Source: Minisyncoccota bacterium
Lineage (GTDB): Bacteria; Patescibacteriota; Minisyncoccia; Phycocordibacterales; UBA1550
Assembly (NCBI GenBank): GCA_041660105.1
Contig: JBAZWZ010000004.1
Span: 176 to 64,175, forward strand
Direction of reading: 5' to 3'
DNA length: 64,000 nucleotides
This document shows, in pieces, positions 1-64,000 of the stretch. The notes beneath the pieces are model-generated. The model was not told where the DNA came from. It saw only the letters and a program-made list of their open reading frames with translations, and did no database searches. How positions within the stretch are numbered: position 1 is the first letter of the stretch; the number at the start of each line of letters is the position of its first letter. A program made the position numbers and the translations under genes.

Positions 1-395
1 GCGGGGGATGATTTGAACCTACGAAGAAACAAATAGAAAGAGATGAGGAGCGTCACGCAACTCCAAAATAATGCGACTTCCCTCCCCTTGTCTATTGCTC
101 CCGCCCAAGTAAATAGGGCACCAGGAACAAGGACAATAACAATAATCAAAGATGCTTCCCACCCCTCAGTAGCCGAAGATGAGGCTGGATACGAAAATCC
201 TCTTGCTTCCTGCCATTCCACCAATCGATCGAATGCTCCCGCAAAGGAAAGTGTTCCAAAAACGAAGAAAGCGACAACGGCTAGAGGTTGTAGTATTTGC
301 GAAGCTGGACACAGTCCAACAGACTGACTTGCTGTATCCCCGGCGCCAAAAAAACAGAGGGCGCCGAATACGAAGCACATCAAAATTTCTTTCAT
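1..395 (-). CDS. Partial hydrophobic membrane protein (N-terminal part; ORF runs off the window start)
   Basis: Minus-strand frame is open from an ATG at ~395 to position 1 (MKEILMCFVFGALCFFGAGDTASQS...). Several hydrophobic segments. GGAG-like SD upstream. Not in the ORF track because no stop lies inside the window. Confidence 0.4.
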   Translation of the reverse strand, partial: MKEILMCFVFGALCFFGAGDTASQSVGLCPASQILQPLAVVAFFVFGTLSFAGAFDRLVEWQEARGFSYPASSSATEGWEASLIIVIVLVPGALFTWAGAIDKGREVALFWSCVTLLISFYLFLRRFKSSP

Positions 396-471
396 TTTCT
401 TCTCCCCAAATAGTTAAAGTAACAGTGACCTGAAATGACACTATCAGGAATGTGAGTGTTCGTCAACAGCA

Positions 472-509
472 ACAACACGGGTGCCATCCGAAGATGGCAC
501 CCGTGTTGT
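472..509 (-). terminator. GC-rich hairpin (17-bp stem ACAACACGGGTGCCATC / 4-nt loop) just downstream of typA
   Basis: Perfect inverted repeat read directly in the sequence. No clean U-tract, so the terminator call is tentative. Confidence 0.35.
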
Positions 510-546
510 GATTGACTTTAAGACTTTGGGACTTTTGACTTTCTGA

Positions 547-2331
547 CTAGTTTTTGCGGAATGACTTCACTCTATCCGCATCAGTCAAAAACTGCTTGCG
601 GAGGCGCACTGACTTTGGGGTGATTTCCAAATATTCTTCTTCGGTCATTGTCTCAAGACCACGCTCAATAGAGAGGTCAAACGGTGGTGTGAGGACGATA
701 GCTTCATCAGTCCCAGATGAACGCATATTTGAAAGCTGCTTGCCCTTTGTTGGGTTCACGGTCATCTCGTCGCCCTTTGCAGTGTTACCAATAACCTGAC
801 CTTCATATACTTCAACAGCGGGCCCGATGTAGAGCGTTCCACGATCCTGAAGGTTGTAGAGAGAAAAGCCGAGTGCCTTACCTGACGCCATCGAGGTCAT
901 CGAGCCTGCAGCGCGCTTCACAATCTCACCAGCGTGCTCACGGAACTCTACGAAACGACTTGAGAGGATTCCGTCACCCTTGGTGTCCACCACGAACTGT
1001 CCGCGATAACCGAGAAGTCCACGTGTAGGAATATCAAACGTAAGACGTGTGATACCATTCTCCTCCTTCATGTTGGTCATCATTGCCTTGCGCTTGTTGA
1101 GCTTCTCGATAACACCACCAGAAAGTGCTGCGGGAACATCAATAATGAGTTCCTCATATGGCTCGAGCTTCTTGCCGTTCTCTTCTTTAATAATAACCTG
1201 AGGCTGTGATACCTGAAGCTCAAAACCTTCACGACGCATTTGTTCGAGAAGAATAGAGATGTGCATTTCGCCACGTCCGTACACTTTGAATGAGTCGTTC
1301 GCAGAGAAGTCCACACGGAGTCCCACATTAACCTCAAGCTCGCGCTCAAGACGATCACGAATCTGACGAATAGTAACAAACTTACCTTCGCGTCCTGCAA
1401 ATGGTGAGTCGTTTACAAAGAAGTTGAGAGAGATAGTTGGCTCATCCACCTTGATAGCAGGAAGTGGCTCTTGGTCTGCGTTTGCGCAAAGTGTCTCTCC
1501 GATGTACACGTCAGCAAGTCCAGCGACCATCACGATATCCCCCGCTACCGCCTCTTCTACTTCCTTTCGCTCAGTACCTTCAAATGTACAAAGCTTGGTA
1601 ATCTTCCCATTGCGTGTTGTGCCGTTAACATTTTTGATTAAAATACTTTCTCCTGCGTGGAGTGTTCCCTGATAGATACGTCCAATAGCGAGACGTCCGA
1701 GGAAGTTGTCATACCCCAAGTTGAAAGGCTGCATAAGTACTGGCGCGTGAATGTCTGCTTTTACAGCGGGAACCTTTTCCAAAATGATATCGAGAAGTGG
1801 ATCGAGATTGGTTGACTCATCTTCGAGGTTGCGCTTTGCGATACCCTGACGGCCGATTGCATACACAGTCGTGAAGTCGAGCTGTTCATCTGTTGCGCCG
1901 AGCTCAAAGAAAAGCTCAAACACTTCGTCGTGCACTTCCTGAGGACGTGCTGCTGGCTTGTCTATTTTATTCAAAACAACAATAGGCTTGAGTCCAAGCT
2001 CAAGTGACTTCTTGAGCACAAAACGTGTCTGTGGCATTGGGCCCTCTTGTGCGTCCACAAGGAGAAGCACGGTATCGATAGAACGAAGCACGCGCTCAAC
2101 CTCAGAACCGAAGTCGGCGTGACCTGGTGTGTCCACAATGTTAATCTTGGTGCCCTTGTAGAACACAGAGGTGTTCTTTGCATAAATAGTAATACCGCGC
2201 TCAAGCTCGAGAGCATTAGAGTCCATAGTTACTCCCTCCTTTGTCATCCCTGTCTGGCGCATCAAGGCGTCGGTCAAGGTAGTCTTGCCGTGGTCCACGT
2301 GAGCGATAATTGCGATATTTCTGATTTCCAT
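547..2331 (-). CDS. typA: Translational GTPase TypA/BipA
   Basis: 594 aa; N-terminal G-domain AHVDHGKTTL, DTPGHADF, NKID motifs; EF-G-like domain layout. Confidence 0.95.
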   Translation of the reverse strand: MEIRNIAIIAHVDHGKTTLTDALMRQTGMTKEGVTMDSNALELERGITIYAKNTSVFYKGTKINIVDTPGHADFGSEVERVLRSIDTVLLLVDAQEGPMPQTRFVLKKSLELGLKPIVVLNKIDKPAARPQEVHDEVFELFFELGATDEQLDFTTVYAIGRQGIAKRNLEDESTNLDPLLDIILEKVPAVKADIHAPVLMQPFNLGYDNFLGRLAIGRIYQGTLHAGESILIKNVNGTTRNGKITKLCTFEGTERKEVEEAVAGDIVMVAGLADVYIGETLCANADQEPLPAIKVDEPTISLNFFVNDSPFAGREGKFVTIRQIRDRLERELEVNVGLRVDFSANDSFKVYGRGEMHISILLEQMRREGFELQVSQPQVIIKEENGKKLEPYEELIIDVPAALSGGVIEKLNKRKAMMTNMKEENGITRLTFDIPTRGLLGYRGQFVVDTKGDGILSSRFVEFREHAGEIVKRAAGSMTSMASGKALGFSLYNLQDRGTLYIGPAVEVYEGQVIGNTAKGDEMTVNPTKGKQLSNMRSSGTDEAIVLTPPFDLSIERGLETMTEEEYLEITPKSVRLRKQFLTDADRVKSFRKN

Positions 2332-2429
2332 GTGATTGATTTGGTCTAAATGATAAGAAAATCCGCTGGAACCCAGCAGAATTACTCGAGGAGTATAACA
2401 AATCTTCTTGAATTAGTCAAAAAATGCGC

Positions 2430-2470
2430 AAAAGAAAAGGGTTGCCGTGTGTGGCAACCCTTGTTTGAGT
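2430..2470 (-). terminator. Rho-independent terminator after the 2480..3331 gene
   Basis: Stem AAGGGTTGCC/GGCAACCCTT with loop GTGTGT, followed on the minus strand by a U-rich tract. Confidence 0.55.
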
Positions 2471-2479
2471 TTGCTTCCC

Positions 2480-3331
2480 CTATTTGATCGCTTCCAAACA
2501 AAATGTTTTTTGTGGAGTACAACGCGTAGCCCCATCATAAAACTTGAACGTCGGATCAGGGACGGGATAGTTCGTTTCAGTTTCCTGAACAACATTGCCG
2601 TCAAACATCGTCCCGCAAATTTCATGCACCTTTTCCAGTGTGCCCTGGGCATTCTTGCAGACATCAAAGCCAGCCTGCAATCCTTCCAACCTGACGCCGA
2701 AATCCTTCACTTGCTGCACGAGCCTGTTGTACCTTCCAAAATATTTGAGCCCGCGCTGATGGATATCGTTGCCGTCTTTGTCGAGTTGGTCTGATGCGGC
2801 ATTAAGCGTGTCGAGGTTCTTGAGCAAACGCTCTCTGTTTTTATTAACTTCATCCGACCAGGCATTTACAGCTTCCCCCCAAGCGATTACTCGATCTATT
2901 AATGGCTGTAGCCGATCTCTTTCCCGGAGACACCAGTCAAGCAATGGGTAAACAACTGTTCCGTGGCAGGATGCGTTATATGCATCCACCTGCACATTGA
3001 CTTCATCAGCGAACTGCCTTTGCTTGATCGCATCTTCGTTCTGCAAGGCGACATTTTCCTGATGCTTGTCTCGTTCGGTCTCCCACGTTGCAAAGCCAGC
3101 CATAATGAGCTCCGCCGTAGCGAGCTGATGCTCCTGTTCCGCCGCGAGGCCCACACCGATTTTGTTCGTTTCTTTGATATCGATGTTGACTGTTCTGCGA
3201 ATCGAGCCGATATACAGACTCGCCTTTGCATCACGATCTTGAGCAGATATGCCGTCACTGGCCGTTTGCGCAATCACGGGATTGATGAAAGAGACCAGCA
3301 AAAGAAAGACCAAAACAATGAGCTTTTTCAT
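2480..3331 (-). CDS. Secreted coiled-coil protein of unknown function
   Basis: Signal peptide MKKLIVLVFLLLVSFINPVIAQ (start moved to the ATG at 3331). GGAGG SD upstream. No recognisable catalytic motif. Confidence 0.55.
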   Translation of the reverse strand: MKKLIVLVFLLLVSFINPVIAQTASDGISAQDRDAKASLYIGSIRRTVNIDIKETNKIGVGLAAEQEHQLATAELIMAGFATWETERDKHQENVALQNEDAIKQRQFADEVNVQVDAYNASCHGTVVYPLLDWCLRERDRLQPLIDRVIAWGEAVNAWSDEVNKNRERLLKNLDTLNAASDQLDKDGNDIHQRGLKYFGRYNRLVQQVKDFGVRLEGLQAGFDVCKNAQGTLEKVHEICGTMFDGNVVQETETNYPVPDPTFKFYDGATRCTPQKTFCLEAIK

Positions 3332-3436
3332 TACGTACTCCTCTTGAAATGAAGCGTTGAAATACAAAATACCCCCCGATTGAAGAAACACTCAATCCGA
3401 AATATACACTACCTATTAAAATCAATTATGTCAACT

Positions 3437-4831
3437 TTACAAGTTCTCAATTGGGTCAATCATCGTCGTCTGGATAGTGTCAGCTTTCTGCATAACCTGA
3501 GTTCCATACGTGGAAGCCCATGAGGAATTTGCACAAGAAGAGCCGGAGAAATACTTGCAGGCGGCATTTCTTTCTGCGCTATAAGATGTTGCCACAGCGC
3601 CGTTATCCTTCAAGAGAAAGCCCGCTGCCATAAATGCATCACGTGCAAGCCAAGGGTTTGCTGTAGAAATACCAAGTGCCTTCGTTATACGATTCTCATA
3701 TAGTACCCAAGTCGAAGGGATGAACTGCGCCGGCCCCATCGCCCCGCCATACCCAGAGCTTTGCGGACACGAAACTTGAGTCATAAATGGATCAAGTCCA
3801 AGTCTCTCAGTGATATCCAAAAACGGCTTCACATCTCCAAGGTTTGGATTATTCTTGCGCATTACTGCCATCACTTTTGCAAATACTTTACCCGTGTTCT
3901 TACCCACACCAGCGCCCGTCAGAGGGTCCTTGAGATAACACGATCCTTGATTCTTGCCAAAGCCTGACTCCTGCATAAATATAGCGAGGAGGAACGCAGG
4001 GCGCACGCCTGTCTTCAGGGAAACTGTCTTCGCATAGTCATACGCCTGACCAAACTGGATCTCGCCCGTGTCGCGGAGAGCGAAGAGTGCAGCACGAATC
4101 TGTGAGGCCTTTGCCTTCTTTTCTTTCAAAACTTTTTGATAAAGTGCCTCTTGCCCCTTTGTCACTTTCAACAAACGCGCCTTTTCTTTCTCCTTTGAAG
4201 TCAAGGACGCTTGTTCCACTTCCTGCGCGTGCTTCAAGTCCATTTCTTTATTCTTTTTTTCTTCGAGGGTTGCTTTCGCCTCCTCGGTCGTCTTCTTTGC
4301 TGCGCTCACAATATCAAGCGAGTCCCCTATCGCGTCTTCAATATATTCAAAATTATCAAGGTCACTAAAAAAATCAGAAATATTTTTATCAGAAAGTGCC
4401 ACCTCAATGAGAGAGGATGAATCGATTTCATTGGTACGACGAAGGAGCCCCGCCAGAGACTCGTGTTCCGAATCTATTTTTGCGGAATATTTAACAATGG
4501 TTTTATTTTTTGAACCAATATCCTCAGTGAGCTTTGCAATGGAAATTTGCTGCGCTTTGATTTGAAGTTTCGCTTTTTGAATTTGTGCGGTAAGTATCGC
4601 CATATCACGTTCGAGAGAAACCCCTTCTTTTTGTTTGCTCTCAAGCAAAGTGGTTTGAAGTTTAATCTCATTCTCCACCGAAGCCAGATCCGCCTCAAGC
4701 GCTGCCTGACAAACATTGTCTCCGGGGATGCAGGATGATACGGTCTGGGCGCTGGCAAAAGAAAAAATCTTTAAAGCAAAGGCTAAAAGAATTATGACAG
4801 TGAGGATTTTCCCTAAGATACTTTTGGGCAT
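3437..4831 (-). CDS. Secreted coiled-coil protein with C-terminal lytic transglycosylase domain (MltB/family-3-like)
   Basis: Signal peptide; long coiled-coil region; C-terminal ...MQESGFG... and GAMGPAQFIPSTW, which resemble lytic transglycosylase catalytic motifs. Confidence 0.7.
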   Translation of the reverse strand: MPKSILGKILTVIILLAFALKIFSFASAQTVSSCIPGDNVCQAALEADLASVENEIKLQTTLLESKQKEGVSLERDMAILTAQIQKAKLQIKAQQISIAKLTEDIGSKNKTIVKYSAKIDSEHESLAGLLRRTNEIDSSSLIEVALSDKNISDFFSDLDNFEYIEDAIGDSLDIVSAAKKTTEEAKATLEEKKNKEMDLKHAQEVEQASLTSKEKEKARLLKVTKGQEALYQKVLKEKKAKASQIRAALFALRDTGEIQFGQAYDYAKTVSLKTGVRPAFLLAIFMQESGFGKNQGSCYLKDPLTGAGVGKNTGKVFAKVMAVMRKNNPNLGDVKPFLDITERLGLDPFMTQVSCPQSSGYGGAMGPAQFIPSTWVLYENRITKALGISTANPWLARDAFMAAGFLLKDNGAVATSYSAERNAACKYFSGSSCANSSWASTYGTQVMQKADTIQTTMIDPIENL

Positions 4832-4849
4832 AAGTAAATAAAGTATATC

Positions 4850-4890
4850 AAAAAAAGAGCCGAGGGCGTAGCCCTCGGCTCTTTTTTTTA
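4850..4890. terminator. Bidirectional rho-independent terminator (A-run, 12-bp stem AGAGCCGAGGGC / loop GTA, T-run)
   Basis: Perfect hairpin flanked by A7 and T8 runs. Sits downstream of the L25 gene on the minus strand. Confidence 0.7.
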
Positions 4891-4908
4891 TTGCTCAATA
4901 CTTTTGAA

Positions 4909-5550
4909 TTATTCCTTGGCTGGAATCTCTTCCTCTTCCTTCTTACCCTTCTTCTCTACTTCTATTGATGAGAGATCCATCACTGGGGCCTCTTCCACTT
5001 CTTCCTTCGCAACTGCGATAGCAGCGACAACATCAGAACCGTGAGTTACGAGGGTAACACCCTTTGGAAGTACAATACTCTCTGCAAGAATCTGACTATC
5101 AAGAGCTGTGAGTGAGGCGATATCAATAATAAAACTATGAGGAATATTTGCAGGCTCTGCCTTAACTTCGATTTCGTGAAGCACCTTTACAAGTGAGCCA
5201 CCAAGATCCTTTACTGCACCTGATACTCCCGTAAACTCGAGAGGTACGTGAACAGAAACAGTCTGACCTTTCTCAACAGTGTAGAAGTCAACGTGAATAG
5301 GAAATCCCTTCACAGGATCAACCTGCACTTCAGTGATGAGTGCGTTTACCTTACCCTTTGGCATCTCAACAACAACAACAGATGACTCACCTGCAGCCTT
5401 CCAAACCTTAATAAATTCATTCAATGCAAATACGCATGGTGTTGCCTCCTGATTGTGTCCGTAAAACACAGCGGGAATAAAACCCTCTGCGCGAATAGCC
5501 GAAAGCTTCTTCTTTGGGTCACGAATTTCTCCTTTTAATGTGATAGTCAT
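4909..5550 (-). CDS. rplY: 50S ribosomal protein L25 / general stress protein Ctc
   Basis: MTITLKGEIRDPKKK... matches the L25/Ctc N-terminus; beta-barrel plus C-terminal acidic tail. Start placed at the internal ATG (5550) rather than the track start. Confidence 0.8.
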   Translation of the reverse strand: MTITLKGEIRDPKKKLSAIRAEGFIPAVFYGHNQEATPCVFALNEFIKVWKAAGESSVVVVEMPKGKVNALITEVQVDPVKGFPIHVDFYTVEKGQTVSVHVPLEFTGVSGAVKDLGGSLVKVLHEIEVKAEPANIPHSFIIDIASLTALDSQILAESIVLPKGVTLVTHGSDVVAAIAVAKEEVEEAPVMDLSSIEVEKKGKKEEEEIPAKE

Positions 5551-5607
5551 AGTGGGGCTAGTATACATAAATAAGATGAAAAAGGCAAGCAAAGCAATAG
5601 AATATAG

Positions 5608-5643
5608 ACCAAAAACAAAACCCGCCGAATAAACGGCGGGGTT
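5608..5643 (-). terminator. Rho-independent terminator after the 5646..6113 gene
   Basis: Stem CCCGCCG/CGGCGGG with loop AATAAA, followed on the minus strand by UUUUGUUUUUGG. Confidence 0.55.
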
Positions 5644-5645
5644 GA

Positions 5646-6113
5646 CTACAACATTGATTTCTTCATTTTATCCATCGAGCCCAGCAGGCCATTCAAATAT
5701 GACACACTGAACTCTCGAGATTCTTTCTCATCTCTCAACGCTTTATCAAGTTGCCAGTTCAGTTGCAAATCAAGTTTCGGATGATCAACAAGGAGATTTT
5801 CTCTCGTGGAAAAATGGAAAAGAAGTAAATCCGCTTGTTTTTTCCATTGCATTTTCCCACCACATGAACAAATTATTCTTATGCTCACAAACTCTCCAGT
5901 GGGAGCTCGGTGAGGAGAAACAACAATTACTTCAATATGATTTGTTACTGCCTCAGGAATCGTTTTGTACCACTTGAACAAATAATTGCTTATTTCTTGG
6001 CAGTGGTCAACTGAAATCATAAAACCCATGTTTGAATCACCAGAAAATGGTCCCTGGTTAATTGTCAATTTTAATGGCATTTTCAAACCCTTCTGGGGCA
6101 CAGCCCCTTTCAT
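5646..6113 (-). CDS. Hypothetical protein
   Basis: 155-aa ORF in a co-directional gene string. No recognisable motifs. Start may be the MPLK ATG at ~6080. Confidence 0.4.
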   Translation of the reverse strand: MKGAVPQKGLKMPLKLTINQGPFSGDSNMGFMISVDHCQEISNYLFKWYKTIPEAVTNHIEVIVVSPHRAPTGEFVSIRIICSCGGKMQWKKQADLLLFHFSTRENLLVDHPKLDLQLNWQLDKALRDEKESREFSVSYLNGLLGSMDKMKKSML

Positions 6114-6168
6114 CCCTACCTCGCATTCGGATAGGTAATTTAGTTCTACGCTTTTTTGAGAAAATTAC

Positions 6169-6203
6169 AAGAGGGTCGTTGCGCGAAGCGCAACGACCCT
6201 CTT
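6169..6203 (-). terminator. Hairpin terminator downstream of fba (14-bp stem, GAA loop)
   Basis: AAGAGGGTCGTTGCGC-GAA-GCGCAACGACCCTCTT perfect inverted repeat 40 nt past the fba stop. Confidence 0.5.
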
Positions 6204-6242
6204 CTGCGTAAGTCCGCGTCTAGTCCGCATCTCTTCCGCGTC

Positions 6243-7109
6243 TTATTCCATATTAAACAACCTCATTCTCTTCTCCACCACAGCCGCAACTGCATCAACC
6301 GCCGGCTTCATAAATTTGTACGGCGCAGTCTCATCTGGGTGCTCTGCCAAATACGCCTTTACCGCATCGTGATATGCTACACGGATTTCAGTATTGATGT
6401 GAATGATACCAATCCCCGCTTTGATAGCGTTCTGGAAATCTTCATCACTTGTCCCTGATCCTCCATGAAGTACGAGTGGTACGCCCGCAGCTTGGCGAAT
6501 TTCTCTAATGCGCTCAATATTGAGACGTGGCTCAGGAGCGTTACGAAGCATCCCGTGGATGTTCCCCACTGACGGCGCAAAGAGATCAATCCCTGTCTCT
6601 TTCACAAATCGCGCTGACTCCTCGCCTGTAGTGAGATTCTCAAGCGACACACCTTCTGGCACTTCATCAAGTACCTTTGACCCCGAACCAATGTAGCCGA
6701 GCTCAGCCTCAACAATAATTTCTGGATTCACACTTCGTGCATAATCAACACACTGCTTTGTAATACGTGCATTTTCTTCAAACGAGAGTTTCGCTCCATC
6801 ATAAATCACCGCATCAAATCCCGCATCAATAGCCTCCTTCACGCGCTCAAATGAATACGAGTGGTCCGCATTGAGATATATAGGATATCCTTCATCACGA
6901 ACACTTTTCACAATCGCAACAACTTGCTTGATACCAATGAAGTCACGCTCACCTTCTGACACACCGATGATGACAGGCACACCCGCAGCCTTTGCGCCCT
7001 TAAGCACACCCCAGAACCCCTCCATATCTGAAATATTAAAATGTCCCACTGCAACCCCCTTTGCTTCCGCTTGTGCAATCGTCTCACGTAATGTTGGAAT
7101 TGATGTCAT
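6243..7109 (-). CDS. fba: Class II fructose-1,6-bisphosphate aldolase
   Basis: 288 aa; class II FBA/tagatose-bisphosphate aldolase hallmarks (HFNISD, LHGGSG, DHS...). Confidence 0.9.
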   Translation of the reverse strand: MTSIPTLRETIAQAEAKGVAVGHFNISDMEGFWGVLKGAKAAGVPVIIGVSEGERDFIGIKQVVAIVKSVRDEGYPIYLNADHSYSFERVKEAIDAGFDAVIYDGAKLSFEENARITKQCVDYARSVNPEIIVEAELGYIGSGSKVLDEVPEGVSLENLTTGEESARFVKETGIDLFAPSVGNIHGMLRNAPEPRLNIERIREIRQAAGVPLVLHGGSGTSDEDFQNAIKAGIGIIHINTEIRVAYHDAVKAYLAEHPDETAPYKFMKPAVDAVAAVVEKRMRLFNME

Positions 7110-7137
7110 AAATGCTTAATTTCTTGTTATTAATGGA

Positions 7138-7177
7138 TATATTCTACCATAAACACCAGTCAGTATGATAGAATATA
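7138..7177. promoter_or_regulatory. 12-bp inverted repeat (TATATTCTACCA / TGATAGAATATA) in the fba-pfkB divergent promoter region
   Basis: 11/12 matching arms, 16-nt spacer, between two divergently transcribed sugar-metabolism genes. Confidence 0.3.
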
Positions 7178-7203
7178 CTCATTAATAATTAAATAGGAAC
7201 CAT

Positions 7204-8208
7204 ATGGATACCCAATTAGATTTCGTTGGCATTGGCGACACCGTCGTCGATGCATTTATTCGCCTCAAAGAAGATCACGCACATACCACCTGTCGCGTTG
7301 ACACAAATGCATGTGAACTCTGTATGCCATTTGGTGCAAAAGTTCCTTTTGATTTTGTGACGGTATGCTACGCAGTTGGCAACAGCGCCAACGCTTGCGT
7401 TTCTGCATCACGCCTTGGACTCAAGAGCGCGCTCATTTCCAACTTGGGGAATGACGACGATGGCAAGAAGTGTCTTACTTCCCTTACAAAAGATGGCGTC
7501 AGCACGCAGTACATCAAAGAATACGACGGTATCAAAACAAACTATCACTATGTACTCTGGTACGACAGTGAGCGTACCATCCTCATCAAGCACGAAGACT
7601 TCCCCTACACACTTCCCCTCGGCGATGTTGGTCCAAAGTGGCTCTACCTCTCGTCGCTCAACGAAAAGTCACTCGAGTTCCATCACGAGATTTCTCGCTA
7701 CCTTGCAGCACACCCAGAGACCAAACTCTCGTTTCAGCCAGGCGGTTTTCAGATAAAGCTCGGCGTCGAAGCTCTCAAGGATCTCTACGCACACACCGAA
7801 GTATTTTTCTGTAACGTAGAAGAGGCGCGTCAGATTCTCGAAGACAAAGAGTCAGAGCCAAAAGACCTTGCAAAGAAAGTTGCAGGTCTTGGTCCAAAGA
7901 TTGTCGTCATCACCGATGGACCAAAGGGTGCATACGTGTTTGATGGTGTAGACTCTTGGTTTATGCCTATCTACCCAGATCCAAAGCCACCATACGAGCG
8001 CACGGGCGCAGGCGACTCATTTGCATCAGCATTCGTCTCAGCCCTCGCTCTCGGCAAGACTCCGTCGGAGGCGATAGCCTGGGCACCCATCAACTCAATG
8101 TCCGTTGTACAGCAAGTAGGCGCACAAGCAGGCCTCCTCACCCGCGAACAGCTCGAGAAATATCTTGCAGAAGCACCCGCTGACTACAAGGCAGTGAAGC
8201 TAGACTAG
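7204..8208 (+). CDS. PfkB-family carbohydrate kinase (ribokinase/fructokinase superfamily)
   Basis: 334 aa; C-terminal TGAGDSFASAF anion-hole/catalytic motif typical of the PfkB family. Confidence 0.85.
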   Translation: MDTQLDFVGIGDTVVDAFIRLKEDHAHTTCRVDTNACELCMPFGAKVPFDFVTVCYAVGNSANACVSASRLGLKSALISNLGNDDDGKKCLTSLTKDGVSTQYIKEYDGIKTNYHYVLWYDSERTILIKHEDFPYTLPLGDVGPKWLYLSSLNEKSLEFHHEISRYLAAHPETKLSFQPGGFQIKLGVEALKDLYAHTEVFFCNVEEARQILEDKESEPKDLAKKVAGLGPKIVVITDGPKGAYVFDGVDSWFMPIYPDPKPPYERTGAGDSFASAFVSALALGKTPSEAIAWAPINSMSVVQQVGAQAGLLTREQLEKYLAEAPADYKAVKLD

Positions 8209-8220
8209 TGTTTATGTCCA

Positions 8221-8241
8221 AGACACGAATCAGCTGATTCG
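8221..8241. promoter_or_regulatory. Copy 1 of 21-nt motif AGACACGAATCAGCTGATTCG (contains perfect 14-bp palindrome GAATCAGCTGATTC)
   Basis: Identical to the 21-mer at 11947..11967. Lies just downstream of pfkB. Confidence 0.5.
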
Positions 8242-8276
8242 AAGTCTCAAGTCGAAAAGTCAAAAGTAGAGACAAG

Positions 8277-8311
8277 AAAACCCGCACCAATAATGGCTGC
8301 GGGTTTTTATT
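8277..8311. terminator. Bidirectional rho-independent terminator after pfkB
   Basis: AAAACCCGCA-CCAATAATGGC-TGCGGGTTTTTATT. Confidence 0.65.
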
Positions 8312-8395
8312 AAGGTTGAATTTCTTTTTCAAGAAACGCACAAAGAAACTCATAATGTTTTGAAACTTCATCTTGCGAACCCCAGAGACTCGTAG

Positions 8396-8674
8396 CTAAT
8401 TCTTGGCCTCTTTCAACAAGGACAGAAGTTCCTTTAGTTTTTTCAAATTTTTTACTGGTGTGATTGCCCGAAGAAAAAGGTTGTGTACTTCCGACTCCAG
8501 TTTGTTCAAGCGCATTTTTTTCGCATGAACTTCTGGGGCATGTTTTTGTTCAAACTCCCCAAGTAAGGTACGAAACTTCCCCGCAGTCATTCCCTCACTA
8601 GACATCTGTTCAAGAAGAATACGGAAATCAAAACGAATAGTTTCATTTTCATCAACAATCGTAGTTGCGTTCAT
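8396..8674 (-). CDS. Hypothetical protein
   Basis: 92-aa ORF with no recognisable motifs. Confidence 0.35.
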   Translation of the reverse strand: MNATTIVDENETIRFDFRILLEQMSSEGMTAGKFRTLLGEFEQKHAPEVHAKKMRLNKLESEVHNLFLRAITPVKNLKKLKELLSLLKEAKN

Positions 8675-8781
8675 TATTACTCCTTGTTTGAAAGTTGTAC
8701 GCTGTGCAGTAAATACTAATTAGTATTCGACTTCTAAAAATAAACTACCACGAAATTCATCCTTGTGTCAAATTCCCCTAC

Positions 8782-8821
8782 TATCTACTTATACAGTACT
8801 ATAGTACTGTATAAGTAGATA
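8782..8821. repeat. 40-bp perfect palindrome TATCTACTTATACAGTAC-TATA-GTACTGTATAAGTAGATA
   Basis: Read directly. Shares its outer ends (TATCTAC...GTAGATA) and TAC-TATA-GTA centre with the 52-bp palindrome at 15896..15947. Confidence 0.55.
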
Positions 8822-8844
8822 CCTGTAAAAACAATAACTATTAT

Positions 8845-9126
8845 CTATATTCTTCTTTTCGAAACAGAAATTAATTTAATAACCATACGACTAACAAAAC
8901 TCCAAAAGAATATATTGATTACGAAAGTTACCAATAGAAAATAGTTGTATTCTCCTCCTCCCCAAAACAAGTAGTAGCTAAATGGAAATCCTCTACAAAG
9001 AAGATCTCCTTCAACTGCTATACCAAAATATCCTGCTTTATTTACTGCATAGAAAAAACTAATTGCCGTAATAAGTACTCCACTGAGAAGCGAAACTTCT
9101 TGAACAATATTTCTTTTGTAATTCAC
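8845..9126 (-). CDS. Small membrane protein, unknown function
   Basis: 93 aa with two or three hydrophobic helices. Confidence 0.4.
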   Translation of the reverse strand: MNYKRNIVQEVSLLSGVLITAISFFYAVNKAGYFGIAVEGDLLCRGFPFSYYLFWGGGEYNYFLLVTFVINIFFWSFVSRMVIKLISVSKRRI

Positions 9127-9130
9127 TATA

Positions 9131-9382
9131 TTACTTCATCAGCACAGGGTGTAATATAGTTGTTCCCGCTTGATAGCTATCTCCAACCCAGGCTATCTGG
9201 GATATGTAGGGCCACAAAATTCCAAGAGCAATGGTTGCCAAGATTGCAGAACCAATAACTACTCCTAAACCATAAATAATCCCCGTATAAAAAATGTGTT
9301 TGAAACTAATCTGCTTCGCAATCTTTTCGTTCAAAGATACGAGCTGTAATAATATTTTATCTTCTTGTGGGTTTGGTTCCAT
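9131..9382 (-). CDS. Small membrane protein, unknown function
   Basis: 83 aa; hydrophobic helix pair GIIYGLGVVIGSAILATIALGILW. Confidence 0.4.
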   Translation of the reverse strand: MEPNPQEDKILLQLVSLNEKIAKQISFKHIFYTGIIYGLGVVIGSAILATIALGILWPYISQIAWVGDSYQAGTTILHPVLMK

Positions 9383-9384
9383 GT

Positions 9385-10356
9385 TTATATTAGCTTCTTA
9401 ATCGCTTCTTTAATATGACTAATCCCCATACCGTAGTGTTCGATGAGTTCAGTTGGTGTTCCTGACTGACCAAACTTATCATGCACACCGATGAACGCCA
9501 TCTTGGTTGGATGTTCTACGGCGAGCACCTCTGCGATAGCCGAGCCGAGGCCTCCTGCGACTTGATGTTCCTCTACGGAAACAATCGCTCCACATTCTTT
9601 TGCGAGCGCAATCACTGCATCACGGTCAAGTGGCTTGATGGTTGCCATGTTGAGCACCACAGTATTAATTCCTTCTTCTTGGAGCTGTTTCGCGGCCATG
9701 AGCGCATTGTAAACAAGCCCCCCACATGCGATGATACCAACTTTGGGACTCTCAGTACGGAAATATTCCTGCGCCTTCCCTATCTCAAATGGAGTGTCCT
9801 CATTCGTAACAATAGGTGTCTTCTCGCGAGCGAGACGGATATATGTTGGCTTTGTTGTCTTCGCCATTGCAAGTGTTGCCTTGCGTGCCTCGATACTATC
9901 ACAAGGACAGAGCACTACCATATTGGGAAGCACACGTGTGATAGCCATATCTTCGACTGCTTGATGAGTACCACCGTCAGGACCCACAGAGATACCTGCA
10001 TGTGAGCCCACAAGCTTCACAGGGCGATCGTTATAACAAATCGTAGTTCGAATCTGCTCCCAGCTTCTTCCAGGAGAAAACATTGCATACGAGGAAACAA
10101 ATGGAATCTTCCCCATCGCCGCCATACCTGACGCGACAGATACTGATGACTGTTCCATAATCCCCATTTCAAAAAATCGCTTTGGGAATTCTTTTGCAAA
10201 TGCATCCATTTTGGTCGACTCCGTGAGGTCGCAACACATAGCCACCACGCGCTCATCTGCGCGCCCCGCAAGCACGAGCCCTTCGCCAAAGCCCGCGCGA
10301 ATAGGCGCCTGCTCTACATCGGTATCAAAAAGTTTTGAATTAAGTGGAATGGTCAT
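9385..10356 (-). CDS. tkt: Transketolase, C-terminal (pyrimidine-binding + C-terminal domain) subunit
   Basis: Split-transketolase organisation. Start moved to the ATG at 10356 (the track start at 10374 is GTG). Confidence 0.9.
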   Translation of the reverse strand: MTIPLNSKLFDTDVEQAPIRAGFGEGLVLAGRADERVVAMCCDLTESTKMDAFAKEFPKRFFEMGIMEQSSVSVASGMAAMGKIPFVSSYAMFSPGRSWEQIRTTICYNDRPVKLVGSHAGISVGPDGGTHQAVEDMAITRVLPNMVVLCPCDSIEARKATLAMAKTTKPTYIRLAREKTPIVTNEDTPFEIGKAQEYFRTESPKVGIIACGGLVYNALMAAKQLQEEGINTVVLNMATIKPLDRDAVIALAKECGAIVSVEEHQVAGGLGSAIAEVLAVEHPTKMAFIGVHDKFGQSGTPTELIEHYGMGISHIKEAIKKLI

Positions 10357-10360
10357 GATT

Positions 10361-11230
10361 TTATTGATGTTCACTTTCTATCTGTCCCCCGAGTGTACGA
10401 AGTTCTGCGAGAGCATTCGCTCCTTGTTCCTTATTGGGTGGATTGCCGTGCCACTTGGGATCATTCTGAAACATATCTACACCTTTACCAGGAATAGTAT
10501 GTGCAATGATTACCGATGGCTTTTCAAACACGGCACGAGCTGTATCTACAGCGTTGATAATCTCAGACATATTGTGCCCATTGATCTCAAGCACATGCCA
10601 ACCAAACGAAGCCCACTTCATTGCGATAGGCTCAAGTGGCATCACGTTTTCGGTGTAGCCATCGATTTGAATATTATTGCGGTCAACGATAGCGACAAGG
10701 TTGTGGAGCTTCTCCTTCCCTGCGAGCATGATCGCTTCCCAGTTTTGCCCCTCATTGAGTTCACCATCTCCCACAAAACAATAGACAGTTCTGTTGGTGT
10801 TTTGTCCACGATCAAGGCGGTCCACAAGTGCCATTCCCACTGCCTGCGAAAGTCCTGAACCAAGAGGTCCAGAGCTCGTCTCGAGCATAGGGAGAAACTC
10901 ACGGTGTGGATGTCCTTGGAGACGTGAACCAAACTTACGAAGTGTTTTGAGTTCTTCAATGGGGAAATATCCTGCATGCGCCATCGTCGCGTAGAGTACG
11001 GGGCAGATGTGACCATTTGAGAGCACTACACGGTCGCGCTCTTCCCATGTGGGGTTCTTTGGATCCTGTTTTAAAATATGAAAATAGAATGCCGTAAAAA
11101 TATCCGTCATACCGAGAGGCCCCGCAGTGTGCCCCGACTTCGCTTCAACGAGCATCTCAATAATCGACTTGCGAATCTCAAGTGCTTTTTCTTCAAGAAA
11201 CTTTGTTTTATCGTCGTGTTGGCAGTTCAT
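10361..11230 (-). CDS. tkt: Transketolase, N-terminal (TPP-binding) subunit
   Basis: GHxxGPLGM and GDG...NEG TPP-binding motifs. Start moved to MNCQHDDKTKF (ATG 11230), immediately after the rpe stop. Confidence 0.9.
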   Translation of the reverse strand: MNCQHDDKTKFLEEKALEIRKSIIEMLVEAKSGHTAGPLGMTDIFTAFYFHILKQDPKNPTWEERDRVVLSNGHICPVLYATMAHAGYFPIEELKTLRKFGSRLQGHPHREFLPMLETSSGPLGSGLSQAVGMALVDRLDRGQNTNRTVYCFVGDGELNEGQNWEAIMLAGKEKLHNLVAIVDRNNIQIDGYTENVMPLEPIAMKWASFGWHVLEINGHNMSEIINAVDTARAVFEKPSVIIAHTIPGKGVDMFQNDPKWHGNPPNKEQGANALAELRTLGGQIESEHQ

Positions 11231-11234
11231 AGGA

Positions 11235-11906
11235 TTATTGTACCAGATTCTCAAAGCGAGTAATAGCGCCGACGAAGTCATCTGCTTCAAGAATAGCAGA
11301 GCCAGACACAAGACGCGTTGCCCCCGCATCTACGAGGGCGCGCGCAGTGTCGAAGTTTACCGAGCCATCGATACTAATAGGCATCTCGGGCTTCAGCGCG
11401 CGGATAGCGCGCACATTCTCAAGTACACGTTCATCAAAAGGCTCCCCTTGGAAACCAATACGCGCAATACCCATACACTGCACGAAGTCGATACGGTCGA
11501 GATATGGCTCAATAGCAGAAAGTGGTGTAGCGGTATTGATAGCAAGTCCAAGCTCAATCAAGCCCTCGGGCACCCCGGCGCGAATAGCCTCAAAGCCCTT
11601 CATGGACTCCACGTGCACGATAATACGGCTCGCCCCTGCAGTCACCCATTTTGAGACCCAGAGCTCAGGATTTTCTATCATAAGGTCTGCTTCAAAATTA
11701 ATACTCTCCCACGATGGCATCCCCTCTTCTTCGGTCATCATCGCATCAAAATGTGGGTCCCGCGGATATGGCCATGTGCGCGCTGGCACAAATTTGCCAT
11801 CCATAATATCGAGCTGAACGAGTGGTACAACATTCACAAAAAGGCTCATCATCTCATCGAGGTGGTCATAGTCACGTGGCATTATTGCGGGAATAATTTC
11901 AATCAT
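11235..11906 (-). CDS. rpe: Ribulose-phosphate 3-epimerase
   Basis: LDIMDGKFVP (DxMDGxFVP) and the C-terminal ISIDGSVN motif. Start ATG at 11906 (the alternative ATG at 11927 is also possible). Confidence 0.85.
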   Translation of the reverse strand: MIEIIPAIMPRDYDHLDEMMSLFVNVVPLVQLDIMDGKFVPARTWPYPRDPHFDAMMTEEEGMPSWESINFEADLMIENPELWVSKWVTAGASRIIVHVESMKGFEAIRAGVPEGLIELGLAINTATPLSAIEPYLDRIDFVQCMGIARIGFQGEPFDERVLENVRAIRALKPEMPISIDGSVNFDTARALVDAGATRLVSGSAILEADDFVGAITRFENLVQ

Positions 11907-11946
11907 ATTATTTTGCTTCGCAAACATTTAACAATATTTATGCCCC

Positions 11947-11967
11947 AGACACGAATCAGCTGATTCG
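11947..11967. promoter_or_regulatory. Copy 2 of 21-nt motif AGACACGAATCAGCTGATTCG, ~20-40 nt upstream of rpe
   Basis: Identical 21-mer to 8221..8241. Sits in the rpiB-rpe intergenic region. Confidence 0.5.
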
Positions 11968-12030
11968 CATGTGACATTTAACTCATTCGTAATTTGTATC
12001 CGTCAATTGTCCGCGAAGCGGTATCAATTG

Positions 12031-12471
12031 TCAAATGTCTAATTTTTTAATCCTTCGCGCATGTTTTTCTTCGTTTGAGAAAGGAGTTTCGAGCCACACA
12101 CGCACTACTTCCTTCGCCTCATCAGCTTCCACAAAGCGCGCACCAAAGGAAATAATATTCGCGTTATTGTGCTCTCGAGAAAGGACAGCAATATCTACAG
12201 GCCCACCATAGTAGACCGCAGCGCGCACACCATTCACACGGTTCGCACACATCGCCTCGCCTTGCCCAGAACCACCAAGAATAACTCCACGCGACTCTGA
12301 GTCCTTCGCGACCGCTTCTGCGACAGGACGAATGAAGTCAGGATAATCATCGAGTACCTCAAATGTATGCGCTCCCATATCCTCAACGTCGTGCCCGAGC
12401 TCGCGCAAAAAAGTCACAAGGACTTCCTTGAGCTCAAATCCTGCGTGATCCGTTCCAATAAATATTTTCAT
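12031..12471 (-). CDS. rpiB: Ribose-5-phosphate isomerase B
   Basis: MKIFIGTDHAGFELK...GGSGQGEAMCANR, the canonical RpiB/LacAB fold motifs. Confidence 0.9.
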   Translation of the reverse strand: MKIFIGTDHAGFELKEVLVTFLRELGHDVEDMGAHTFEVLDDYPDFIRPVAEAVAKDSESRGVILGGSGQGEAMCANRVNGVRAAVYYGGPVDIAVLSREHNNANIISFGARFVEADEAKEVVRVWLETPFSNEEKHARRIKKLDI

Positions 12472-12479
12472 TTTTTTAA

Positions 12480-13529
12480 TTACTCCAAGTGGCTCGCAAC
12501 TTTCGCTACGTGCTTTACGAGTGTGTTGGTGTATCCCATTTCATTGTCGTACCACGAGAGCACCTTCACGAGATTACCATCTGCAACACGGGTCATTTCA
12601 AGGTCAGCGATAGCACCATAGAGCTCGCCCACAATATCCGAAGACACAATAGGCTCCTCACTCACTGTGAAGACTCCTTCCCAACGTGGATCCTTTGCAG
12701 CGTCGCGAAGTATCTGATTCACTTCTTCCGCTGAAGTGTTACGACTTGCGATAAATGTAATGTCTGCGATTGAGCCTGCGATAACCGGCACACGAATAGC
12801 AATACCATCAAACTTCCCAATGAGATCTGGCACCGCCTCAGTCACCGCAATAGCTGCCCCCGTTGAACCAGGAATCATATTCTGCGCAGCAGCTCGTCCA
12901 CCACGCAGGTCCTTTCCCCCAGGACCATCAACAATCTTCTGCGTTCCTGTGTATGCGTGCGTGGTGTTGAGGAGTGCCTTCTCAATACCAATAGCCTCGT
13001 GGAGGATATGGATGAGTGGTGATGCAGCGTTGGTTGTACACGAAGCATTTGACGAAATGTCACATGTTGCGAGCTTCTCTTCGTTGATACCCATAAGCAC
13101 GGTCACACCAGTGATACCTGGCACAACTGCTTCGCCCTTCACCGGAGCGGTGATGACTACACGCTTTGCCCCTGCATCGAGATGAACTTTTGATTTCTCA
13201 TAGCTCGTAAAGAAACCGGTCGACTCCACCACGATATCAATATTGTACTTTGCCCAAGGGAGCTTGGTTGCATCTTTTTCTTGAATAAGGAGAACTTTAT
13301 GTCCACCAACAATAAATCCAGGCTCCTCACTTTCTGCAGGAGGAACTACGGTCACTTCGAAATCAGCCTTGCCGTACGCAGTGTCGTATTTGAGGAGATA
13401 TGCCATGTTCTCAGGGTCACCGAGGTCATTCACTGCCACAATCTCAAACTCAGGACGTGTGCGTGCCAACTTATAAAATGCGCGTCCAATGCGCCCAAAC
13501 CCGTTAATAGCTACTCGTACTTTTCTCAT
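12480..13529 (-). CDS. gap: Glyceraldehyde-3-phosphate dehydrogenase
   Basis: INGFGRIGR NAD-binding motif; ASCTTN catalytic cysteine motif; 349 aa. Confidence 0.95.
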   Translation of the reverse strand: MRKVRVAINGFGRIGRAFYKLARTRPEFEIVAVNDLGDPENMAYLLKYDTAYGKADFEVTVVPPAESEEPGFIVGGHKVLLIQEKDATKLPWAKYNIDIVVESTGFFTSYEKSKVHLDAGAKRVVITAPVKGEAVVPGITGVTVLMGINEEKLATCDISSNASCTTNAASPLIHILHEAIGIEKALLNTTHAYTGTQKIVDGPGGKDLRGGRAAAQNMIPGSTGAAIAVTEAVPDLIGKFDGIAIRVPVIAGSIADITFIASRNTSAEEVNQILRDAAKDPRWEGVFTVSEEPIVSSDIVGELYGAIADLEMTRVADGNLVKVLSWYDNEMGYTNTLVKHVAKVASHLE

Positions 13530-13562
13530 GGTTGATTTTGTTGATTTACTTATCGAGCTACC

Positions 13563-13638
13563 GCGAAATTTAGAAAATCAACACCCCGTTAAATGATTTC
13601 TGAAAGAAATCCCTGCTTTGCAGGATTTAACTGGGGTA
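13563..13638 (-). repeat. Copy A of ~75-nt conserved leader element (nested hairpins) 35-110 nt upstream of gap
   Basis: Near-identical to 17021..17096. Contains the P1 inverted repeat CCCCAGTTAAAT/ATTTAACGGGG and an inner CCTGCAAAGCAGG hairpin. Confidence 0.45.
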
Positions 13639-13855
13639 GACAACCAAACTTCGCTACGCTCGTTATTTTATTAAAACTATCTCATTATTTTAACATATGC
13701 AGTTTGAGTTGCGAAACCCACTTTTCCGTCTTTGCGAGTACTCGAAGCAATCCAGAGCTCACCGCAGAAAATCCTGGATTGCCGCGCTTCGCTCGCAATG
13801 ACAATACATTGCGTTGTTTTTAGTCATCTATAAAAATAGTACACAGTTTTGTATG

Positions 13856-14080
13856 CTATTTTGCCTTCTTTTTTATTTGACTAACGCTCACAGAATGAAC
13901 CGCTCGTTTCAAAAACGGTGTCGGGGCTATCGTCGAAAATGAGATAGATTTATTTCTCACTAAATCTTTAAGTAGCGCATTTATAATAGCCGACAATGTA
14001 AACCCAAGCTCGTCAGCTACCTTCTGCGCCTCATTCTTAACCTTTGGATCTATTTTGATGTTTAGTACTGCTGTTTTCAT
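13856..14080 (-). CDS. RelB/DinJ-family ribbon-helix-helix antitoxin-like protein (no cognate toxin adjacent)
   Basis: 74 aa. An N-terminal beta-strand (VLNIKIDPKVKNEAQKVADELG) followed by two helices fits RelB/DinJ antitoxins. Confidence 0.55.
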   Translation of the reverse strand: MKTAVLNIKIDPKVKNEAQKVADELGFTLSAIINALLKDLVRNKSISFSTIAPTPFLKRAVHSVSVSQIKKKAK

Positions 14081-14127
14081 ATATATGACAAAGTATATAC
14101 TTTGTCATTATTACTGTCAATCAAAAA

Positions 14128-14415
14128 TTAGTCCTTGCAATACGATACCACTGTTGAGCCTAGTGATACATGACACTGAATATTTTGTGGGTTACTCTCA
14201 TCACAAAGCCAGTTCCCTCTTTCAACTTCATTTTGACAGATTCGCATATTCTGAAATTTAGCTGAAACAAAGCAGCCAGAATAAGCTGAGTCACATATTA
14301 TATATTTCACTGGGAATCTAAACTTTTCAATAAAAATCAAAGTGGTTAGTGTAAGAAAAACTACAATAAGTATTATTATCTTATATCTCTCTATAGATGC
14401 CATAATTGTTTTCAT
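14128..14415 (-). CDS. Small N-terminally anchored Cys-rich protein, unknown
   Basis: 95 aa; TM helix IIILIVVFLTLTTLIFI; six Cys in the C-terminal half. Confidence 0.35.
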   Translation of the reverse strand: MKTIMASIERYKIIILIVVFLTLTTLIFIEKFRFPVKYIICDSAYSGCFVSAKFQNMRICQNEVERGNWLCDESNPQNIQCHVSLGSTVVSYCKD

Positions 14416-14433
14416 ATGTTTTTAATTATACGC

Positions 14434-15861
14434 TTACTTCAGCGCTTCTCCAAAAAGCGCTTTGAGTGCTTCAGGGTTTGCAGAACCCTTGCTGGCTTTC
14501 ATTCCTTGCCCTACGAAGAACTGAATGAGGGCGACTTTGCCTGCTTTATAATCCTTAACGACATTTGGATTTGCAGAGAGAATTTCTGCGACTATTTTCT
14601 CAAGTGCTCCGTTATCATTATTTTGGATATATTTTTTTGCCACCTCTACTAAATCACCTCCTTGTGTAAAAATCTCACACAAAGAATCCTTTGCTCCACG
14701 AGACGAGAGTTCGCTAGCCATTATTCTAGTTACTAGCGCCATCATTCCCTCAGGGGTAATATTATTAAATCCATCGAGGCCATATTTTGCAACTAGACCA
14801 GCAATGTCGGAACAAATATAGTTTGCCAAAAGTCGAACTGCTTCTCCGTCTTTACTATGTGTAACCTCAAATTCATCCAGTTTGATAGTTTTATCAAAAA
14901 GTTCACCGTATCGCTTGTCGGCGACCAGTATCCCCACTTGTTCTGGGGCAATTCTAAAAGATAGGAGACGCTCACGCTTCTCCCAAGGGAGTTCGGGCAT
15001 TGTCGCCTTGAGTGCCTCATTTGAAAATTCAGGAATTTCTGAAATCTTGAGCTTTGGTAAATCTGGATCAGGGAAATAGCGGTAGTCGTGTGCTGACTCC
15101 TTCTTGCGCTGTGAATATGTCGCTTGCTTACCTTCATCCCATCCACGCGTCTCTTGCACTATCTCACCAGGGCCACCGTCGAGGATCGCTGTCATGCGTG
15201 CAACCTCGTACGCAATAGCACGCTCCACTGAACGGAACGAGTTCAAGTTTTTCACTTCCACTTTCGTACCGAGTTTATCTGTCTTTGATATTGAAATATT
15301 TGCCTCCACACGCATCTCTCCTTTCTCCATGTTTGCATCTGACACACCGAGTGTGCGGAGGAGGAGCTGGAGCTCACGAGCAAATGCGCCCGCCTCCTCT
15401 GCAGTGTGAATCACGGGCTTAGTCACGAGCTCCATGAGAGGCACGCCCGCGCGGTTGTAGTCAACGAGACTTGCGCTTCCTCCTTCGTGTGATGAGCTCG
15501 CAGTATCTTCCTCGAGATGCACACGCTCAATAGCGACGCCGTGGAGCTGTCCGTTTGATACAAGCGGATATTTGTACTGACTGATTTGATAGCCCTTCGG
15601 AATATCAGGATAGAAATAGTTCTTACGGTCAAACTCCGTGAAGTCTGCGAGGTCCGAGCCGAGCGCTGTCCCCACACGGAGTACGTGATGCACCGCCTGC
15701 TTGTTGATCACCGGCAAAGTCCCCGGGTGCGCCATGCAGACAGGGCAAATATTCACATTCGGCTCAGAATTGAACGGGTCGTTCGCCGAATTGCAGAACA
15801 TCTTTGTTTTTGTCTTGAGCTCAGCGTGAACCTCGAGCCCTACCGTAAGTTTGTAACTCAT
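14434..15861 (-). CDS. gatB: Asp-tRNA(Asn)/Glu-tRNA(Gln) amidotransferase subunit B
   Basis: 475 aa; VGLEVHAEL N-terminus; C-terminal YqeY-like tail. Confidence 0.95.
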   Translation of the reverse strand: MSYKLTVGLEVHAELKTKTKMFCNSANDPFNSEPNVNICPVCMAHPGTLPVINKQAVHHVLRVGTALGSDLADFTEFDRKNYFYPDIPKGYQISQYKYPLVSNGQLHGVAIERVHLEEDTASSSHEGGSASLVDYNRAGVPLMELVTKPVIHTAEEAGAFARELQLLLRTLGVSDANMEKGEMRVEANISISKTDKLGTKVEVKNLNSFRSVERAIAYEVARMTAILDGGPGEIVQETRGWDEGKQATYSQRKKESAHDYRYFPDPDLPKLKISEIPEFSNEALKATMPELPWEKRERLLSFRIAPEQVGILVADKRYGELFDKTIKLDEFEVTHSKDGEAVRLLANYICSDIAGLVAKYGLDGFNNITPEGMMALVTRIMASELSSRGAKDSLCEIFTQGGDLVEVAKKYIQNNDNGALEKIVAEILSANPNVVKDYKAGKVALIQFFVGQGMKASKGSANPEALKALFGEALK

Positions 15862-15895
15862 AAATGAGATTGTAGCATAAATATCCTCAAAGAAT

Positions 15896-15947
15896 AGCCA
15901 CTATCTACCTATTTTATACTATAGTATAAAATAGGTAGATAGTGGCT
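15896..15947. repeat. 52-bp perfect palindrome (24-bp arms AGCCACTATCTACCTATTTTATAC around TATA) ~35 nt upstream of gatB
   Basis: Read directly. Related to the 8782..8821 palindrome. Confidence 0.6.
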
Positions 15948-15956
15948 ATAACTAAC

Positions 15957-16007
15957 ACAAAGGGCCGCAAAAGAGCCGCAAACGCCAAGCGTTTGCGGCC
16001 CTTTGTT
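15957..16007 (-). terminator. Hairpin terminator downstream of obg (imperfect, with a duplicated GCCGCAAA segment)
   Basis: GGGCCGCAAACGC-CAAG-CGTTTGCGGCCC core followed by a T-rich tract. Confidence 0.5.
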
Positions 16008-16014
16008 GTTCATG

Positions 16015-16998
16015 TTATTTGTCCGCTTCCTTCAAGAGCTTCAAAAGGTCATCCTGGAACTTTTTCATTCCTTCGTCATCGAGGATAGTGATGGTGAATA
16101 TCTCTGAATCAGGGCAAGCCTTCTTCATTTCCTTTTCCACTTCCTTCACACGCTCAGGAGTAACCATGTCTGTCTTGGTGAGCACAATGATCTCATGCTT
16201 TGCGGCGAGTTCTTTGTCAAAAGCCTCGAGCTCCTTACGCACGGTCTTGTACACCTCAAGCGGATTCTCATTTTCAAGTGACACCAAGTGCGCAAGCATA
16301 TGCGTGCGCTTCACATGACGGAGGAACTTGTGTCCGAGACCCTTCCCTTCACTTGCTCCTTCAATGAGACCAGGGATGTCCGCAATGATGTAACCAAAAC
16401 AGTCACCAAGATTTGGCTCAAGAGTTGTAAAAGCATAGTCAGCGGTCTTTGCTCCTGCACGTGTGAGAGTATTGAGAAGTGATGATTTACCAGCATTTGG
16501 CAAACCAACGAGTCCGAGGTCCGCAACAATCTGAAGCTCAACTTTGAAGTCACCTTCTTGCCCGTGCATTCCTGGCACGTGCTCCTTCGGTGTGCGATTA
16601 GTAGATGTCTTGAAATGCTCATTACCAAAACCTCCACGTCCACCCTTAAGCACAAGAATTTTCTGATCTTCGTGGAGAAGCTCATACACTGCGCCTGTAT
16701 CGAGGTTGGTAACAATAGAGCCAATAGGCAAATCCAAAGCGAAGTCGTCACCATTTCTTCCATGGAGACTGTCATTACCACCATCGCCTGCGCGCTCAGC
16801 GGCAAAATCTTTTTGATGACGATACTTTATGAGTATGTGCACGTCACGAACAGCGTGGATGTATACATCCCCACCCTTTCCTCCATCACCACCAGAAGGA
16901 CCAGCAAATTCTTTGCCTTTCTCGTGTTTGAGACGCATAACGCCGTTGCCGCCGTTGCCCGCCTTCATATGCATTGTCATTTCATCGATAAAAGCCAT
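16015..16998 (-). CDS. obg: GTPase Obg/CgtA
   Basis: N-terminal glycine-rich Obg fold (AGNGGNG, GGDGGKGG), then the G-domain GLVGLPNAGKSSL. The track start is TTG, so the start was moved to the ATG (MAFIDEM...). Confidence 0.95.
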   Translation of the reverse strand: MAFIDEMTMHMKAGNGGNGVMRLKHEKGKEFAGPSGGDGGKGGDVYIHAVRDVHILIKYRHQKDFAAERAGDGGNDSLHGRNGDDFALDLPIGSIVTNLDTGAVYELLHEDQKILVLKGGRGGFGNEHFKTSTNRTPKEHVPGMHGQEGDFKVELQIVADLGLVGLPNAGKSSLLNTLTRAGAKTADYAFTTLEPNLGDCFGYIIADIPGLIEGASEGKGLGHKFLRHVKRTHMLAHLVSLENENPLEVYKTVRKELEAFDKELAAKHEIIVLTKTDMVTPERVKEVEKEMKKACPDSEIFTITILDDEGMKKFQDDLLKLLKEADK

Positions 16999-17020
16999 GA
17001 TTGTTTTTCTTAATGAGTTT

Positions 17021-17096
17021 GCGAATTTAGAAAACAATCACCCCGTTAAATGACTTTTTTAAAAAAGTCCCTGCTTTGCAGGATTTAACTGGGGTA
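17021..17096 (-). repeat. Copy B of ~75-nt conserved leader element, 25-100 nt upstream of obg
   Basis: Same blocks as copy A. The second hairpin differs (GACTTTTTT/AAAAAAGTC vs GATTTC-TTTCA-GAAATC) but keeps its pairing. Confidence 0.45.
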
Positions 17097-17176
17097 AGTA
17101 ATTCAATATATTAGCTCGCTCTCTATATGTATAGTGACTATATCACAAAAATTATAAAAAGTCTATCCCGTGAGAT

Positions 17177-18091
17177 TTAAGCCTCGAGCGCGAACTTTGC
17201 GAGCGCGATCGCTCCCTCTTTTGACCCAGCTCCTGCGATAAAGCGCTTATTGTGACAGAAAAATGCATCGACAACACCCGTAATTTCTACAAATTCTTGA
17301 TCGCGCTTCCCCGCCCATGTCTCAGGCAAAAGTTTGCGTGATTCAAAAGAGTCGACGCTATTGCGCACTGTTTTTACTTTCCACTTGCCACCGTTTTCAT
17401 GATCAGGCTTTACGATATAAAGAGGCTCAGGAAACTGCGTGAGTATCCACTCCCAGGGGTACTGGCCTTCAATCACTATGATGCGCTTGTCTTCTGATCT
17501 TTCATAAAGGCCTGCGACGATTCTTTCCCCTTCGCGCTGATCCTTCGCAAGTGTAATCTCGCGCAAGATAACTTGTTTTGCAATTTCCACCGCACGAGCA
17601 AACCCCTCATCAAACGAGAGTGTCCCATTTTCTTCTTCTTTCCATGTAGGACGAAATGCGGTCACAACGTGATGCAAGAGATATGGAAAAACTTTCTGCT
17701 CGGTGAGATTAAAAGAATCCACGCCATTATCCGCCATATCTACTGGCTGTACGAGCTTCTCATCGATGCGCCGTGCGGACTGAGCATCCCCACACAGAGT
17801 CTCGCCAAATTCCTTCCACACTATGCCTATAGAAGAATACGGGATACCATTGTTGCGCCCTCCCGCTCCTCCCATCTGATGATGATCAAAGCGCCCACGA
17901 GATACATCGTACTCACCTCCCACATCCACGACGAAGTCCCCCGTCGCCCACACTTCTGGGTTGCGGCTACGTACTACTTCTACGTTGCCATTATGCGCAA
18001 GTGAGAGGACTGCGCACGCAAAAACTTCATCAGTATGAAAATTACCGCTATGCGTTATTATTTTTATCTTCTTCGAGTTCTCGTTGTTCAT
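17177..18091 (-). CDS. MYG1/UPF0160-family metal-dependent hydrolase
   Basis: HSGNFHTDEVFA...GGEYD...FDHHQ motifs are characteristic of the MYG1 family. Confidence 0.8.
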   Translation of the reverse strand: MNNENSKKIKIITHSGNFHTDEVFACAVLSLAHNGNVEVVRSRNPEVWATGDFVVDVGGEYDVSRGRFDHHQMGGAGGRNNGIPYSSIGIVWKEFGETLCGDAQSARRIDEKLVQPVDMADNGVDSFNLTEQKVFPYLLHHVVTAFRPTWKEEENGTLSFDEGFARAVEIAKQVILREITLAKDQREGERIVAGLYERSEDKRIIVIEGQYPWEWILTQFPEPLYIVKPDHENGGKWKVKTVRNSVDSFESRKLLPETWAGKRDQEFVEITGVVDAFFCHNKRFIAGAGSKEGAIALAKFALEA

Positions 18092-18665
18092 AAACTTTTG
18101 TTGCCCATCGTTGAATCAAAATAAACCCTACCACAAAAATGAATGCTATCAAAGCAAAACGCAGAGCCTTGTGAGTTACTGCGAGTGCTGCGTGACCAAA
18201 CATAAAGCCTGCGACTGAGTATACGGCGATCCAAACAAACGAAGCGAGTGCCTCGGCCTTGATAAATGTTGCAAACCTAACCCGCATAATCCCCGACACA
18301 ATGAGCGTCGCATGATTTGCTCCGTAAATAAACTTTGAAAGCATTATTGACTGCAGTGGTTTCGTACGAAAATGTGGCAAAAAAGTATGTACGCTTTTTT
18401 CAGCATACGTGGCAAGTTTCGCAAACCTTTTTGAGCGCAGAGTAATCATACCGAGTCCATACCACAGAGCATCTCCTATCATCACCCCCGCAAAAGAAAC
18501 CCAGAGAACATCACCGAGGTCGAGCGCCTTGAGACGTGCGAGCATTCCAGCCACGATGAGGATTATCTCCCCTTCTATGACCATCGCAAAGAACAAGACC
18601 ACATAACCCCACGCACGGTGATCCTGCACAAGCTGAATAAAAACATCTATTGACTGCTCGCTCAT
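18048..18665 (-). CDS. DedA/SNARE-associated (VTT domain) membrane protein
   Basis: VLFFAMVIEGEIILIVAGML... consensus; ~205 aa with multiple TM helices. Confidence 0.75.
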   Translation of the reverse strand: MSEQSIDVFIQLVQDHRAWGYVVLFFAMVIEGEIILIVAGMLARLKALDLGDVLWVSFAGVMIGDALWYGLGMITLRSKRFAKLATYAEKSVHTFLPHFRTKPLQSIMLSKFIYGANHATLIVSGIMRVRFATFIKAEALASFVWIAVYSVAGFMFGHAALAVTHKALRFALIAFIFVVGFILIQRWATKVYEQRELEEDKNNNA

Positions 18666-18667
18666 GA

Positions 18668-19015
18668 TTAATTGTCAGAGAATATCGTATTCATTATGTA
18701 ACTAACGACGGATACAATCAGAGACCCATAGAGTGCAGGCATAAATCCTGCAACATAAAAACCTTTTATAAACGAGCCAACGCTCCAGAAAAGTGCTGCA
18801 TTAACCACAAATGAAAAGAGGCCAAAGGTGATAAGCGTAATAGGAAACGCAACAAGTAAGATAATCGGACGAACAACAGCATTCAAAACACCAAAGAGCA
18901 CCGCAACCAAAAGTGCGACTCCAAAAGCAGAAGACGCTATCGAAATCCCTGGAATAAACGACGGGAGCGCAAGTATAGTGAGCGCAACCACAATTAATTT
19001 TGCAATAAGTTTCAT
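18668..19015 (-). CDS. DUF360 / phage-holin-4_2-like small membrane protein
   Basis: 115 aa; four predicted TM helices; GVLNAVVRPII motif typical of DUF360. Confidence 0.55.
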   Translation of the reverse strand: MKLIAKLIVVALTILALPSFIPGISIASSAFGVALLVAVLFGVLNAVVRPIILLVAFPITLITFGLFSFVVNAALFWSVGSFIKGFYVAGFMPALYGSLIVSVVSYIMNTIFSDN

Positions 19016-19045
19016 GTTGTTTGAAGTTTATTTTAAATTAGTAAT

Positions 19046-20020
19046 TTAAGCAACCGCATTCGGCGCCGTGCGACCACTCAGCACCTCGATAATATTTGTC
19101 GCGACCAGCTCCGCCATCTTTGCGCGTGTCTCCTCGGTTGCAGATGCAATGTGTGGGGTCACCACCACATTAGGAAGAGTGAGGAGCTCGGGGGTGACCT
19201 TTGGCTCAAACTCAAACACATCGAGCGCTGCACCACGAATTGTCCCCGCTTTCAGTGCCTCTACAAGAGCAAGCTCGTCGACGATTGGTCCACGTGATGT
19301 ATTAATAAGCACAGCGCTCTTTTTCATCAATGCGAGACGCTCTGCATTTATGAGGTGGCGCGTTGTCGGGAGAAGTGGCACATGGATACTTACGACATCT
19401 GCTTGCGCAAGAACTTCTTCGGGTGTCTGATAAAAAGTAGCAGTACAAGCGCAATTAAACGCTTCGCTTGGTTTTAAATCTGTATAAACAACTTTCATTC
19501 CAAAACCTTTTTGCAAAATCCCCGCGACCTCAGACCCAATACGTCCTGCACCAATAAGTCCGAGTGTCTTCCCTTTTATATCAGTACCGAGAAGGAGCAT
19601 TGGCTCCCACGCAACAAATTTCCCTTCACGAATATATCGATCCCCTTCGGCAATGCGCGAAGAAAGCGCAAGGATGAGCGCCACCGTATGCTCAGCGACC
19701 GTCGAAGTGAGCACCTCGGGGGTGTTCGTCACTACGATTCCTCGTGCGTGCGCAGCCGTGACATCAATATTGTTATACCCCACCGCATAGTTTGCAATTA
19801 TTTTCACTGATGCGGGCATTACGGCAATCATTTCCGCATCCATGACATCCGTAAGGAGCGACACGACAGCATCATACTGCCCCGCGATGAGCGCAGCCTT
19901 GAGCTCATCGCGGGTGAGCACTCCGACCTTCTCACTCACGGTCACTTCATACCCAGCCTCGCGAAGCATTTCCTCAGCTCGCGACGGAATACGTCTCGTT
20001 ATGAATATTTTTTGTGTCAT
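19046..20020 (-). CDS. D-isomer-specific 2-hydroxyacid dehydrogenase (glyoxylate/hydroxypyruvate reductase-like)
   Basis: GxGxIG NAD-binding motif (GLIGAGRIGSEVAG) and the catalytic R/E/H arrangement. Start moved to MTQKIFITRR. Confidence 0.85.
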   Translation of the reverse strand: MTQKIFITRRIPSRAEEMLREAGYEVTVSEKVGVLTRDELKAALIAGQYDAVVSLLTDVMDAEMIAVMPASVKIIANYAVGYNNIDVTAAHARGIVVTNTPEVLTSTVAEHTVALILALSSRIAEGDRYIREGKFVAWEPMLLLGTDIKGKTLGLIGAGRIGSEVAGILQKGFGMKVVYTDLKPSEAFNCACTATFYQTPEEVLAQADVVSIHVPLLPTTRHLINAERLALMKKSAVLINTSRGPIVDELALVEALKAGTIRGAALDVFEFEPKVTPELLTLPNVVVTPHIASATEETRAKMAELVATNIIEVLSGRTAPNAVA

Positions 20021-20085
20021 ATACTCATTATTGTACCACGTAGATGCAGTGCACAATACTATTGCTGAAGTAGCAAAAATCTGTT

Positions 20086-21372
20086 ATGGTGCAAATATCA
20101 ACCACTCGTCGTCCGCGAGCCTTTTCAATTATGGTCGAAATATTTTTCAATAGTATCCTCTATGTATTTCTATTTTTCACCCTTTATCTCGAGGTGTTTT
20201 TTCTCATCACTTTTTTTGAAGAACGTCAAAAGCTAGGCATTAAAAAGCTCAAGGAGAAACTTTCACACTACCCCACAGTGACCATCATTGTCCCTTGTTG
20301 GAACGAAGAAACAACGGTCATCAAAACGGTTGAGTCTCTGCTTGGTCTCAACTACCCAAAGGACAAACTTGAGATTTCTGTCATTGATGATGGCTCAACT
20401 GATAACACTTGGAATGTTGTCCAGAAATTCAAAACTCATCCCCAAGTAAAACTATTCCATAAAGAAAACGGGGGTAAGCACACGGCAGTCAACTACGGCA
20501 TCGAGAATTCGCACGCAGAGCTGATCGGCTGTCTCGATGCTGACTCATTTGTAGACAAGGATGCACTTCACGAGATAGCTGCGGCTTTCAATGAAGATCC
20601 AAAAATGATGGCGGCGACTCCGATGCTCGTCGTACACGAGCCGAAAACAGTTCTCCAGAAAATGCAGAAGACAGAGTATCACGCTGGCGCATTTTTGAAA
20701 CGAATGCTCTCGCCTCTTGACGCCATCAATGTGACCCCCGGACCGTTTTCGATCTTTCGACGTGAAGTGTTTGAAAAAATAGGTCTTTACAAGAAAGCAC
20801 ACAACACAGAAGATATGGAGTTTGCGCTTCGTATGCAGGTCAATCATATGCGCATTCGCAACGTCCACACTGCACAAGTACACACAAAGACTCCTGACAC
20901 GCTCTACAAGCTCTACCGCCAGAGACTCCGCTGGGCGTATGGGATTATGAAGAACACACTCGACTATCGTTTCATGATGTTTCGGCGTGAATACGGCATC
21001 TTGGGGATGATCACACTTCCACTTTCCTTTTTTGGTGTTTTTATCTTCCTTTACAATTTCGGATTTCTTACGTTCCATATACTGAATGTAGTTATTGATA
21101 AAGCAATACAAATCAGTACTGTTGGTTTTGTGAACGCGCTCCCACACGCTGACTCATTCTTTTTCAATACTGACCTTATGACTATTCTTTCCTACGTTTT
21201 TATCGGGATGTCACTTGTTATTGTTTGGAATGGGGTAAAACTCGCCGAGGGCCGTTTTCGTCTAACTCCGGGTGTCTTTTATTTCATTTTCCTTTATGGT
21301 ATTGTTGCACCAATCTGGCTTATCCGCGCAGTACTCAACATAGTATTTTCCCGCACTACAAGTTGGCGTTAA
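20086..21372 (+). CDS. Processive family-2 glycosyltransferase (cellulose/chitin/NodC-like synthase) with N- and C-terminal TM segments
   Basis: GT-A domain TIIVPCWNEE...DDGSTDNT, DAD, and the QRLRW (QxxRW) motif of processive beta-glycan synthases, followed by several TM helices. Confidence 0.8.
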   Translation: MVQISTTRRPRAFSIMVEIFFNSILYVFLFFTLYLEVFFLITFFEERQKLGIKKLKEKLSHYPTVTIIVPCWNEETTVIKTVESLLGLNYPKDKLEISVIDDGSTDNTWNVVQKFKTHPQVKLFHKENGGKHTAVNYGIENSHAELIGCLDADSFVDKDALHEIAAAFNEDPKMMAATPMLVVHEPKTVLQKMQKTEYHAGAFLKRMLSPLDAINVTPGPFSIFRREVFEKIGLYKKAHNTEDMEFALRMQVNHMRIRNVHTAQVHTKTPDTLYKLYRQRLRWAYGIMKNTLDYRFMMFRREYGILGMITLPLSFFGVFIFLYNFGFLTFHILNVVIDKAIQISTVGFVNALPHADSFFFNTDLMTILSYVFIGMSLVIVWNGVKLAEGRFRLTPGVFYFIFLYGIVAPIWLIRAVLNIVFSRTTSWR

Positions 21373-21378
21373 ACCATC

Positions 21379-22098
21379 ATGAAATCCATTCGCGCAAAAA
21401 TAGATACAAAAAAATATGTATTTGCCTTCATTGTTACGGTGATGGTTTTCTTTGGGGCCCTTCTCATTAGCAATAGTTTCTCGGAAAAACGAATCGCGGA
21501 GATAAAAAACGTAGAGGACAAGATTTCTCTCGACATTCTCTCCTCTGAAACTCAGTTTGCGCTTCTTAAAGAATCATCTTGCAAGGCCATCGACCACTCA
21601 ACGACTTTTTCAGAAGAGCTTAGTTCTCTTTCTGCAAAACTTTCATATATGGAAAACAATCTCGGCGACGAGGATGCTGACGTGATAAGTCTCAAAAAAT
21701 ATTACTCGCTTTTGCAAATCAAGGACTATCTTCTCACTGCTCAGGTAGAGCAAAAGTGTGGCACCAAGCCTATCACTATTATCTATTTCTACTCCAACAA
21801 GGACGGAGAATGTGTAGATTGTGTCAGGGAAGGCTACGTCCTCACCAAGCTCCGCGAAGATTTCCCCGAGCTCCGTATTTACTCTTTTGACTACAACCTC
21901 GACCTTTCAGCGGTAAAGACGATGAAGTCAATCCAAGGTGTGAAGAATAAACTTCCCGCACTCATCATTTGGGACGAGCCATACTATGGATTCAAGACTG
22001 CTGAAGATATTGAGAAGATAATCCCTCAACTTAAAAAGCTTCGCGCAGCACAGGAGAAAGCAGCAGCCACAAAAGCCGCAACGAGTACCAAAAGGTAG
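21379..22098 (+). CDS. Membrane-anchored protein with C-terminal thioredoxin-like module (CVDC)
   Basis: N-terminal TM helix, then a coiled-coil linker, then IIYFYSNKDGECVDCV...LPALIIWDEP resembling a CxxC thioredoxin fold with a cis-Pro loop. Confidence 0.5.
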   Translation: MKSIRAKIDTKKYVFAFIVTVMVFFGALLISNSFSEKRIAEIKNVEDKISLDILSSETQFALLKESSCKAIDHSTTFSEELSSLSAKLSYMENNLGDEDADVISLKKYYSLLQIKDYLLTAQVEQKCGTKPITIIYFYSNKDGECVDCVREGYVLTKLREDFPELRIYSFDYNLDLSAVKTMKSIQGVKNKLPALIIWDEPYYGFKTAEDIEKIIPQLKKLRAAQEKAAATKAATSTKR

Positions 22099-22132
22099 AA
22101 TATAGAATATTGAATGTGGAAGTTGGAATAAA

Positions 22133-22166
22133 ACAAAAAAAATCCGCCCAATGAGCGGATTTTATA
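22133..22166. terminator. Bidirectional rho-independent terminator
   Basis: A8-ATCCGC-CCAATGA-GCGGAT-TTT. Confidence 0.6.
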
Positions 22167-22189
22167 TTTGTCGATACAACTTACGGAAG

Positions 22190-22612
22190 TTATGTGCCAA
22201 AGATATTTTTTGCCTCACCCTGCACAAACCGCAGGATTCGATCAAGGCTTCTCATTTCGGCTGTATTAAGCGGATGCTGTTCTATAGAAGTAGGCTGTGG
22301 GCAACGGAGCACAACCATAGGGACAGTCTTCATGAGCGCAACAGTGCCAAGAGTGTGTTTTTCTCCACAATCACGACACTTGATTTCGTGGTCCTGGATA
22401 GCTTCGTCGATTTCGCGCGTCAGGCGAGCATAATTAGCCTTTAGCTCCAAATACTCCCGAAGGAGTTCGTCACTTGACCTGAGACTCGTATACGTCTTTT
22501 GGCAATCACTAAGAAGTTCCTCTGTTTGCGTCATTTGAGATGCGAGGCTCAAAATCTTTTCCATGGTACGCTTTTCTGCTTCTTTCAAAAAAACATTGTT
22601 GCTTCCCATCAT
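22190..22612 (-). CDS. Hypothetical coiled-coil protein with putative zinc ribbon (CRDC...C)
   Basis: 140-aa ORF with typical protein composition, flanked by terminators on both sides. Confidence 0.4.
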   Translation of the reverse strand: MMGSNNVFLKEAEKRTMEKILSLASQMTQTEELLSDCQKTYTSLRSSDELLREYLELKANYARLTREIDEAIQDHEIKCRDCGEKHTLGTVALMKTVPMVVLRCPQPTSIEQHPLNTAEMRSLDRILRFVQGEAKNIFGT

Positions 22613-22692
22613 CTTCTCCTTGTGTGAACTTTCAAAATTTCCAATTTCGATACTACTCCCAAGTCACGCAAAACACAAGCCCCGCGAGCGTA

Positions 22693-22803
22693 GGGTGGAA
22701 TATGGAATACGGGATTTGGAATATAGAATAAATACGAAAAAAGGGTGATGCATAGCATCACCCTTTTTTCTAAATCCTAAATTCCATATCCCAAATTCCA
22801 CCC
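22693..22803. repeat. Imperfect ~35-bp inverted arms built from degenerate GGAAT(A/T)TGG units, flanking a central terminator hairpin (22735..22770)
   Basis: GGGTGGAATATGGAATACGGGATTTGGAATATAGAATA ... terminator GGGTGATGC-ATA-GCATCACCC ... TAAATTCCATATCCCAAATTCCACCC. A related GAATATAGAATA block sits at 22100..22130. Confidence 0.45.
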
Positions 22804-22805
22804 AA

Positions 22806-23336
22806 TTACTTCCCCGCCTCGATAAGTTCCATAAACTTCATAACCTCACCTGGATATGCTGGAATCACAGAACCATTGTAGTGGTGGAGAATCTCTTCGA
22901 TTGTTGCGTCATCGTAATAACGCGCAGTCTTAGGATTATTTCCCCCAAGATTCTTTGCTACGGTATCGATTGCTTCGTCAAAAGACTTGAACTTTATTTT
23001 ACATGACCCCCAACCAAATGGGTTGTTATGACAAGCAAACTTACCGCCCGTAGACTCCTTGATAGCGATAGCGGGCAAAAGACGCCAGTCAATATCATTA
23101 TCTAGGGCTACTTGGGCAAGCTTCGCACCGTAGCCCTCGAGGGGCATAGCGCGCTTTGCAAAGTATGCATCAATCTTTTGTGCATGCTCGGCCTGAAGGT
23201 CAATCTCAGAAATCATAGATTCCTGGACAGATGCTTTCAAGGCAAAGTTAGTATTAAACATCGCGAGAGGCGATCCAATAGTCAGAAACGGGAGAAGGAT
23301 CAAGCCGTGCGCGAACTGTATTGTTTTGTTTTTCAT
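22806..23336 (-). CDS. Secreted mannosyl-glycoprotein endo-beta-N-acetylglucosaminidase-like (glucosaminidase domain) protein
   Basis: Signal peptide; ...LLPAIAIKESTGG...NNPFGW glucosaminidase (FlgJ-type) motifs. Start moved to MKNKTIQ. Confidence 0.7.
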   Translation of the reverse strand: MKNKTIQFAHGLILLPFLTIGSPLAMFNTNFALKASVQESMISEIDLQAEHAQKIDAYFAKRAMPLEGYGAKLAQVALDNDIDWRLLPAIAIKESTGGKFACHNNPFGWGSCKIKFKSFDEAIDTVAKNLGGNNPKTARYYDDATIEEILHHYNGSVIPAYPGEVMKFMELIEAGK

Positions 23337-23684
23337 ATGGATTACCATATATTCTTCGCTCGCTCGGAAGTTAAACTTGGTAGTTTTACTTCTCTCGCTC
23401 GCTTGAATATAAGGATGGTGGTGTGTGCTCCACCGAACTCTGTGTCGGTCTCAGATAATAAAAAAGCACCTTACAAAGGCGCAATTAAACTTACTGAAGA
23501 TGTGTCAATACTATCACAATCGAGCCAAAAAGTCAATGATTTTTTGAGGTTTCAGACACCTATTTCTGTAAATATTGTCAATTTGGCCATATAATATAAT
23601 GGTAAATTTAGACAGGGCTTTACAAGTTCCATTTGGTATTTCGTAGTCAAAATCACGACTTTTGAGAAAATCCACTCCTCCACT

Positions 23685-24161
23685 CTAGCCCTCGGCACGC
23701 TCAGAAACTTCCTGAATGTCCATCTCCAAAATGCGGTCTTCCGCCCCAAAAAGTATCTTTCCTTGGAACTTTTTACCCGCGAAGAAGAGGGGCATCCAGT
23801 GCGGATCGTCAGGCCACATCTCAGAAAATGGTATCTCGTCGAGGAAAAACCACTTTGGGATCATCTCTTCACTCTCCATCGGCTCACCTTGGTGATCTCG
23901 GGCTCGAAAAATGTGCACTTCGAGGATTTCTGGGTTTCCTTGAAACTCAAACTCCATTAAGCCTGCTTTTTCAATGATTGGTACTTCTATCCCTGCCTCC
24001 TCCCGAAATTCCCTTCTAGCTCCCTCTTCAATGGTCTCCCCCGCCTCAACCTTCCCGCCGAAGCCATTCCAGCGCCCAGCTCCAAAGCCTCGCTTCTTCA
24101 TCCCCAAAAGGACCTGATTCTCGTTATGAAGCAAACACAATGTTAATACTTTTTTTGACAT
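23685..24161 (-). CDS. NUDIX hydrolase (MutT-like)
   Basis: Nudix box GGKVEAGETIEEGARREFREEAGI. Start moved to MSKKV to avoid overlap with the upstream gene. Confidence 0.8.
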   Translation of the reverse strand: MSKKVLTLCLLHNENQVLLGMKKRGFGAGRWNGFGGKVEAGETIEEGARREFREEAGIEVPIIEKAGLMEFEFQGNPEILEVHIFRARDHQGEPMESEEMIPKWFFLDEIPFSEMWPDDPHWMPLFFAGKKFQGKILFGAEDRILEMDIQEVSERAEG

Positions 24162-24162
24162 A

Positions 24163-24378
24163 TTATTCAACAAATTTAAACCTTGGCTTCGTCACACCTT
24201 CAACTACTACATTTTCCAAAAACATTCCGAGTGGGCGAACAAAGAGCCCGTGGTCACCATATAGTGCCTCATAGACAACCATGTCCTCCATAGTCTCACT
24301 ATGTCGAGCAACACCTACCACACGATATTGGTTACCTTTATAATGTTCGTATACGCCAAGCTGAATCATGTTTTGCAT
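24163..24378 (-). CDS. DUF1653-family small protein
   Basis: YEHYKGNQYRVVGVARHSET...YEALYG matches the DUF1653 consensus. Confidence 0.6.
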   Translation of the reverse strand: MQNMIQLGVYEHYKGNQYRVVGVARHSETMEDMVVYEALYGDHGLFVRPLGMFLENVVVEGVTKPRFKFVE

Positions 24379-24380
24379 AA

Positions 24381-24617
24381 TTATTTTATTCTATACTTTT
24401 GCACTGCGAGGATAAACCAAAGGGCACCTGCCACAACGCTTGCAATTGAAGCAAACCAGAGACTAAGCGATGCTTGCGTAAAAGAATAGAGTATAAGGAT
24501 AGCTCCCGTGGTAACACTTGTGGAGACAGCGGGTTTATCTTTTCCTAATACAGAAGGAAGGAGCGCTATCGCAAAAATTATTGTCCCTATTCCAAATACC
24601 CAATCTTGCCAAATCAT
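24381..24617 (-). CDS. Small two-helix membrane protein, unknown
   Basis: 78 aa; two hydrophobic helices. Confidence 0.4.
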   Translation of the reverse strand: MIWQDWVFGIGTIIFAIALLPSVLGKDKPAVSTSVTTGAILILYSFTQASLSLWFASIASVVAGALWFILAVQKYRIK

Positions 24618-24620
24618 AAT

Positions 24621-25277
24621 TTATTTTGTTAACCCCCACCCCTCATGAAAGAGTTCGCGCTCTTTTTTAAATACCACTTCTGCAATATGGAAAATAGTAT
24701 ACGTAATGAAGAATGCCGAAAGAACATCAATCGTGTAGTGCAAGTGTCCAAGAAGTGAGGTCACACCAAAAACAATTGACCACAAGACAAAAAGAAGGCG
24801 CAACCACTTCTCCTTCCAAAAGACGAGCGCCATCAAAAACGGGATCCCTGTGTGCCCCGAGAAAAAAAGATCTCCACCAAAAATAAATTTACTCGAGAAT
24901 GTTCCGAGGTCGAGGATAGTTTGAGACGGGAACGGCCCAATATGCGTAAGGGAAATAAAGAGCGCACGTGTGAGAATGAAAAGCGTCAAACTATGAAGCG
25001 TAAATGGAATATACTTCGGCTGAACAACAAGGAGTGATGTAACAACAATAATGAGAAAGAAAGGTCCATACACAAAGACAGTATCCACATTAAAAACAGG
25101 GATATTACTTAGGATGATATCCGTAACAGCGTTACTAGCTTGCTCTGTCGCATAGGTACCCGCATAATAATTCACAATCAGGCTCACAAAAAGAGCAAAG
25201 ATGGCGACGATGCTTGAGTATCGAAAAATAGGGTCAGCAGTAAATATCGAATACCTTTCTTTAAATGTTTTAAGCAT
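24621..25277 (-). CDS. PAP2_C / sphingomyelin-synthase-like integral membrane phosphotransferase
   Basis: GGDLFFSGHTG (CGDxxxSGHT-type) and HLHYTIDVLSAFFITYTIFH (HYTxDVxxxY...) motifs, six TM helices. Confidence 0.6.
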   Translation of the reverse strand: MLKTFKERYSIFTADPIFRYSSIVAIFALFVSLIVNYYAGTYATEQASNAVTDIILSNIPVFNVDTVFVYGPFFLIIVVTSLLVVQPKYIPFTLHSLTLFILTRALFISLTHIGPFPSQTILDLGTFSSKFIFGGDLFFSGHTGIPFLMALVFWKEKWLRLLFVLWSIVFGVTSLLGHLHYTIDVLSAFFITYTIFHIAEVVFKKERELFHEGWGLTK

Positions 25278-25288
25278 TATGAGAAATA

Positions 25289-26089
25289 TTATATCACAAA
25301 ATCTACAATTGCATCCTTGATACGCTGGAAGTAGCTCGTGTTCACAATGATAATATGATCACCGTCCTCGAGAATGACCATGCGAGCCTGAGGCATAATT
25401 TTTTCCATAGTAAATGAATTTTGTATGGGAAAAATTGAATCCTTCCTTCCGTGGATAAGTAGAACGGGGATTTCTATGTTTCCCAAAATATCCTCATAGT
25501 TGGCCTCAAATGCCTGACGCGAAGCAAAAAGATATGCACGTAAACCTGTATTTCGCACATCACTTAGTGTCATCGGAATGTTCCAATCTCGTGCCCCCTG
25601 ATGAGGCAAATAATCAAAATGACTACCCAATGATGCTCTAAATGGCAGAAGCTCGAGGACCCGCGACATCGTCAGAAGTGGTTTCACCAATCTTGCAATA
25701 GGTCGATCGACAGAGAAACTTGGGCTCATGAGGACAAGTTTCCCCAGCATCACTTGATGATGTTTTGCAAACTCAAGCGCAATAAGACACCCAAATGAAT
25801 GTGTGATAAGGGTAAATTTCCCTATGTTAAGGAGTTGAACGAGCTCAAAAAGATCGTCTGCAAAAGATGCAATTTTATATGCATGATATGTTGCAAATTT
25901 CTGAGACAACCCATGCCCCCGAAGATCAAACGTGAGAATATTATAATTATTTCCTAGAAATTCCTCATAAGGTAACCACGCTCCCGAGTGCCCCGAAAGC
26001 CCGTGCATGAAAACAATCGTTGGACGGCCATCCCTAAACTCATTTGTTCGGTAATATATACCTTTTGGTTCAAAAATATGTTCTTTCAT
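25289..26089 (-). CDS. Alpha/beta-hydrolase fold protein
   Basis: HGLSGHSGAW oxyanion region, THSFGC nucleophile elbow, C-terminal GDH. Confidence 0.8.
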   Translation of the reverse strand: MKEHIFEPKGIYYRTNEFRDGRPTIVFMHGLSGHSGAWLPYEEFLGNNYNILTFDLRGHGLSQKFATYHAYKIASFADDLFELVQLLNIGKFTLITHSFGCLIALEFAKHHQVMLGKLVLMSPSFSVDRPIARLVKPLLTMSRVLELLPFRASLGSHFDYLPHQGARDWNIPMTLSDVRNTGLRAYLFASRQAFEANYEDILGNIEIPVLLIHGRKDSIFPIQNSFTMEKIMPQARMVILEDGDHIIIVNTSYFQRIKDAIVDFVI

Positions 26090-27285
26090 TTCCGTATTGC
26101 GTGATAGTACACCTCTTCGAGTTTCTCCACGCTTCTATTAATATCAAACTGCTTACTATTTTCGAGACTTACTTGTCCCATTTTTTCGCGAAGCCCTACA
26201 TCTGTGATAAGGCGGAGCGCCTGTTCACCAAGATGCTCTGGGTTTGCTGTCTCAAAAAGAAATCCGTTCCCGTCCACAAAATATCGTGAAGCACTCATTT
26301 CCGAATCAGAAATGAGTATTGGCTTACCACACGCCATCGCTTCGAGGACGACCATGCCTTCGAGCTCCGCAAATGAAGGAAGTACGAAAATATCCCCTGC
26401 ATTATATGCGAGGATTTTATCCTCATCGGTCACAAGACCTAGGAACGTAACATGCTTACGTAGTCCAAGGTCGTCGACGAGTGCTTCAAGCTTGGGGCGC
26501 AGATGCCCACCGCCAACAATCATCGCGTGAGTTTTTGGATGTTTCTTGAGGATATGTGGCATCGCCAGAATAAGTGTGTCGACAGATTTCTCAGGGAAAA
26601 GCCTGCCTACAAAAACAAGGTTGACCGTGTCTTCTGGGAGACCATAGCGCTTGTAAAAGTCACCGACTTCCCTAGGACTAAACTCACAAACATTAATACC
26701 ATTACTAATCACCATCGAAGGCTTCCCTTCATCGGTGAGATGGTCGAGGAGATTGTACGCCATTTCAGACGGATAAATAATTGTTTCCGCCTTACTGTAA
26801 AGCCACGCGAGATATTGATTCCACGCACGATACAGAAGCGGACGCACGGGTGCAGGCATATCCATGAATAAATTTTCTGGCTGAGAATGAGAATGCGCAA
26901 CAATTTTTATCCCCAGCGCGCGAGCAGCCTTCACGGTGATGATAGCGGCTGACATTGGAAGGATGATGTGCACCACATCAATCTGCTCATCCTGTAAAAC
27001 TTTTTTTACTTCGTTAACAGTAGGAAAAGCAGCGTACCAACCACCAGATTTTGGGATAGGGACACTACGAAAGCGATACGCCTTCATCCCATGATGCTCA
27101 TCGTGTTCTCTGTTTTCTTTTGACTTCGCTCCTATAAAGATTACGTGGTGCCCTCGACTTTGCAAGAGTCGCGCAAAACGCGTTGTAGAGACGATTACGC
27201 CCGCTTTGTAGTCACCGAGTGGGTCGCACACCATTGCAATGCGAAGTTTTCTTGCCCCGTTAGATTTTTCCTGTTCAGTATCCAT
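26086..27285 (-). CDS. GT4-family (Pfam glycos_transf_1) glycosyltransferase
   Basis: GT-B fold with the C-terminal EGMVVLEAMACGKPIL motif (E-x7-E region). Confidence 0.85.
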   Translation of the reverse strand: MDTEQEKSNGARKLRIAMVCDPLGDYKAGVIVSTTRFARLLQSRGHHVIFIGAKSKENREHDEHHGMKAYRFRSVPIPKSGGWYAAFPTVNEVKKVLQDEQIDVVHIILPMSAAIITVKAARALGIKIVAHSHSQPENLFMDMPAPVRPLLYRAWNQYLAWLYSKAETIIYPSEMAYNLLDHLTDEGKPSMVISNGINVCEFSPREVGDFYKRYGLPEDTVNLVFVGRLFPEKSVDTLILAMPHILKKHPKTHAMIVGGGHLRPKLEALVDDLGLRKHVTFLGLVTDEDKILAYNAGDIFVLPSFAELEGMVVLEAMACGKPILISDSEMSASRYFVDGNGFLFETANPEHLGEQALRLITDVGLREKMGQVSLENSKQFDINRSVEKLEEVYYHAIRK

Positions 27286-27428
27286 AATCGTTTTTATAAA
27301 TTATCAGAAGTTACATTTTTCTACCACAATTTGTAGATAAAAATCTGTTGGGGTTATTGGTATCCATATATAGTCGTTCTTATTAACCAATTTTACCACA
27401 ACTACCCCAATAGTCGACGTGCAGGATC

Positions 27429-28049
27429 CTACGCATTTGGATCGATGGCCCCAACATTTCTTTCTTCTTCAACGAGCCTCCTTCGCATATAAAATGCAAA
27501 GATATAATATCCAGAAATAGCGATCGTAAGAATACCGACCCCCATCAATGCGTTTGAAATAAAACTCGTTGCAGAATCAAATGCACCCCCGAGAAAATAC
27601 CCAAAGATAAAGAGTCCGCCATAATTTACGAGCGCAACGATGAGCGCAAGTCTGAAAAATCGTGCAAACGGCATCTTCACCATACCTGCAACAAAGAGAA
27701 ACGCATGCGCGACACCGTAGGAAAGCTTGCCGATAAACATCGTGCGGAGCCCTCGCGTGTCCCAGAGCTTTCGCACTGCGCCCAGATGATCGGGTGTTAC
27801 CTTGAGTAATGCGAGCATCTTGTTTGAAAACTTTGTCCCCTCAAAATGCTTTCCGAGGAAATAATACAGCGCATCCATAATGATGTCGCGAAAGATAAAT
27901 ATTGAAAATGCAAAGTAGGGATTAAAATACCCCATACTCGAAAGCGCCCCTGTGATGAACCCAATGATGGGACCCTCAATAAACGTCAGCGGAATGAGTA
28001 TCCAATATCGATAATCAAGAATAAGCGCTTGAATGTGATCAGGAGACAT
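27429..28049 (-). CDS. DedA-family (VTT domain) membrane protein
   Basis: LIPLTFIEGPIIGFITGAL consensus and multiple TM helices. This is a second DedA paralog in the window. Confidence 0.7.
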   Translation of the reverse strand: MSPDHIQALILDYRYWILIPLTFIEGPIIGFITGALSSMGYFNPYFAFSIFIFRDIIMDALYYFLGKHFEGTKFSNKMLALLKVTPDHLGAVRKLWDTRGLRTMFIGKLSYGVAHAFLFVAGMVKMPFARFFRLALIVALVNYGGLFIFGYFLGGAFDSATSFISNALMGVGILTIAISGYYIFAFYMRRRLVEEERNVGAIDPNA

Positions 28050-28073
28050 ATAATTCTATTATAACAACTCCCG

Positions 28074-28538
28074 CTACTTCTCTGAAGTATTTTCGTACGA
28101 CAAGCGGTTATATTCCTCCGTCCCATACTCTCCTATTCCCTCCTTGTGCCAAAGAAGAAATTTATCAATACCCACATCGAGCGCCATGCGACTACAAACC
28201 GTGCAGGTCGGATTACCAGATCTCTTTGTGTTTCCTTCTTCATCAACTCTCACAAAATACAATTTTGATCCTTTTATCTTTTCTGGATTATTTCGGAGTG
28301 CATCAAAAATCGCGCGCCACTCTGAGTGCACGCAATTACTTGGACCAACTTCCTTACCGCAAATTCTTCTTTCGGTTTTATCAAGGGGTGGTCCATTGTA
28401 TCCCTCGCCTATTATTGAGCCGTCTTTCACGATGACGGTGCCACACTTTGTTGCAAGACAGAGCGCCCCTCGTGCCACACGCGCTGCTTCCATCATCCAC
28501 GTCACCGCCTCTTCTTCTTTGTCTTTTAGATACTCCAT
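28074..28538 (-). CDS. dCMP/cytidine deaminase-family zinc enzyme
   Basis: CVHSEWRAI (H/CxE) and PCTVCSRMA (PCxxC) zinc-ligand motifs. Confidence 0.8.
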   Translation of the reverse strand: MEYLKDKEEEAVTWMMEAARVARGALCLATKCGTVIVKDGSIIGEGYNGPPLDKTERRICGKEVGPSNCVHSEWRAIFDALRNNPEKIKGSKLYFVRVDEEGNTKRSGNPTCTVCSRMALDVGIDKFLLWHKEGIGEYGTEEYNRLSYENTSEK

Positions 28539-28544
28539 ATTTTT

Positions 28545-28985
28545 CTAAATCTTTTCCAAAATTCTCACAAGATTCAAGCTTGTCATCCAGCCATACTTAT
28601 TAAAGAATTCCAGCGCAATAGAATACATCTCTTTATTCTTATCATCAGAAGCATTCCGTATTGAATTCTCAAGGTCTACCCCACTATTTTCTTTGCTCAT
28701 GTTGAATAAATTATGCAAACCAACAATGCGCATATCTTTTGGGAAAGTAGCGAGTTCCTCAATAAGGTTGAAGTCTTCTGAATTGATACTCCTTGAAACT
28801 ACGAACTTTTTTACTTCATCCGTTTCTAAAACAGAAAGTATATTTTCAGTAATCGCGGGTTGTTCAAATTTATTTTCCACAGCATTTCTTGTACTTCTTG
28901 CCGGAGCCACATGAACAAAGTTCGTTGCGACCTGTTTTGTCGGACTTGAGCGGTGAAGCCGTTGATGCCTCGTCTTCCCCACCAC
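28545..28985 (-). CDS. Hypothetical protein (N-terminus overlaps the secA 3' end by ~115 nt; the true start may be internal)
   Basis: 146-aa ORF. The overlap with secA suggests the functional start is further downstream, or that the ORF is not real. Confidence 0.3.
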   Translation of the reverse strand: MVGKTRHQRLHRSSPTKQVATNFVHVAPARSTRNAVENKFEQPAITENILSVLETDEVKKFVVSRSINSEDFNLIEELATFPKDMRIVGLHNLFNMSKENSGVDLENSIRNASDDKNKEMYSIALEFFNKYGWMTSLNLVRILEKI

Positions 28986-31332
28986 CGATTTCTATAGCCT
29001 TTTTTACTATCTCTTTTGCTTTTTCTTCTTCCTTTATAAAAGCTCCAGCGCCAATAGCGGGCACGAGACGAAGGATTTCGTTTTGCACCGACTCTTTCAT
29101 CTCACGGAAGAGGCGCATACCTTCTTTTTTGTACTCGACAAGTGGGTCACGCTGGCCATATGCACGGAGATTTACTGACGACTGCAAGTACTGCATTGCA
29201 TCCAAGTGTTCCATCCACATCATATCAACCACCTGCAAAATGAGACGTTTTATAGCGCTGTAGAATTCAACCTCACCAAGTGCGACAACCTTATCATCGA
29301 CTTGCTTAGTAAGCTCAGGGTTCTCTGCCACGATACTGGTGAGATAATTTTTTGCAGCTTCGATATCTCCCATGAGAATCTCGCGGCGCATCCCATACAC
29401 ATATTCACGCTGCTTGGTCATCACATCGTCATACGAGAGCACGTGCTTGCGTGAGTCGAAATGAAACCCTTCTATTTTCTGCTGTGCTGTCTCAAGGGAA
29501 CGAGAAATCATTTTAACCTGAATAGCCTCATCTTCGGGGAGCCCAAGCTTCCCCATCATGTTTTTCACCACATCTGATGCAAAAACACGCATAAGGCTGT
29601 CTTCCATAGATACAAAGAATTGCGTCTCTCCTGGGTCACCCTGGCGTCCCGCACGGCCACGGAGCTGGTTATCTATACGACGCGCTTCATGACGCTCAGT
29701 ACCGAGAACGAAGAGTCCTCCAAGTGCCTTTATCTCCTCCATTGACTCTGGGGTAGATGGGTTTCCGCCGAGCTTGATGTCTACACCACGACCTGCCATG
29801 TTGGTTGCGATGACCACGCTTCCCTTGCGACCCGCCTGCGCTACGATCTCACTTTCACGCTCGTGATTCTTTGCGTTCAAAACTTCGTGAGGAACATTTT
29901 CTTTTTTGAGGTACTCAGAAAGAAGCTCGTTCTTCTCGATAGAAACCGTACCGATGAGTACTGGCTGACCCTTTGCATTAAGCTCCATTACCTTACGTGC
30001 GATCGCTTTAAACTTGCCGTTCTCTGTCTGATAGATGAGATCAGTCTGGTCAATACGTGCCACCGGGCGATTGGTTGGAACAGGAGTTACTTCGAGTCCA
30101 TATACTTTATAAAATTCTTCACTAGAAGTTTCTGCGGTTCCCGTCATGCCCGCAAGCTTGCCGTAGAGACGGAAATAGTTCTGAAATGTAATAGACGCAA
30201 AAGTGCGAGACTCTTGCTGAATCTTCACACCCTCTTTTGCTTCGACTGCCTGATGAAGCCCCTCTGACCAACGACGTCCCGGCTGGAGGCGCCCGGTAAA
30301 CTCATCTACAATAATGGCCTCGCCGTTTTGAATCACGTATTCTTTGTCACGAATAAAGAGCGCCTGTGCACGCACTGCGGTCTCCAAGTGATGCACGTAT
30401 TTCACCCCACGCTCGGTATAAATATTATCAACACCAAGAAGCTCCTCCGCACGGTTGATACCCTCTTCGGTAAGCTGAATAGCCTTGAGCTTTTCGTCGA
30501 CGGTATAGTGTTCCTCTACTTTGAGCTTTGCAGCAATGCCTGCAAAAACAGTGTATAAATTCTCTGCGTCACCAAAAGGTGCAGAAATAATAAGTGGGGT
30601 ACGAGCTTCGTCGATTAAGATAGAGTCGATTTCGTCTACAATAGCGTAGTTGTATTCACGCTGACAGAGATCAAGCGGGCTGTACGCCACATTGTCACGA
30701 AGATAATCAAAACCAAATTCATTATTCGTACCATACGTGATGTCAGCACGATACGCCTCTTGTTTTGAACAAGGACGCATAAACTCACTGATCACCTTAA
30801 ACGAACCAAGCTCATCACGCTCTGCATCGAGCTCTTGATGGTTAGGGTCATAAAGAAACGAGGACATATGATTGAGCACGCCCGTAGAAAGTCCGAGTGC
30901 ATAATAAATCTGACCCATCCACGTTGCGTCACGACGTGACAAATAGTCGTTCACGGTCACGACATGAACACCCTTTGAGGTAAGGGCATTCAAATACGCT
31001 GGCAGGGTTGCGACAAGGGTCTTCCCTTCTCCCGTCATCATCTCGGCAATCTTGCCCTGATGAAGTGCTATACCTCCCAAAAGCTGCACATCATAATGGC
31101 GCTGCCCGAGGGTGCGGTGCGAAGCTTCGCGCACACAAGCAAAGGCCTCTGGGAGAATATCATCCAAAGTTTCGCCTGCGGTGAGGCGTGAGCGGAACTC
31201 ATCCGTTTTCGCCTTGAGTTCCTCATCCGAAAGAGCCTGGAGCGCAGACTCAAAACTATTGATTTTCTTCACAATGGGCGCGTATTTACCCGCAACCCCA
31301 CTACCCTTGAATATATTTTCTAGAAATGACAT
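28870..31332 (-). CDS. secA: Preprotein translocase ATPase SecA
   Basis: 820 aa; DEAD-like motor domains; C-terminal zinc-binding tail CSCGSGKKYKKCCGK. Confidence 0.95.
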   Translation of the reverse strand: MSFLENIFKGSGVAGKYAPIVKKINSFESALQALSDEELKAKTDEFRSRLTAGETLDDILPEAFACVREASHRTLGQRHYDVQLLGGIALHQGKIAEMMTGEGKTLVATLPAYLNALTSKGVHVVTVNDYLSRRDATWMGQIYYALGLSTGVLNHMSSFLYDPNHQELDAERDELGSFKVISEFMRPCSKQEAYRADITYGTNNEFGFDYLRDNVAYSPLDLCQREYNYAIVDEIDSILIDEARTPLIISAPFGDAENLYTVFAGIAAKLKVEEHYTVDEKLKAIQLTEEGINRAEELLGVDNIYTERGVKYVHHLETAVRAQALFIRDKEYVIQNGEAIIVDEFTGRLQPGRRWSEGLHQAVEAKEGVKIQQESRTFASITFQNYFRLYGKLAGMTGTAETSSEEFYKVYGLEVTPVPTNRPVARIDQTDLIYQTENGKFKAIARKVMELNAKGQPVLIGTVSIEKNELLSEYLKKENVPHEVLNAKNHERESEIVAQAGRKGSVVIATNMAGRGVDIKLGGNPSTPESMEEIKALGGLFVLGTERHEARRIDNQLRGRAGRQGDPGETQFFVSMEDSLMRVFASDVVKNMMGKLGLPEDEAIQVKMISRSLETAQQKIEGFHFDSRKHVLSYDDVMTKQREYVYGMRREILMGDIEAAKNYLTSIVAENPELTKQVDDKVVALGEVEFYSAIKRLILQVVDMMWMEHLDAMQYLQSSVNLRAYGQRDPLVEYKKEGMRLFREMKESVQNEILRLVPAIGAGAFIKEEEKAKEIVKKAIEIGGGEDEASTASPLKSDKTGRNELCSCGSGKKYKKCCGK

Positions 31333-31362
31333 TTAGATACTTTAGCATAAAAAGTGCCCCGA

Positions 31363-31469
31363 CTAAAGGGCCCGCTTTGAGGCCCCAAAGCGGGCCCTTT
31401 AGTACATAGGTCGGACCTATGTGAAAGAACGAATACGAAAATCCCACTCCTTTGCAGGAGTGGGATTTT
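31363..31469. promoter_or_regulatory. Three consecutive strong hairpins in the secA 5' leader region
   Basis: Perfect inverted repeats: 17-bp stem CTAAAGGGCCCGCTTTG (31363..31402), a 17-nt palindrome CATAGGTCGGACCTATG (31405..31421), and a 13-bp stem AAAATCCCACTCC with loop TTTGCA (31438..31469). Confidence 0.5.
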
Positions 31470-31481
31470 CGTAAAAGCGTA

Positions 31482-31568
31482 CTATGCACGCTTTGCAGTC
31501 TTCTTCTTTGCTGCCTTCTTTGCTACCTTCTTCTTTGCTACTTTCTTAGCCTTTTTCTTTGCTGCCAT
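31482..31568 (-). other. Tiny 28-aa Lys/Ala-repeat ORF (MAAKKKAKKVAKKKVAKKAAKKKTAKRA) encoded by tandem ~12-nt repeats
   Basis: ATG...TAG frame on the minus strand. Ends right at the 31438..31469 terminator-like hairpin. Not in the ORF track because it is under 60 aa. Confidence 0.2.
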
Positions 31569-31868
31569 TTTATTTATGTGCTGTTTTAAGAAACAAACTG
31601 CTTCTCAAAACATATATGCAAAAATTAATATCTACAACAATGTTCGACCTGGTGCACTAAATTATTTAATGGTGCATCACGTACAATTATTGGATCATCT
31701 TCGTAATAAATTTCTTTATCACTCTGTACTAGATCTACTATTATTATCTCGCATACAAAAATCAAACACAATGCTTTTTGAAATTAAACTGTGGATAACT
31801 TTTTTCTCAAAAATATTTTGTAAAAATTATTTGTATTCACTTTTAACTTTACAAACTTGATAACTTTA

Positions 31869-32894
31869 CTAACTTAATACCACCACCTCTTCTTCAAGCA
31901 TCACATTTGTTTTTTCTTTGATATCTTTTTTAATTTCTTGCGCAAGCGAAATCATTTCTTCTGCGGTCGCATTACCATAGTTCACAAGGATGAGTGCTTG
32001 CTTTTCGTGTACTCCTGCGTCGCCCTTTCTATATCCGCGCCACCCGCCCACGTGGTCGATGAGCCACGCCGCAGAAAGCTTAACGCTATTACCCCCTTGT
32101 ATATACGCCTTCATTTCAGGATATTGCTTTTTAAGCCCTTCATAGGTTGCCGTATCCACTACAGGATTTTTGAAGAACGACCCCGCGGAGCCAAGTGGTA
32201 ATGCTGGCATCTTTGCCGTGCGTATCGACACGATTGCCTCGTGAATTTCTAGAAGCGCTGGCTCACCAATTTTTCTATCAGCAAAATATTTCTTAACGTC
32301 TTCGTAATTAATATTTGGCTCACCATCGCGCTTGAGCTCAAATATTACGCGGAGCACAATCAAATTTTTGTTTTTCTTAAAAATACTTTCTCGGTAACCA
32401 AATTCGCAATTTGCTTGCAAAAAAGTTTTTATTTGCATTTTTTCTATATCGAGAGCTTCCACTGAGAAAATAGTCTCTCGTGCTTCCACTCCGTATGCTC
32501 CGATATTTTGCACAGCTGCCCCACCAACTGTTCCCGGGATGAGTGATAAATTTTCTACTCCCCACAAGTTGTGTGCAACCACATCGCGCACCACATCATC
32601 CCACCACTCACCTGCTTGCACAGTCACACGAGTGCCTTCGTATGAGATTCCTTTTATTTCTATCTTGATAACCAGCCCATCAAAACCCTCTTGCGAAACG
32701 AGCGTATTTGCACCACCCCCAAGGATGCAGATTGGCAACTTTTTTTCCCGCGCCCACAACACCGCTTCCGAGAGTTCCTCAACGTTCGTCACGCGCACAA
32801 AAAACCGCGCATTCCCACCCACGCGCATCGTAGTAAGTGGCGCCAGTGGTACTTGTTCTAATATATTTAGAGCCATATTAAGTATGATAACCAA
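31869..32894 (-). CDS. murB: UDP-N-acetylenolpyruvoylglucosamine reductase
   Basis: FAD-binding PCMH domain (GGGANTL, VENLSLIPGTVGGA) and the MurB C-terminal domain. Confidence 0.9.
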   Translation of the reverse strand: MVIILNMALNILEQVPLAPLTTMRVGGNARFFVRVTNVEELSEAVLWAREKKLPICILGGGANTLVSQEGFDGLVIKIEIKGISYEGTRVTVQAGEWWDDVVRDVVAHNLWGVENLSLIPGTVGGAAVQNIGAYGVEARETIFSVEALDIEKMQIKTFLQANCEFGYRESIFKKNKNLIVLRVIFELKRDGEPNINYEDVKKYFADRKIGEPALLEIHEAIVSIRTAKMPALPLGSAGSFFKNPVVDTATYEGLKKQYPEMKAYIQGGNSVKLSAAWLIDHVGGWRGYRKGDAGVHEKQALILVNYGNATAEEMISLAQEIKKDIKEKTNVMLEEEVVVLS

Positions 32895-32929
32895 CGCTTA
32901 AAGTAAAGTGGTGGCTTAATCATTATTTT

Positions 32930-33772
32930 CTATTTTTTGAATGGTATTGTTTCGAGAAGTGTCAATTTGCCTGTTGCTCTGTCGTAACTCCAAAGTTCTT
33001 TGTCGGAAATTTGAGTGTAGTCATGAACCTCAGTTCCCTCAGCATAATATGATGTAAGCTCAATTGTATTACCAACAAAACGGTATGCTCCAATAATATT
33101 GTCTACTAACCCCTTATCATGCCATGTTGTTGCACTTTGATGATCTGACATATATTGTTCCACATTACCAGGCCTCTCAAAAGTAACTGATCTTTTGGGA
33201 TCGACTAAATCGATGATACTAAAGTAAGTCTTAGATTTCTTGTAGATATTAGGATTAACGTCATAGCTCATAAGGCTCAAACTTAAATTATCTGAAGCAA
33301 ATCTAAATGTTTTAGTAACTATACTATTTCCAGAAAATATTTCCTTTGAAATATTATTTATAATATCTGTTTCATAAATAAACCATTTTCCAGACTGTGG
33401 GTCTGTAGAAACCGAGTGATCAACTAAAACGTACAATTTATTTGTTTGACTATTAAACGCTGCATCTACAACAAATGCATTGTTCCCATATTTGTTTGTT
33501 TCAATTTTGTATACAACTGCTCCAGAACGATCGCCAGTATTCGACATTTTTTTAATGGTTATATATTGACCAATTGGGCCCACCCAATAACCATTATATT
33601 CACCATAAGTGAAGGGCCAATTTTGATTGATCAATTCCTCTTTTGTTATTGAGGTTATGTTGATGTTTTCTATTTGTTTTTTGAGTAAGAATGATTTACT
33701 AGTACAAACAACAACGGCAATTCCTATTACTGCAAACACTGAAACAATTATCACTATGTATTTATATTTCAT
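32930..33772 (-). CDS. Secreted/N-terminally anchored beta-rich protein, unknown
   Basis: N-terminal TM/signal helix, then a 250-aa Tyr/Asn/Thr-rich domain. Co-directional with, and just downstream of, the giant surface protein gene. Confidence 0.5.
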   Translation of the reverse strand: MKYKYIVIIVSVFAVIGIAVVVCTSKSFLLKKQIENINITSITKEELINQNWPFTYGEYNGYWVGPIGQYITIKKMSNTGDRSGAVVYKIETNKYGNNAFVVDAAFNSQTNKLYVLVDHSVSTDPQSGKWFIYETDIINNISKEIFSGNSIVTKTFRFASDNLSLSLMSYDVNPNIYKKSKTYFSIIDLVDPKRSVTFERPGNVEQYMSDHQSATTWHDKGLVDNIIGAYRFVGNTIELTSYYAEGTEVHDYTQISDKELWSYDRATGKLTLLETIPFKK

Positions 33773-33797
33773 AATTTTTTAATTTAATCAACAAACT

Positions 33798-36700
33798 TTA
33801 TTCTCCAAACCTCACCTCTACCACATCCGTCTGAGTTATACCATTCACTGTCGTGGTAATAATGATATTTTCTTGAGCTGCTGTAGTGCCTTGTGGGAAG
33901 AACAACGAGAACTTCGTCTGCTTGCGGTCGTCACCATCACTATGCTCTTCCTCCTGAACCACATTGAGCATGGTGAAGTTTCCAGAGATATTGGTGGTAA
34001 ACGGTACATCCTTCTTGATTCCTGTGACTTTTACCGTAAGTTCTAGTGGTTGTCCTTTCTTGAGTTTCAAGACATCATCTGACTTAAGGAGGAGTGTAGT
34101 ACTGTGAGCGGTATCTTTATACTTGTACTGGAGTTGGGCAGTTTGTTGCTTGTCGTAGATATTAACCGTACTCGTTTGAGACGTTGTTTTATTGGCAACA
34201 GTATTAGTGATACTAAGCGTGATTTCGGCGTTTGCAAACTTGAGTTCTTTTTCAAGTTCGTTTCTTCTCTCGTTGTCTGACTCGTGGTCTCTTTTGTGTT
34301 TAATTGATTCTCTTTCCTTAGTGTTACCTTTTGTAGTAGTAAGGGTAAGAGTATATGTCTTAAGTTCTTTTGTGCTTTGTGGGAAGGAGATAGTAATCAC
34401 ACCGTTTGTGGTAGCAACCGTTGCTGGGACAGTAGCCTCATTACTATCTTTTACTGGAGAATTTCCTACGCGATAGTAAGTGTTGGAAAGATTTAAGGAA
34501 ACATTTCCTCTTCCAGCAACTGAGAATGGCAGATTAAATGAATCCTTTTCCCAGAGTGAATACTCGTCAGGAATAGTGAGATTTGCGAAGACAGTGGTAT
34601 CAAATGGCTTCACATCATCTTGATTTGGGACACCGTCTCCGTCGGGATCTGCCGTGGGACTCGAGTAGACAGTTACCGCAATACTTGAGGTTGCGATGTT
34701 ACCAGCCATATCATGCGCAGTTATCAATATGTTTGTAACCCCTGGGGCAAATGTTTGTGTTAGTGGTTTGTCTGTAGTGAATGTAGAATTAGGATCAATA
34801 CTATCATTAACAGTTACGGGAATAGTTAGAAGTGTACCACTCGAAGTAAGTTGCTCAACAGAGGTATCAGACGCAAAGATAGTTGGAGCGGTAGTATCGA
34901 TTTTGAAATCAAGTGTACTTGTTGCTTCTGTGTTCCCAAAGTAGTCGACTGAGTAATACTTGAGGGTACTAGTACCTTCGGTTGCAATGACGAGCGGGGT
35001 TGAAGTGCTGTAGGTGTTCCATGTAACTCCGTTATCAAGAGAGTACATTGTTTTTTCTACACCTACGCCGTCAATATTATCTACAGCGGTAAGAGCTACT
35101 GATGTTGGACTTGTGTACCAATAATCCACACCTAATGAACCCGAAATAACTGAGGTGGTCATTGGTGCAACTGTATCAGAGAAATTATTACCAACCTGAA
35201 TAGTTTGTTCAGGTGTGCCATCTCCATTTTCATCAACTAACACGGTTACTCCACGCTCTCCCCTTGAGAGCGCATCAGAGTCAACCTTGTAAGTATAGAT
35301 TTCTCCCAATTTAAGTGGGATATTTATTGCTGAAAAAATATTTGATACTGCTCCGTCAACATAAAACGAATACAGCCCTTCCTCAGTTCCTGATACCTTA
35401 TAAGACTCAGTTCCATTCGGGAAGTAAACTTCTGCTTGTTTTCCACTCTTCTGGTCGTAGTATACATTCGGTACATCGTTTTTTACTCCTGTAGTGTTTA
35501 GTCCAGAAGACCTCCCCTCTGAATCAACTATTTCAAGGGTACCTGGACTACAAATAGAAATTGTTTCTTTTTCCTGTGATGCTAGTTTTAATTTTTCTAT
35601 AAAATTATCAGGATTACTATAAGTATCAGAATTAGGGAAAATCGTCTTTATTGTTTCTAGTTTATTTGCAACCTGAGCGAGATAATAAGGCTGAGATTGA
35701 TTATTTAATCTGCGACAAACCTTGTTGCCATTTTCATCATAATACGGATCAGGCCCGAACCCATTGTATCCTCTAACCCCTAAGATTTGCTCCATTTCCG
35801 GTTTTGTAATCTTATAAGTTATGTTGTTTTCATCCAATTTGCCAGTCCAAGTTTCATTTTGTGCAACGTAAGGATTATTATAATAAATATTAAATTTGTC
35901 TCTCAAAACCTTCATACCATCTTTTACGTTAGAAAATATAGACTGTTTTGTATTTGTGTAAAACTTATACAAATATCCATCAGAAGCAGTTTTGTAGGAG
36001 TGAGGAATATTCTTATCTGAATCAGTATAACAGTCTAGATAATTTAAATTATCTAGAGAACATGCAGGCACATCAATACCGCTAGCCACTCCTCGCTTAT
36101 CATAGTCATTCTCTGGTTGTGCGGGGTAATGAGTAGTGGTAACTTGACTAATACCATGACCGAAATCCCTCGCTACATTTTCGTTATCAAAGTCAACAAT
36201 ATCAGACTCATTAGCAAAAATTGCTAAAATGAGCTGTTTTGGGAAATCAGCCAACCGCAAAAGAGAAATATTGTTTGCCCCCTCTTTCCCGAGATTATCA
36301 CTGCTACTAAGAGAAGGGGTTGCGCTTGCGTTTATATAATAATGGTTAACGGCATCAGAAATAAGGTTTGCTCGATCTTCCTTTGTCCCATAAATTTGTG
36401 ATGCTGTATTCTCTAATTCCGTCTGCATACTTGCCTCATACTTCAAATACTCCTGCCCATCGATAAAGTTTCCTGTTGCATTATCAATAACCCCAGCCTT
36501 CATCCAGCCTGTTGTGCCATCGGTCGCATCTCGAACTTGATACCATCGATATGCGATTCCGCCCTCTATAGTTTCAGCATTACTTCCATCTTTCTTTGTG
36601 CTCTTAACCTCAACCGCCCATCCACTAGGAAGCTGCTTTAATTCTGTCGAGGTCGTGTTTGGCAACTCATACATCTTCATAGCTCCCGATTCATTTGAGA

Positions 36701-37604
36701 TTTCTGCCCAAAAATGATCTGGAGTAGCACCACCCTGCGTAACCACCAAATCATCAAAGTAATCAAAGTGTCCCGTCCCCCAACCCCACGGACGGTCATA
36801 TACTTGCATTTGGTAATTGTCTGACACAGGAAGGGCGCCGACGTTTAATTCTGCTTGCTGCGTATCGTTTATTAAATATGTCAACAATCCTGTTGCTGGG
36901 TCATAGGTGAGGGATTCATCAAACCAAGTGTTCCATATTGCGGGAATAATATTACTAATATGTACTCCGCAATAAATACCATTTTGCCAATTTAATCCAT
37001 CATCAAGAAAAAAGCCATAACGAGAGCAGTATGTTCCGTTGTATCCGCTGTAGGAGTTGTTGGCATAATCAACACCAAAATGTTTATCAGGAACTCCGTC
37101 ACCATTGGTGTCAAAAAAGAGCCTGAGGAAGCCATTATAAAATTGGTTTCCAGCGTGCTGCATTGTACGACGACTGACAGTGATTGGATGCGTACCATTT
37201 ACTGGTATCCAGCGCGAAGCGAGGATACCTCCGTTGTCCGTGACGTCTGTACTTACATTCATTTCTCCATTTTGTTCTACGACTCCGTAACCGCTTGTTG
37301 TCCATTTGGTTGGATCAATAGTATTGTCATCAAAATCATCTGAGAAAATTGTATCTACAGAAAGAGAAGTTGAATTCAAAGAAAGCGACGAAAGTCGCAT
37401 TAGTGGGGCAAAAAATGAGGTGACTGCTGACTGAACAGTAGTCGGAGAGTCAGAAGGAGAAGTTGAGGAGGTCTCAACAAACTGCATTGTTGAGGTAGCG
37501 TCAATAGGAGCACTTGATGTTGCCGTTTCCGGCATAATAACCTGCGCAAATGAAACCTGCGGAAATACTAGTAGTAACCCGAGGAGCAAAATAACTTTTT
37601 TCAT
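33798..37604 (-). CDS. Giant (1268 aa) secreted multidomain surface protein: Ser/Thr-rich linker, lectin/LamG-like region, possible lysozyme-like region, Ig-like (Big/CHB_HEX_C-like) domain, HYR-like domain, TSP3-like Ca-binding DxDGDG motif
   Basis: Signal peptide MKKVILLLGLLLVFPQVSFA. A possible lysozyme-like region carries ESD...GISQV. An Ig-like domain carries YSLDNGVTWNTY...YYSVDYFGNTE. HYR-like domain TAPTIFASD...ITAHDMAGN. Calcium-binding motif DPDGDGVPNQDD. Confidence 0.75.
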   Translation of the reverse strand: MKKVILLLGLLLVFPQVSFAQVIMPETATSSAPIDATSTMQFVETSSTSPSDSPTTVQSAVTSFFAPLMRLSSLSLNSTSLSVDTIFSDDFDDNTIDPTKWTTSGYGVVEQNGEMNVSTDVTDNGGILASRWIPVNGTHPITVSRRTMQHAGNQFYNGFLRLFFDTNGDGVPDKHFGVDYANNSYSGYNGTYCSRYGFFLDDGLNWQNGIYCGVHISNIIPAIWNTWFDESLTYDPATGLLTYLINDTQQAELNVGALPVSDNYQMQVYDRPWGWGTGHFDYFDDLVVTQGGATPDHFWAEISNESGAMKMYELPNTTSTELKQLPSGWAVEVKSTKKDGSNAETIEGGIAYRWYQVRDATDGTTGWMKAGVIDNATGNFIDGQEYLKYEASMQTELENTASQIYGTKEDRANLISDAVNHYYINASATPSLSSSDNLGKEGANNISLLRLADFPKQLILAIFANESDIVDFDNENVARDFGHGISQVTTTHYPAQPENDYDKRGVASGIDVPACSLDNLNYLDCYTDSDKNIPHSYKTASDGYLYKFYTNTKQSIFSNVKDGMKVLRDKFNIYYNNPYVAQNETWTGKLDENNITYKITKPEMEQILGVRGYNGFGPDPYYDENGNKVCRRLNNQSQPYYLAQVANKLETIKTIFPNSDTYSNPDNFIEKLKLASQEKETISICSPGTLEIVDSEGRSSGLNTTGVKNDVPNVYYDQKSGKQAEVYFPNGTESYKVSGTEEGLYSFYVDGAVSNIFSAINIPLKLGEIYTYKVDSDALSRGERGVTVLVDENGDGTPEQTIQVGNNFSDTVAPMTTSVISGSLGVDYWYTSPTSVALTAVDNIDGVGVEKTMYSLDNGVTWNTYSTSTPLVIATEGTSTLKYYSVDYFGNTEATSTLDFKIDTTAPTIFASDTSVEQLTSSGTLLTIPVTVNDSIDPNSTFTTDKPLTQTFAPGVTNILITAHDMAGNIATSSIAVTVYSSPTADPDGDGVPNQDDVKPFDTTVFANLTIPDEYSLWEKDSFNLPFSVAGRGNVSLNLSNTYYRVGNSPVKDSNEATVPATVATTNGVITISFPQSTKELKTYTLTLTTTKGNTKERESIKHKRDHESDNERRNELEKELKFANAEITLSITNTVANKTTSQTSTVNIYDKQQTAQLQYKYKDTAHSTTLLLKSDDVLKLKKGQPLELTVKVTGIKKDVPFTTNISGNFTMLNVVQEEEHSDGDDRKQTKFSLFFPQGTTAAQENIIITTTVNGITQTDVVEVRFGE

Positions 37605-37677
37605 ATTAATAACGATGGTGAATAATGAGGAACAGTGAATAATGTAAACTTACGACATTATCCCATTATCAGAAACA

Positions 37678-37722
37678 AAATGAAAGAGCGAGATTGCCGT
37701 AGGTAATCTCGCTCTTTCATTT
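37678..37722. other. 18-bp-stem hairpin (AAATGAAAGAGCGAGATT / loop GCCGTAGG) ~75 nt upstream of the giant gene
   Basis: Perfect inverted repeat, read directly. Confidence 0.4.
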
Positions 37723-37887
37723 CTGCATTCTGCTTTTGACTTTTAGCTTTCAGACTAACCCTCCTGTACTCTTTTGGCCAGCGGGTGCGAGCTCCAACAA
37801 ATGTCTAATATGTGAGTGCAGCCGCTAGCCAAAGGAACACACGAACTTCTATAGTATAGTAAATTTTTAGTAAGCACGCCAGAGAAA

Positions 37888-37917
37888 CAAAAAGCCCCGC
37901 TTTCGCGGGGGTTTTTG
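37888..37917. terminator. Bidirectional rho-independent terminator after the Wzy_C/TPR gene
   Basis: AAAAAGCCCCGC-TTTC-GCGGGGGTTTTTG. Confidence 0.65.
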
Positions 37918-38034
37918 TAGACTTTCGTTGGATGAATCGCACATAGAGTTGCCTCCAGCGCACTCACATAAGGGGATCCTAGCAGATATTAATGGAAAAG
38001 TCAAGCAAAATTAGTTCTTTTCAGCTTTTTAATT

Positions 38035-40113
38035 TTACACCTTAGGAGCTGGGTATTCCTTCAAAATTTTTACCGTTTCTGCATGCTTCCCATTTAACTC
38101 CAATACCTGCAAGTAGAATTTCTTTGCTTCAGGATACTCTGGGGCCAATTCAAATGCACGCTTGAATATCTCTTCTGCTTTTGCGGTATTCTTATTACCA
38201 TAATGAGCATTTCCAAGCTCAAAAAGAATTGATTGCTTCGTAGGTGAAAGTTCCGCTGCTTTATTCAAGTAAACGAGCGACTCATCATACTTTCCTACTT
38301 TTGAAAGGAACGAGCCGGCGAAAAGCTGTGCACGTGCATCAGAGGGGTGCTCAGCCGCTTGTTTTTCAAGTTCACTTTTTGTAAGGAGGAGGAACTGTTG
38401 CTGGATGTCTGATATTCCTTTTGATGAATCAAACGCAGTAGTTGAGAAAGGAGTAAGCTGCTCACGAATCTCGGTCTCCCCCATCGAGTCGTAGGCAAGC
38501 GCATCTTTGAAGAAGGCGAGGTTACGGGCAAGTGATGGATCCGTACGATCGGTCAAACCTTTTATAAATGTAATGTTCTGCATAAACGGACTGTAGTTCA
38601 CGTTATAGAGAAGAACGATTGCAAAAATGAAAGCTCCACCAGAAACCATAAACGTAAGGTCTTCTTTTTCTGCTGCATCCTTTTTAATATTTTTTGATTT
38701 ATTCTCTGCGTTTCTGTCAGTTGTCTGCGAAGCAGTGTCAGTTGTCAGTTGTCCCCTGTTCATTCCCTCAACATACGCAAGTATCATTCCGAAGTAAATA
38801 AGACTCGTGATGTTGTCAAACACAAAAAGATTCTGGAAAAAGTAGCCGCCCAGAAGCCCAGTAAGTACGCTTTTTTCTAAGACACTCAGCTCATCCGTGC
38901 GCCCCGTTAGAGACGGAGCCACGCTGCGACCACTCGCGGTCTCTAACGGGGCAGGTCTCCAAATGTAATAAAGAGACAATCCAAAGAGCGATAAATATCC
39001 GAGCAGCCCGAGCGCACCTCCCGCAACAAGCCAATCAAAGACTACGTTGTGCGCGCGGTCAAACCATTGCTCCTGCGCGTACATATTTGGATCATAGTAC
39101 TTACTGAAAACATACATAAAGTTATCCATTCCCCACCCAAGAATAGGTTTTTCCTTGAACCCTTCATACGCCATACCCCACACCATGAGGCGTGCGTGAC
39201 CTGTGCCTTCTGTTGGAGAGATAGCAGCGAGGCGTGAAAGCACGGGGCTTTGCTGTATGAACGATGCATCGCGAATAGCGATAAATCCACCGACAAAAAG
39301 AATTATCGCAATCACAATACCGATTGCACTTTTTCTAATCAACTTATTATTTTTCTCAAAAATGGCGACAAGAAGTGTAGCGAGACCAAGCCCAGCAATG
39401 AGCCCAAGGATCGCTCCACGCGTACCTGAGTGATATAGCGCAAACGTCTGAAGGATAATTATTAAACCATAGATTACCATACGTATATTCCCACCCGTAG
39501 TGTCTAGCTTTTCACGCACTAAAAGAAACAAAGCAATAAAAATATTAAAGAGCGCGTAGGTACCAAGATACTCAGTGTTACCAAGTGTACCATCAATACG
39601 AATGCCTCCTTGGGAAATTTTGACGTGGCCAGCCCATTGCATCACTCCGATGATTGCCATAATGACTCCCGCAAAAAGATTGAAATTCAAATAAGGTCGC
39701 CAAAATCCGCGCACGGTGAGCACTGTTGATGCCACCACAAAATAAGCGAATAGATGAAAGTAGGTGACCACTCCTTCCATACGCTCGTAGTTGGACCAGA
39801 AACTTTTTGCGGGATCTGCTCCAAAAATAGATGCAAGGGTGATGATACCAACAAATGCTGCAAAAGCGTAAAGAAGATAACTTTTCTTTGGACGATATGC
39901 AGGATCAATTACCGCAAGGACAATCCATGCTGAAAACATTATTTCGACAAGAGCGCGAAACGCAAAATTCTTACCTGTAATAAATGGGAAAAACGTACTC
40001 TGTCCAAGAACAATAAACGGAATAAATGGCACCGCCACGAACCCCGCAAAAACAACCGCATTGGCAAAAAATTTATGTAAATTCATCCCGTTAGAAGTAG
40101 GAAATGCGAACAT
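38035..40113 (-). CDS. O-antigen-ligase-like (Wzy_C) polytopic membrane protein with C-terminal TPR repeats; candidate O-oligosaccharyltransferase
   Basis: More than 10 TM helices with a Wzy_C-like core, then C-terminal TPR units (AKAEEIFKRAFELAPEYPEAKKFYLQVLEL). The true start is probably MNLHKFF (~40086), from comparison with the homologous PMM leader. Confidence 0.75.
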   Translation of the reverse strand: MFAFPTSNGMNLHKFFANAVVFAGFVAVPFIPFIVLGQSTFFPFITGKNFAFRALVEIMFSAWIVLAVIDPAYRPKKSYLLYAFAAFVGIITLASIFGADPAKSFWSNYERMEGVVTYFHLFAYFVVASTVLTVRGFWRPYLNFNLFAGVIMAIIGVMQWAGHVKISQGGIRIDGTLGNTEYLGTYALFNIFIALFLLVREKLDTTGGNIRMVIYGLIIILQTFALYHSGTRGAILGLIAGLGLATLLVAIFEKNNKLIRKSAIGIVIAIILFVGGFIAIRDASFIQQSPVLSRLAAISPTEGTGHARLMVWGMAYEGFKEKPILGWGMDNFMYVFSKYYDPNMYAQEQWFDRAHNVVFDWLVAGGALGLLGYLSLFGLSLYYIWRPAPLETASGRSVAPSLTGRTDELSVLEKSVLTGLLGGYFFQNLFVFDNITSLIYFGMILAYVEGMNRGQLTTDTASQTTDRNAENKSKNIKKDAAEKEDLTFMVSGGAFIFAIVLLYNVNYSPFMQNITFIKGLTDRTDPSLARNLAFFKDALAYDSMGETEIREQLTPFSTTAFDSSKGISDIQQQFLLLTKSELEKQAAEHPSDARAQLFAGSFLSKVGKYDESLVYLNKAAELSPTKQSILFELGNAHYGNKNTAKAEEIFKRAFELAPEYPEAKKFYLQVLELNGKHAETVKILKEYPAPKV
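38901..38950. repeat. 13-bp inverted repeat CCCCGTTAGAGAC...GTCTCTAACGGGG (28-nt spacer) inserted in-frame inside the Wzy_C/TPR CDS
   Basis: Shares the core with the CCCGTTAGAGGT elements at 40082..40210 and 41081..41208. Encodes the loop peptide APLETASGRSVAPSLTG. Confidence 0.5.
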
Positions 40114-40210
40114 TTCCGTAGTTAGTTAATGATTATTAATAATTTCTATACTATACCGATATTTTCCATTTGTCTCAAGTCAAAACTTTGGGACCTCGAA
40201 CGGGATTCAT
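40082..40210. repeat. Inverted-repeat element E1: 14-17-bp terminal inverted repeats ATCCCGTTAGA(A/G)GT bracketing ~95 nt and containing the 5' end/start codon of the Wzy_C/TPR gene
   Basis: Left ~60 nt near-identical to E2, including the hairpin GGAAATG-TTCG-CATTTCC. Right end GACCTCGAACGGGATTCAT is the inverted copy of the left end. Confidence 0.55.
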
Positions 40211-40220
40211 AATGTCTAAA

Positions 40221-40335
40221 AGTATACCCCCACATCTACTTTTTTCCTAGTGTTTTACGCAATCTTTATAAAGCGCAACACTGAGCACTAGACCCCGAGC
40301 CCAATCTAAATAATACAAAAGTAGGTGCAGGGGTA
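40221..40335. other. Imperfect ~22-bp inverted repeat (AAGTATACCCCCACATCTACTTTT / AAAAGTAGGTGCAGGGGTATAT) enclosing ~65 nt, immediately downstream of the PMM gene
   Basis: Read directly. Followed on the minus strand by UUUU, so it could be a large terminator or a small structured RNA. Confidence 0.3.
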
Positions 40336-40355
40336 TATCATACTTAAGCTCAATG

Positions 40356-41084
40356 TTAAGAACTTAGCTCACCAATGAACAAACAGACTGCATCCTCACA
40401 CTCTTTGGGAGTGTCTATAGAATATGTAGGGATTACACCTACCACACTATGATCATTCCCTCCCTCAAACAGCGCATCGCCGACATAAACACATTCATCA
40501 CTTCGCCACCCCATCTGATCTATAAAATATTTCACATTGTCGCCTTTATTGCGCGCAGTGAAATCAACACACGTGGTGCCACCAATACGTGCCTGCACGC
40601 CGAGATTCTTCAACTGAGAAATTTCTGGTTCAAAACGACAGAGAAGACCCTTCCGAATCCCCCTATCTTGATCTGCTTTCTCTTTTTCTTCAAGTGGTGC
40701 GTTGTGCCCAATCAATGAATACGATATCTGACACTTTCTGTCTTCAACCAAGTCTTTTAGATTACTAATTTCGAGACCAGCGTGATCAATCATTTTATCA
40801 ACAAGCCTAAAAATCTCATTTTTCTGAATTTCCGTTAGCTCATTACGCCAAATGATTTCACCTGATTGCGCTTCTGCATGATTTCCGTTTTGCGCCATTA
40901 TCACAACTTCTTTTGCAATTTCCCCAATCTGTTTTATTATTTGATCTTTTGTGGCACCAGACACAACGACCACATCACCACCATTTTCTTTGAGACCCAG
41001 CAAACATGCAACCATCGAATCACTTATTTCACTACGCGAGCGAGTAAGTGTCCCATCCATATCAAAAAAGAAATGTTTTTTCAT
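40356..41084 (-). CDS. Eukaryote/archaeal-type phosphomannomutase (HAD-IIB PMM family)
   Basis: FDMDGTLT HAD motif I, GGNDHS (cf. eukaryotic PMM GGNDHE), 242 aa, and end-to-end colinearity with eukaryotic PMM2-type enzymes. Confidence 0.75.
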   Translation of the reverse strand: MKKHFFFDMDGTLTRSRSEISDSMVACLLGLKENGGDVVVVSGATKDQIIKQIGEIAKEVVIMAQNGNHAEAQSGEIIWRNELTEIQKNEIFRLVDKMIDHAGLEISNLKDLVEDRKCQISYSLIGHNAPLEEKEKADQDRGIRKGLLCRFEPEISQLKNLGVQARIGGTTCVDFTARNKGDNVKYFIDQMGWRSDECVYVGDALFEGGNDHSVVGVIPTYSIDTPKECEDAVCLFIGELSS

Positions 41085-41208
41085 CCCGTTAGAGGTAGGA
41101 AACGCTGCGCGTTTCCGTAATTAGTTAATAATTAGTAAGACTTCGACACATCACTTTATAATACCCGCAAGTCCAGAATATAACTGTATGACCTCTAACG
41201 GGATTCAT
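41081..41208. repeat. Inverted-repeat element E2 filling the whole manC-PMM intergenic space; termini TTCATCCCGTTAGAGGT / ACCTCTAACGGGATTCAT; the left end abuts the PMM start codon
   Basis: The left ~60 nt is homologous to E1, with a covarying hairpin GGAAACGC-GCA-GCGTTTCC. The 14-bp termini are perfectly complementary. Confidence 0.55.
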
Positions 41209-41212
41209 TGTT

Positions 41213-42670
41213 TTAGTTTCTTCCATGTTTATCTTCGTAACGCACGATGTCATCCTCTCCGAGATACATACCGCTCTGTACTTCAATAATCTCGAGAATT
41301 TCATTCGTTGGATTTTCAAGACGGTGCACGGTTTCAACAGGGATATCTACCGTTTGATGAGCACTATAAAGAAGTGTGTTTTCGCCGACGGTCGCCTTTG
41401 CGGTACCTTGTATCACGACCCAGTGCTCAGAACGTTTGTGGTGGAGCTGGAGGCTCAGCTGCTCGTGCGGGCTCACCATAATCTTTTTCACCTTATACCC
41501 AAGGCCTTCTTCAAGTACCGTATATGAGCCCCAGGGACGAATCACCGTCTTGTGTTCCTTGTATTGCATCTTGTTGCGCTCCTTGAGCTCTGCGTACGCA
41601 TTTTTAATTTTGTGCGTCTCATCCTTGTGAACCACGAGGACTGCGTCTTCTGTATCCACCACAACGATTCCTGTTATGCCAATAGCGACTGTTGCTCGTT
41701 TTGAATTGCCATATACGAGAGAATTTTCACAATCAATCGTGAGTGCGTGTTCATTGAGAACATTGCCACACTCATCTTTTTCGAGGAGCTCATAGAGTGA
41801 CTTCCACGAACCGATATCCTTCCATCCAAAATCAACTTTAATAACTTCCACTTCCCTACTTCTCTCAAGGAGACCGACATCGATAGACACAGGAGACAAC
41901 ACCGAGAAATGTTCGATAAACTTTTCAGCATCTGCATCTCTGAGAGACACCGCGTGAGCAACTTCGGGTAAATATTTTTGAATTTCTTCATTAAACGTTT
42001 TCGCACTCCACACAAAAATTCCCGCGTTCCAAAGATACCCCTCTTTGATATACTTTTCAGCAATGTCACGTGGTGGCTTCTCAACGAAACATTCGACTGG
42101 TGTGGGGACGTTATCAATCATTTCTCCCACTGGCTTGATGTAGCCATACTCAGTGCTAGGACTATCTGGCGTGATACCAAGCGTAATAAGCTTTCCTTCT
42201 TTTGCGCGCGTAAATGCATCAATCACGCTTTTCTTAAAAGCACTGTCATCTGTGATCAAATGATCCGCGGGGGAAACGAGCATCAAAGCATCCTTGTCCT
42301 TCCTCTCAATAACATCTGCGGCGAGCGCGAGTGCTGGGGCAGTATTCTTTTGTGCAGGCTCAATAATGAGCTGTTCACGAGTAAAACCGTAATCCTTGAG
42401 TTGTAGCAAGATGTCAGTTGAAAATTGCTTGTTCGTGACAATGTAAATATTTTCTTTGGGGACTATATTCTCTATGCGCAAAAAAGTAGCTTGAATAAGA
42501 GTCTTATCCCCTGTGAGTGCGAGAAGTTGCTTCGGGTACAGCTCACGACTAATAGGCCAGAGTCGTGTACCTGATCCACCTGCGAGAATTACAGCGTAAT
42601 GATGATTATTTGATTGCTCCTTCATACTATTTCTAACTTTGTTGTTTTCATCGTACCACAGTTTAGGCAC
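41213..42670 (-). CDS. manC: Bifunctional mannose-1-phosphate guanylyltransferase / mannose-6-phosphate isomerase (type II PMI-GMP)
   Basis: [14 protein letters not shown] nucleotidyltransferase motif and a C-terminal cupin PMI domain. The track start is GTG, so the likely real start is the [12 protein letters not shown] about 45 nt downstream. Confidence 0.9.
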
Positions 42671-42714
42671 AAAACGCTACCAAATCAAGCAAGAATAGTG
42701 TAATATTCTTTTAT

Positions 42715-43797
42715 ATGAAAAAAGCACTTATCACGGGAATTACAGGACAAGATGGTTCATACCTCGCAGAACTTCTCCTTGAAAAAGGGTATGAGGTTCA
42801 CGGTATTATCCGTCGCGCAAGCAGTTTTAATACCGGAAGAATCGATCATATTTATCAGGACCCACATGAGTCAGGAAAGCGCCTTTTCCTTCATTATGGA
42901 GACCTCACCGACTCGACAAACCTCATAAGAATTATTAAAGAAGTTCGACCAGACGAAATCTATAATCTCGCAGCACAAAGCCACGTGAAGGTATCTTTTG
43001 AAGTTCCTGAGTACACCGGCAATTCTGACGCACTTGGGACGCTCCGCATCCTTGAGGCAATTCGCCTCCTTGGACTCGAAAAGATAACAAAGTTTTATCA
43101 AGCATCTACCTCAGAAATGTTTGGTGCTACTCCACCTCCCCAAAGTGAGGAGACACCATTCTATCCTCGCAGTCCTTATGGTGCTGCAAAAGTTTATGCA
43201 TACTGGATAACAAAAAATTATCGCGAGGCGTACGGAATGTTTGCGGTTTCTGGAATTCTTTTTAATCACGAGTCCCCTCGTCGAGGCGAAACCTTTGTTA
43301 CCAAGAAAATTACCCGCGCAGCAACAAGAATCTCAGTTGGTCTCCAAGAGAAATTATTTCTTGGTAACCTCAATGCAAAGCGAGACTGGGGGCACGCAAA
43401 AGATTATGTGAACGCAATGTATCTTATGCTTCAAGCAGAAACACCTGAGGACTTTGTTATTGCAACAGGTGAACAGTACTCTGTGCGCATCTTTTGTGAA
43501 GCAGTCTTCAAAGAACTCGGCGTTGAAATCGTTTGGCAAGGTGTGGGGCTAGATGAAAAGGGTGTCGACAAAAAAACTGGCAAAGTAATTATTGAAATCG
43601 ACCCTCGCTATTTCCGCCCTACTGAGGTTGAATCACTTCAGGGTGACCCAACAAAGGCGCAAGAAAAACTCGGCTGGAAAGCAGGGGTAACCTTCGATGA
43701 ACTCGTAAAGGAAATGGTTGCAACCGATCTAAAAGATGCGCAAAAGGATGTACTTCTTAATAAGAGTGGCTTTGTTATTGAAAAGCACTATGAGTAA
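42715..43797 (+). CDS. gmd: GDP-mannose 4,6-dehydratase
   Basis: [17 protein letters not shown] Rossmann motif, YxxxK, 360 aa. Confidence 0.95.
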
Positions 43798-43819
43798 TTA
43801 GGGGATTTACGACACCACT

Positions 43820-44269
43820 ATGGAATATATCCCGGATGAACTCTACAAAGAAATACTCAACGTTATGCCTTTTGTTTGTGTTGATATGGTGATTAAAAAA
43901 GGAGATTCATTTCTTCTCGCCAAACGAACGAACAAACCCGCACAAGGACAATGGTTCTTCCCTGGCGGAAGAGTTTTGAAAAACGAAAAACTCGAGGACG
44001 CTGTACACCGTAAACTCAAACAGGAAACGGGGCTCACGGGCAAAATTGAAAAAACTCTCGGAGTGGGCGAAACAATGTTTCCTGATGGCCCCTACGGGGA
44101 CTCCATCCACTCAGTAAATGTTGTATTTCTAGTGACTCCCAGAAACCTCGGTGAAATTATTCTTGATACTCAAAACAATGAGTATCAGTGGTATACTCAC
44201 ATTGATGACTCGTGGCATCCCTACGTGAAAAAGTTCCTTGGGTTAGCAGGTTTTACCAAAGTTGATTAA
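43820..44269 (+). CDS. gmm: GDP-mannose mannosyl hydrolase-like NUDIX protein
   Basis: Nudix fold (GGRVLKNEKLEDAVHRKLKQETG) positioned between gmd and fcl, as in colanic-acid-type loci. Confidence 0.75.
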   Translation: MEYIPDELYKEILNVMPFVCVDMVIKKGDSFLLAKRTNKPAQGQWFFPGGRVLKNEKLEDAVHRKLKQETGLTGKIEKTLGVGETMFPDGPYGDSIHSVNVVFLVTPRNLGEIILDTQNNEYQWYTHIDDSWHPYVKKFLGLAGFTKVD

Positions 44270-44280
44270 TTTGCAATATT

Positions 44281-45210
44281 ATGGAAAAGAACTCTAAAAT
44301 TTTTATCGCAGGACATCGCGGACTCGTGGGAGCTGCTATTGTAAGCGCTCTTCAAAATGAGGGATTTTCTAATCTCGTCCTTAAGACTCACGCGGAGCTC
44401 GACCTAACCAACCAGCAGGCAGTTGCTGATTTCTTTGCGCAAGAAAAGCCTGAGTATGTATTTCTTGCAGCAGCAAAAGTAGGTGGCATTATGGCAAACA
44501 AGAACTATCCCGCTGACTTCATCTACAACAATCTCACCATTGAGACAAATGTTATTCATAATGCATATGTAAACAAAGTAAAGAAGTTACTTTTCCTCGG
44601 GAGCTCGTGCATCTACCCCAGAATGTGTCAGCAACCAATCAAAGAAGAATATCTTCTTACGAGCGAGCTCGAACCAACCAATAAAGCGTATGCGCTTGCC
44701 AAAATCGCTGGTATTATAATGTGCCAGTCGTATAACGAACAGCATGGAACAAACTTCATTTCCTTAATGCCTACTAACCTCTACGGACCGCACGACAACT
44801 TTGATCTTGATAATTCTCACGTAATGCCTGCGATGATCCGTAAATTTCACGAGGCAAAAATTTCCAACGCGCCGCAAATTAGTATGTGGGGTACCGGTGT
44901 TGCAATGCGCGAGTTTCTCCATGTTGATGACCTCGCCAATGCAAGCATATTTTTGATGAATAACTACGACGACTCTTCTATTGTCAACGTAGGAACTGGT
45001 GAAGATGTAACGATCAAAGAGCTCGCGGAAAAAATTAAGGAAATTGTCGGATATGAAGGTGAGATTGTTTGGGACAGCACAAAACCCGACGGCACGCCCC
45101 GCAAGCTCCTCGACGTAACAAAACTTCACGCTACAGGTTGGAAACACACAATCCCCCTCAATGAAGGCATCTCGTCAACATACGCGTGGTTCAAGGAGAA
45201 TTATAAATAA
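44281..45210 (+). CDS. fcl: GDP-L-fucose synthase (GDP-4-keto-6-deoxymannose 3,5-epimerase/4-reductase)
   Basis: IFIAGHRGLVGAAI N-terminus, SxxxYxxxK, 309 aa. Confidence 0.9.
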   Translation: MEKNSKIFIAGHRGLVGAAIVSALQNEGFSNLVLKTHAELDLTNQQAVADFFAQEKPEYVFLAAAKVGGIMANKNYPADFIYNNLTIETNVIHNAYVNKVKKLLFLGSSCIYPRMCQQPIKEEYLLTSELEPTNKAYALAKIAGIIMCQSYNEQHGTNFISLMPTNLYGPHDNFDLDNSHVMPAMIRKFHEAKISNAPQISMWGTGVAMREFLHVDDLANASIFLMNNYDDSSIVNVGTGEDVTIKELAEKIKEIVGYEGEIVWDSTKPDGTPRKLLDVTKLHATGWKHTIPLNEGISSTYAWFKENYK

Positions 45211-45214
45211 CCAC

Positions 45215-45913
45215 ATGATTCCAAAAATCATCCATTACTGTTGGTTTGGCAAGAGTCCAAAATCCCCCGAGATTCTTGATTGTATTGAAAGCTGGAAGAA
45301 AACCTGTCCAGTTTTTGAGATTAAAGAATGGAACGAGTCCAATTTCAATATCCAGGACTTCCCTTTTACTAAGCGAATGTATGATGAAAAAAAATGGGCG
45401 TTTGTAGCTGATTATGCACGTCTTCATATTCTTTTTGAAGAAGGTGGTTTCTACCTCGATACTGACATGCTCTTACTCCAGTCTCTAGAGCCTCTCACAC
45501 ACCACGCGTGCGTTCTTGGTGAAGAATCCGTTGGTGTAATAAGTGCTGGGATGATTGGAGCCACAGCGCATCACCCGTTTATTGAGCAATGCAAGAAATA
45601 CTATGACGAAGGCACCGGAGAGATCGCAACTATCCCTCGTGTTCTTTCTCAAGTCTTCGAAACTTACTCCGACAAATCAAATATTGTCGTTTATCCACCA
45701 AAAACTTTCTACCCATTCGACAGCGAACATATATCCGATTATCATGGACAAGACCTTGGGCGCGAAGTAACTGGTGTCCACCTCTGGCATTACTCGTGGG
45801 GACATCCACTCAATAAGTTTTTTAAAAAGCTTGGTGTTTATCGTGTTGGGAAAAAAGTAGTTGAAGTTCTCGGTATCAAGAAGTTTCTTAAAAAAATATT
45901 TGGTTTTATTTAA
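45215..45913 (+). CDS. Glycosyltransferase with DXD sugar-binding motif (Gly_transf_sug / Och1-like family)
   Basis: IPKIIHYCWFG...YLDTDM motifs. Start moved to the ATG at 45215, just after the fcl stop. Confidence 0.7.
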   Translation: MIPKIIHYCWFGKSPKSPEILDCIESWKKTCPVFEIKEWNESNFNIQDFPFTKRMYDEKKWAFVADYARLHILFEEGGFYLDTDMLLLQSLEPLTHHACVLGEESVGVISAGMIGATAHHPFIEQCKKYYDEGTGEIATIPRVLSQVFETYSDKSNIVVYPPKTFYPFDSEHISDYHGQDLGREVTGVHLWHYSWGHPLNKFFKKLGVYRVGKKVVEVLGIKKFLKKIFGFI

Positions 45914-45923
45914 CCCGCTTAAT

Positions 45924-46709
45924 ATGAAATTTAGTATTATTACACCAACATATAAACGCGCAGACAAACTTACTCGAGCTGTTGAGTCGGTTCTTAATCA
46001 AACTTACACAAACTGGGAAATGATTATTGTGAATGATTCTCCTGATGATGTCAGCTATTCATCATTTGAAAATTCTATTTCCGATCCACGTATTATTTAT
46101 TTAAACAACGAACAAAATTCAGGGGTAAACTATTCTCGCAATCGTGCTCTTGATAATATCTCAAAAGATTCTGATTGGGTAATCTTTCTCGACGATGATG
46201 ATTATTTTGCCACCGACGCACTTACCACGCTCCACGACCTCATACAAAATCACCTCAACAATAAGTGGTTTGTTACCAACCGCGCTCAGTCTAATGGCTC
46301 GTCGCTGACCCACTTCCCCGCTTCCGACACATCCTATCCTTATGCATGGGATTACCTCATTACCAAAAAATGTAAAGGTGACGCAACACACTGTATCTCT
46401 ACTTCACTCATAAAAAACATTCGTTTTTCAAAACATATTAAACAAGCGGAGGAATGGCTGTTTTTCTATCAAATCGGTTTACGTGAACAAATGTTTTACC
46501 ACAACCACAACAGCACACTGACCGATGGCTACAACGAATCCTCGGGCCTCAATTTCCGCAAACGCACAGCACCTGAGCAGCTCAAAACTCTCTTTGCGAT
46601 CAAACTTGAAGGATTTCGCCATAATTTAATCTGGCGTCCCACGTTCCTTATTTATCTATCTCTGAGATTTGTTCGCATTGGCGTCAAAAGTTTAAGTTTT
46701 AAGCCCTAA
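45924..46709 (+). CDS. Family-2 glycosyltransferase
   Basis: FSIITPTYKRADKL...IIVNDSPDD...FLDDDD GT-A motifs. Start moved to the ATG at 45924. Confidence 0.8.
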   Translation: MKFSIITPTYKRADKLTRAVESVLNQTYTNWEMIIVNDSPDDVSYSSFENSISDPRIIYLNNEQNSGVNYSRNRALDNISKDSDWVIFLDDDDYFATDALTTLHDLIQNHLNNKWFVTNRAQSNGSSLTHFPASDTSYPYAWDYLITKKCKGDATHCISTSLIKNIRFSKHIKQAEEWLFFYQIGLREQMFYHNHNSTLTDGYNESSGLNFRKRTAPEQLKTLFAIKLEGFRHNLIWRPTFLIYLSLRFVRIGVKSLSFKP

Positions 46710-47553
46710 TCCAACTATTTGGGCACAAATCATCATCATTTTTCAAAAAAGAGTTTCTCCAATCATTTGGACATATAATAATTGCTTCTTTGTGCTGATT
46801 AAGCATCGCCGCCCACCAAGAAAAAGATGAGTTTGCTATAATCGCATTTTTGCACTGTGCCATCAAAACAAGCTCCTCGTAATCCTTCAACCCGAGATCT
46901 GAGACATACACAACCCTACCACCAAGAAAACCAAGATTTTGTTTTGCCCATGAAACATCATCGGTGAAGACAAAATATTTCACATTCTTAAGTTTCTTTA
47001 AAACTATGTCATTCGCTCTTTCGTAATAAGAAATGTCGAGCACGCTTAGATCAGGGCCTGCATTTACATAATCGCCTCTTCGTATATGCAATGCAACTGA
47101 CTCAATATTTGAGAGCTCTTTTACTGCGTTATTAAACACGGAAGATGTGTCATCCTGTAAAGTGACTTCTTTCCTTAAATCCTCTATGCAAGGCTCTACA
47201 TAATGAAAGCTCTGCCAATATCCCTCTAGGTATGCCGAATCTACATCCTCCATTGAAGCAAGAAAATCCGACTCGTAGGAAATGTGATACTTTTTAAAAA
47301 CAAACTTATTGAGGGCTTTTTTAATTAAGTAAGTAAAAGTACCCTTGGTTTTCGCTATCTCATTATTATCCGCGATATTTACATCAATCTTAAATTTCTT
47401 CAAGAGAAGAGTTCTTGGAGTAACATTTTGCTGGTTATCAAATGAGGAAATATCATATTTGACCTCCTTGTTATATTCTTTTTCAATAGTCCTTCCAATT
47501 GCATACTGAAAAAGTTGGTTTCCAAGGCCTCCTTGTAATTTAATTATTATCAT
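46699..47553 (-). CDS. GT11-family alpha-1,2-fucosyltransferase
   Basis: N-terminal GGLGNQLFQYA motif, diagnostic of alpha-1,2-fucosyltransferases (FutC/WbgL-like); 284 aa. Confidence 0.85.
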   Translation of the reverse strand: MIIIKLQGGLGNQLFQYAIGRTIEKEYNKEVKYDISSFDNQQNVTPRTLLLKKFKIDVNIADNNEIAKTKGTFTYLIKKALNKFVFKKYHISYESDFLASMEDVDSAYLEGYWQSFHYVEPCIEDLRKEVTLQDDTSSVFNNAVKELSNIESVALHIRRGDYVNAGPDLSVLDISYYERANDIVLKKLKNVKYFVFTDDVSWAKQNLGFLGGRVVYVSDLGLKDYEELVLMAQCKNAIIANSSFSWWAAMLNQHKEAIIICPNDWRNSFLKNDDDLCPNSWIRA

Positions 47554-47559
47554 ATGAAA

Positions 47560-48309
47560 TTACTTTTTAACAAACCAGAAACAGCCGCAGCCGTAAATCT
47601 GTTTATCTGCAATTTCTTTTGTCGCGTCATATATCATACCAGTTTCTAAGGCATTATCTGGAATAAGCGAAAACTCTTTAAGAATGAGCTCTGGAAACAT
47701 TCCAATAACCATCTCATACGAGTATACACGATGTGCATTAAATTGAATTCTTGGAACACCCACAGGCACAACAAAAAGGAGATTACCACTCTTTGCAATA
47801 ACGCGAGAAAGTTCTTTAGCTGCAACCAAATCCCCTTCTGGGTCTATTTCGTCACCATAGCGACCAAGTCCCACATGCTCAACGGTATGCATACAAGAAA
47901 GAGAAGTTATTGAATCATTCTCAAAAGGCAAACTTAATAGATTCGCAGGTTTCGATATCAAATTCGATAAATTTAATTTAGCTGGTCGAAAATCATAAAA
48001 ACGAACTGTTTTAAATGCTGATACAATACCAGAAAAATACAAACTAGAAGAAATATCCACATGCTCCTTTGCGTCTATCTCTTTAACTTTTCGCGCAGCC
48101 CATGCAGTGTGATAAATATAATGAGTATCAAATCTTGTATAAGGTATATTTTCAAAAAGACACGGGAAAATGTCTAGAATAGAAATTTTAAACCTTTTTT
48201 GCTTATCTTTTGCCTTAAAAGAAACAAAGCTTCTAATGATGAGAGGAAGGAACAAGAATGATCTTATTGTAAAAACAAATCTTTTAACCCCGCGCAAGAA
48301 ATTAAACAT
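47560..48309 (-). CDS. Putative SAM-dependent methyltransferase (DUF268-like)
   Basis: Weak resemblance (SLSCMHTVEHVGLGRYGDEIDPEGDLVAAKELSRV) to the DUF268 putative methyltransferase family found in polysaccharide loci. Confidence 0.4.
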   Translation of the reverse strand: MFNFLRGVKRFVFTIRSFLFLPLIIRSFVSFKAKDKQKRFKISILDIFPCLFENIPYTRFDTHYIYHTAWAARKVKEIDAKEHVDISSSLYFSGIVSAFKTVRFYDFRPAKLNLSNLISKPANLLSLPFENDSITSLSCMHTVEHVGLGRYGDEIDPEGDLVAAKELSRVIAKSGNLLFVVPVGVPRIQFNAHRVYSYEMVIGMFPELILKEFSLIPDNALETGMIYDATKEIADKQIYGCGCFWFVKK

Positions 48310-48339
48310 ATCAAATTATATCAACAATAATTATCCGAT

Positions 48340-49275
48340 TTATTCTTTTGCTGGTTGTCCTTTAATAAACAACTCGGCTTGCTTTTGGTTTTCTGGGTGG
48401 ACAAAAAGTAGATTATCATATCGATAGCTTTCCTTATATTCATGCTTTTGCAAATATCCATCATTATCTATTTCATATCCAATATATCCATATTTTTTTA
48501 GGATTTCAATCGATTCCGTACAGTTTTTTGCCCACTCTTCATCTCCTCCCATCTCCAAAGTAACCAGAGGTTTAATATCTGTAAGGATATGCTGCATTGA
48601 TTGCAATATGAGATGTTCGGCCCCCTCTGCGTCTATTTTAATAAAGGTTGGTGAAACACCTTTATCTCTACAATAAGTATCGAGCGAAATCGCCTTGACC
48701 TTGATGCGATTAGCATCATCTAAAAACTTCATCTCTTCACTTGTTCGTGCTTTAAATGTGTTGAAAGCACTATACTTTGGTCCATAATCCACGAATTCTA
48801 TTTCAGTCTCCTTGTTTAGGACAGCATTATTATTTACCGTAATATTGCTTTTTTTTGATGCGTTTTCCTTTAGACTCTCAAATGTGCGCGGTGTTGGCTC
48901 AAAGCTATGCACCTGACCACTAGATTCAACAAGAGTGCTTGCAAGAATAGAGTAATAACCTACATGAGCTCCAACATCAAAAAATACATCTCCTTTTCTA
49001 AGGAAATTAATTAAAAAATTGGTAAGGTTTGCCTCCAGGAAACCATAGTAATAAATAGCGCTCCCCTCTGGCAAGTAAAACCTCATTGTATCTCCCCAGA
49101 GTGTCTTGTGGGTCACCTTAAAGGGGTGCAGATACGCAAAGCTTTGCAATATATAAAATGGGATTGTTCGTATTGGGTCTTTCAAAAGCCTCCTCATTCT
49201 ATGAGGCTGCAGCTTATAGAGCTCATATCTCTTGAGAACCATTTTTTTTAGATCTGCTCGTTGTTTTTCGTCCAT
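48340..49275 (-). CDS. FkbM-family methyltransferase
   Basis: FFDVGAHVGYYS...FEPTP...IKIDAEGAE motifs of Methyltransf_21/FkbM. Confidence 0.8.
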   Translation of the reverse strand: MDEKQRADLKKMVLKRYELYKLQPHRMRRLLKDPIRTIPFYILQSFAYLHPFKVTHKTLWGDTMRFYLPEGSAIYYYGFLEANLTNFLINFLRKGDVFFDVGAHVGYYSILASTLVESSGQVHSFEPTPRTFESLKENASKKSNITVNNNAVLNKETEIEFVDYGPKYSAFNTFKARTSEEMKFLDDANRIKVKAISLDTYCRDKGVSPTFIKIDAEGAEHLILQSMQHILTDIKPLVTLEMGGDEEWAKNCTESIEILKKYGYIGYEIDNDGYLQKHEYKESYRYDNLLFVHPENQKQAELFIKGQPAKE

Positions 49276-49407
49276 TTTTTTATTATATTAGTTTTAAGAA
49301 TAATAGCATATTTCTTTATATTTATATAATGCAACATATTGCGAATTTATCGTAAACTACGTTGAGGTGTATACTGATAAATATCGCTAATTATAAATTA
49401 GGGGTCC

Positions 49408-50094
49408 TTGGCGCAAACAATTATGAAATTAACTACATTTGACGAATTCCGTGCACAATTTCGTGATTTTTATCATTCTGTAAAAACGGGACACGAAAAT
49501 ACAAAAAAACAGTCTCATGGCGGTCACGGTATTGACCATGATATCACCGTAGCAATGATTGCTGTAAAAATATCTGACGACGAACGTATCGGACAAAAAG
49601 CTTGGTGCGCCGCTATGCTTCACTCTGTAGACCGCGTAGTGGGAGCATCCGACATCAAAGACACAATGATGAAGCACGCCGAGTACCTGAAACACTTCTT
49701 TAGTCAAAATGAGATAGACGAAATAATTGAAGCTGCATTTCGCCATTCCGAACGAAACCAGATAGATCAGAGCGAAACTCAAATTACATTAATGGACGCA
49801 GACAGACTTGCAAATATGCAGTCTGCAGTAATTATACGTTCTGGGCAATTTAGACCCGATATACCAGTTTTTGATTTTAAATATCTCTCGGGTGCGATAG
49901 ACCCCCTATCAACTTACGAAGATCCAAAAAGTGTAATTGATGATCTACGATTATGCATAATAAATTATATTCCACAGCTGAGAAATAAAGAAGCAAAGCA
50001 TCTTGGTAATATATACGCAGAGAAACTTAATGCCTATATTAGATCGATTGAGGACGAAAATGAGTATTTTGGCCTAACAAATATTGAGATATAA
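49408..50094 (+). CDS. HD-domain phosphohydrolase
   Basis: H...HD (GHGIDHDITVAM) ... H ... D (LMDADRLANM) metal-ligand pattern. Confidence 0.6.
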   Translation: MAQTIMKLTTFDEFRAQFRDFYHSVKTGHENTKKQSHGGHGIDHDITVAMIAVKISDDERIGQKAWCAAMLHSVDRVVGASDIKDTMMKHAEYLKHFFSQNEIDEIIEAAFRHSERNQIDQSETQITLMDADRLANMQSAVIIRSGQFRPDIPVFDFKYLSGAIDPLSTYEDPKSVIDDLRLCIINYIPQLRNKEAKHLGNIYAEKLNAYIRSIEDENEYFGLTNIEI

Positions 50095-50115
50095 AATAGC
50101 AACCTCAAAAGTATC

Positions 50116-50634
50116 GTGATTAAAGAAATTCTCGCATTTTTCATAAAATTTATCAATCCACATAAACCGCTTGGAACGGCGTTGTTTAATGCAGTTGCAA
50201 GAGTTAGCATATCTGTTGCTTTTGAAGCAGTAGCTTTGCGTAAAAACCCTATAAATGGCGAAACTGAAATCTACCTAATAATGCGAGTAAATGATTCTTC
50301 TTTCCCAGGACAATGGCATGTTCCTGGATCAATCTTAAGACCGAAAGAAGACGACGAGCATGTCTTTGCTCGTCTTGGTAATAAAGAATTTGGAGCAAAA
50401 ATTGTTAAATCAAAATTTATTGCAATAGTATCCTTTCCAGAAGAACCTCGTGGTCATATTATCTCTTTGGTATACAGCGTAGAACTAGACAAAGAACCTA
50501 CAGGTGGTGGCAAATGGTTCCCTGTTGACAAATTACCAACCAATTTGGTTCTCTATCATAAAGAATATATTATTCCTGTCGCAATTAATGAAGAGAATTT
50601 TGAAAGTGTTAGTATTAGAATATCAGGGATCTAA
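50116..50634 (+). CDS. Possible degenerate NUDIX-fold protein
   Basis: Weak Nudix-box-like segment GSILRPKEDDEHVFARLGNKEFGAKI. Low confidence. Confidence 0.35.
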   Translation: MIKEILAFFIKFINPHKPLGTALFNAVARVSISVAFEAVALRKNPINGETEIYLIMRVNDSSFPGQWHVPGSILRPKEDDEHVFARLGNKEFGAKIVKSKFIAIVSFPEEPRGHIISLVYSVELDKEPTGGGKWFPVDKLPTNLVLYHKEYIIPVAINEENFESVSIRISGI

Positions 50635-50674
50635 ATCAACCTCATAGCATAGTACGTAATAATATTTCAAGCGA

Positions 50675-51607
50675 CTATTTTGACATGTTGTCTATTTTAC
50701 TTATCTCGCTCTCTATCCCCTTCAGTGAGGAATATTCTGGTACATATCCAATCGTTCCAGCTTTTTTGTTTTTTGAATAATACACATTCTTTGATACTCC
50801 CGTAATGGGTTTCGGTATTTTGTTAATAACATATTTTAGTCCGTATTTTTTCTCTAAAAAAGAAAGGAGGGTGAGTTTTGAGATAGGAGCCTTGCTATAC
50901 ACATCAAAGAAATCATTTATCTTACCTTTCTTCATAACCTTCTTGATTAGAGAAAGTAGGTCTTTTGGAGTGATGTAATCTCTAACAATATTATTGTCAT
51001 CCGTTTTGAAAACTTTTTTGCTTTTCAGACAATCAACGATTTCCGAAATCATAAAATTTGGACTAACATCATAAAAACGGCTAAAAAATGCAAATACTCG
51101 CAAGTCAACAATATTTAGATTCGACAGCGACCTGTGCTTCGCTTCTGAATTCAATTTTGCAATGGCATACGATTCAGAAACATCAATGTTGTTGATATCC
51201 AAAACTGACTTCGTCTTACTACTTATTGATTTGTGGAAATTATCGCCATACACCGCTCCACTACTCATATTGATATATAGTGCTTTTGGATTTTTCAAAA
51301 GATACCTAATAACCATACTGTCGACTTCCTCAGTAGCACTAAAGACCTCTGATGGGTTCTGTTTCAAACTATTGAGACTTTTTATGCCAGTGCAGTTTAT
51401 AATCACATCGTAATTATATTTGTTAAATTCCCCGATTTCACAGATTTGAAAATTTATGTCTTTGGGATATTTTTTTACGATGGTGTGAACCTTACTTTTT
51501 GTTCGAGAAAACAAGAACAACTGAGACTTATCCTTTTCATCAAAAAACTCCCGGAGGAGTGACCTCCCGATATATCCCGTCGCTCCAAGTAAGGCTATTT
51601 TTTTCAT
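50675..51607 (-). CDS. NAD-dependent epimerase/dehydratase (extended SDR) family protein
   Basis: N-terminal LLGATGYIGRSL Rossmann motif; 310 aa. Confidence 0.75.
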   Translation of the reverse strand: MKKIALLGATGYIGRSLLREFFDEKDKSQLFLFSRTKSKVHTIVKKYPKDINFQICEIGEFNKYNYDVIINCTGIKSLNSLKQNPSEVFSATEEVDSMVIRYLLKNPKALYINMSSGAVYGDNFHKSISSKTKSVLDINNIDVSESYAIAKLNSEAKHRSLSNLNIVDLRVFAFFSRFYDVSPNFMISEIVDCLKSKKVFKTDDNNIVRDYITPKDLLSLIKKVMKKGKINDFFDVYSKAPISKLTLLSFLEKKYGLKYVINKIPKPITGVSKNVYYSKNKKAGTIGYVPEYSSLKGIESEISKIDNMSK

Positions 51608-51621
51608 AGTACAGGCAAAAA

Positions 51622-52254
51622 TTAATGTGTTTTTATGAAATCCAAAATTTCATTATACTCGCTTGCAAGCAAATCAGGATTTTCAACCTTAAGAACCTTT
51701 TCACTATGGAAACCCCAGGTTACAGCAATAGTAAGTATATTTGAATTTACCATCCTGGCTTCCTTAATATCACCCGTCGTATCAGTAATGAAAAAGACTT
51801 CCCCCCCTTTTTTATCCTTAAGTGTACTTTGGAAAAACAGGTTTTTGGGTTGGGAATTTTGTCCGATAATTTTGGTAAAATAATCCACTAACCCATAAGA
51901 TTCTAGAATATTTATAATCAATTCTCTTGGGGAGGAACTGACAATCCATAACTCTCCAAGATCTCTTGCTTTTACTACTAATTCTTTGGAAAAGCTAAAA
52001 AGCTTAACCTCCTGCGTGCGGTAATAACTAGGAAAAAGATCTGCTTTGATTTCAATGAGCCGTCGTTTTTCTTCTTCATTTAAATTCAGTAATATCGCTA
52101 GACGCTGGTTAATGTGTCCACCAAAACAAGACAGATATTCATCCATCGTCAATGTTTTATTGATTTGCGAGACAGCTTCCTTGTTCATTTTGAAAACCGT
52201 GTTAACAGAATCTGCCAACACTCCATCAAAATCAAAAATGATTACTTTGCTCAT
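51622..52254 (-). CDS. HAD-superfamily phosphatase
   Basis: IIFDFDGVLADS motif I; C-terminal D-containing motif. Confidence 0.75.
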   Translation of the reverse strand: MSKVIIFDFDGVLADSVNTVFKMNKEAVSQINKTLTMDEYLSCFGGHINQRLAILLNLNEEEKRRLIEIKADLFPSYYRTQEVKLFSFSKELVVKARDLGELWIVSSSPRELIINILESYGLVDYFTKIIGQNSQPKNLFFQSTLKDKKGGEVFFITDTTGDIKEARMVNSNILTIAVTWGFHSEKVLKVENPDLLASEYNEILDFIKTH

Positions 52255-52263
52255 GGGTAAGGT

Positions 52264-52797
52264 CTAGAATTCAGCTAACAAGGCTTTCATAAACATGCCT
52301 ATGTCGCGTGGATGACGAGACGTGATCATATTGCCATCAATTACAACTGGTTGATCTATGTATTCTGCTCCTGCATTTACAATGTCATCCTTTATTCCAA
52401 TATACCCTGTTGCTTTTTTCCCCCTAAGCAGCCCAGCTGAAATTAAAATCCACGGGCCATGGCAAAACGCAGCTACAATTTTCTTTTTCTTGTACATCTC
52501 CTGAACAAATTCTAAAACCTCTTTTATTTGACGAACACGGTCTGGGGCTTCAAAGCCACCAGGCAATAGTACCAAGTCATAGTCCTCAGCCCTTAATTTC
52601 TTTGCGTCCACTAGCCTACCATAATACTTAACCATAAGTTCTAGTGGAAAATTCATTCGACCCACCACTAGTTTTGCATCTTTTGTGGCAATGTCCACTT
52701 CAAAACCTTCCTCATGTAAACGCATAATTGGATACATAACTTCTTCGTCCTCGAACGCCTCTGCGGTAATAATTACAACTCTTTTATTTTTTTTCAT
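52264..52797 (-). CDS. DJ-1/PfpI-family protein (class I glutamine amidotransferase-like)
   Basis: AAFCHGPWIL nucleophile-elbow Cys; 177 aa. Confidence 0.8.
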   Translation of the reverse strand: MKKNKRVVIITAEAFEDEEVMYPIMRLHEEGFEVDIATKDAKLVVGRMNFPLELMVKYYGRLVDAKKLRAEDYDLVLLPGGFEAPDRVRQIKEVLEFVQEMYKKKKIVAAFCHGPWILISAGLLRGKKATGYIGIKDDIVNAGAEYIDQPVVIDGNMITSRHPRDIGMFMKALLAEF

Positions 52798-52846
52798 ATT
52801 TTAATATATTTATATTGTATGTTAATTCATCAGAATCTATTAGCGT

Positions 52847-54649
52847 TTACTCTTCCAGGGGTTTAATAAACATGTTACCTAAAAATTCTTGACGGTCCAA
52901 AAATGGGTACATGTCCTCCAGGGGTTTACTAACCATCGTGCCGTCTGCCAATTTCTCGGAAAAGACCTTGGGGAGCAGAGCCTGAGTGGGGGCCATTTTA
53001 ATATCACAAATTACTGGGCCGTCATAATTCAATGCCTGAAGAATTTTCTCCTCTACCTCGTCTTGATTTTCCATTTTAATATAGCCTAATCCAAATGTTT
53101 CGGCAACTTTTGAAAAAGGTGGAAAACTTACCCCAGACGTTGGGTCAACCGCGGCTAGATTGCCATTAAAAAAGGAATTTTGGGTATTTTTAATTGCTAG
53201 ATAGCCGTTATTGTTAAGCAAGAAAATTTTAACTGGTATTTTATAATGAGAAATTGTTTGTAATTCTTGAAGATTTAACATAATACTCCCATCCCCAGTA
53301 ATCAGGATAATCCGTTTTTTGCCAGTTGCAAACCAAGCTCCAATTGCGGAAGGCAAATCATAGCCCATAGAAGCACAACCGACACTGGAATGCAATCGCT
53401 GTCCTTTTTTTATTTTAAAAGCTTGGAGGGTCCCCGTAAAAGAAGTCCCAACGCCTGTCATTATAATCTCTCCTTCCTCCAATGTGCCAGAGAGAACCTT
53501 GGTGAAATAATACGAATTAACATAGTCTTTTTCATCTTTATATTCAGGAAGAACTACTGGGTATTTTCCCTTCCACTTTTGACAGCATTCAATCCATTCT
53601 TTTGTGTCCGCACTCAAAGATATTTGTTTATCCATTTCTTTTATAAATGCTTTTGCGTCAACATTAATAGATAAATCAGGAACAACTGTTTTTTTCTTTA
53701 ATTCCTCTATGTCGATGTCTACAACAACTTTCTTAGCACCTCGCGCGAATGCTGTATATGTGTATCCAATATTCCATAAATGATGACGGGCCCCTATACT
53801 AATTAACAAATCTGCGTTTTGGACAGTAAAATTTCCAGAGCGATCACCAAAAACACCTGGTCGTCCTATAAACAACGGACTATCTGAAGGGATTAGATCG
53901 TGTGCTGACATAGAAGTAAGCACGGGTATTTGCAGTTTTTCGGCGAGCGCTAAAAATTCTTGTTCTGCTTTCGCCAAACGAATACCATGCCCAGCGAGGA
54001 TAACTGGCCGCTTAGCCTCTTTAATCCAAGTTACAAGAGTTTCCACTTGCGATGACAAGCTGTTTCTATTCACTAGAAGCAGACCTTCCTCTTGTGCACT
54101 AAATTCCCTAAGATCACTCTCATCAACTTCCATAGCCTGGATATCCGATGGTATATCAAGGAGAACTGGGCCCGGTCGTCCATTTTTTGCCAAAAAAGTA
54201 GCTTTTTGTAGATGGTATTTGATATCGGCAACGTTTAGGACAACCTCAGAATACTTGGTTATGGGCCGCGCAATATCAGCGATGTTAATTTCTTGTACAC
54301 CAAGTTGGCGCAGATGGGTACCTGTTATCATATTGTCACGTTTAACCTGACCGCAGATATAGAGTGTGGCGATAGAATCTGTCCAAGCACCCATAATACC
54401 AGTGAGTGTATTTGTTGCGGCGGGGCCAACGGTTGTGATGCAGACACCAATGTTGCCACCTGTTCTTCCATAACTTTCAGCAGCCATTGCACAGGCCTGC
54501 TCGTGGTGATTACATACATATTTCAGCTTTGAACTATTCGCAATTGAGTTAACAAGGTGCATGTTAGCACCTCCTGGCATCAAAAAAATATGCCTAACAC
54601 CGAGTGCAGCAATGTAGTCAACTATCAAATCTGATACTTTTATTTTCAT
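52847..54649 (-). CDS. Thiamine-diphosphate-dependent enzyme of the acetolactate-synthase/YerE family
   Basis: 600 aa. N-terminal TPP-pyrimidine domain, central domain, and C-terminal TPP-binding GDG(x)24-27NN motif (ILITGDGSIMLNLQEL...LLNNNGY). Confidence 0.85.
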   Translation of the reverse strand: MKIKVSDLIVDYIAALGVRHIFLMPGGANMHLVNSIANSSKLKYVCNHHEQACAMAAESYGRTGGNIGVCITTVGPAATNTLTGIMGAWTDSIATLYICGQVKRDNMITGTHLRQLGVQEINIADIARPITKYSEVVLNVADIKYHLQKATFLAKNGRPGPVLLDIPSDIQAMEVDESDLREFSAQEEGLLLVNRNSLSSQVETLVTWIKEAKRPVILAGHGIRLAKAEQEFLALAEKLQIPVLTSMSAHDLIPSDSPLFIGRPGVFGDRSGNFTVQNADLLISIGARHHLWNIGYTYTAFARGAKKVVVDIDIEELKKKTVVPDLSINVDAKAFIKEMDKQISLSADTKEWIECCQKWKGKYPVVLPEYKDEKDYVNSYYFTKVLSGTLEEGEIIMTGVGTSFTGTLQAFKIKKGQRLHSSVGCASMGYDLPSAIGAWFATGKKRIILITGDGSIMLNLQELQTISHYKIPVKIFLLNNNGYLAIKNTQNSFFNGNLAAVDPTSGVSFPPFSKVAETFGLGYIKMENQDEVEEKILQALNYDGPVICDIKMAPTQALLPKVFSEKLADGTMVSKPLEDMYPFLDRQEFLGNMFIKPLEE

Positions 54650-54659
54650 AAATTATTAT

Positions 54660-55427
54660 CTAACCAACAATTAAACTAATGAATCCTTCTTTTGGAATAG
54701 AGTCAGTTTTTAAAGACCTGAGTAAATCTTTTGCCTCAGCAATCTCACCAATACCTAGTAATATTTGCCCTTCTTCATTCGTCAATTTATAATTCAACGG
54801 ACAAAATATTTTCCCTTTTTCTTGACTTATTTTTTCTTGAAGCTGTTCCAACGTAGTAAAATTACAAATCCTTATCACCCTGTCTTTTATCAACTTCTGA
54901 ACTTCCTCAGTTTCCTCTGCCTCATTATGAAAATCGCAGTAATGATAATTTTCAAGATTACGTGAAATAGACGCACCGCTCTCATAGCCAAGGGCCTCTC
55001 TTCCATATTCATCCTTGAGACGTACTAGGTCGCTCTTTTTTACTGGTGTTTCAATTTCCATAACAAATGAACCGTGAGTAGATACAGATTTTGTAGAATG
55101 AAAAACTCCGCGCTCAATAATAATGCCGTCCATACTTTTTAACATAAAAAGTGAGTCTAGCGATGAAGTTTCAACTTCTCCACCCAAAACCAAGAGGGAC
55201 GTCTTTTTTTTAGGATGGCAATGGGTTGAAGTCTTTGCTTTATGCTTCAGAAACAACACCCAGACAGCAACGTCCTTATTCTCGAACATTAAATACTCAT
55301 AACCCCAGGGCTTATCCACCACCACACATTTATAATCTACCTCTTCTTCTGAACATGGAACAACTGTACGTTCCAAAGACATATTAAAAAGATCTAGTTC
55401 GTTTGGAAAAATTTTTTTAATCATCAT
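54660..55427 (-). CDS. Cupin-domain protein
   Basis: KPWGYEY and STHCHPKKKTSLLVLGGEVE match cupin motif 1, G(x)5HxH(x)3-4E(x)6G. Start uncertain (55424-55463). Confidence 0.5.
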   Translation of the reverse strand: MMIKKIFPNELDLFNMSLERTVVPCSEEEVDYKCVVVDKPWGYEYLMFENKDVAVWVLFLKHKAKTSTHCHPKKKTSLLVLGGEVETSSLDSLFMLKSMDGIIIERGVFHSTKSVSTHGSFVMEIETPVKKSDLVRLKDEYGREALGYESGASISRNLENYHYCDFHNEAEETEEVQKLIKDRVIRICNFTTLEQLQEKISQEKGKIFCPLNYKLTNEEGQILLGIGEIAEAKDLLRSLKTDSIPKEGFISLIVG

Positions 55428-56208
55428 TATTTTTAAATAACCAAGATTCAGAATTTTCCTCAAATGACTTATTCAGTGATTTGCGCTCCCTGTCGTTGTC
55501 AACGCATTGCCAAAAACCACGGTGCTCAAATATGTTAATTTGATTATTGTTAACTAACTTTTCAAAAACCTCATTTTCCAAAATACATTCATTGTACGGA
55601 GTAAGATAATCAAATATTTTATTTTTTAAAACCATAAACCCTCCGTTTACTAATCCATTCTGGCTTTGTAATTTAGATATCCTTTTATACTCGACTGGGT
55701 TACCGTCCTTCATAATAAACTCACCATATCTAAATGGGGGGAAGATGCCACTGACCGTTGCAAGCTTACTCTGCTTTTTATGAAAACTAACCAACTTCTT
55801 GATGTCTATATCAGCCAAACAATCAGAATAAGCAAGCAAAAAGTCTTCCTCGCCTAAATATTTTTGACATCTAGACAAACGAGCCCCCGTGCCACTTTCT
55901 TCTCCAGTCTCTACAAAAGTAATTTTCCAATCTTCTTCTTGGTTTTGAGTATTGTAAGTTAATTTTGATTGACCAAGTGCCAATGTTAAATCATTAACAT
56001 TTTCATTGTAGTGCAAGAAGTAATCACGTATAATTTCTCCTCCTGAACCTAGTGCTAGGACAAATTCGTTGTATCCATATCCAGAGTATATTTTCATTAC
56101 GTGCCACAAAAGAGGCCTGTGCCCAATCTTTACCATACCTTTCGGTATAAAATCTAATGAGTCATCAAACCTAATTCCTTTTCCACCGCAAAGAATTGCA
56201 ACTTTCAT
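55417..56208 (-). CDS. Divergent sugar-1-phosphate nucleotidyltransferase paralog (RfbF-like, degenerate GGxGTRL motif)
   Basis: Colinear with the adjacent rfbF-like gene, but N-terminal CGGKGIRF replaces GGLGTRL, and SDCLADID replaces YGDGVADVD. Confidence 0.65.
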   Translation of the reverse strand: MKVAILCGGKGIRFDDSLDFIPKGMVKIGHRPLLWHVMKIYSGYGYNEFVLALGSGGEIIRDYFLHYNENVNDLTLALGQSKLTYNTQNQEEDWKITFVETGEESGTGARLSRCQKYLGEEDFLLAYSDCLADIDIKKLVSFHKKQSKLATVSGIFPPFRYGEFIMKDGNPVEYKRISKLQSQNGLVNGGFMVLKNKIFDYLTPYNECILENEVFEKLVNNNQINIFEHRGFWQCVDNDRERKSLNKSFEENSESWLFKNNDD

Positions 56209-56305
56209 AAAATACTTTTTATATGTTGCAACTATACAAAAAATGATGGGTCAAGTCAAATACATGTATTAGTTCACTACACCATTATAAATCACGAATT
56301 TTATA

Positions 56306-57076
56306 TTAGTCCCAGATCCTCCAGGGTGCCTTATCTTTATTCCACATATCCTCAAGCTTAACTTTATCATGAAGTGTGTCCATTGCCTTCCAAAAACCAT
56401 CATGATGAAAGGCAACTAATTTGCCATCCTTCGCAAGCCTCTCAAGGGGTCTTTTTTCAAAAGGCATATCGTCCCCTTCTAAATATTCAAATATTTCTGG
56501 TTCTAAAACAAAGAAACCTCCACTCACTCTGTTTTTATTATCTGTTTTTTCACTAAAATTAGTGACTGTTGAATTTTCATCAAAAGCGAGCGTGCCAAAT
56601 CTCCCCTCAGGAACTACGGATGTAACCGTAGCTAATGCCTTATTTTTTTTATGAAACTCTACTAATTTATTAATATCCACATCAGCAACACCGTCACCGT
56701 ATGTCAACATAAATGTCTCAGCATCAATATAATCTTTTATTCTCTTTATTCTCCCCCCCGTCATTGTTTCAGCCCCCGTATCAACCAGTGTCACTTTCCA
56801 TTTTTCGCTTCGACTATTGTGATGGGTGATACTATTATTTTGCAAGTCAAACGTTACATCGCTATTATACAAATAATGATCATTAAACCATTCCTTTATT
56901 AAGTGCCCTTTATACCCAAGACAAATAACAAACTCGTTGTACCCGTAGTTGGAGTACAACTTCATTATATGCCACAAAATAGGCTTGCCACCTATCTCAA
57001 CCATCGGTTTTGGCTTTATGCTCGTCTCCTCACTCAATCTAGTACCAAGTCCTCCTGCTAAAATTACGACTTTCAT
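56306..57076 (-). CDS. rfbF: Glucose-1-phosphate cytidylyltransferase
   Basis: MKVVILAGGLGTRLSEETSIKPKPMVEIGGKPILWHIM is a near-canonical RfbF/DdhA N-terminus; 256 aa. Confidence 0.85.
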   Translation of the reverse strand: MKVVILAGGLGTRLSEETSIKPKPMVEIGGKPILWHIMKLYSNYGYNEFVICLGYKGHLIKEWFNDHYLYNSDVTFDLQNNSITHHNSRSEKWKVTLVDTGAETMTGGRIKRIKDYIDAETFMLTYGDGVADVDINKLVEFHKKNKALATVTSVVPEGRFGTLAFDENSTVTNFSEKTDNKNRVSGGFFVLEPEIFEYLEGDDMPFEKRPLERLAKDGKLVAFHHDGFWKAMDTLHDKVKLEDMWNKDKAPWRIWD

Positions 57077-57081
57077 ATTAT

Positions 57082-57351
57082 TTATCCGAGAAAATTTTTA
57101 CTAATAAAAAAATTGTTTAAGACCCTTTTGATGTGATTTCGTCCGTATTGTGTTTTCATATACTTTTCTCGATTATATGCATCTTTACTATTAATGTACG
57201 CTTCATAGTAAATAATTGCAAACGGTGCATTTCTTTTTGTTGAGGCAACTTTTTTTGCATTATGCAATACCAACCGAGCCTTTTTATCTTTCGTACAACC
57301 TGTGTATAATTCACCATTCTTTTTACTCTCAAGTATGTAAACGTATTGCAT
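57082..57351 (-). CDS. Free-standing GIY-YIG nuclease-domain protein (UPF0213-like)
   Basis: YVYILES...GELYTGCTKD...R...H, an 89-aa single-domain GIY-YIG. Confidence 0.75.
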   Translation of the reverse strand: MQYVYILESKKNGELYTGCTKDKKARLVLHNAKKVASTKRNAPFAIIYYEAYINSKDAYNREKYMKTQYGRNHIKRVLNNFFISKNFLG

Positions 57352-57369
57352 AATGAGTTAGTAAAAACT

Positions 57370-58458
57370 TTAGCGGATATTTCCAAAAAAATTATTAATC
57401 TGCTTATTGGTGAATTCTACCACATCTTCTTTATTGTCATAATAATTTTTATACCAATCAAAAGTGAGGTTTAAAGTTTCCTGAAAATTGAGTTTTGGCG
57501 CCCAATCAAGAAGGGCAATCGCTTTATTGATATCAAGCTTTAAAAGACTGGCTTCATGTTTTGATATATCAGGAATAATTTGATAACCACCTTTCCCTAG
57601 AATTTCTTTACTTCCTTCTACGAGGCTTTTTACATTATGGAAGCTTTCATTGTTTGGTCCAAAGTTCCAAGCACCTGACAAGTCAGTTCTTCCTTCATAC
57701 AATCCCTGCCCCAACTCAAGATATCCCGCAAGAGGCTCGAGAACGTGCTGCCATGGTCGGATAGACTCTGGGTTTCTAATTATCACATCTTTTCCTTCGT
57801 GGTACACAGCCCTAATAATATCGGGAATCAGTCTGTATTCCGCCCAGTCCCCACCTCCAATAACATTCCCCGCTCTTGTTATAGCTACGAGGGTTGCGTG
57901 TTTTCCCCCAAAATCTTTTGGATTAAAAAAAGACTGAATGTATGAACTTGAAATAATATCTGCGGCTGCCTTACTGGAGCTGTAGGGATCATAGCCACCG
58001 AGGGGATCATTTTCGCGGTAAGCATGATGCCATTCCTTATTGTCATAAACCTTATCAGTCGTAATAACAACAGCAGACTTTACAGACTTCGTTTCTCTTG
58101 TTGCTTCAAGAAAATTTGCTGTGCCCATAACATTCGTTGATATGGTATCTATGGGGTCATCGTAACTAGTTCTCACTATCGCTTGAGCTGCTAAGTGAAA
58201 TACAATCTCAGGCTGTTCATCCTTAAAAAATTTTTTAAGAGCATCAATATCTCTAATATCAACAAAATAATTCTTTATATTCTTTTCTTGATTTAACACC
58301 TCAAACAAACTTGGAGTTGTGTTGGGCTTCAAAGAAATCCCGACTACTTCCGCTCCCCAATTCAATAATATTTGAGTTAGCCAAGCACCCTTAAACCCCG
58401 TATGTCCCGTTATGAGAACTTTTTTGTTTTTATAAAATTCGTTCATATTATTATCCAA
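57370..58458 (-). CDS. rfbG: CDP-glucose 4,6-dehydratase
   Basis: VLITGHTGFKGAWL N-terminus; SDR YxxxK; ~360 aa, typical of RfbG/DdhB. Confidence 0.85.
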   Translation of the reverse strand: MDNNMNEFYKNKKVLITGHTGFKGAWLTQILLNWGAEVVGISLKPNTTPSLFEVLNQEKNIKNYFVDIRDIDALKKFFKDEQPEIVFHLAAQAIVRTSYDDPIDTISTNVMGTANFLEATRETKSVKSAVVITTDKVYDNKEWHHAYRENDPLGGYDPYSSSKAAADIISSSYIQSFFNPKDFGGKHATLVAITRAGNVIGGGDWAEYRLIPDIIRAVYHEGKDVIIRNPESIRPWQHVLEPLAGYLELGQGLYEGRTDLSGAWNFGPNNESFHNVKSLVEGSKEILGKGGYQIIPDISKHEASLLKLDINKAIALLDWAPKLNFQETLNLTFDWYKNYYDNKEDVVEFTNKQINNFFGNIR

Positions 58459-58560
58459 ACAAAAATAGGTAGAGTGACACGTATTTATTGCCTATTCTTC
58501 AAAAAAGGATTATACTTTCTCTATTATTATTGATAGTAACATAAAAAACCCAGTAAGAAC

Positions 58561-59784
58561 ATGGCCAAAGCAAGTAAAGCAAAATTAAGAGTCCCCTATG
58601 GTTTCTCGGTTCACGGACAGGCAGAAATTGATGCAGTTGTTGCTGTCCTCAAAAAAGGGACTGCTCTTGGTGATAAAACCAAAGAATTTGAGGCAAAGAT
58701 TGCAAAAATGTTTGGTAAGAAATACGGAGTTATGGTCAACTCTGGATCCTCAGCAAACCTCCTCGCGTTTGAGTTACTTAATCTTCCAAGAGGTTCAGAG
58801 GTGATTACTCCTATTTTGACATTTGCTACCGTTGTTGCGCCGATGATTCAAAAAGGTCTTGTTCCTGTATTTATTGATGTTGATCCTGCCACATATATTA
58901 TCAACCCGGAACAAGTTGAAAAGGCTATCACCAAAAAAACAAAAGCATTGATGATACCTTCTCTTATGGGGAATATTCCCAACATGGTGGCTCTTGCTAA
59001 AATTGCAAAGAAGCATAAATTGTTTTTCATAGAGGACTCATGCGACACTTTGGGGGGTAAGTTTGGAGGGAAGCCAACAGGAACATATTCAGACATTACT
59101 ACAACGAGTTTCTATGGCTCTCATATTATTAACGGCGCGGGTGGAGGCGGTATGATTATGGTCAATGACCCTAAATGGGTCGACAAGCTTGTCGTTCTTC
59201 GTGGTTGGGGAAGAGAATCTTCTCTCTTTGGAGAAAATGCAGACTCTGAGCTTATCAAGAACCGCTTTAGTGGGAAAATAGGAAACATCCCTTACGACAA
59301 CAAATTCATCTTTAGTCAGATTGGGTACAATTTCCTTCCTCTTGAGCTTTCTGCTGCTTTTGCACTGGAACAACTCAAGAGACTCCCTGGTTTCATTACA
59401 AAAAGAAAGGAGCATTTTGCTGATCTATTAAGTTTTTTCGAGAAGAGAGATAAATATTTTATCCTACCCAAGCAGACTACTAACACTGAGACTGTTTGGC
59501 TCGCCTTCCCTCTCATCATTAAACCGGGAGCACCATTTACTCGTTTGGAACTCGTTACCTTCCTTGAAGAGGAGAATATTCAAACAAGGCCTATCTTTAC
59601 AGGGAACATCTTGAAGCAGCCTGGTTTCAAGAAAATCGAACATCGAAAACTGAGTGAGGCCTTCCCTAACACAGAACTTGTTATGAAAAATGGCTTTGTT
59701 GTAGCATGCCACCACGGACTTGAGGAAATACATCATCTCTATCTCAGGAATAAATTTGATGAGTTTTTGGCGCGATACAAGTAA
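58561..59784 (+). CDS. DegT/DnrJ/EryC1-family PLP/PMP enzyme with His replacing the Schiff-base Lys: predicted nucleotide-sugar 3-dehydratase (ColD/E1-like)
   Basis: Fold-type I sugar aminotransferase family (GSSANLLAF, DxxxAxG). The lysine position of SF(H/Y)xxK reads SFYGSH. Only two Cys in 407 aa, so no E1-type [2Fe-2S] site. Confidence 0.7.
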   Translation: MAKASKAKLRVPYGFSVHGQAEIDAVVAVLKKGTALGDKTKEFEAKIAKMFGKKYGVMVNSGSSANLLAFELLNLPRGSEVITPILTFATVVAPMIQKGLVPVFIDVDPATYIINPEQVEKAITKKTKALMIPSLMGNIPNMVALAKIAKKHKLFFIEDSCDTLGGKFGGKPTGTYSDITTTSFYGSHIINGAGGGGMIMVNDPKWVDKLVVLRGWGRESSLFGENADSELIKNRFSGKIGNIPYDNKFIFSQIGYNFLPLELSAAFALEQLKRLPGFITKRKEHFADLLSFFEKRDKYFILPKQTTNTETVWLAFPLIIKPGAPFTRLELVTFLEEENIQTRPIFTGNILKQPGFKKIEHRKLSEAFPNTELVMKNGFVVACHHGLEEIHHLYLRNKFDEFLARYK

Positions 59785-59809
59785 TAGTGCTTAAAGTGTT
59801 TTCAAAAAA

Positions 59810-60358
59810 ATGAAAATATCACCCACAAAATTAAAAGGAGTTTTTGTCATTGAAACTGATTTCTCTGAAGATGAGCGAGGCTCTTTTTCAAAAACCTTCC
59901 ATGCTGATATTTTCAAAAAATATAAACTGAGTAGAAATTTTAAGGAAAGTTTCTTTTCAATATCAAACAAAAATGTTATACGAGGTATGCATTTTCATTT
60001 GCCCCCAAGAGATCACGCCAAGCTCATATATGTAACACACGGTGCTATTCTTGATGTTGTGCTGGATCTTAGGAAGGATTCAAAAACATACGGTGATTAT
60101 GTATCAGTTGAACTCTCACAAAAAAATCACAAAGGTATCTATATACCAACTGGTTGCGCGCATGGTTTTCTTTCTTTAGAAGATAGTACTTGCACTGTTT
60201 ATTTGCAAACAAGTATGTATTCAAAAGAGCACGACACTGGTGTAAACATAGGCTCATTTGGAATGAAATGGGGGGTAAAAAATCCAGTCATCTCTAAAAG
60301 GGATAAAGGCTTAATGGCATTTAAGGATTTTGTTTCACCTTTTAATAAAACAAAATGA
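59810..60358 (+). CDS. RmlC-like cupin sugar-nucleotide 3,5-(or 5-)epimerase
   Basis: RGMHFH...HGF motifs of dTDP-4-dehydrorhamnose 3,5-epimerase-like enzymes; 182 aa. Confidence 0.8.
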   Translation: MKISPTKLKGVFVIETDFSEDERGSFSKTFHADIFKKYKLSRNFKESFFSISNKNVIRGMHFHLPPRDHAKLIYVTHGAILDVVLDLRKDSKTYGDYVSVELSQKNHKGIYIPTGCAHGFLSLEDSTCTVYLQTSMYSKEHDTGVNIGSFGMKWGVKNPVISKRDKGLMAFKDFVSPFNKTK

Positions 60359-61236
60359 AAATACTAATTAGTGGATCAACGGGTTTTATTGGAAAACATT
60401 TAACTGAGAAATTATTAGAAAAAAATGATGATGTTTGCGTTGTTATAAGGCCCTCTACTGATAAAAATAGTCTTAATAAAAAAGTTAGGGTTTACGTTTT
60501 TGACAATAATGTCAACGAATTGATTTCCTACTTGAAAAAGGAGCAGTTTGATGGAGTAATACATCTCGCTTCCCTCTTTTTGGCACAACATAAAACAGAA
60601 GATATTCCTGAATTAATAAATTCTAATGTTCTATTGGGCACAGCTCTGCTTGAAGCAGCAAGCAAAAGCAATGTGACATGGTTCATTAACACAGGGACTT
60701 TTTGGCAACATTACAAGAATAAAAAGTACTCCCCCGTCAATTTGTATGCAGCAACAAAACAAGCTTTCGAATCCATCGCGCAGTATTATATTGAAACATC
60801 TTCCATTAATTTTGTCACCATAAAATTATCTGACACATTCGGGCCACTCGATACAAGGCAAAAAATTCTAAATTTACTACTTAAGATAAGCAAGACGGGT
60901 GAAAAACTAGATATGTCTCCAGGTAATCAACTTATAGATATAAGCTATATCGACAGTGTTATTGATGGCTATTTACGGATGATTGATTTACTATCAAAGG
61001 ACGCAAAGAGGAGTATGAATGGTAAATCATTTGTCGTAAGCTCAGGAAAACCAGTATCACTTAGAAAACTAGCAGCGATTTTTGAAAAAGTAAGCAATAA
61101 GAAATTAAATATCAACTGGGGAGGAAAAGAATACCGACAAAGAGAAGTTATGGTACCATGGGGCAAGGGAGTTAAAATACCTGGTTGGAAACCTGGGGTA
61201 TCATTAGAAAAAGCAATTAGAAATACTATCAAATAA
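60355..61236 (+). CDS. NAD(P)-dependent SDR (putative 4-ketoreductase of the deoxysugar pathway)
   Basis: ILISGSTGFIGKHL Rossmann motif; 293 aa; translationally coupled (4-nt overlap) to the epimerase. Confidence 0.7.
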   Translation: MKILISGSTGFIGKHLTEKLLEKNDDVCVVIRPSTDKNSLNKKVRVYVFDNNVNELISYLKKEQFDGVIHLASLFLAQHKTEDIPELINSNVLLGTALLEAASKSNVTWFINTGTFWQHYKNKKYSPVNLYAATKQAFESIAQYYIETSSINFVTIKLSDTFGPLDTRQKILNLLLKISKTGEKLDMSPGNQLIDISYIDSVIDGYLRMIDLLSKDAKRSMNGKSFVVSSGKPVSLRKLAAIFEKVSNKKLNINWGGKEYRQREVMVPWGKGVKIPGWKPGVSLEKAIRNTIK

Positions 61237-61239
61237 TTT

Positions 61240-62163
61240 ATGCTGTTAACAATTGATGAAAATCTAATAGATCAAGATACTTGCCCTGTTTGTGGCGGAG
61301 ATGGCATCGTAATCGACACCATTAATACGATCAACCCTTCTTCAAATAAAAAAATTGATCTCGTAGAATGTGCATTATGTAAACATTGGTGGCACAATAA
61401 ATTACCTAACCAGAAACTATTAAATGACTTATATCAATCTGGATCGGAATATGTAGTTCCCGCAACTTATGCAAAAGCAGTCGTAACAAAACCGTCAAAG
61501 AATATCGACGATCTATTATTTGAAAAAATTTTTAATCAGCTATCCTCATATTCAAATAAAATCTCTAGCACCAAAAAATCATTCAACTATTTAGAACTAG
61601 GAATTGGATCGGGTCATATGTTTGACTTTTTTTCAAAAAAAGCAAACGTATCATATGGTGTGGAGCCTGGAAAATGGGTGCTTTCAGAAAATCAGAATAT
61701 CATCTCAGACGTTAAAGAAACACCGACTGATATTAAATTTGACTTAATTGTAGCCTCTGATGTTTTAGAACATCTCAGCAATCCGACCAATATGCTTAGC
61801 ACACTGAGAGGGTTTGCGGGCAACGATGGTATCATTTATTGTACATTCCCCAACAAAGATTCATTAAAGGCTCAGATTCAAAAAGGTGGGTGGCACATGG
61901 TGCGACCTTTTGGACATTTGCATTATTTTTCAGCACAATCCATAAAAAATACTTTCAAGAAATCTGGTTGGAAGATTGTTAAAATGAGGAAGCGTCGTAT
62001 CGCTGATAGCAGCATCCTTGATTTAATTAAAAAATTTGACACATCCAGTAAAAACATATTGTATCGTCTTGTGAAAAGTTTACTTGTCGGACAAATCCTT
62101 CTTGGAAAAGACCAGTGGTCCGTCATAGCTCTTAATGATAAAGAAATGTCAAACTACTTTTAG
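61240..62163 (+). CDS. Class I SAM-dependent methyltransferase with N-terminal Zn-ribbon
   Basis: CPVCGG...CALCKH zinc ribbon. LELGIGSGHMFDFF (motif I) and DLIVASDVLEHL (motif II/III). Confidence 0.7.
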   Translation: MLLTIDENLIDQDTCPVCGGDGIVIDTINTINPSSNKKIDLVECALCKHWWHNKLPNQKLLNDLYQSGSEYVVPATYAKAVVTKPSKNIDDLLFEKIFNQLSSYSNKISSTKKSFNYLELGIGSGHMFDFFSKKANVSYGVEPGKWVLSENQNIISDVKETPTDIKFDLIVASDVLEHLSNPTNMLSTLRGFAGNDGIIYCTFPNKDSLKAQIQKGGWHMVRPFGHLHYFSAQSIKNTFKKSGWKIVKMRKRRIADSSILDLIKKFDTSSKNILYRLVKSLLVGQILLGKDQWSVIALNDKEMSNYF

Positions 62164-62181
62164 TTTAAAAACTAATTAAAA

Positions 62182-63480
62182 ATGAATACTTACGAGAAAG
62201 TTATACACTACACAAGAGGGAAGCTTGCGCATCCTGGCATCCAAAAACATTCAAGAAACATGGGTTGGATGTTTTTTTCAAGGATAGCAAGTTTGGTTGT
62301 AGCCTTCATAACTACCGCCTATATTGCACGACATCTTGGACCAACAAACTACGGGCAACTAAGCTACGCGATTAGTTTCACTGGGCTTTTTGGTTTCCTG
62401 GCGTCTCTCGGCATTGACCAGATCCTCTACCGCGATCTCATTAGATATCCAGAAAAAAGAGATGTTTATATGGGAACCGCACTCGCCTTGAGATTGGCGG
62501 CGGGTATCATTACGGTAGTTCTTTGTACTGCTTCAGCATATATCTGGTCACCAAAGGATGTATCCCTTATTCTTATTTTCCTAGTGAGTTTAACTTTTGT
62601 TTTTGGCTCATTCCTATTACTGGGCTACGAGTTTCAAGCAGAAGCTAAATCAAAGTACCCTTCAATTTTTTCCACTATAATCATAATATTTTTAAATATT
62701 TTAAAGATATTAGTAATTTTTAACGATGAAGGTGTTATTTACCTTGCAGGACTTATTGTTCTTGAACCAATACTTTACGCACTTGGTTATTGGTATTTAA
62801 GAACGCGAGAGTATGGGAGCCTCAAAAACCTAAAATTTGATGGTCTTGTCGCTATTTCAATTTTAAAAGACTCATTCCCTCTTATTTTCGCTTCTGCATT
62901 TGTTGCAGCGTCAGCGCGCATAGACCAAGTTATGATAAAAAATATGATGGATACTGAATCAGTTGGTCTTTATGATTCAGCAGTAAGAATTTCTGAGTTG
63001 TTATATTTTGTTCCCAACATAATCATTACCGCCCTCTTCCCCGCTATAATTAACTCAAAAAAAGTTTCTGATGAATTATACTACAAGAGAACAAAAAAAC
63101 TGTTTGTGTTGGTCGTTGGTATTTCTATATTTTTGGCGATACCAACAGCGTTATTATCGAAATATTTAATCACTATAATATTCGGGGCTGGCTTCATTGG
63201 AGCATTCCCAGTTTTACAAATATATGTTTGGAGTAACATCGGCGCAGCTATGAGTATATTGGTAGGAAGTTTTTTAGTTGCCGAAAATATGACAAAAATA
63301 ATATCTCTAACAACTTTTTGTGGAATGATAACAAATGTCATTTTAAACTTAATCCTTATACCAAAATACGGGATGTCGGGGGCGGCGTTTGCTAGCCTTA
63401 TTTCATACACCATCCCCTTCCTTTCCGTCTTCTTTTTTAAAAAGACAAGGCAATTAGCATTAAATATTTTCAAAATATGA
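62182..63480 (+). CDS. Wzx-type polysaccharide flippase (MOP superfamily)
   Basis: 432 aa with about 12 TM helices and a polysaccharide-biosynthesis-protein architecture. Confidence 0.8.
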   Translation: MNTYEKVIHYTRGKLAHPGIQKHSRNMGWMFFSRIASLVVAFITTAYIARHLGPTNYGQLSYAISFTGLFGFLASLGIDQILYRDLIRYPEKRDVYMGTALALRLAAGIITVVLCTASAYIWSPKDVSLILIFLVSLTFVFGSFLLLGYEFQAEAKSKYPSIFSTIIIIFLNILKILVIFNDEGVIYLAGLIVLEPILYALGYWYLRTREYGSLKNLKFDGLVAISILKDSFPLIFASAFVAASARIDQVMIKNMMDTESVGLYDSAVRISELLYFVPNIIITALFPAIINSKKVSDELYYKRTKKLFVLVVGISIFLAIPTALLSKYLITIIFGAGFIGAFPVLQIYVWSNIGAAMSILVGSFLVAENMTKIISLTTFCGMITNVILNLILIPKYGMSGAAFASLISYTIPFLSVFFFKKTRQLALNIFKI

Positions 63481-64000
63481 AAACAACAATCACAATAGCT
63501 ATCCCCTCTTATAATAAAGAAAAATACATTAAGAAATGTTTATCTAGTATCTTGAATGAAAAACATTATATAGACAAAATAATTCTCTTGGACAATTGTT
63601 CTACTGATAAGACTTTTGAGATTGCAAAAACCTTTGAGCCTGAAATAAAATGTATTCAAAACGATACAAATTTAGGGATGGTGGGCAATTGGAATAAATG
63701 CATTGAGCTATGTGAAACTGATTGGCTCATGATTTTTCACGCTGATGACGAAATGGTCCCAGATGTTGTTTCTCACTACAGAGAAACAATTCAAAAATAC
63801 CCAACCGCAAACCTCGTTTGCGCAAACGCATATTCGATAATTGAAGAAGACGAGTCTACAAAAAGTTTAGGCAAGAGTGACCCAAAAGAATTCTATCGCG
63901 CAGGACTAGAAGCAATGGGTTGCCGAGGAAGCGTTTGCTCGGCGGTTATGGTCAAAAAGGAAGCGTATAATAAGCTCGGGTATTTTATTGACTCACTATC
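63477..64000 (+). CDS. Family-2 glycosyltransferase (5' partial, continues past the window end)
   Basis: MKTTITIAIPSYNKEKYI...LLDNCSTDKT...FHADDEM GT-A motifs; ATG at 63477 overlapping the wzx stop. Confidence 0.75.
   Translation, partial: MKTTITIAIPSYNKEKYIKKCLSSILNEKHYIDKIILLDNCSTDKTFEIAKTFEPEIKCIQNDTNLGMVGNWNKCIELCETDWLMIFHADDEMVPDVVSHYRETIQKYPTANLVCANAYSIIEEDESTKSLGKSDPKEFYRAGLEAMGCRGSVCSAVMVKKEAYNKLGYFIDSL

Follow-up and report, generated by a model that had tools for sequence, protein, structure and literature searches.

A predicted 3,6-dideoxyhexose gene island in a Candidatus Paceibacteria bacterium, with candidates for a cysteine-poor E1-like 3-dehydratase and a YerE-like carboligase

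The DNA analyzed here (the window) is a 64-kb stretch from an uncultured Candidatus Paceibacteria (CPR) bacterium. Near 58.5 kb, two operons diverge, as an earlier note on this sequence had claimed; the gap between them is 102 bp, and the ORF placements given there were all correct when the coordinates were rechecked. The minus-strand sugar operon had been described as ending at 52847, but genes for DJ-1/PfpI, HAD, and SDR proteins extend it to 50675, for a total of nine genes. The features are as follows.

50675..51607, minus strand: extended SDR of 310 aa that ends the minus operon, candidate for a YerF-type reductase of the side chain or of the 4-keto group (PF01370, 62 bits)
51622..52254, minus strand: HAD-superfamily hydrolase, weakly phosphoglycolate-phosphatase/beta-PGM-like (PF13419, 58 bits; NCBIfam matches weak)
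52264..52797, minus strand: DJ-1/PfpI-family protein, directly 3' of the TPP gene (TIGR01382, 159.6 bits, cut-off 139)
52847..54649, minus strand: YerE-like ThDP-dependent carboligase, candidate sugar C-branching enzyme (three TPP domains; GDGS...NN motif)
54660..55424, minus strand: cupin protein, ~254 aa (invariant His68/His70/His109)
55417..56208, minus strand: divergent cytidylyltransferase paralogue, first module gene (TIGR02623, 249.7 bits, below cut-off)
56306..57076, minus strand: glucose-1-phosphate cytidylyltransferase, RfbF/DdhA (TIGR02623, 391.7 bits, cut-off 300)
57082..57351, minus strand: GIY-YIG domain ORF, 89 aa, between rfbG and rfbF (PF01541, 55.9 bits)
57370..58458, minus strand: CDP-glucose 4,6-dehydratase, RfbG/DdhB (TIGR02622, 477.9 bits, cut-off 278)
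58459..58560, no strand: divergent intergenic region, 102 bp, between the two operons (from ORF coordinates)
58561..59784, plus strand: E1-like PMP-dependent sugar 3-dehydratase candidate, DegT family (Pfam DegT, 260 bits; RfbH PRK15407, 349 bits)
59810..60358, plus strand: RmlC-fold CDP-4-keto-sugar epimerase candidate (PF00908, 180 bits)
60355..61236, plus strand: SDR, 293 aa, candidate 4-ketoreductase finishing the deoxysugar (PF01370, 109 bits)
61240..62163, plus strand: SAM-dependent methyltransferase (PF13489, 75.7 bits)
62182..63480, plus strand: Wzx-type flippase (PF01943, 96 bits)

The CDP-glucose context proposed earlier holds: RfbF and RfbG both exceed their curated equivalog cut-offs, and the context is conserved in homologue loci. 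Of the two cytidylyltransferase paralogs that had been named, RfbF is secure, while the second, 40% identical to it, is divergent and below the cut-off. The divergent arrangement of rfbG and the E1-like gene recurs in loci L001, L003, L009, L011, L012, L063, L066, and L068; a promoter scan of the intergenic region gave nothing above chance. The GIY-YIG ORF, found in the near-identical contigs L001 and L063 and not between rfbG and rfbF in L009, L011, or L012, is probably not a pathway enzyme. The probable start of the cupin gene is 55424 rather than 55463. On the parent contig, glycosyltransferase genes follow Wzx, and the downstream region of L001 encodes three GT2 enzymes, a GT4, and a GT10.

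The E1-like protein has His188 at the position of the Schiff-base Lys; alignment confirmed this earlier claim, with no Lys at the site. Among known enzymes, only 3-dehydratases carry this Lys-to-His replacement. The alignment also bears out the claimed absence of the four-Cys [2Fe-2S] site of E1, as three of the four ligands (C251, C253, and C261) are missing and the site pattern reads C-H-L-G-I vs. C-H-C-C-C in E1. The state is not peculiar to this genome: all 120 closest homologues share the His and the paucity of Fe–S ligands, and the Cys-less clade numbers thousands of members. His188 is invariant in 148/148 members of the clade, in which no set of four cysteines is conserved at any position, and the Glu of the GEGG motif, otherwise present throughout the family, is replaced. 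Within CPR, conservation of the clade is strong, with homologues of at least 73% identity in many lineages, and it is paired with CDP-glucose genes; in independent CPR contigs, the E1-like gene either diverges from rfbG or adjoins rfbF/rfbG. Natural fusions link Cys-less E1-like domains to a 4,6-dehydratase SDR, to RmlC-like domains, or to RmlC+RmlD-like domains, with no FNR/ferredoxin or other redox-partner domain in the ten fusions examined. In Verrucomicrobia and Magasanikbacteria, the clusters with orthologous TPP modules (60–62% identity) encode a canonical C-H-C-C-C E1 in place of the Cys-less protein, and therefore both forms fill the same pathway slot.

The protein had been read as ColD-like, which does not hold as a statement of descent. 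Its closest solved relative is E1 (DdhC/AscC/RfbH, CDP-6-deoxy-L-threo-D-glycero-4-hexulose 3-dehydrase; 3BCX, 257 bits, 37% identity), with which it shares the DegT fold, the His, a loop of E1 length that is kept although the cysteines are gone, and a context of CDP-glucose cytidylyltransferase and 4,6-dehydratase. It differs from E1 in the lost ligands and the replaced GEGG Glu, and its 349 bits against RfbH (PRK15407) fall below the cut-off of 423. A rough neighbor-joining (NJ) tree without support values places its separate clade beside Fe–S E1 and apart from the more basal ColD clade. ColD (GDP-4-keto-6-deoxy-D-mannose 3-dehydratase; 2GMS/3B8X) is also a His-type PMP enzyme with no Fe–S cluster, but it matches less closely (190 bits, 34% identity), has a shorter loop, and belongs to a GDP-mannose rather than a CDP-glucose context. 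What survives of the earlier reading is the proposed chemistry. With no [2Fe-2S] cluster, the enzyme would take up no electrons from an E3-type reductase, and ColD is the precedent for Fe–S-free turnover, the sole one for reductase-independent C3 deoxygenation. Consequently, we infer ColD-type turnover as most likely; because the protein lies outside the ColD clade, the only argument for ColD-type regeneration of PMP is that no other route is at hand.

No E3 homologue was found in the window, the part of the genome searched for reductases, or in 36 E1-centered loci. The earlier observation that E3 is missing is therefore correct for the window but carries little weight, as among ~23 canonical Fe–S E1 loci only 3 encode an E3 homologue less than 10 kb away. 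For SpnQ, a dedicated E3 is dispensable.

The TPP enzyme is best matched among solved structures by JanthE (8RPH; 426 bits, 37% identity), a characterized YerE-like carboligase that accepts ketones, while acetohydroxyacid synthases (AHAS) reach ~259 bits. Like YpYerE, ErwE, MMAR_2332, and JanthE, it has a three-domain ALS-like architecture and lies in a cluster whose predicted products include CDP-4-keto-3,6-dideoxyglucose, as is known from the yersiniose and erwiniose clusters; JanthE differs in having CDG where the TPP enzyme has the canonical GDG motif. YerE-like enzymes have already been predicted in >200 deoxysugar clusters. The family adjoins rfbF/rfbG/E1 in many phyla: of 52 TPP homologue loci, 38 have one or more of the three genes (rfbF, rfbG, His-type E1) within 10 kb, and 24 have the full set. 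The choice between YerE and IlvB, which the earlier note had left to be checked, thus falls on the YerE side, and the comparison supports a YerE-like enzyme, not an acetolactate synthase.

This gene is embedded in a module, conserved across three phyla, of the nucleotidyltransferase paralogue, a three-His cupin, the TPP enzyme, DJ-1/PfpI, HAD, and SDR. No such module is mentioned for YerE, ErwE, or JanthE in the literature consulted on these enzymes. Orthologues of the paralogue precede cupin–TPP in L006, L007, L009, L010, and L073. The TPP–DJ-1/PfpI adjacency is kept in L006, L007, L009–L012, L015, L043, L046, and L073, and HAD follows DJ-1 in L006, L007, L009–L012, L015, and L073. Orthologues of the 310-aa SDR, for which no close solved relative was found, close the module in L009, L011, and L012, and in L007 an Epimerase-family SDR follows HAD. 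The presence of DJ-1/PfpI, HAD, and SDR in a cross-phylum module means that the branch is probably not the simple yersiniose A C2 unit proposed earlier, and suggests chemistry beyond it. Among the plus-strand genes, the epimerase candidate most closely resembles the CDP-sugar epimerase WbcA (5BUV), and the 293-aa SDR that follows, whose solved relatives are all distant, travels with it in L001 and L012. An ascarylose-type finish, as suggested earlier, is plausible given the same domain trio in the E1-like fusions. The two genes, which would correspond to the AscE 5-epimerase and AscF 4-reductase, are accessory, as neither L009 nor L011 has them.

Other readings of the E1-like enzyme deserve consideration. 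It could be a 3-dehydratase on a reductive E1/SpnQ-like route, with a general cellular reductase or small-molecule reductant acting on the PMP-glucoseen directly, without enzyme-bound Fe–S. Its nearness to E1 in score, loop, and tree would fit, as would the dispensable E3 of SpnQ and the canonical E1 loci with no adjacent E3. However, E1 and SpnQ both conduct electrons through their own [2Fe-2S] cluster, for which the Cys-less clade has no conserved Cys set; the ten fusions examined carry no redox partner, and such a route has no known precedent, so that we regard it as quite unlikely. More improbable still is that the protein is no 3-dehydratase but a PMP/PLP enzyme that alters the CDP-4-keto sugar differently, for example by epimerization or one-shot amination, or that it serves as a non-catalytic partner. 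The sub-cut-off RfbH score and the altered GEGG motif are in keeping with this, but the His is known only from 3-dehydratases, the conservation across CPR is extreme, and fusions to 4,6-dehydratase and epimerase/reductase domains match a 3-dehydratase slot.

For the TPP enzyme, an ordinary acetolactate synthase of branched-chain amino acid synthesis, in the cluster by chance, is effectively refuted. Its best NCBIfam matches are indeed ALS large-subunit models (E-values ~1e-115), but all ALS equivalog models fall far below their curated cut-offs (TIGR00118, 386 vs. 538; another, 373 vs. 976), JanthE far outscores every AHAS, the nine-gene sugar operon holds no other ilv-family gene, and the family tracks rfbF/rfbG/E1 across phyla. 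A less remote alternative, though still unlikely, is that the module is a separate pathway that builds and CDP-activates another sugar or polyol-like substituent, by ThDP C–C bond formation on a phosphorylated precursor, then an isomerase, phosphatase, or mutase, and finally the nucleotidyltransferase. Consistent with this, the module is kept as a block and has its own nucleotidyltransferase and PMI-type cupin, resembling a split bifunctional GMP/PMI enzyme, and a HAD resembling phosphatases or beta-PGM. In L007, a second TPP enzyme adjoins ErwI/J-type donor-supply genes and could be the true brancher, so the window-type enzyme might act otherwise there. L043 and L046 have the cupin–TPP–DJ-1 trio alongside Lys-type aminotransferases but lack rfbF/rfbG/E1, and therefore the acceptor could be something other than a 3,6-dideoxy sugar. 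Yet the closest characterized homologue is ketone-accepting and YerE-like, the link of the wider family with rfbF/rfbG/E1 is overwhelming, the module has no kinase, and the close relatives L011, L012, and L020 retain cupin–TPP–DJ-1–HAD while lacking the paralogue.

Under the preferred reading, RfbF forms CDP-glucose and RfbG converts it to CDP-4-keto-6-deoxy-D-glucose, steps established by curated family membership. The E1-like enzyme, with His188 for Lys, would bind PMP non-covalently, form the C4 ketimine, and expel the C3 hydroxyl as in E1 and ColD. Most likely in the manner of ColD, hydrolytic release of the enamine, tautomerization, and loss of ammonia would give CDP-4-keto-3,6-dideoxy-D-glucose, with PMP regenerated by transamination. 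This product may be used in two ways. The YerE-like enzyme would decarboxylate a 2-oxo acid and add the acyl anion to C4, and the resulting branched tertiary alcohol would be reduced by the module SDR (50675–51607); the paralogue, cupin, DJ-1/PfpI, and HAD may either provide an unusual donor or modify the branch. The WbcA-like epimerase and 293-aa SDR would yield an L-configured, ascarylose-type 3,6-dideoxyhexose, or may have the branched sugar as their substrate. Assembly and export of the glycan would then fall to the methyltransferase, Wzx, and glycosyltransferases.

On comparative evidence, the earlier interpretation as a whole is partly supported, being largely upheld with four corrections. 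We somewhat favor the view that the cluster is a surface-glycan gene island making at least one CDP-activated 3,6-dideoxyhexose-derived sugar through the whole pathway proposed here, including ColD-type turnover and YerE-like branching. Judged from its homologues, the Cys-less 3-dehydratase variant predicted here is widespread, well beyond this genome.

Re-checking the open reading frames (ORFs) of the deoxysugar cluster reproduced the positions in the earlier note exactly, although not its gene count. The minus-strand operon had been ended at 52847, which left out three further genes, encoding a DJ-1/PfpI protein, a HAD hydrolase and a 310-aa SDR. The operon is a run of nine closely packed genes, from 58458 down to 50675, and is divergent from a plus-strand operon of at least five genes.

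Genes of the two divergent operons, each in the order of transcription
58458 downwards, minus: CDP-glucose 4,6-dehydratase (RfbG); TIGR02622, 478 bits (cut-off 278)
57082-57351, minus: GIY-YIG ORF, 89 aa, between rfbG and rfbF
minus operon: glucose-1-P cytidylyltransferase (RfbF); TIGR02623, 392 bits (cut-off 300)
minus operon: RfbF paralogue, 40% identical; TIGR02623, 250 bits, under the cut-off
54660-55463 as the longest ORF, minus: cupin, between the paralogue and the TPP gene
52847-54649, minus: TPP enzyme, 600 aa; PF02776, PF00205 and PF02775
minus operon: DJ-1/PfpI protein; TIGR01382, 160 bits (cut-off 139)
minus operon: HAD hydrolase, after DJ-1/PfpI
50675-51607, minus: SDR, 310 aa, where the operon ends
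58561-59784, plus: DegT-family, E1-like protein
59810-60358, plus: RmlC-fold epimerase
60355-61236, plus: SDR, 293 aa
plus operon: methyltransferase
plus operon: Wzx flippase

Five glycosyltransferases lie downstream of the plus operon on the parent contig. Over the glycan island (about 46000-64000 of the window), GC content is 0.34-0.39, down from about 0.42-0.48. The same island also carries GT11, DUF268 and FkbM methyltransferase, HD and Nudix genes. Such a picture is typical of surface-polysaccharide loci, which are variable and possibly exchanged. The guess that the DNA came from a CPR bacterium was correct: a Candidatus Paceibacteria/Paceibacterota MAG encodes proteins that match those of the window at 100% identity. 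A tRNA scan of the window found none, and a promoter/terminator scan of 50400-58800 was uninformative (33 promoter-like sites against 29.6 expected from shuffles). The GIY-YIG ORF is kept in two near-identical contigs (L001 and L063) and missing from that position in three other loci (L009, L011 and L012), which suggests a small nuclease-domain insertion.

The central question is what kind of enzyme the DegT-family protein is (Pfam DegT, 260 bits). When it was used as a HMMER query against the PDB, E1 (3BCX) scored 257 bits and ColD 190 bits, with true aminotransferases well below. The His of its SFYGSH motif had been read as a replacement for the Schiff-base Lys, and multiple alignment bears this out, placing it at the Lys of genuine Lys-type DegT enzymes and at His220 of E1. 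His188 of the window protein also pairs with His188 of ColD; this register was taken from the HMMER pairwise alignment, as MAFFT shifted ColD by one residue at SFY..H. The [2Fe-2S] ligands of E1 are C193-X57-C251-X-C253-X7-C261, in numbering derived from the HMMER alignment. As had been predicted, the window protein has no E1-type four-Cys site and retains the equivalent of C193 only, a position at which ColD has a Cys as well. At the ligand loop it reads ESSLFGENADSE, and where canonical E1s have WGRDC--[YW]C...TC, the window has WGRESSLFGENADSE. These features extend well beyond one genome: SFYGSH[IV]IN together with the absent Cys loop was found in 120/120 of the closest database homologues (73-100% identity), and His188 is invariant in all 148 clade members compared. 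Only two positions in these 148 sequences hold Cys in the majority, and both are replaceable. With no conserved set of four cysteines and a single retained ligand, an Fe-S site in this protein can be excluded on sequence grounds. Elsewhere in the protein, the Glu of a G-E-G-G motif shared family-wide by E1, ColD and aminotransferases is Gly, Thr or Ala throughout the Cys-less clade (GAGGGG at residues 192-197 of the window protein).

The earlier note had also relied on the lack of an E3 reductase gene. There is indeed none in the window, by motif or by homology: a six-frame search for the plant-type ferredoxin/FNR motif returned only antisense shadow ORFs and the C-terminal zinc motif of SecA, and the homology query, a Flavobacterium E3-like ORF, matched three Bacteroidota loci and nothing in the window. 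However, E3 adjacency is an unreliable discriminator. Of about 23 canonical Fe-S E1 loci, just three, each from Bacteroidota, have an E3 homologue nearby, and the count in the E1-centred loci was 0/36. Since few canonical loci have an adjacent E3, and SpnQ is reported to use general reductases as its electron source, the absence of E3 is weak evidence. The argument for an Fe-S-free enzyme rests on the missing ligands.

A search of 1.84 billion representatives clustered at 50% identity gave 1093 matches at E<=1e-30. Among the best 150 of these, nearly all have His at the E1 His220 position (the apparent exceptions include incomplete entries and local-alignment slips); the whole C-H-C-C-C signature is present in about 55, and the loop cysteines are missing in about 95. 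In a rough neighbor-joining tree, which has no support values and is used descriptively, the Fe-S E1s, the Yersinia E1 among them, group in one coherent clade, the window protein falls in a large neighbouring Cys-less clade, and ColD lies apart from both in a more basal Cys-less group. The label "ColD-like" does not fit by descent, given both this separation and the lower score against ColD than against E1. The window enzyme is neither E1 proper nor ColD proper, but a member of a big uncharacterised clade. Nor is it peculiar to this genome, as had been implied; the Cys-less E1 relative is very widespread and seems to be what CPR bacteria usually carry. Database labels within the clade vary, including "CDP-4-dehydro-6-deoxyglucose reductase, E1", "aminotransferase class I/II" and "NarL family transcriptional regulator" (homologues P0011, P0036, P0069 and others), and the sequence features found here do not support such labels. 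According to a 2022 review, the characterised 3-dehydratases are E1, ColD and SpnQ only. E1 and SpnQ use PMP, a [2Fe-2S] cluster and an external reductase; ColD, the sole Fe-S-free one and known for GDP-mannose, works by transamination with PMP/PLP. Our search of the accessible literature returned nothing on CPR/Patescibacteria with CDP-deoxysugars, on a CDP-linked Fe-S-free 3-dehydratase, or on PDB entry 9WVY.

Genomic context places the Cys-less enzyme in the slot of a 3-dehydratase. Its gene is divergent from rfbG, or adjoins rfbF/rfbG, in independent CPR contigs, both in loci sampled around the TPP gene (L009, L011, L012 and L020) and in loci sampled around the E1-like gene (L063, L064, L066-L069, L073, L076 and L077). 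In the window, RfbF and RfbG both score over their cut-offs and are adjacent, which gives the E1-like gene a CDP-glucose context. In two MAGs, one of Cephaloticoccus (Verrucomicrobia) and one of Magasanikbacteria, a canonical Fe-S E1 accompanies orthologous TPP modules (60-62% identity), and the Fe-S and Cys-less forms are therefore interchangeable in one pathway context. Natural fusions join the Cys-less domain to a 4,6-dehydratase-type SDR (P0241), an RmlC-like epimerase (P0247), RmlC-like plus RmlD-like domains (P0293 and P0264) or other SDRs; a ferredoxin or FNR domain was present in 0/10 fusions examined. In a distant marine subclade (~50% identity), RmlC-like and SDR genes repeatedly flank the gene. 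The protein thus resembles E1/DdhC/RfbH in its DegT/aspartate-aminotransferase fold, its His for Lys and its context of CDP-glucose and 4,6-dehydration, but lacks the [2Fe-2S] ligands except C193 and scores 349.2 bits against the RfbH equivalog model (NCBIfam PRK15407), under the cut-off of 423. With ColD it shares the His and a predicted PMP chemistry without an Fe-S cluster, whereas its context is CDP-glucose (TIGR02622/TIGR02623) rather than the GDP-mannose/Gmd of ColD. In another CPR genome (L003/L004/L068, 2945-9909), the E1-like/rfbG pair occurs with a split transketolase, a TylC3-type C-methyltransferase (PF08421/PF08484) and a GFO/IDH/MocA oxidoreductase; these genes replace the ALS-like TPP module and represent a different ThDP route to branched sugars.

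The TPP enzyme had been proposed to be of the YerE type rather than the IlvB type, and this holds. Its best solved relative by a wide margin is JanthE (8RPH; 426 bits, 37% identity), reported as a YerE-like ThDP enzyme that joins 2-oxo acids to ketones; plant AHAS scores about 259 bits and PpYerE (5AHK) only 251. The cofactor motif is the canonical GDGS...NN, where JanthE has CDG. A biosynthetic acetolactate synthase (IlvB/G/I) was considered and rejected: TIGR00118 gives 386 bits against a cut-off of 538, the remaining ALS models fall further below theirs, JanthE is closer, and the gene sits in a CDP-sugar cluster. The other genes of the nine-gene operon and the divergent operon all belong to non-ilv families, with no small subunit, IlvC or IlvD among them. 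Scanning one genome per species recovered homologues at 54 loci in CPR, Bacteroidota, Sulfuricurvum, Gastranaerophilales, Firmicutes, Nitrospiraceae, Acidobacteria, Verrucomicrobia and others. Many of the contigs are short, so the following counts are lower bounds. In at least 38 of the 52 loci with a good TPP match, one or more of rfbF, rfbG and a His-type E1 lie within 10 kb, and at least 24 have all three; the E1 is of the Fe-S type in at least 23 and Cys-less in at least nine. This association is the genomic signature of yersiniose and erwiniose clusters, in which YerE or ErwE acts on CDP-4-keto-3,6-dideoxyglucose. The general idea of a YerE-like enzyme in deoxysugar clusters is already known and such clusters are being mined; an in-silico survey is reported to cover more than 200. 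One Patescibacteria MAG (L034) carries three paralogues of the TPP enzyme in a single locus with rfbF, an SDR and a Lys-type DegT protein.

The genes around the TPP enzyme form a conserved module in the order nucleotidyltransferase paralogue, cupin, TPP, DJ-1/PfpI, HAD, then SDR or GT2. It is kept in the window and in L009-L012, L015, L020 and L073 (CPR), L006/L014 (Verrucomicrobia) and L007/L013 (Magasanikbacteria). The cupin belongs to an unannotated family of ~1460 detected members of ~255 aa, with His68, His70 and His109 invariant; in a confident AlphaFold model (pLDDT 88.6), the likeness to cysteine dioxygenase, lyxose isomerase and other metal cupins is confined to the barrel. The longest cupin ORF (267 aa) opens with TTG and probably overshoots by 13 codons. 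Translation probably begins at 55424, the MIKK... position seen in the ~1460 homologues, with an 8-nt overlap with the upstream paralogue. In Magasanikbacteria (L007, 4046-8495, the same as L013), a second TPP enzyme directly follows genes for acetaldehyde dehydrogenase, a DmpG-type aldolase and an HpcH aldolase, and this group, resembling the ErwI/ErwJ donor supply, sits immediately upstream of a window-type module. CPR clusters can therefore carry two ThDP steps, and this one may make an erwiniose- or caryophyllose-type long-branch sugar.

What the paralogue, cupin, DJ-1 and HAD proteins contribute can be read in more than one way. The most economical idea is that they supply the donor or tailor the acyloin branch. 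A real rival is that the module makes a separate CDP-activated product. The nucleotidyltransferase paralogue is absent from some module loci. One Pelagibacteraceae genome (L043) and one gammaproteobacterial MAG (L046) show TPP-DJ-1 adjacency together with the cupin but without rfbF, rfbG or E1, so the unit is not confined to 3,6-dideoxy pathways. In these two loci (4648-13494 in L043), the neighbours are two Lys-type DegT aminotransferases, a PhyH dioxygenase, a Zn-ADH and methyltransferases.

For the pathway as a whole, the main predictions passed every sequence-level test applied; the mechanism is one that we infer, and the E3 argument, the ColD-like label, the operon boundary and the supposed uniqueness needed correction. 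In the proposed CDP-glucose pathway, C3 would be deoxygenated without an Fe-S cluster, a YerE-type ThDP enzyme would act next, and an epimerase and a reductase would complete the sugar. WbcA is the nearest match to the RmlC-fold protein (5BUV; 161 bits against ~112 for RmlCs), and no close solved relatives of the 293-aa and 310-aa SDRs were found. The epimerase and 293-aa SDR occur as a pair in L001 and L012 and not in L009 and L011, while the 310-aa SDR co-travels with the TPP module. On this distribution we favour a split of roles: the YerF-type partner would be the 310-aa SDR, and the epimerase and 293-aa SDR would make up an accessory ascarylose-type branch. A bolder proposal, that the Cys-less clade is a third, mechanistically distinct class of 3-dehydratase and the main 3,6-dideoxyhexose route in CPR, with a module of new branched-sugar chemistry, strikes us as rather unlikely. 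It could involve a 2-oxo-acid donor of an unusual kind, phosphorylated or hydroxylated, that the HAD enzyme releases, or else a metal-dependent rearrangement or oxidation of the acyloin branch. If true, these episymbiotic bacteria would display a new monosaccharide on their surface.

The favoured pathway pairs an Fe-S-less E1 relative, uncharacterised but very widespread, with a YerE-like subfamily whose conserved partners are unexplained. The chemical precedent for Fe-S-free deoxygenation already exists in ColD. CPR bacteria have tiny genomes and limited redox machinery. Here, a very large and strongly conserved clade keeps the context and loop of E1 with the Fe-S site absent, and one characterised member would tell whether ColD-type chemistry also serves the CDP-glucose pathway. 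It would also correct many "E1 reductase" and "aminotransferase" labels, re-annotating thousands of proteins. The TPP module offers candidates for the toolbox of ketone-accepting ThDP carboligases sought for tertiary-alcohol synthesis. It also hints that CPR cell surfaces bear branched sugars not yet described, which probably matter for attachment to the host.
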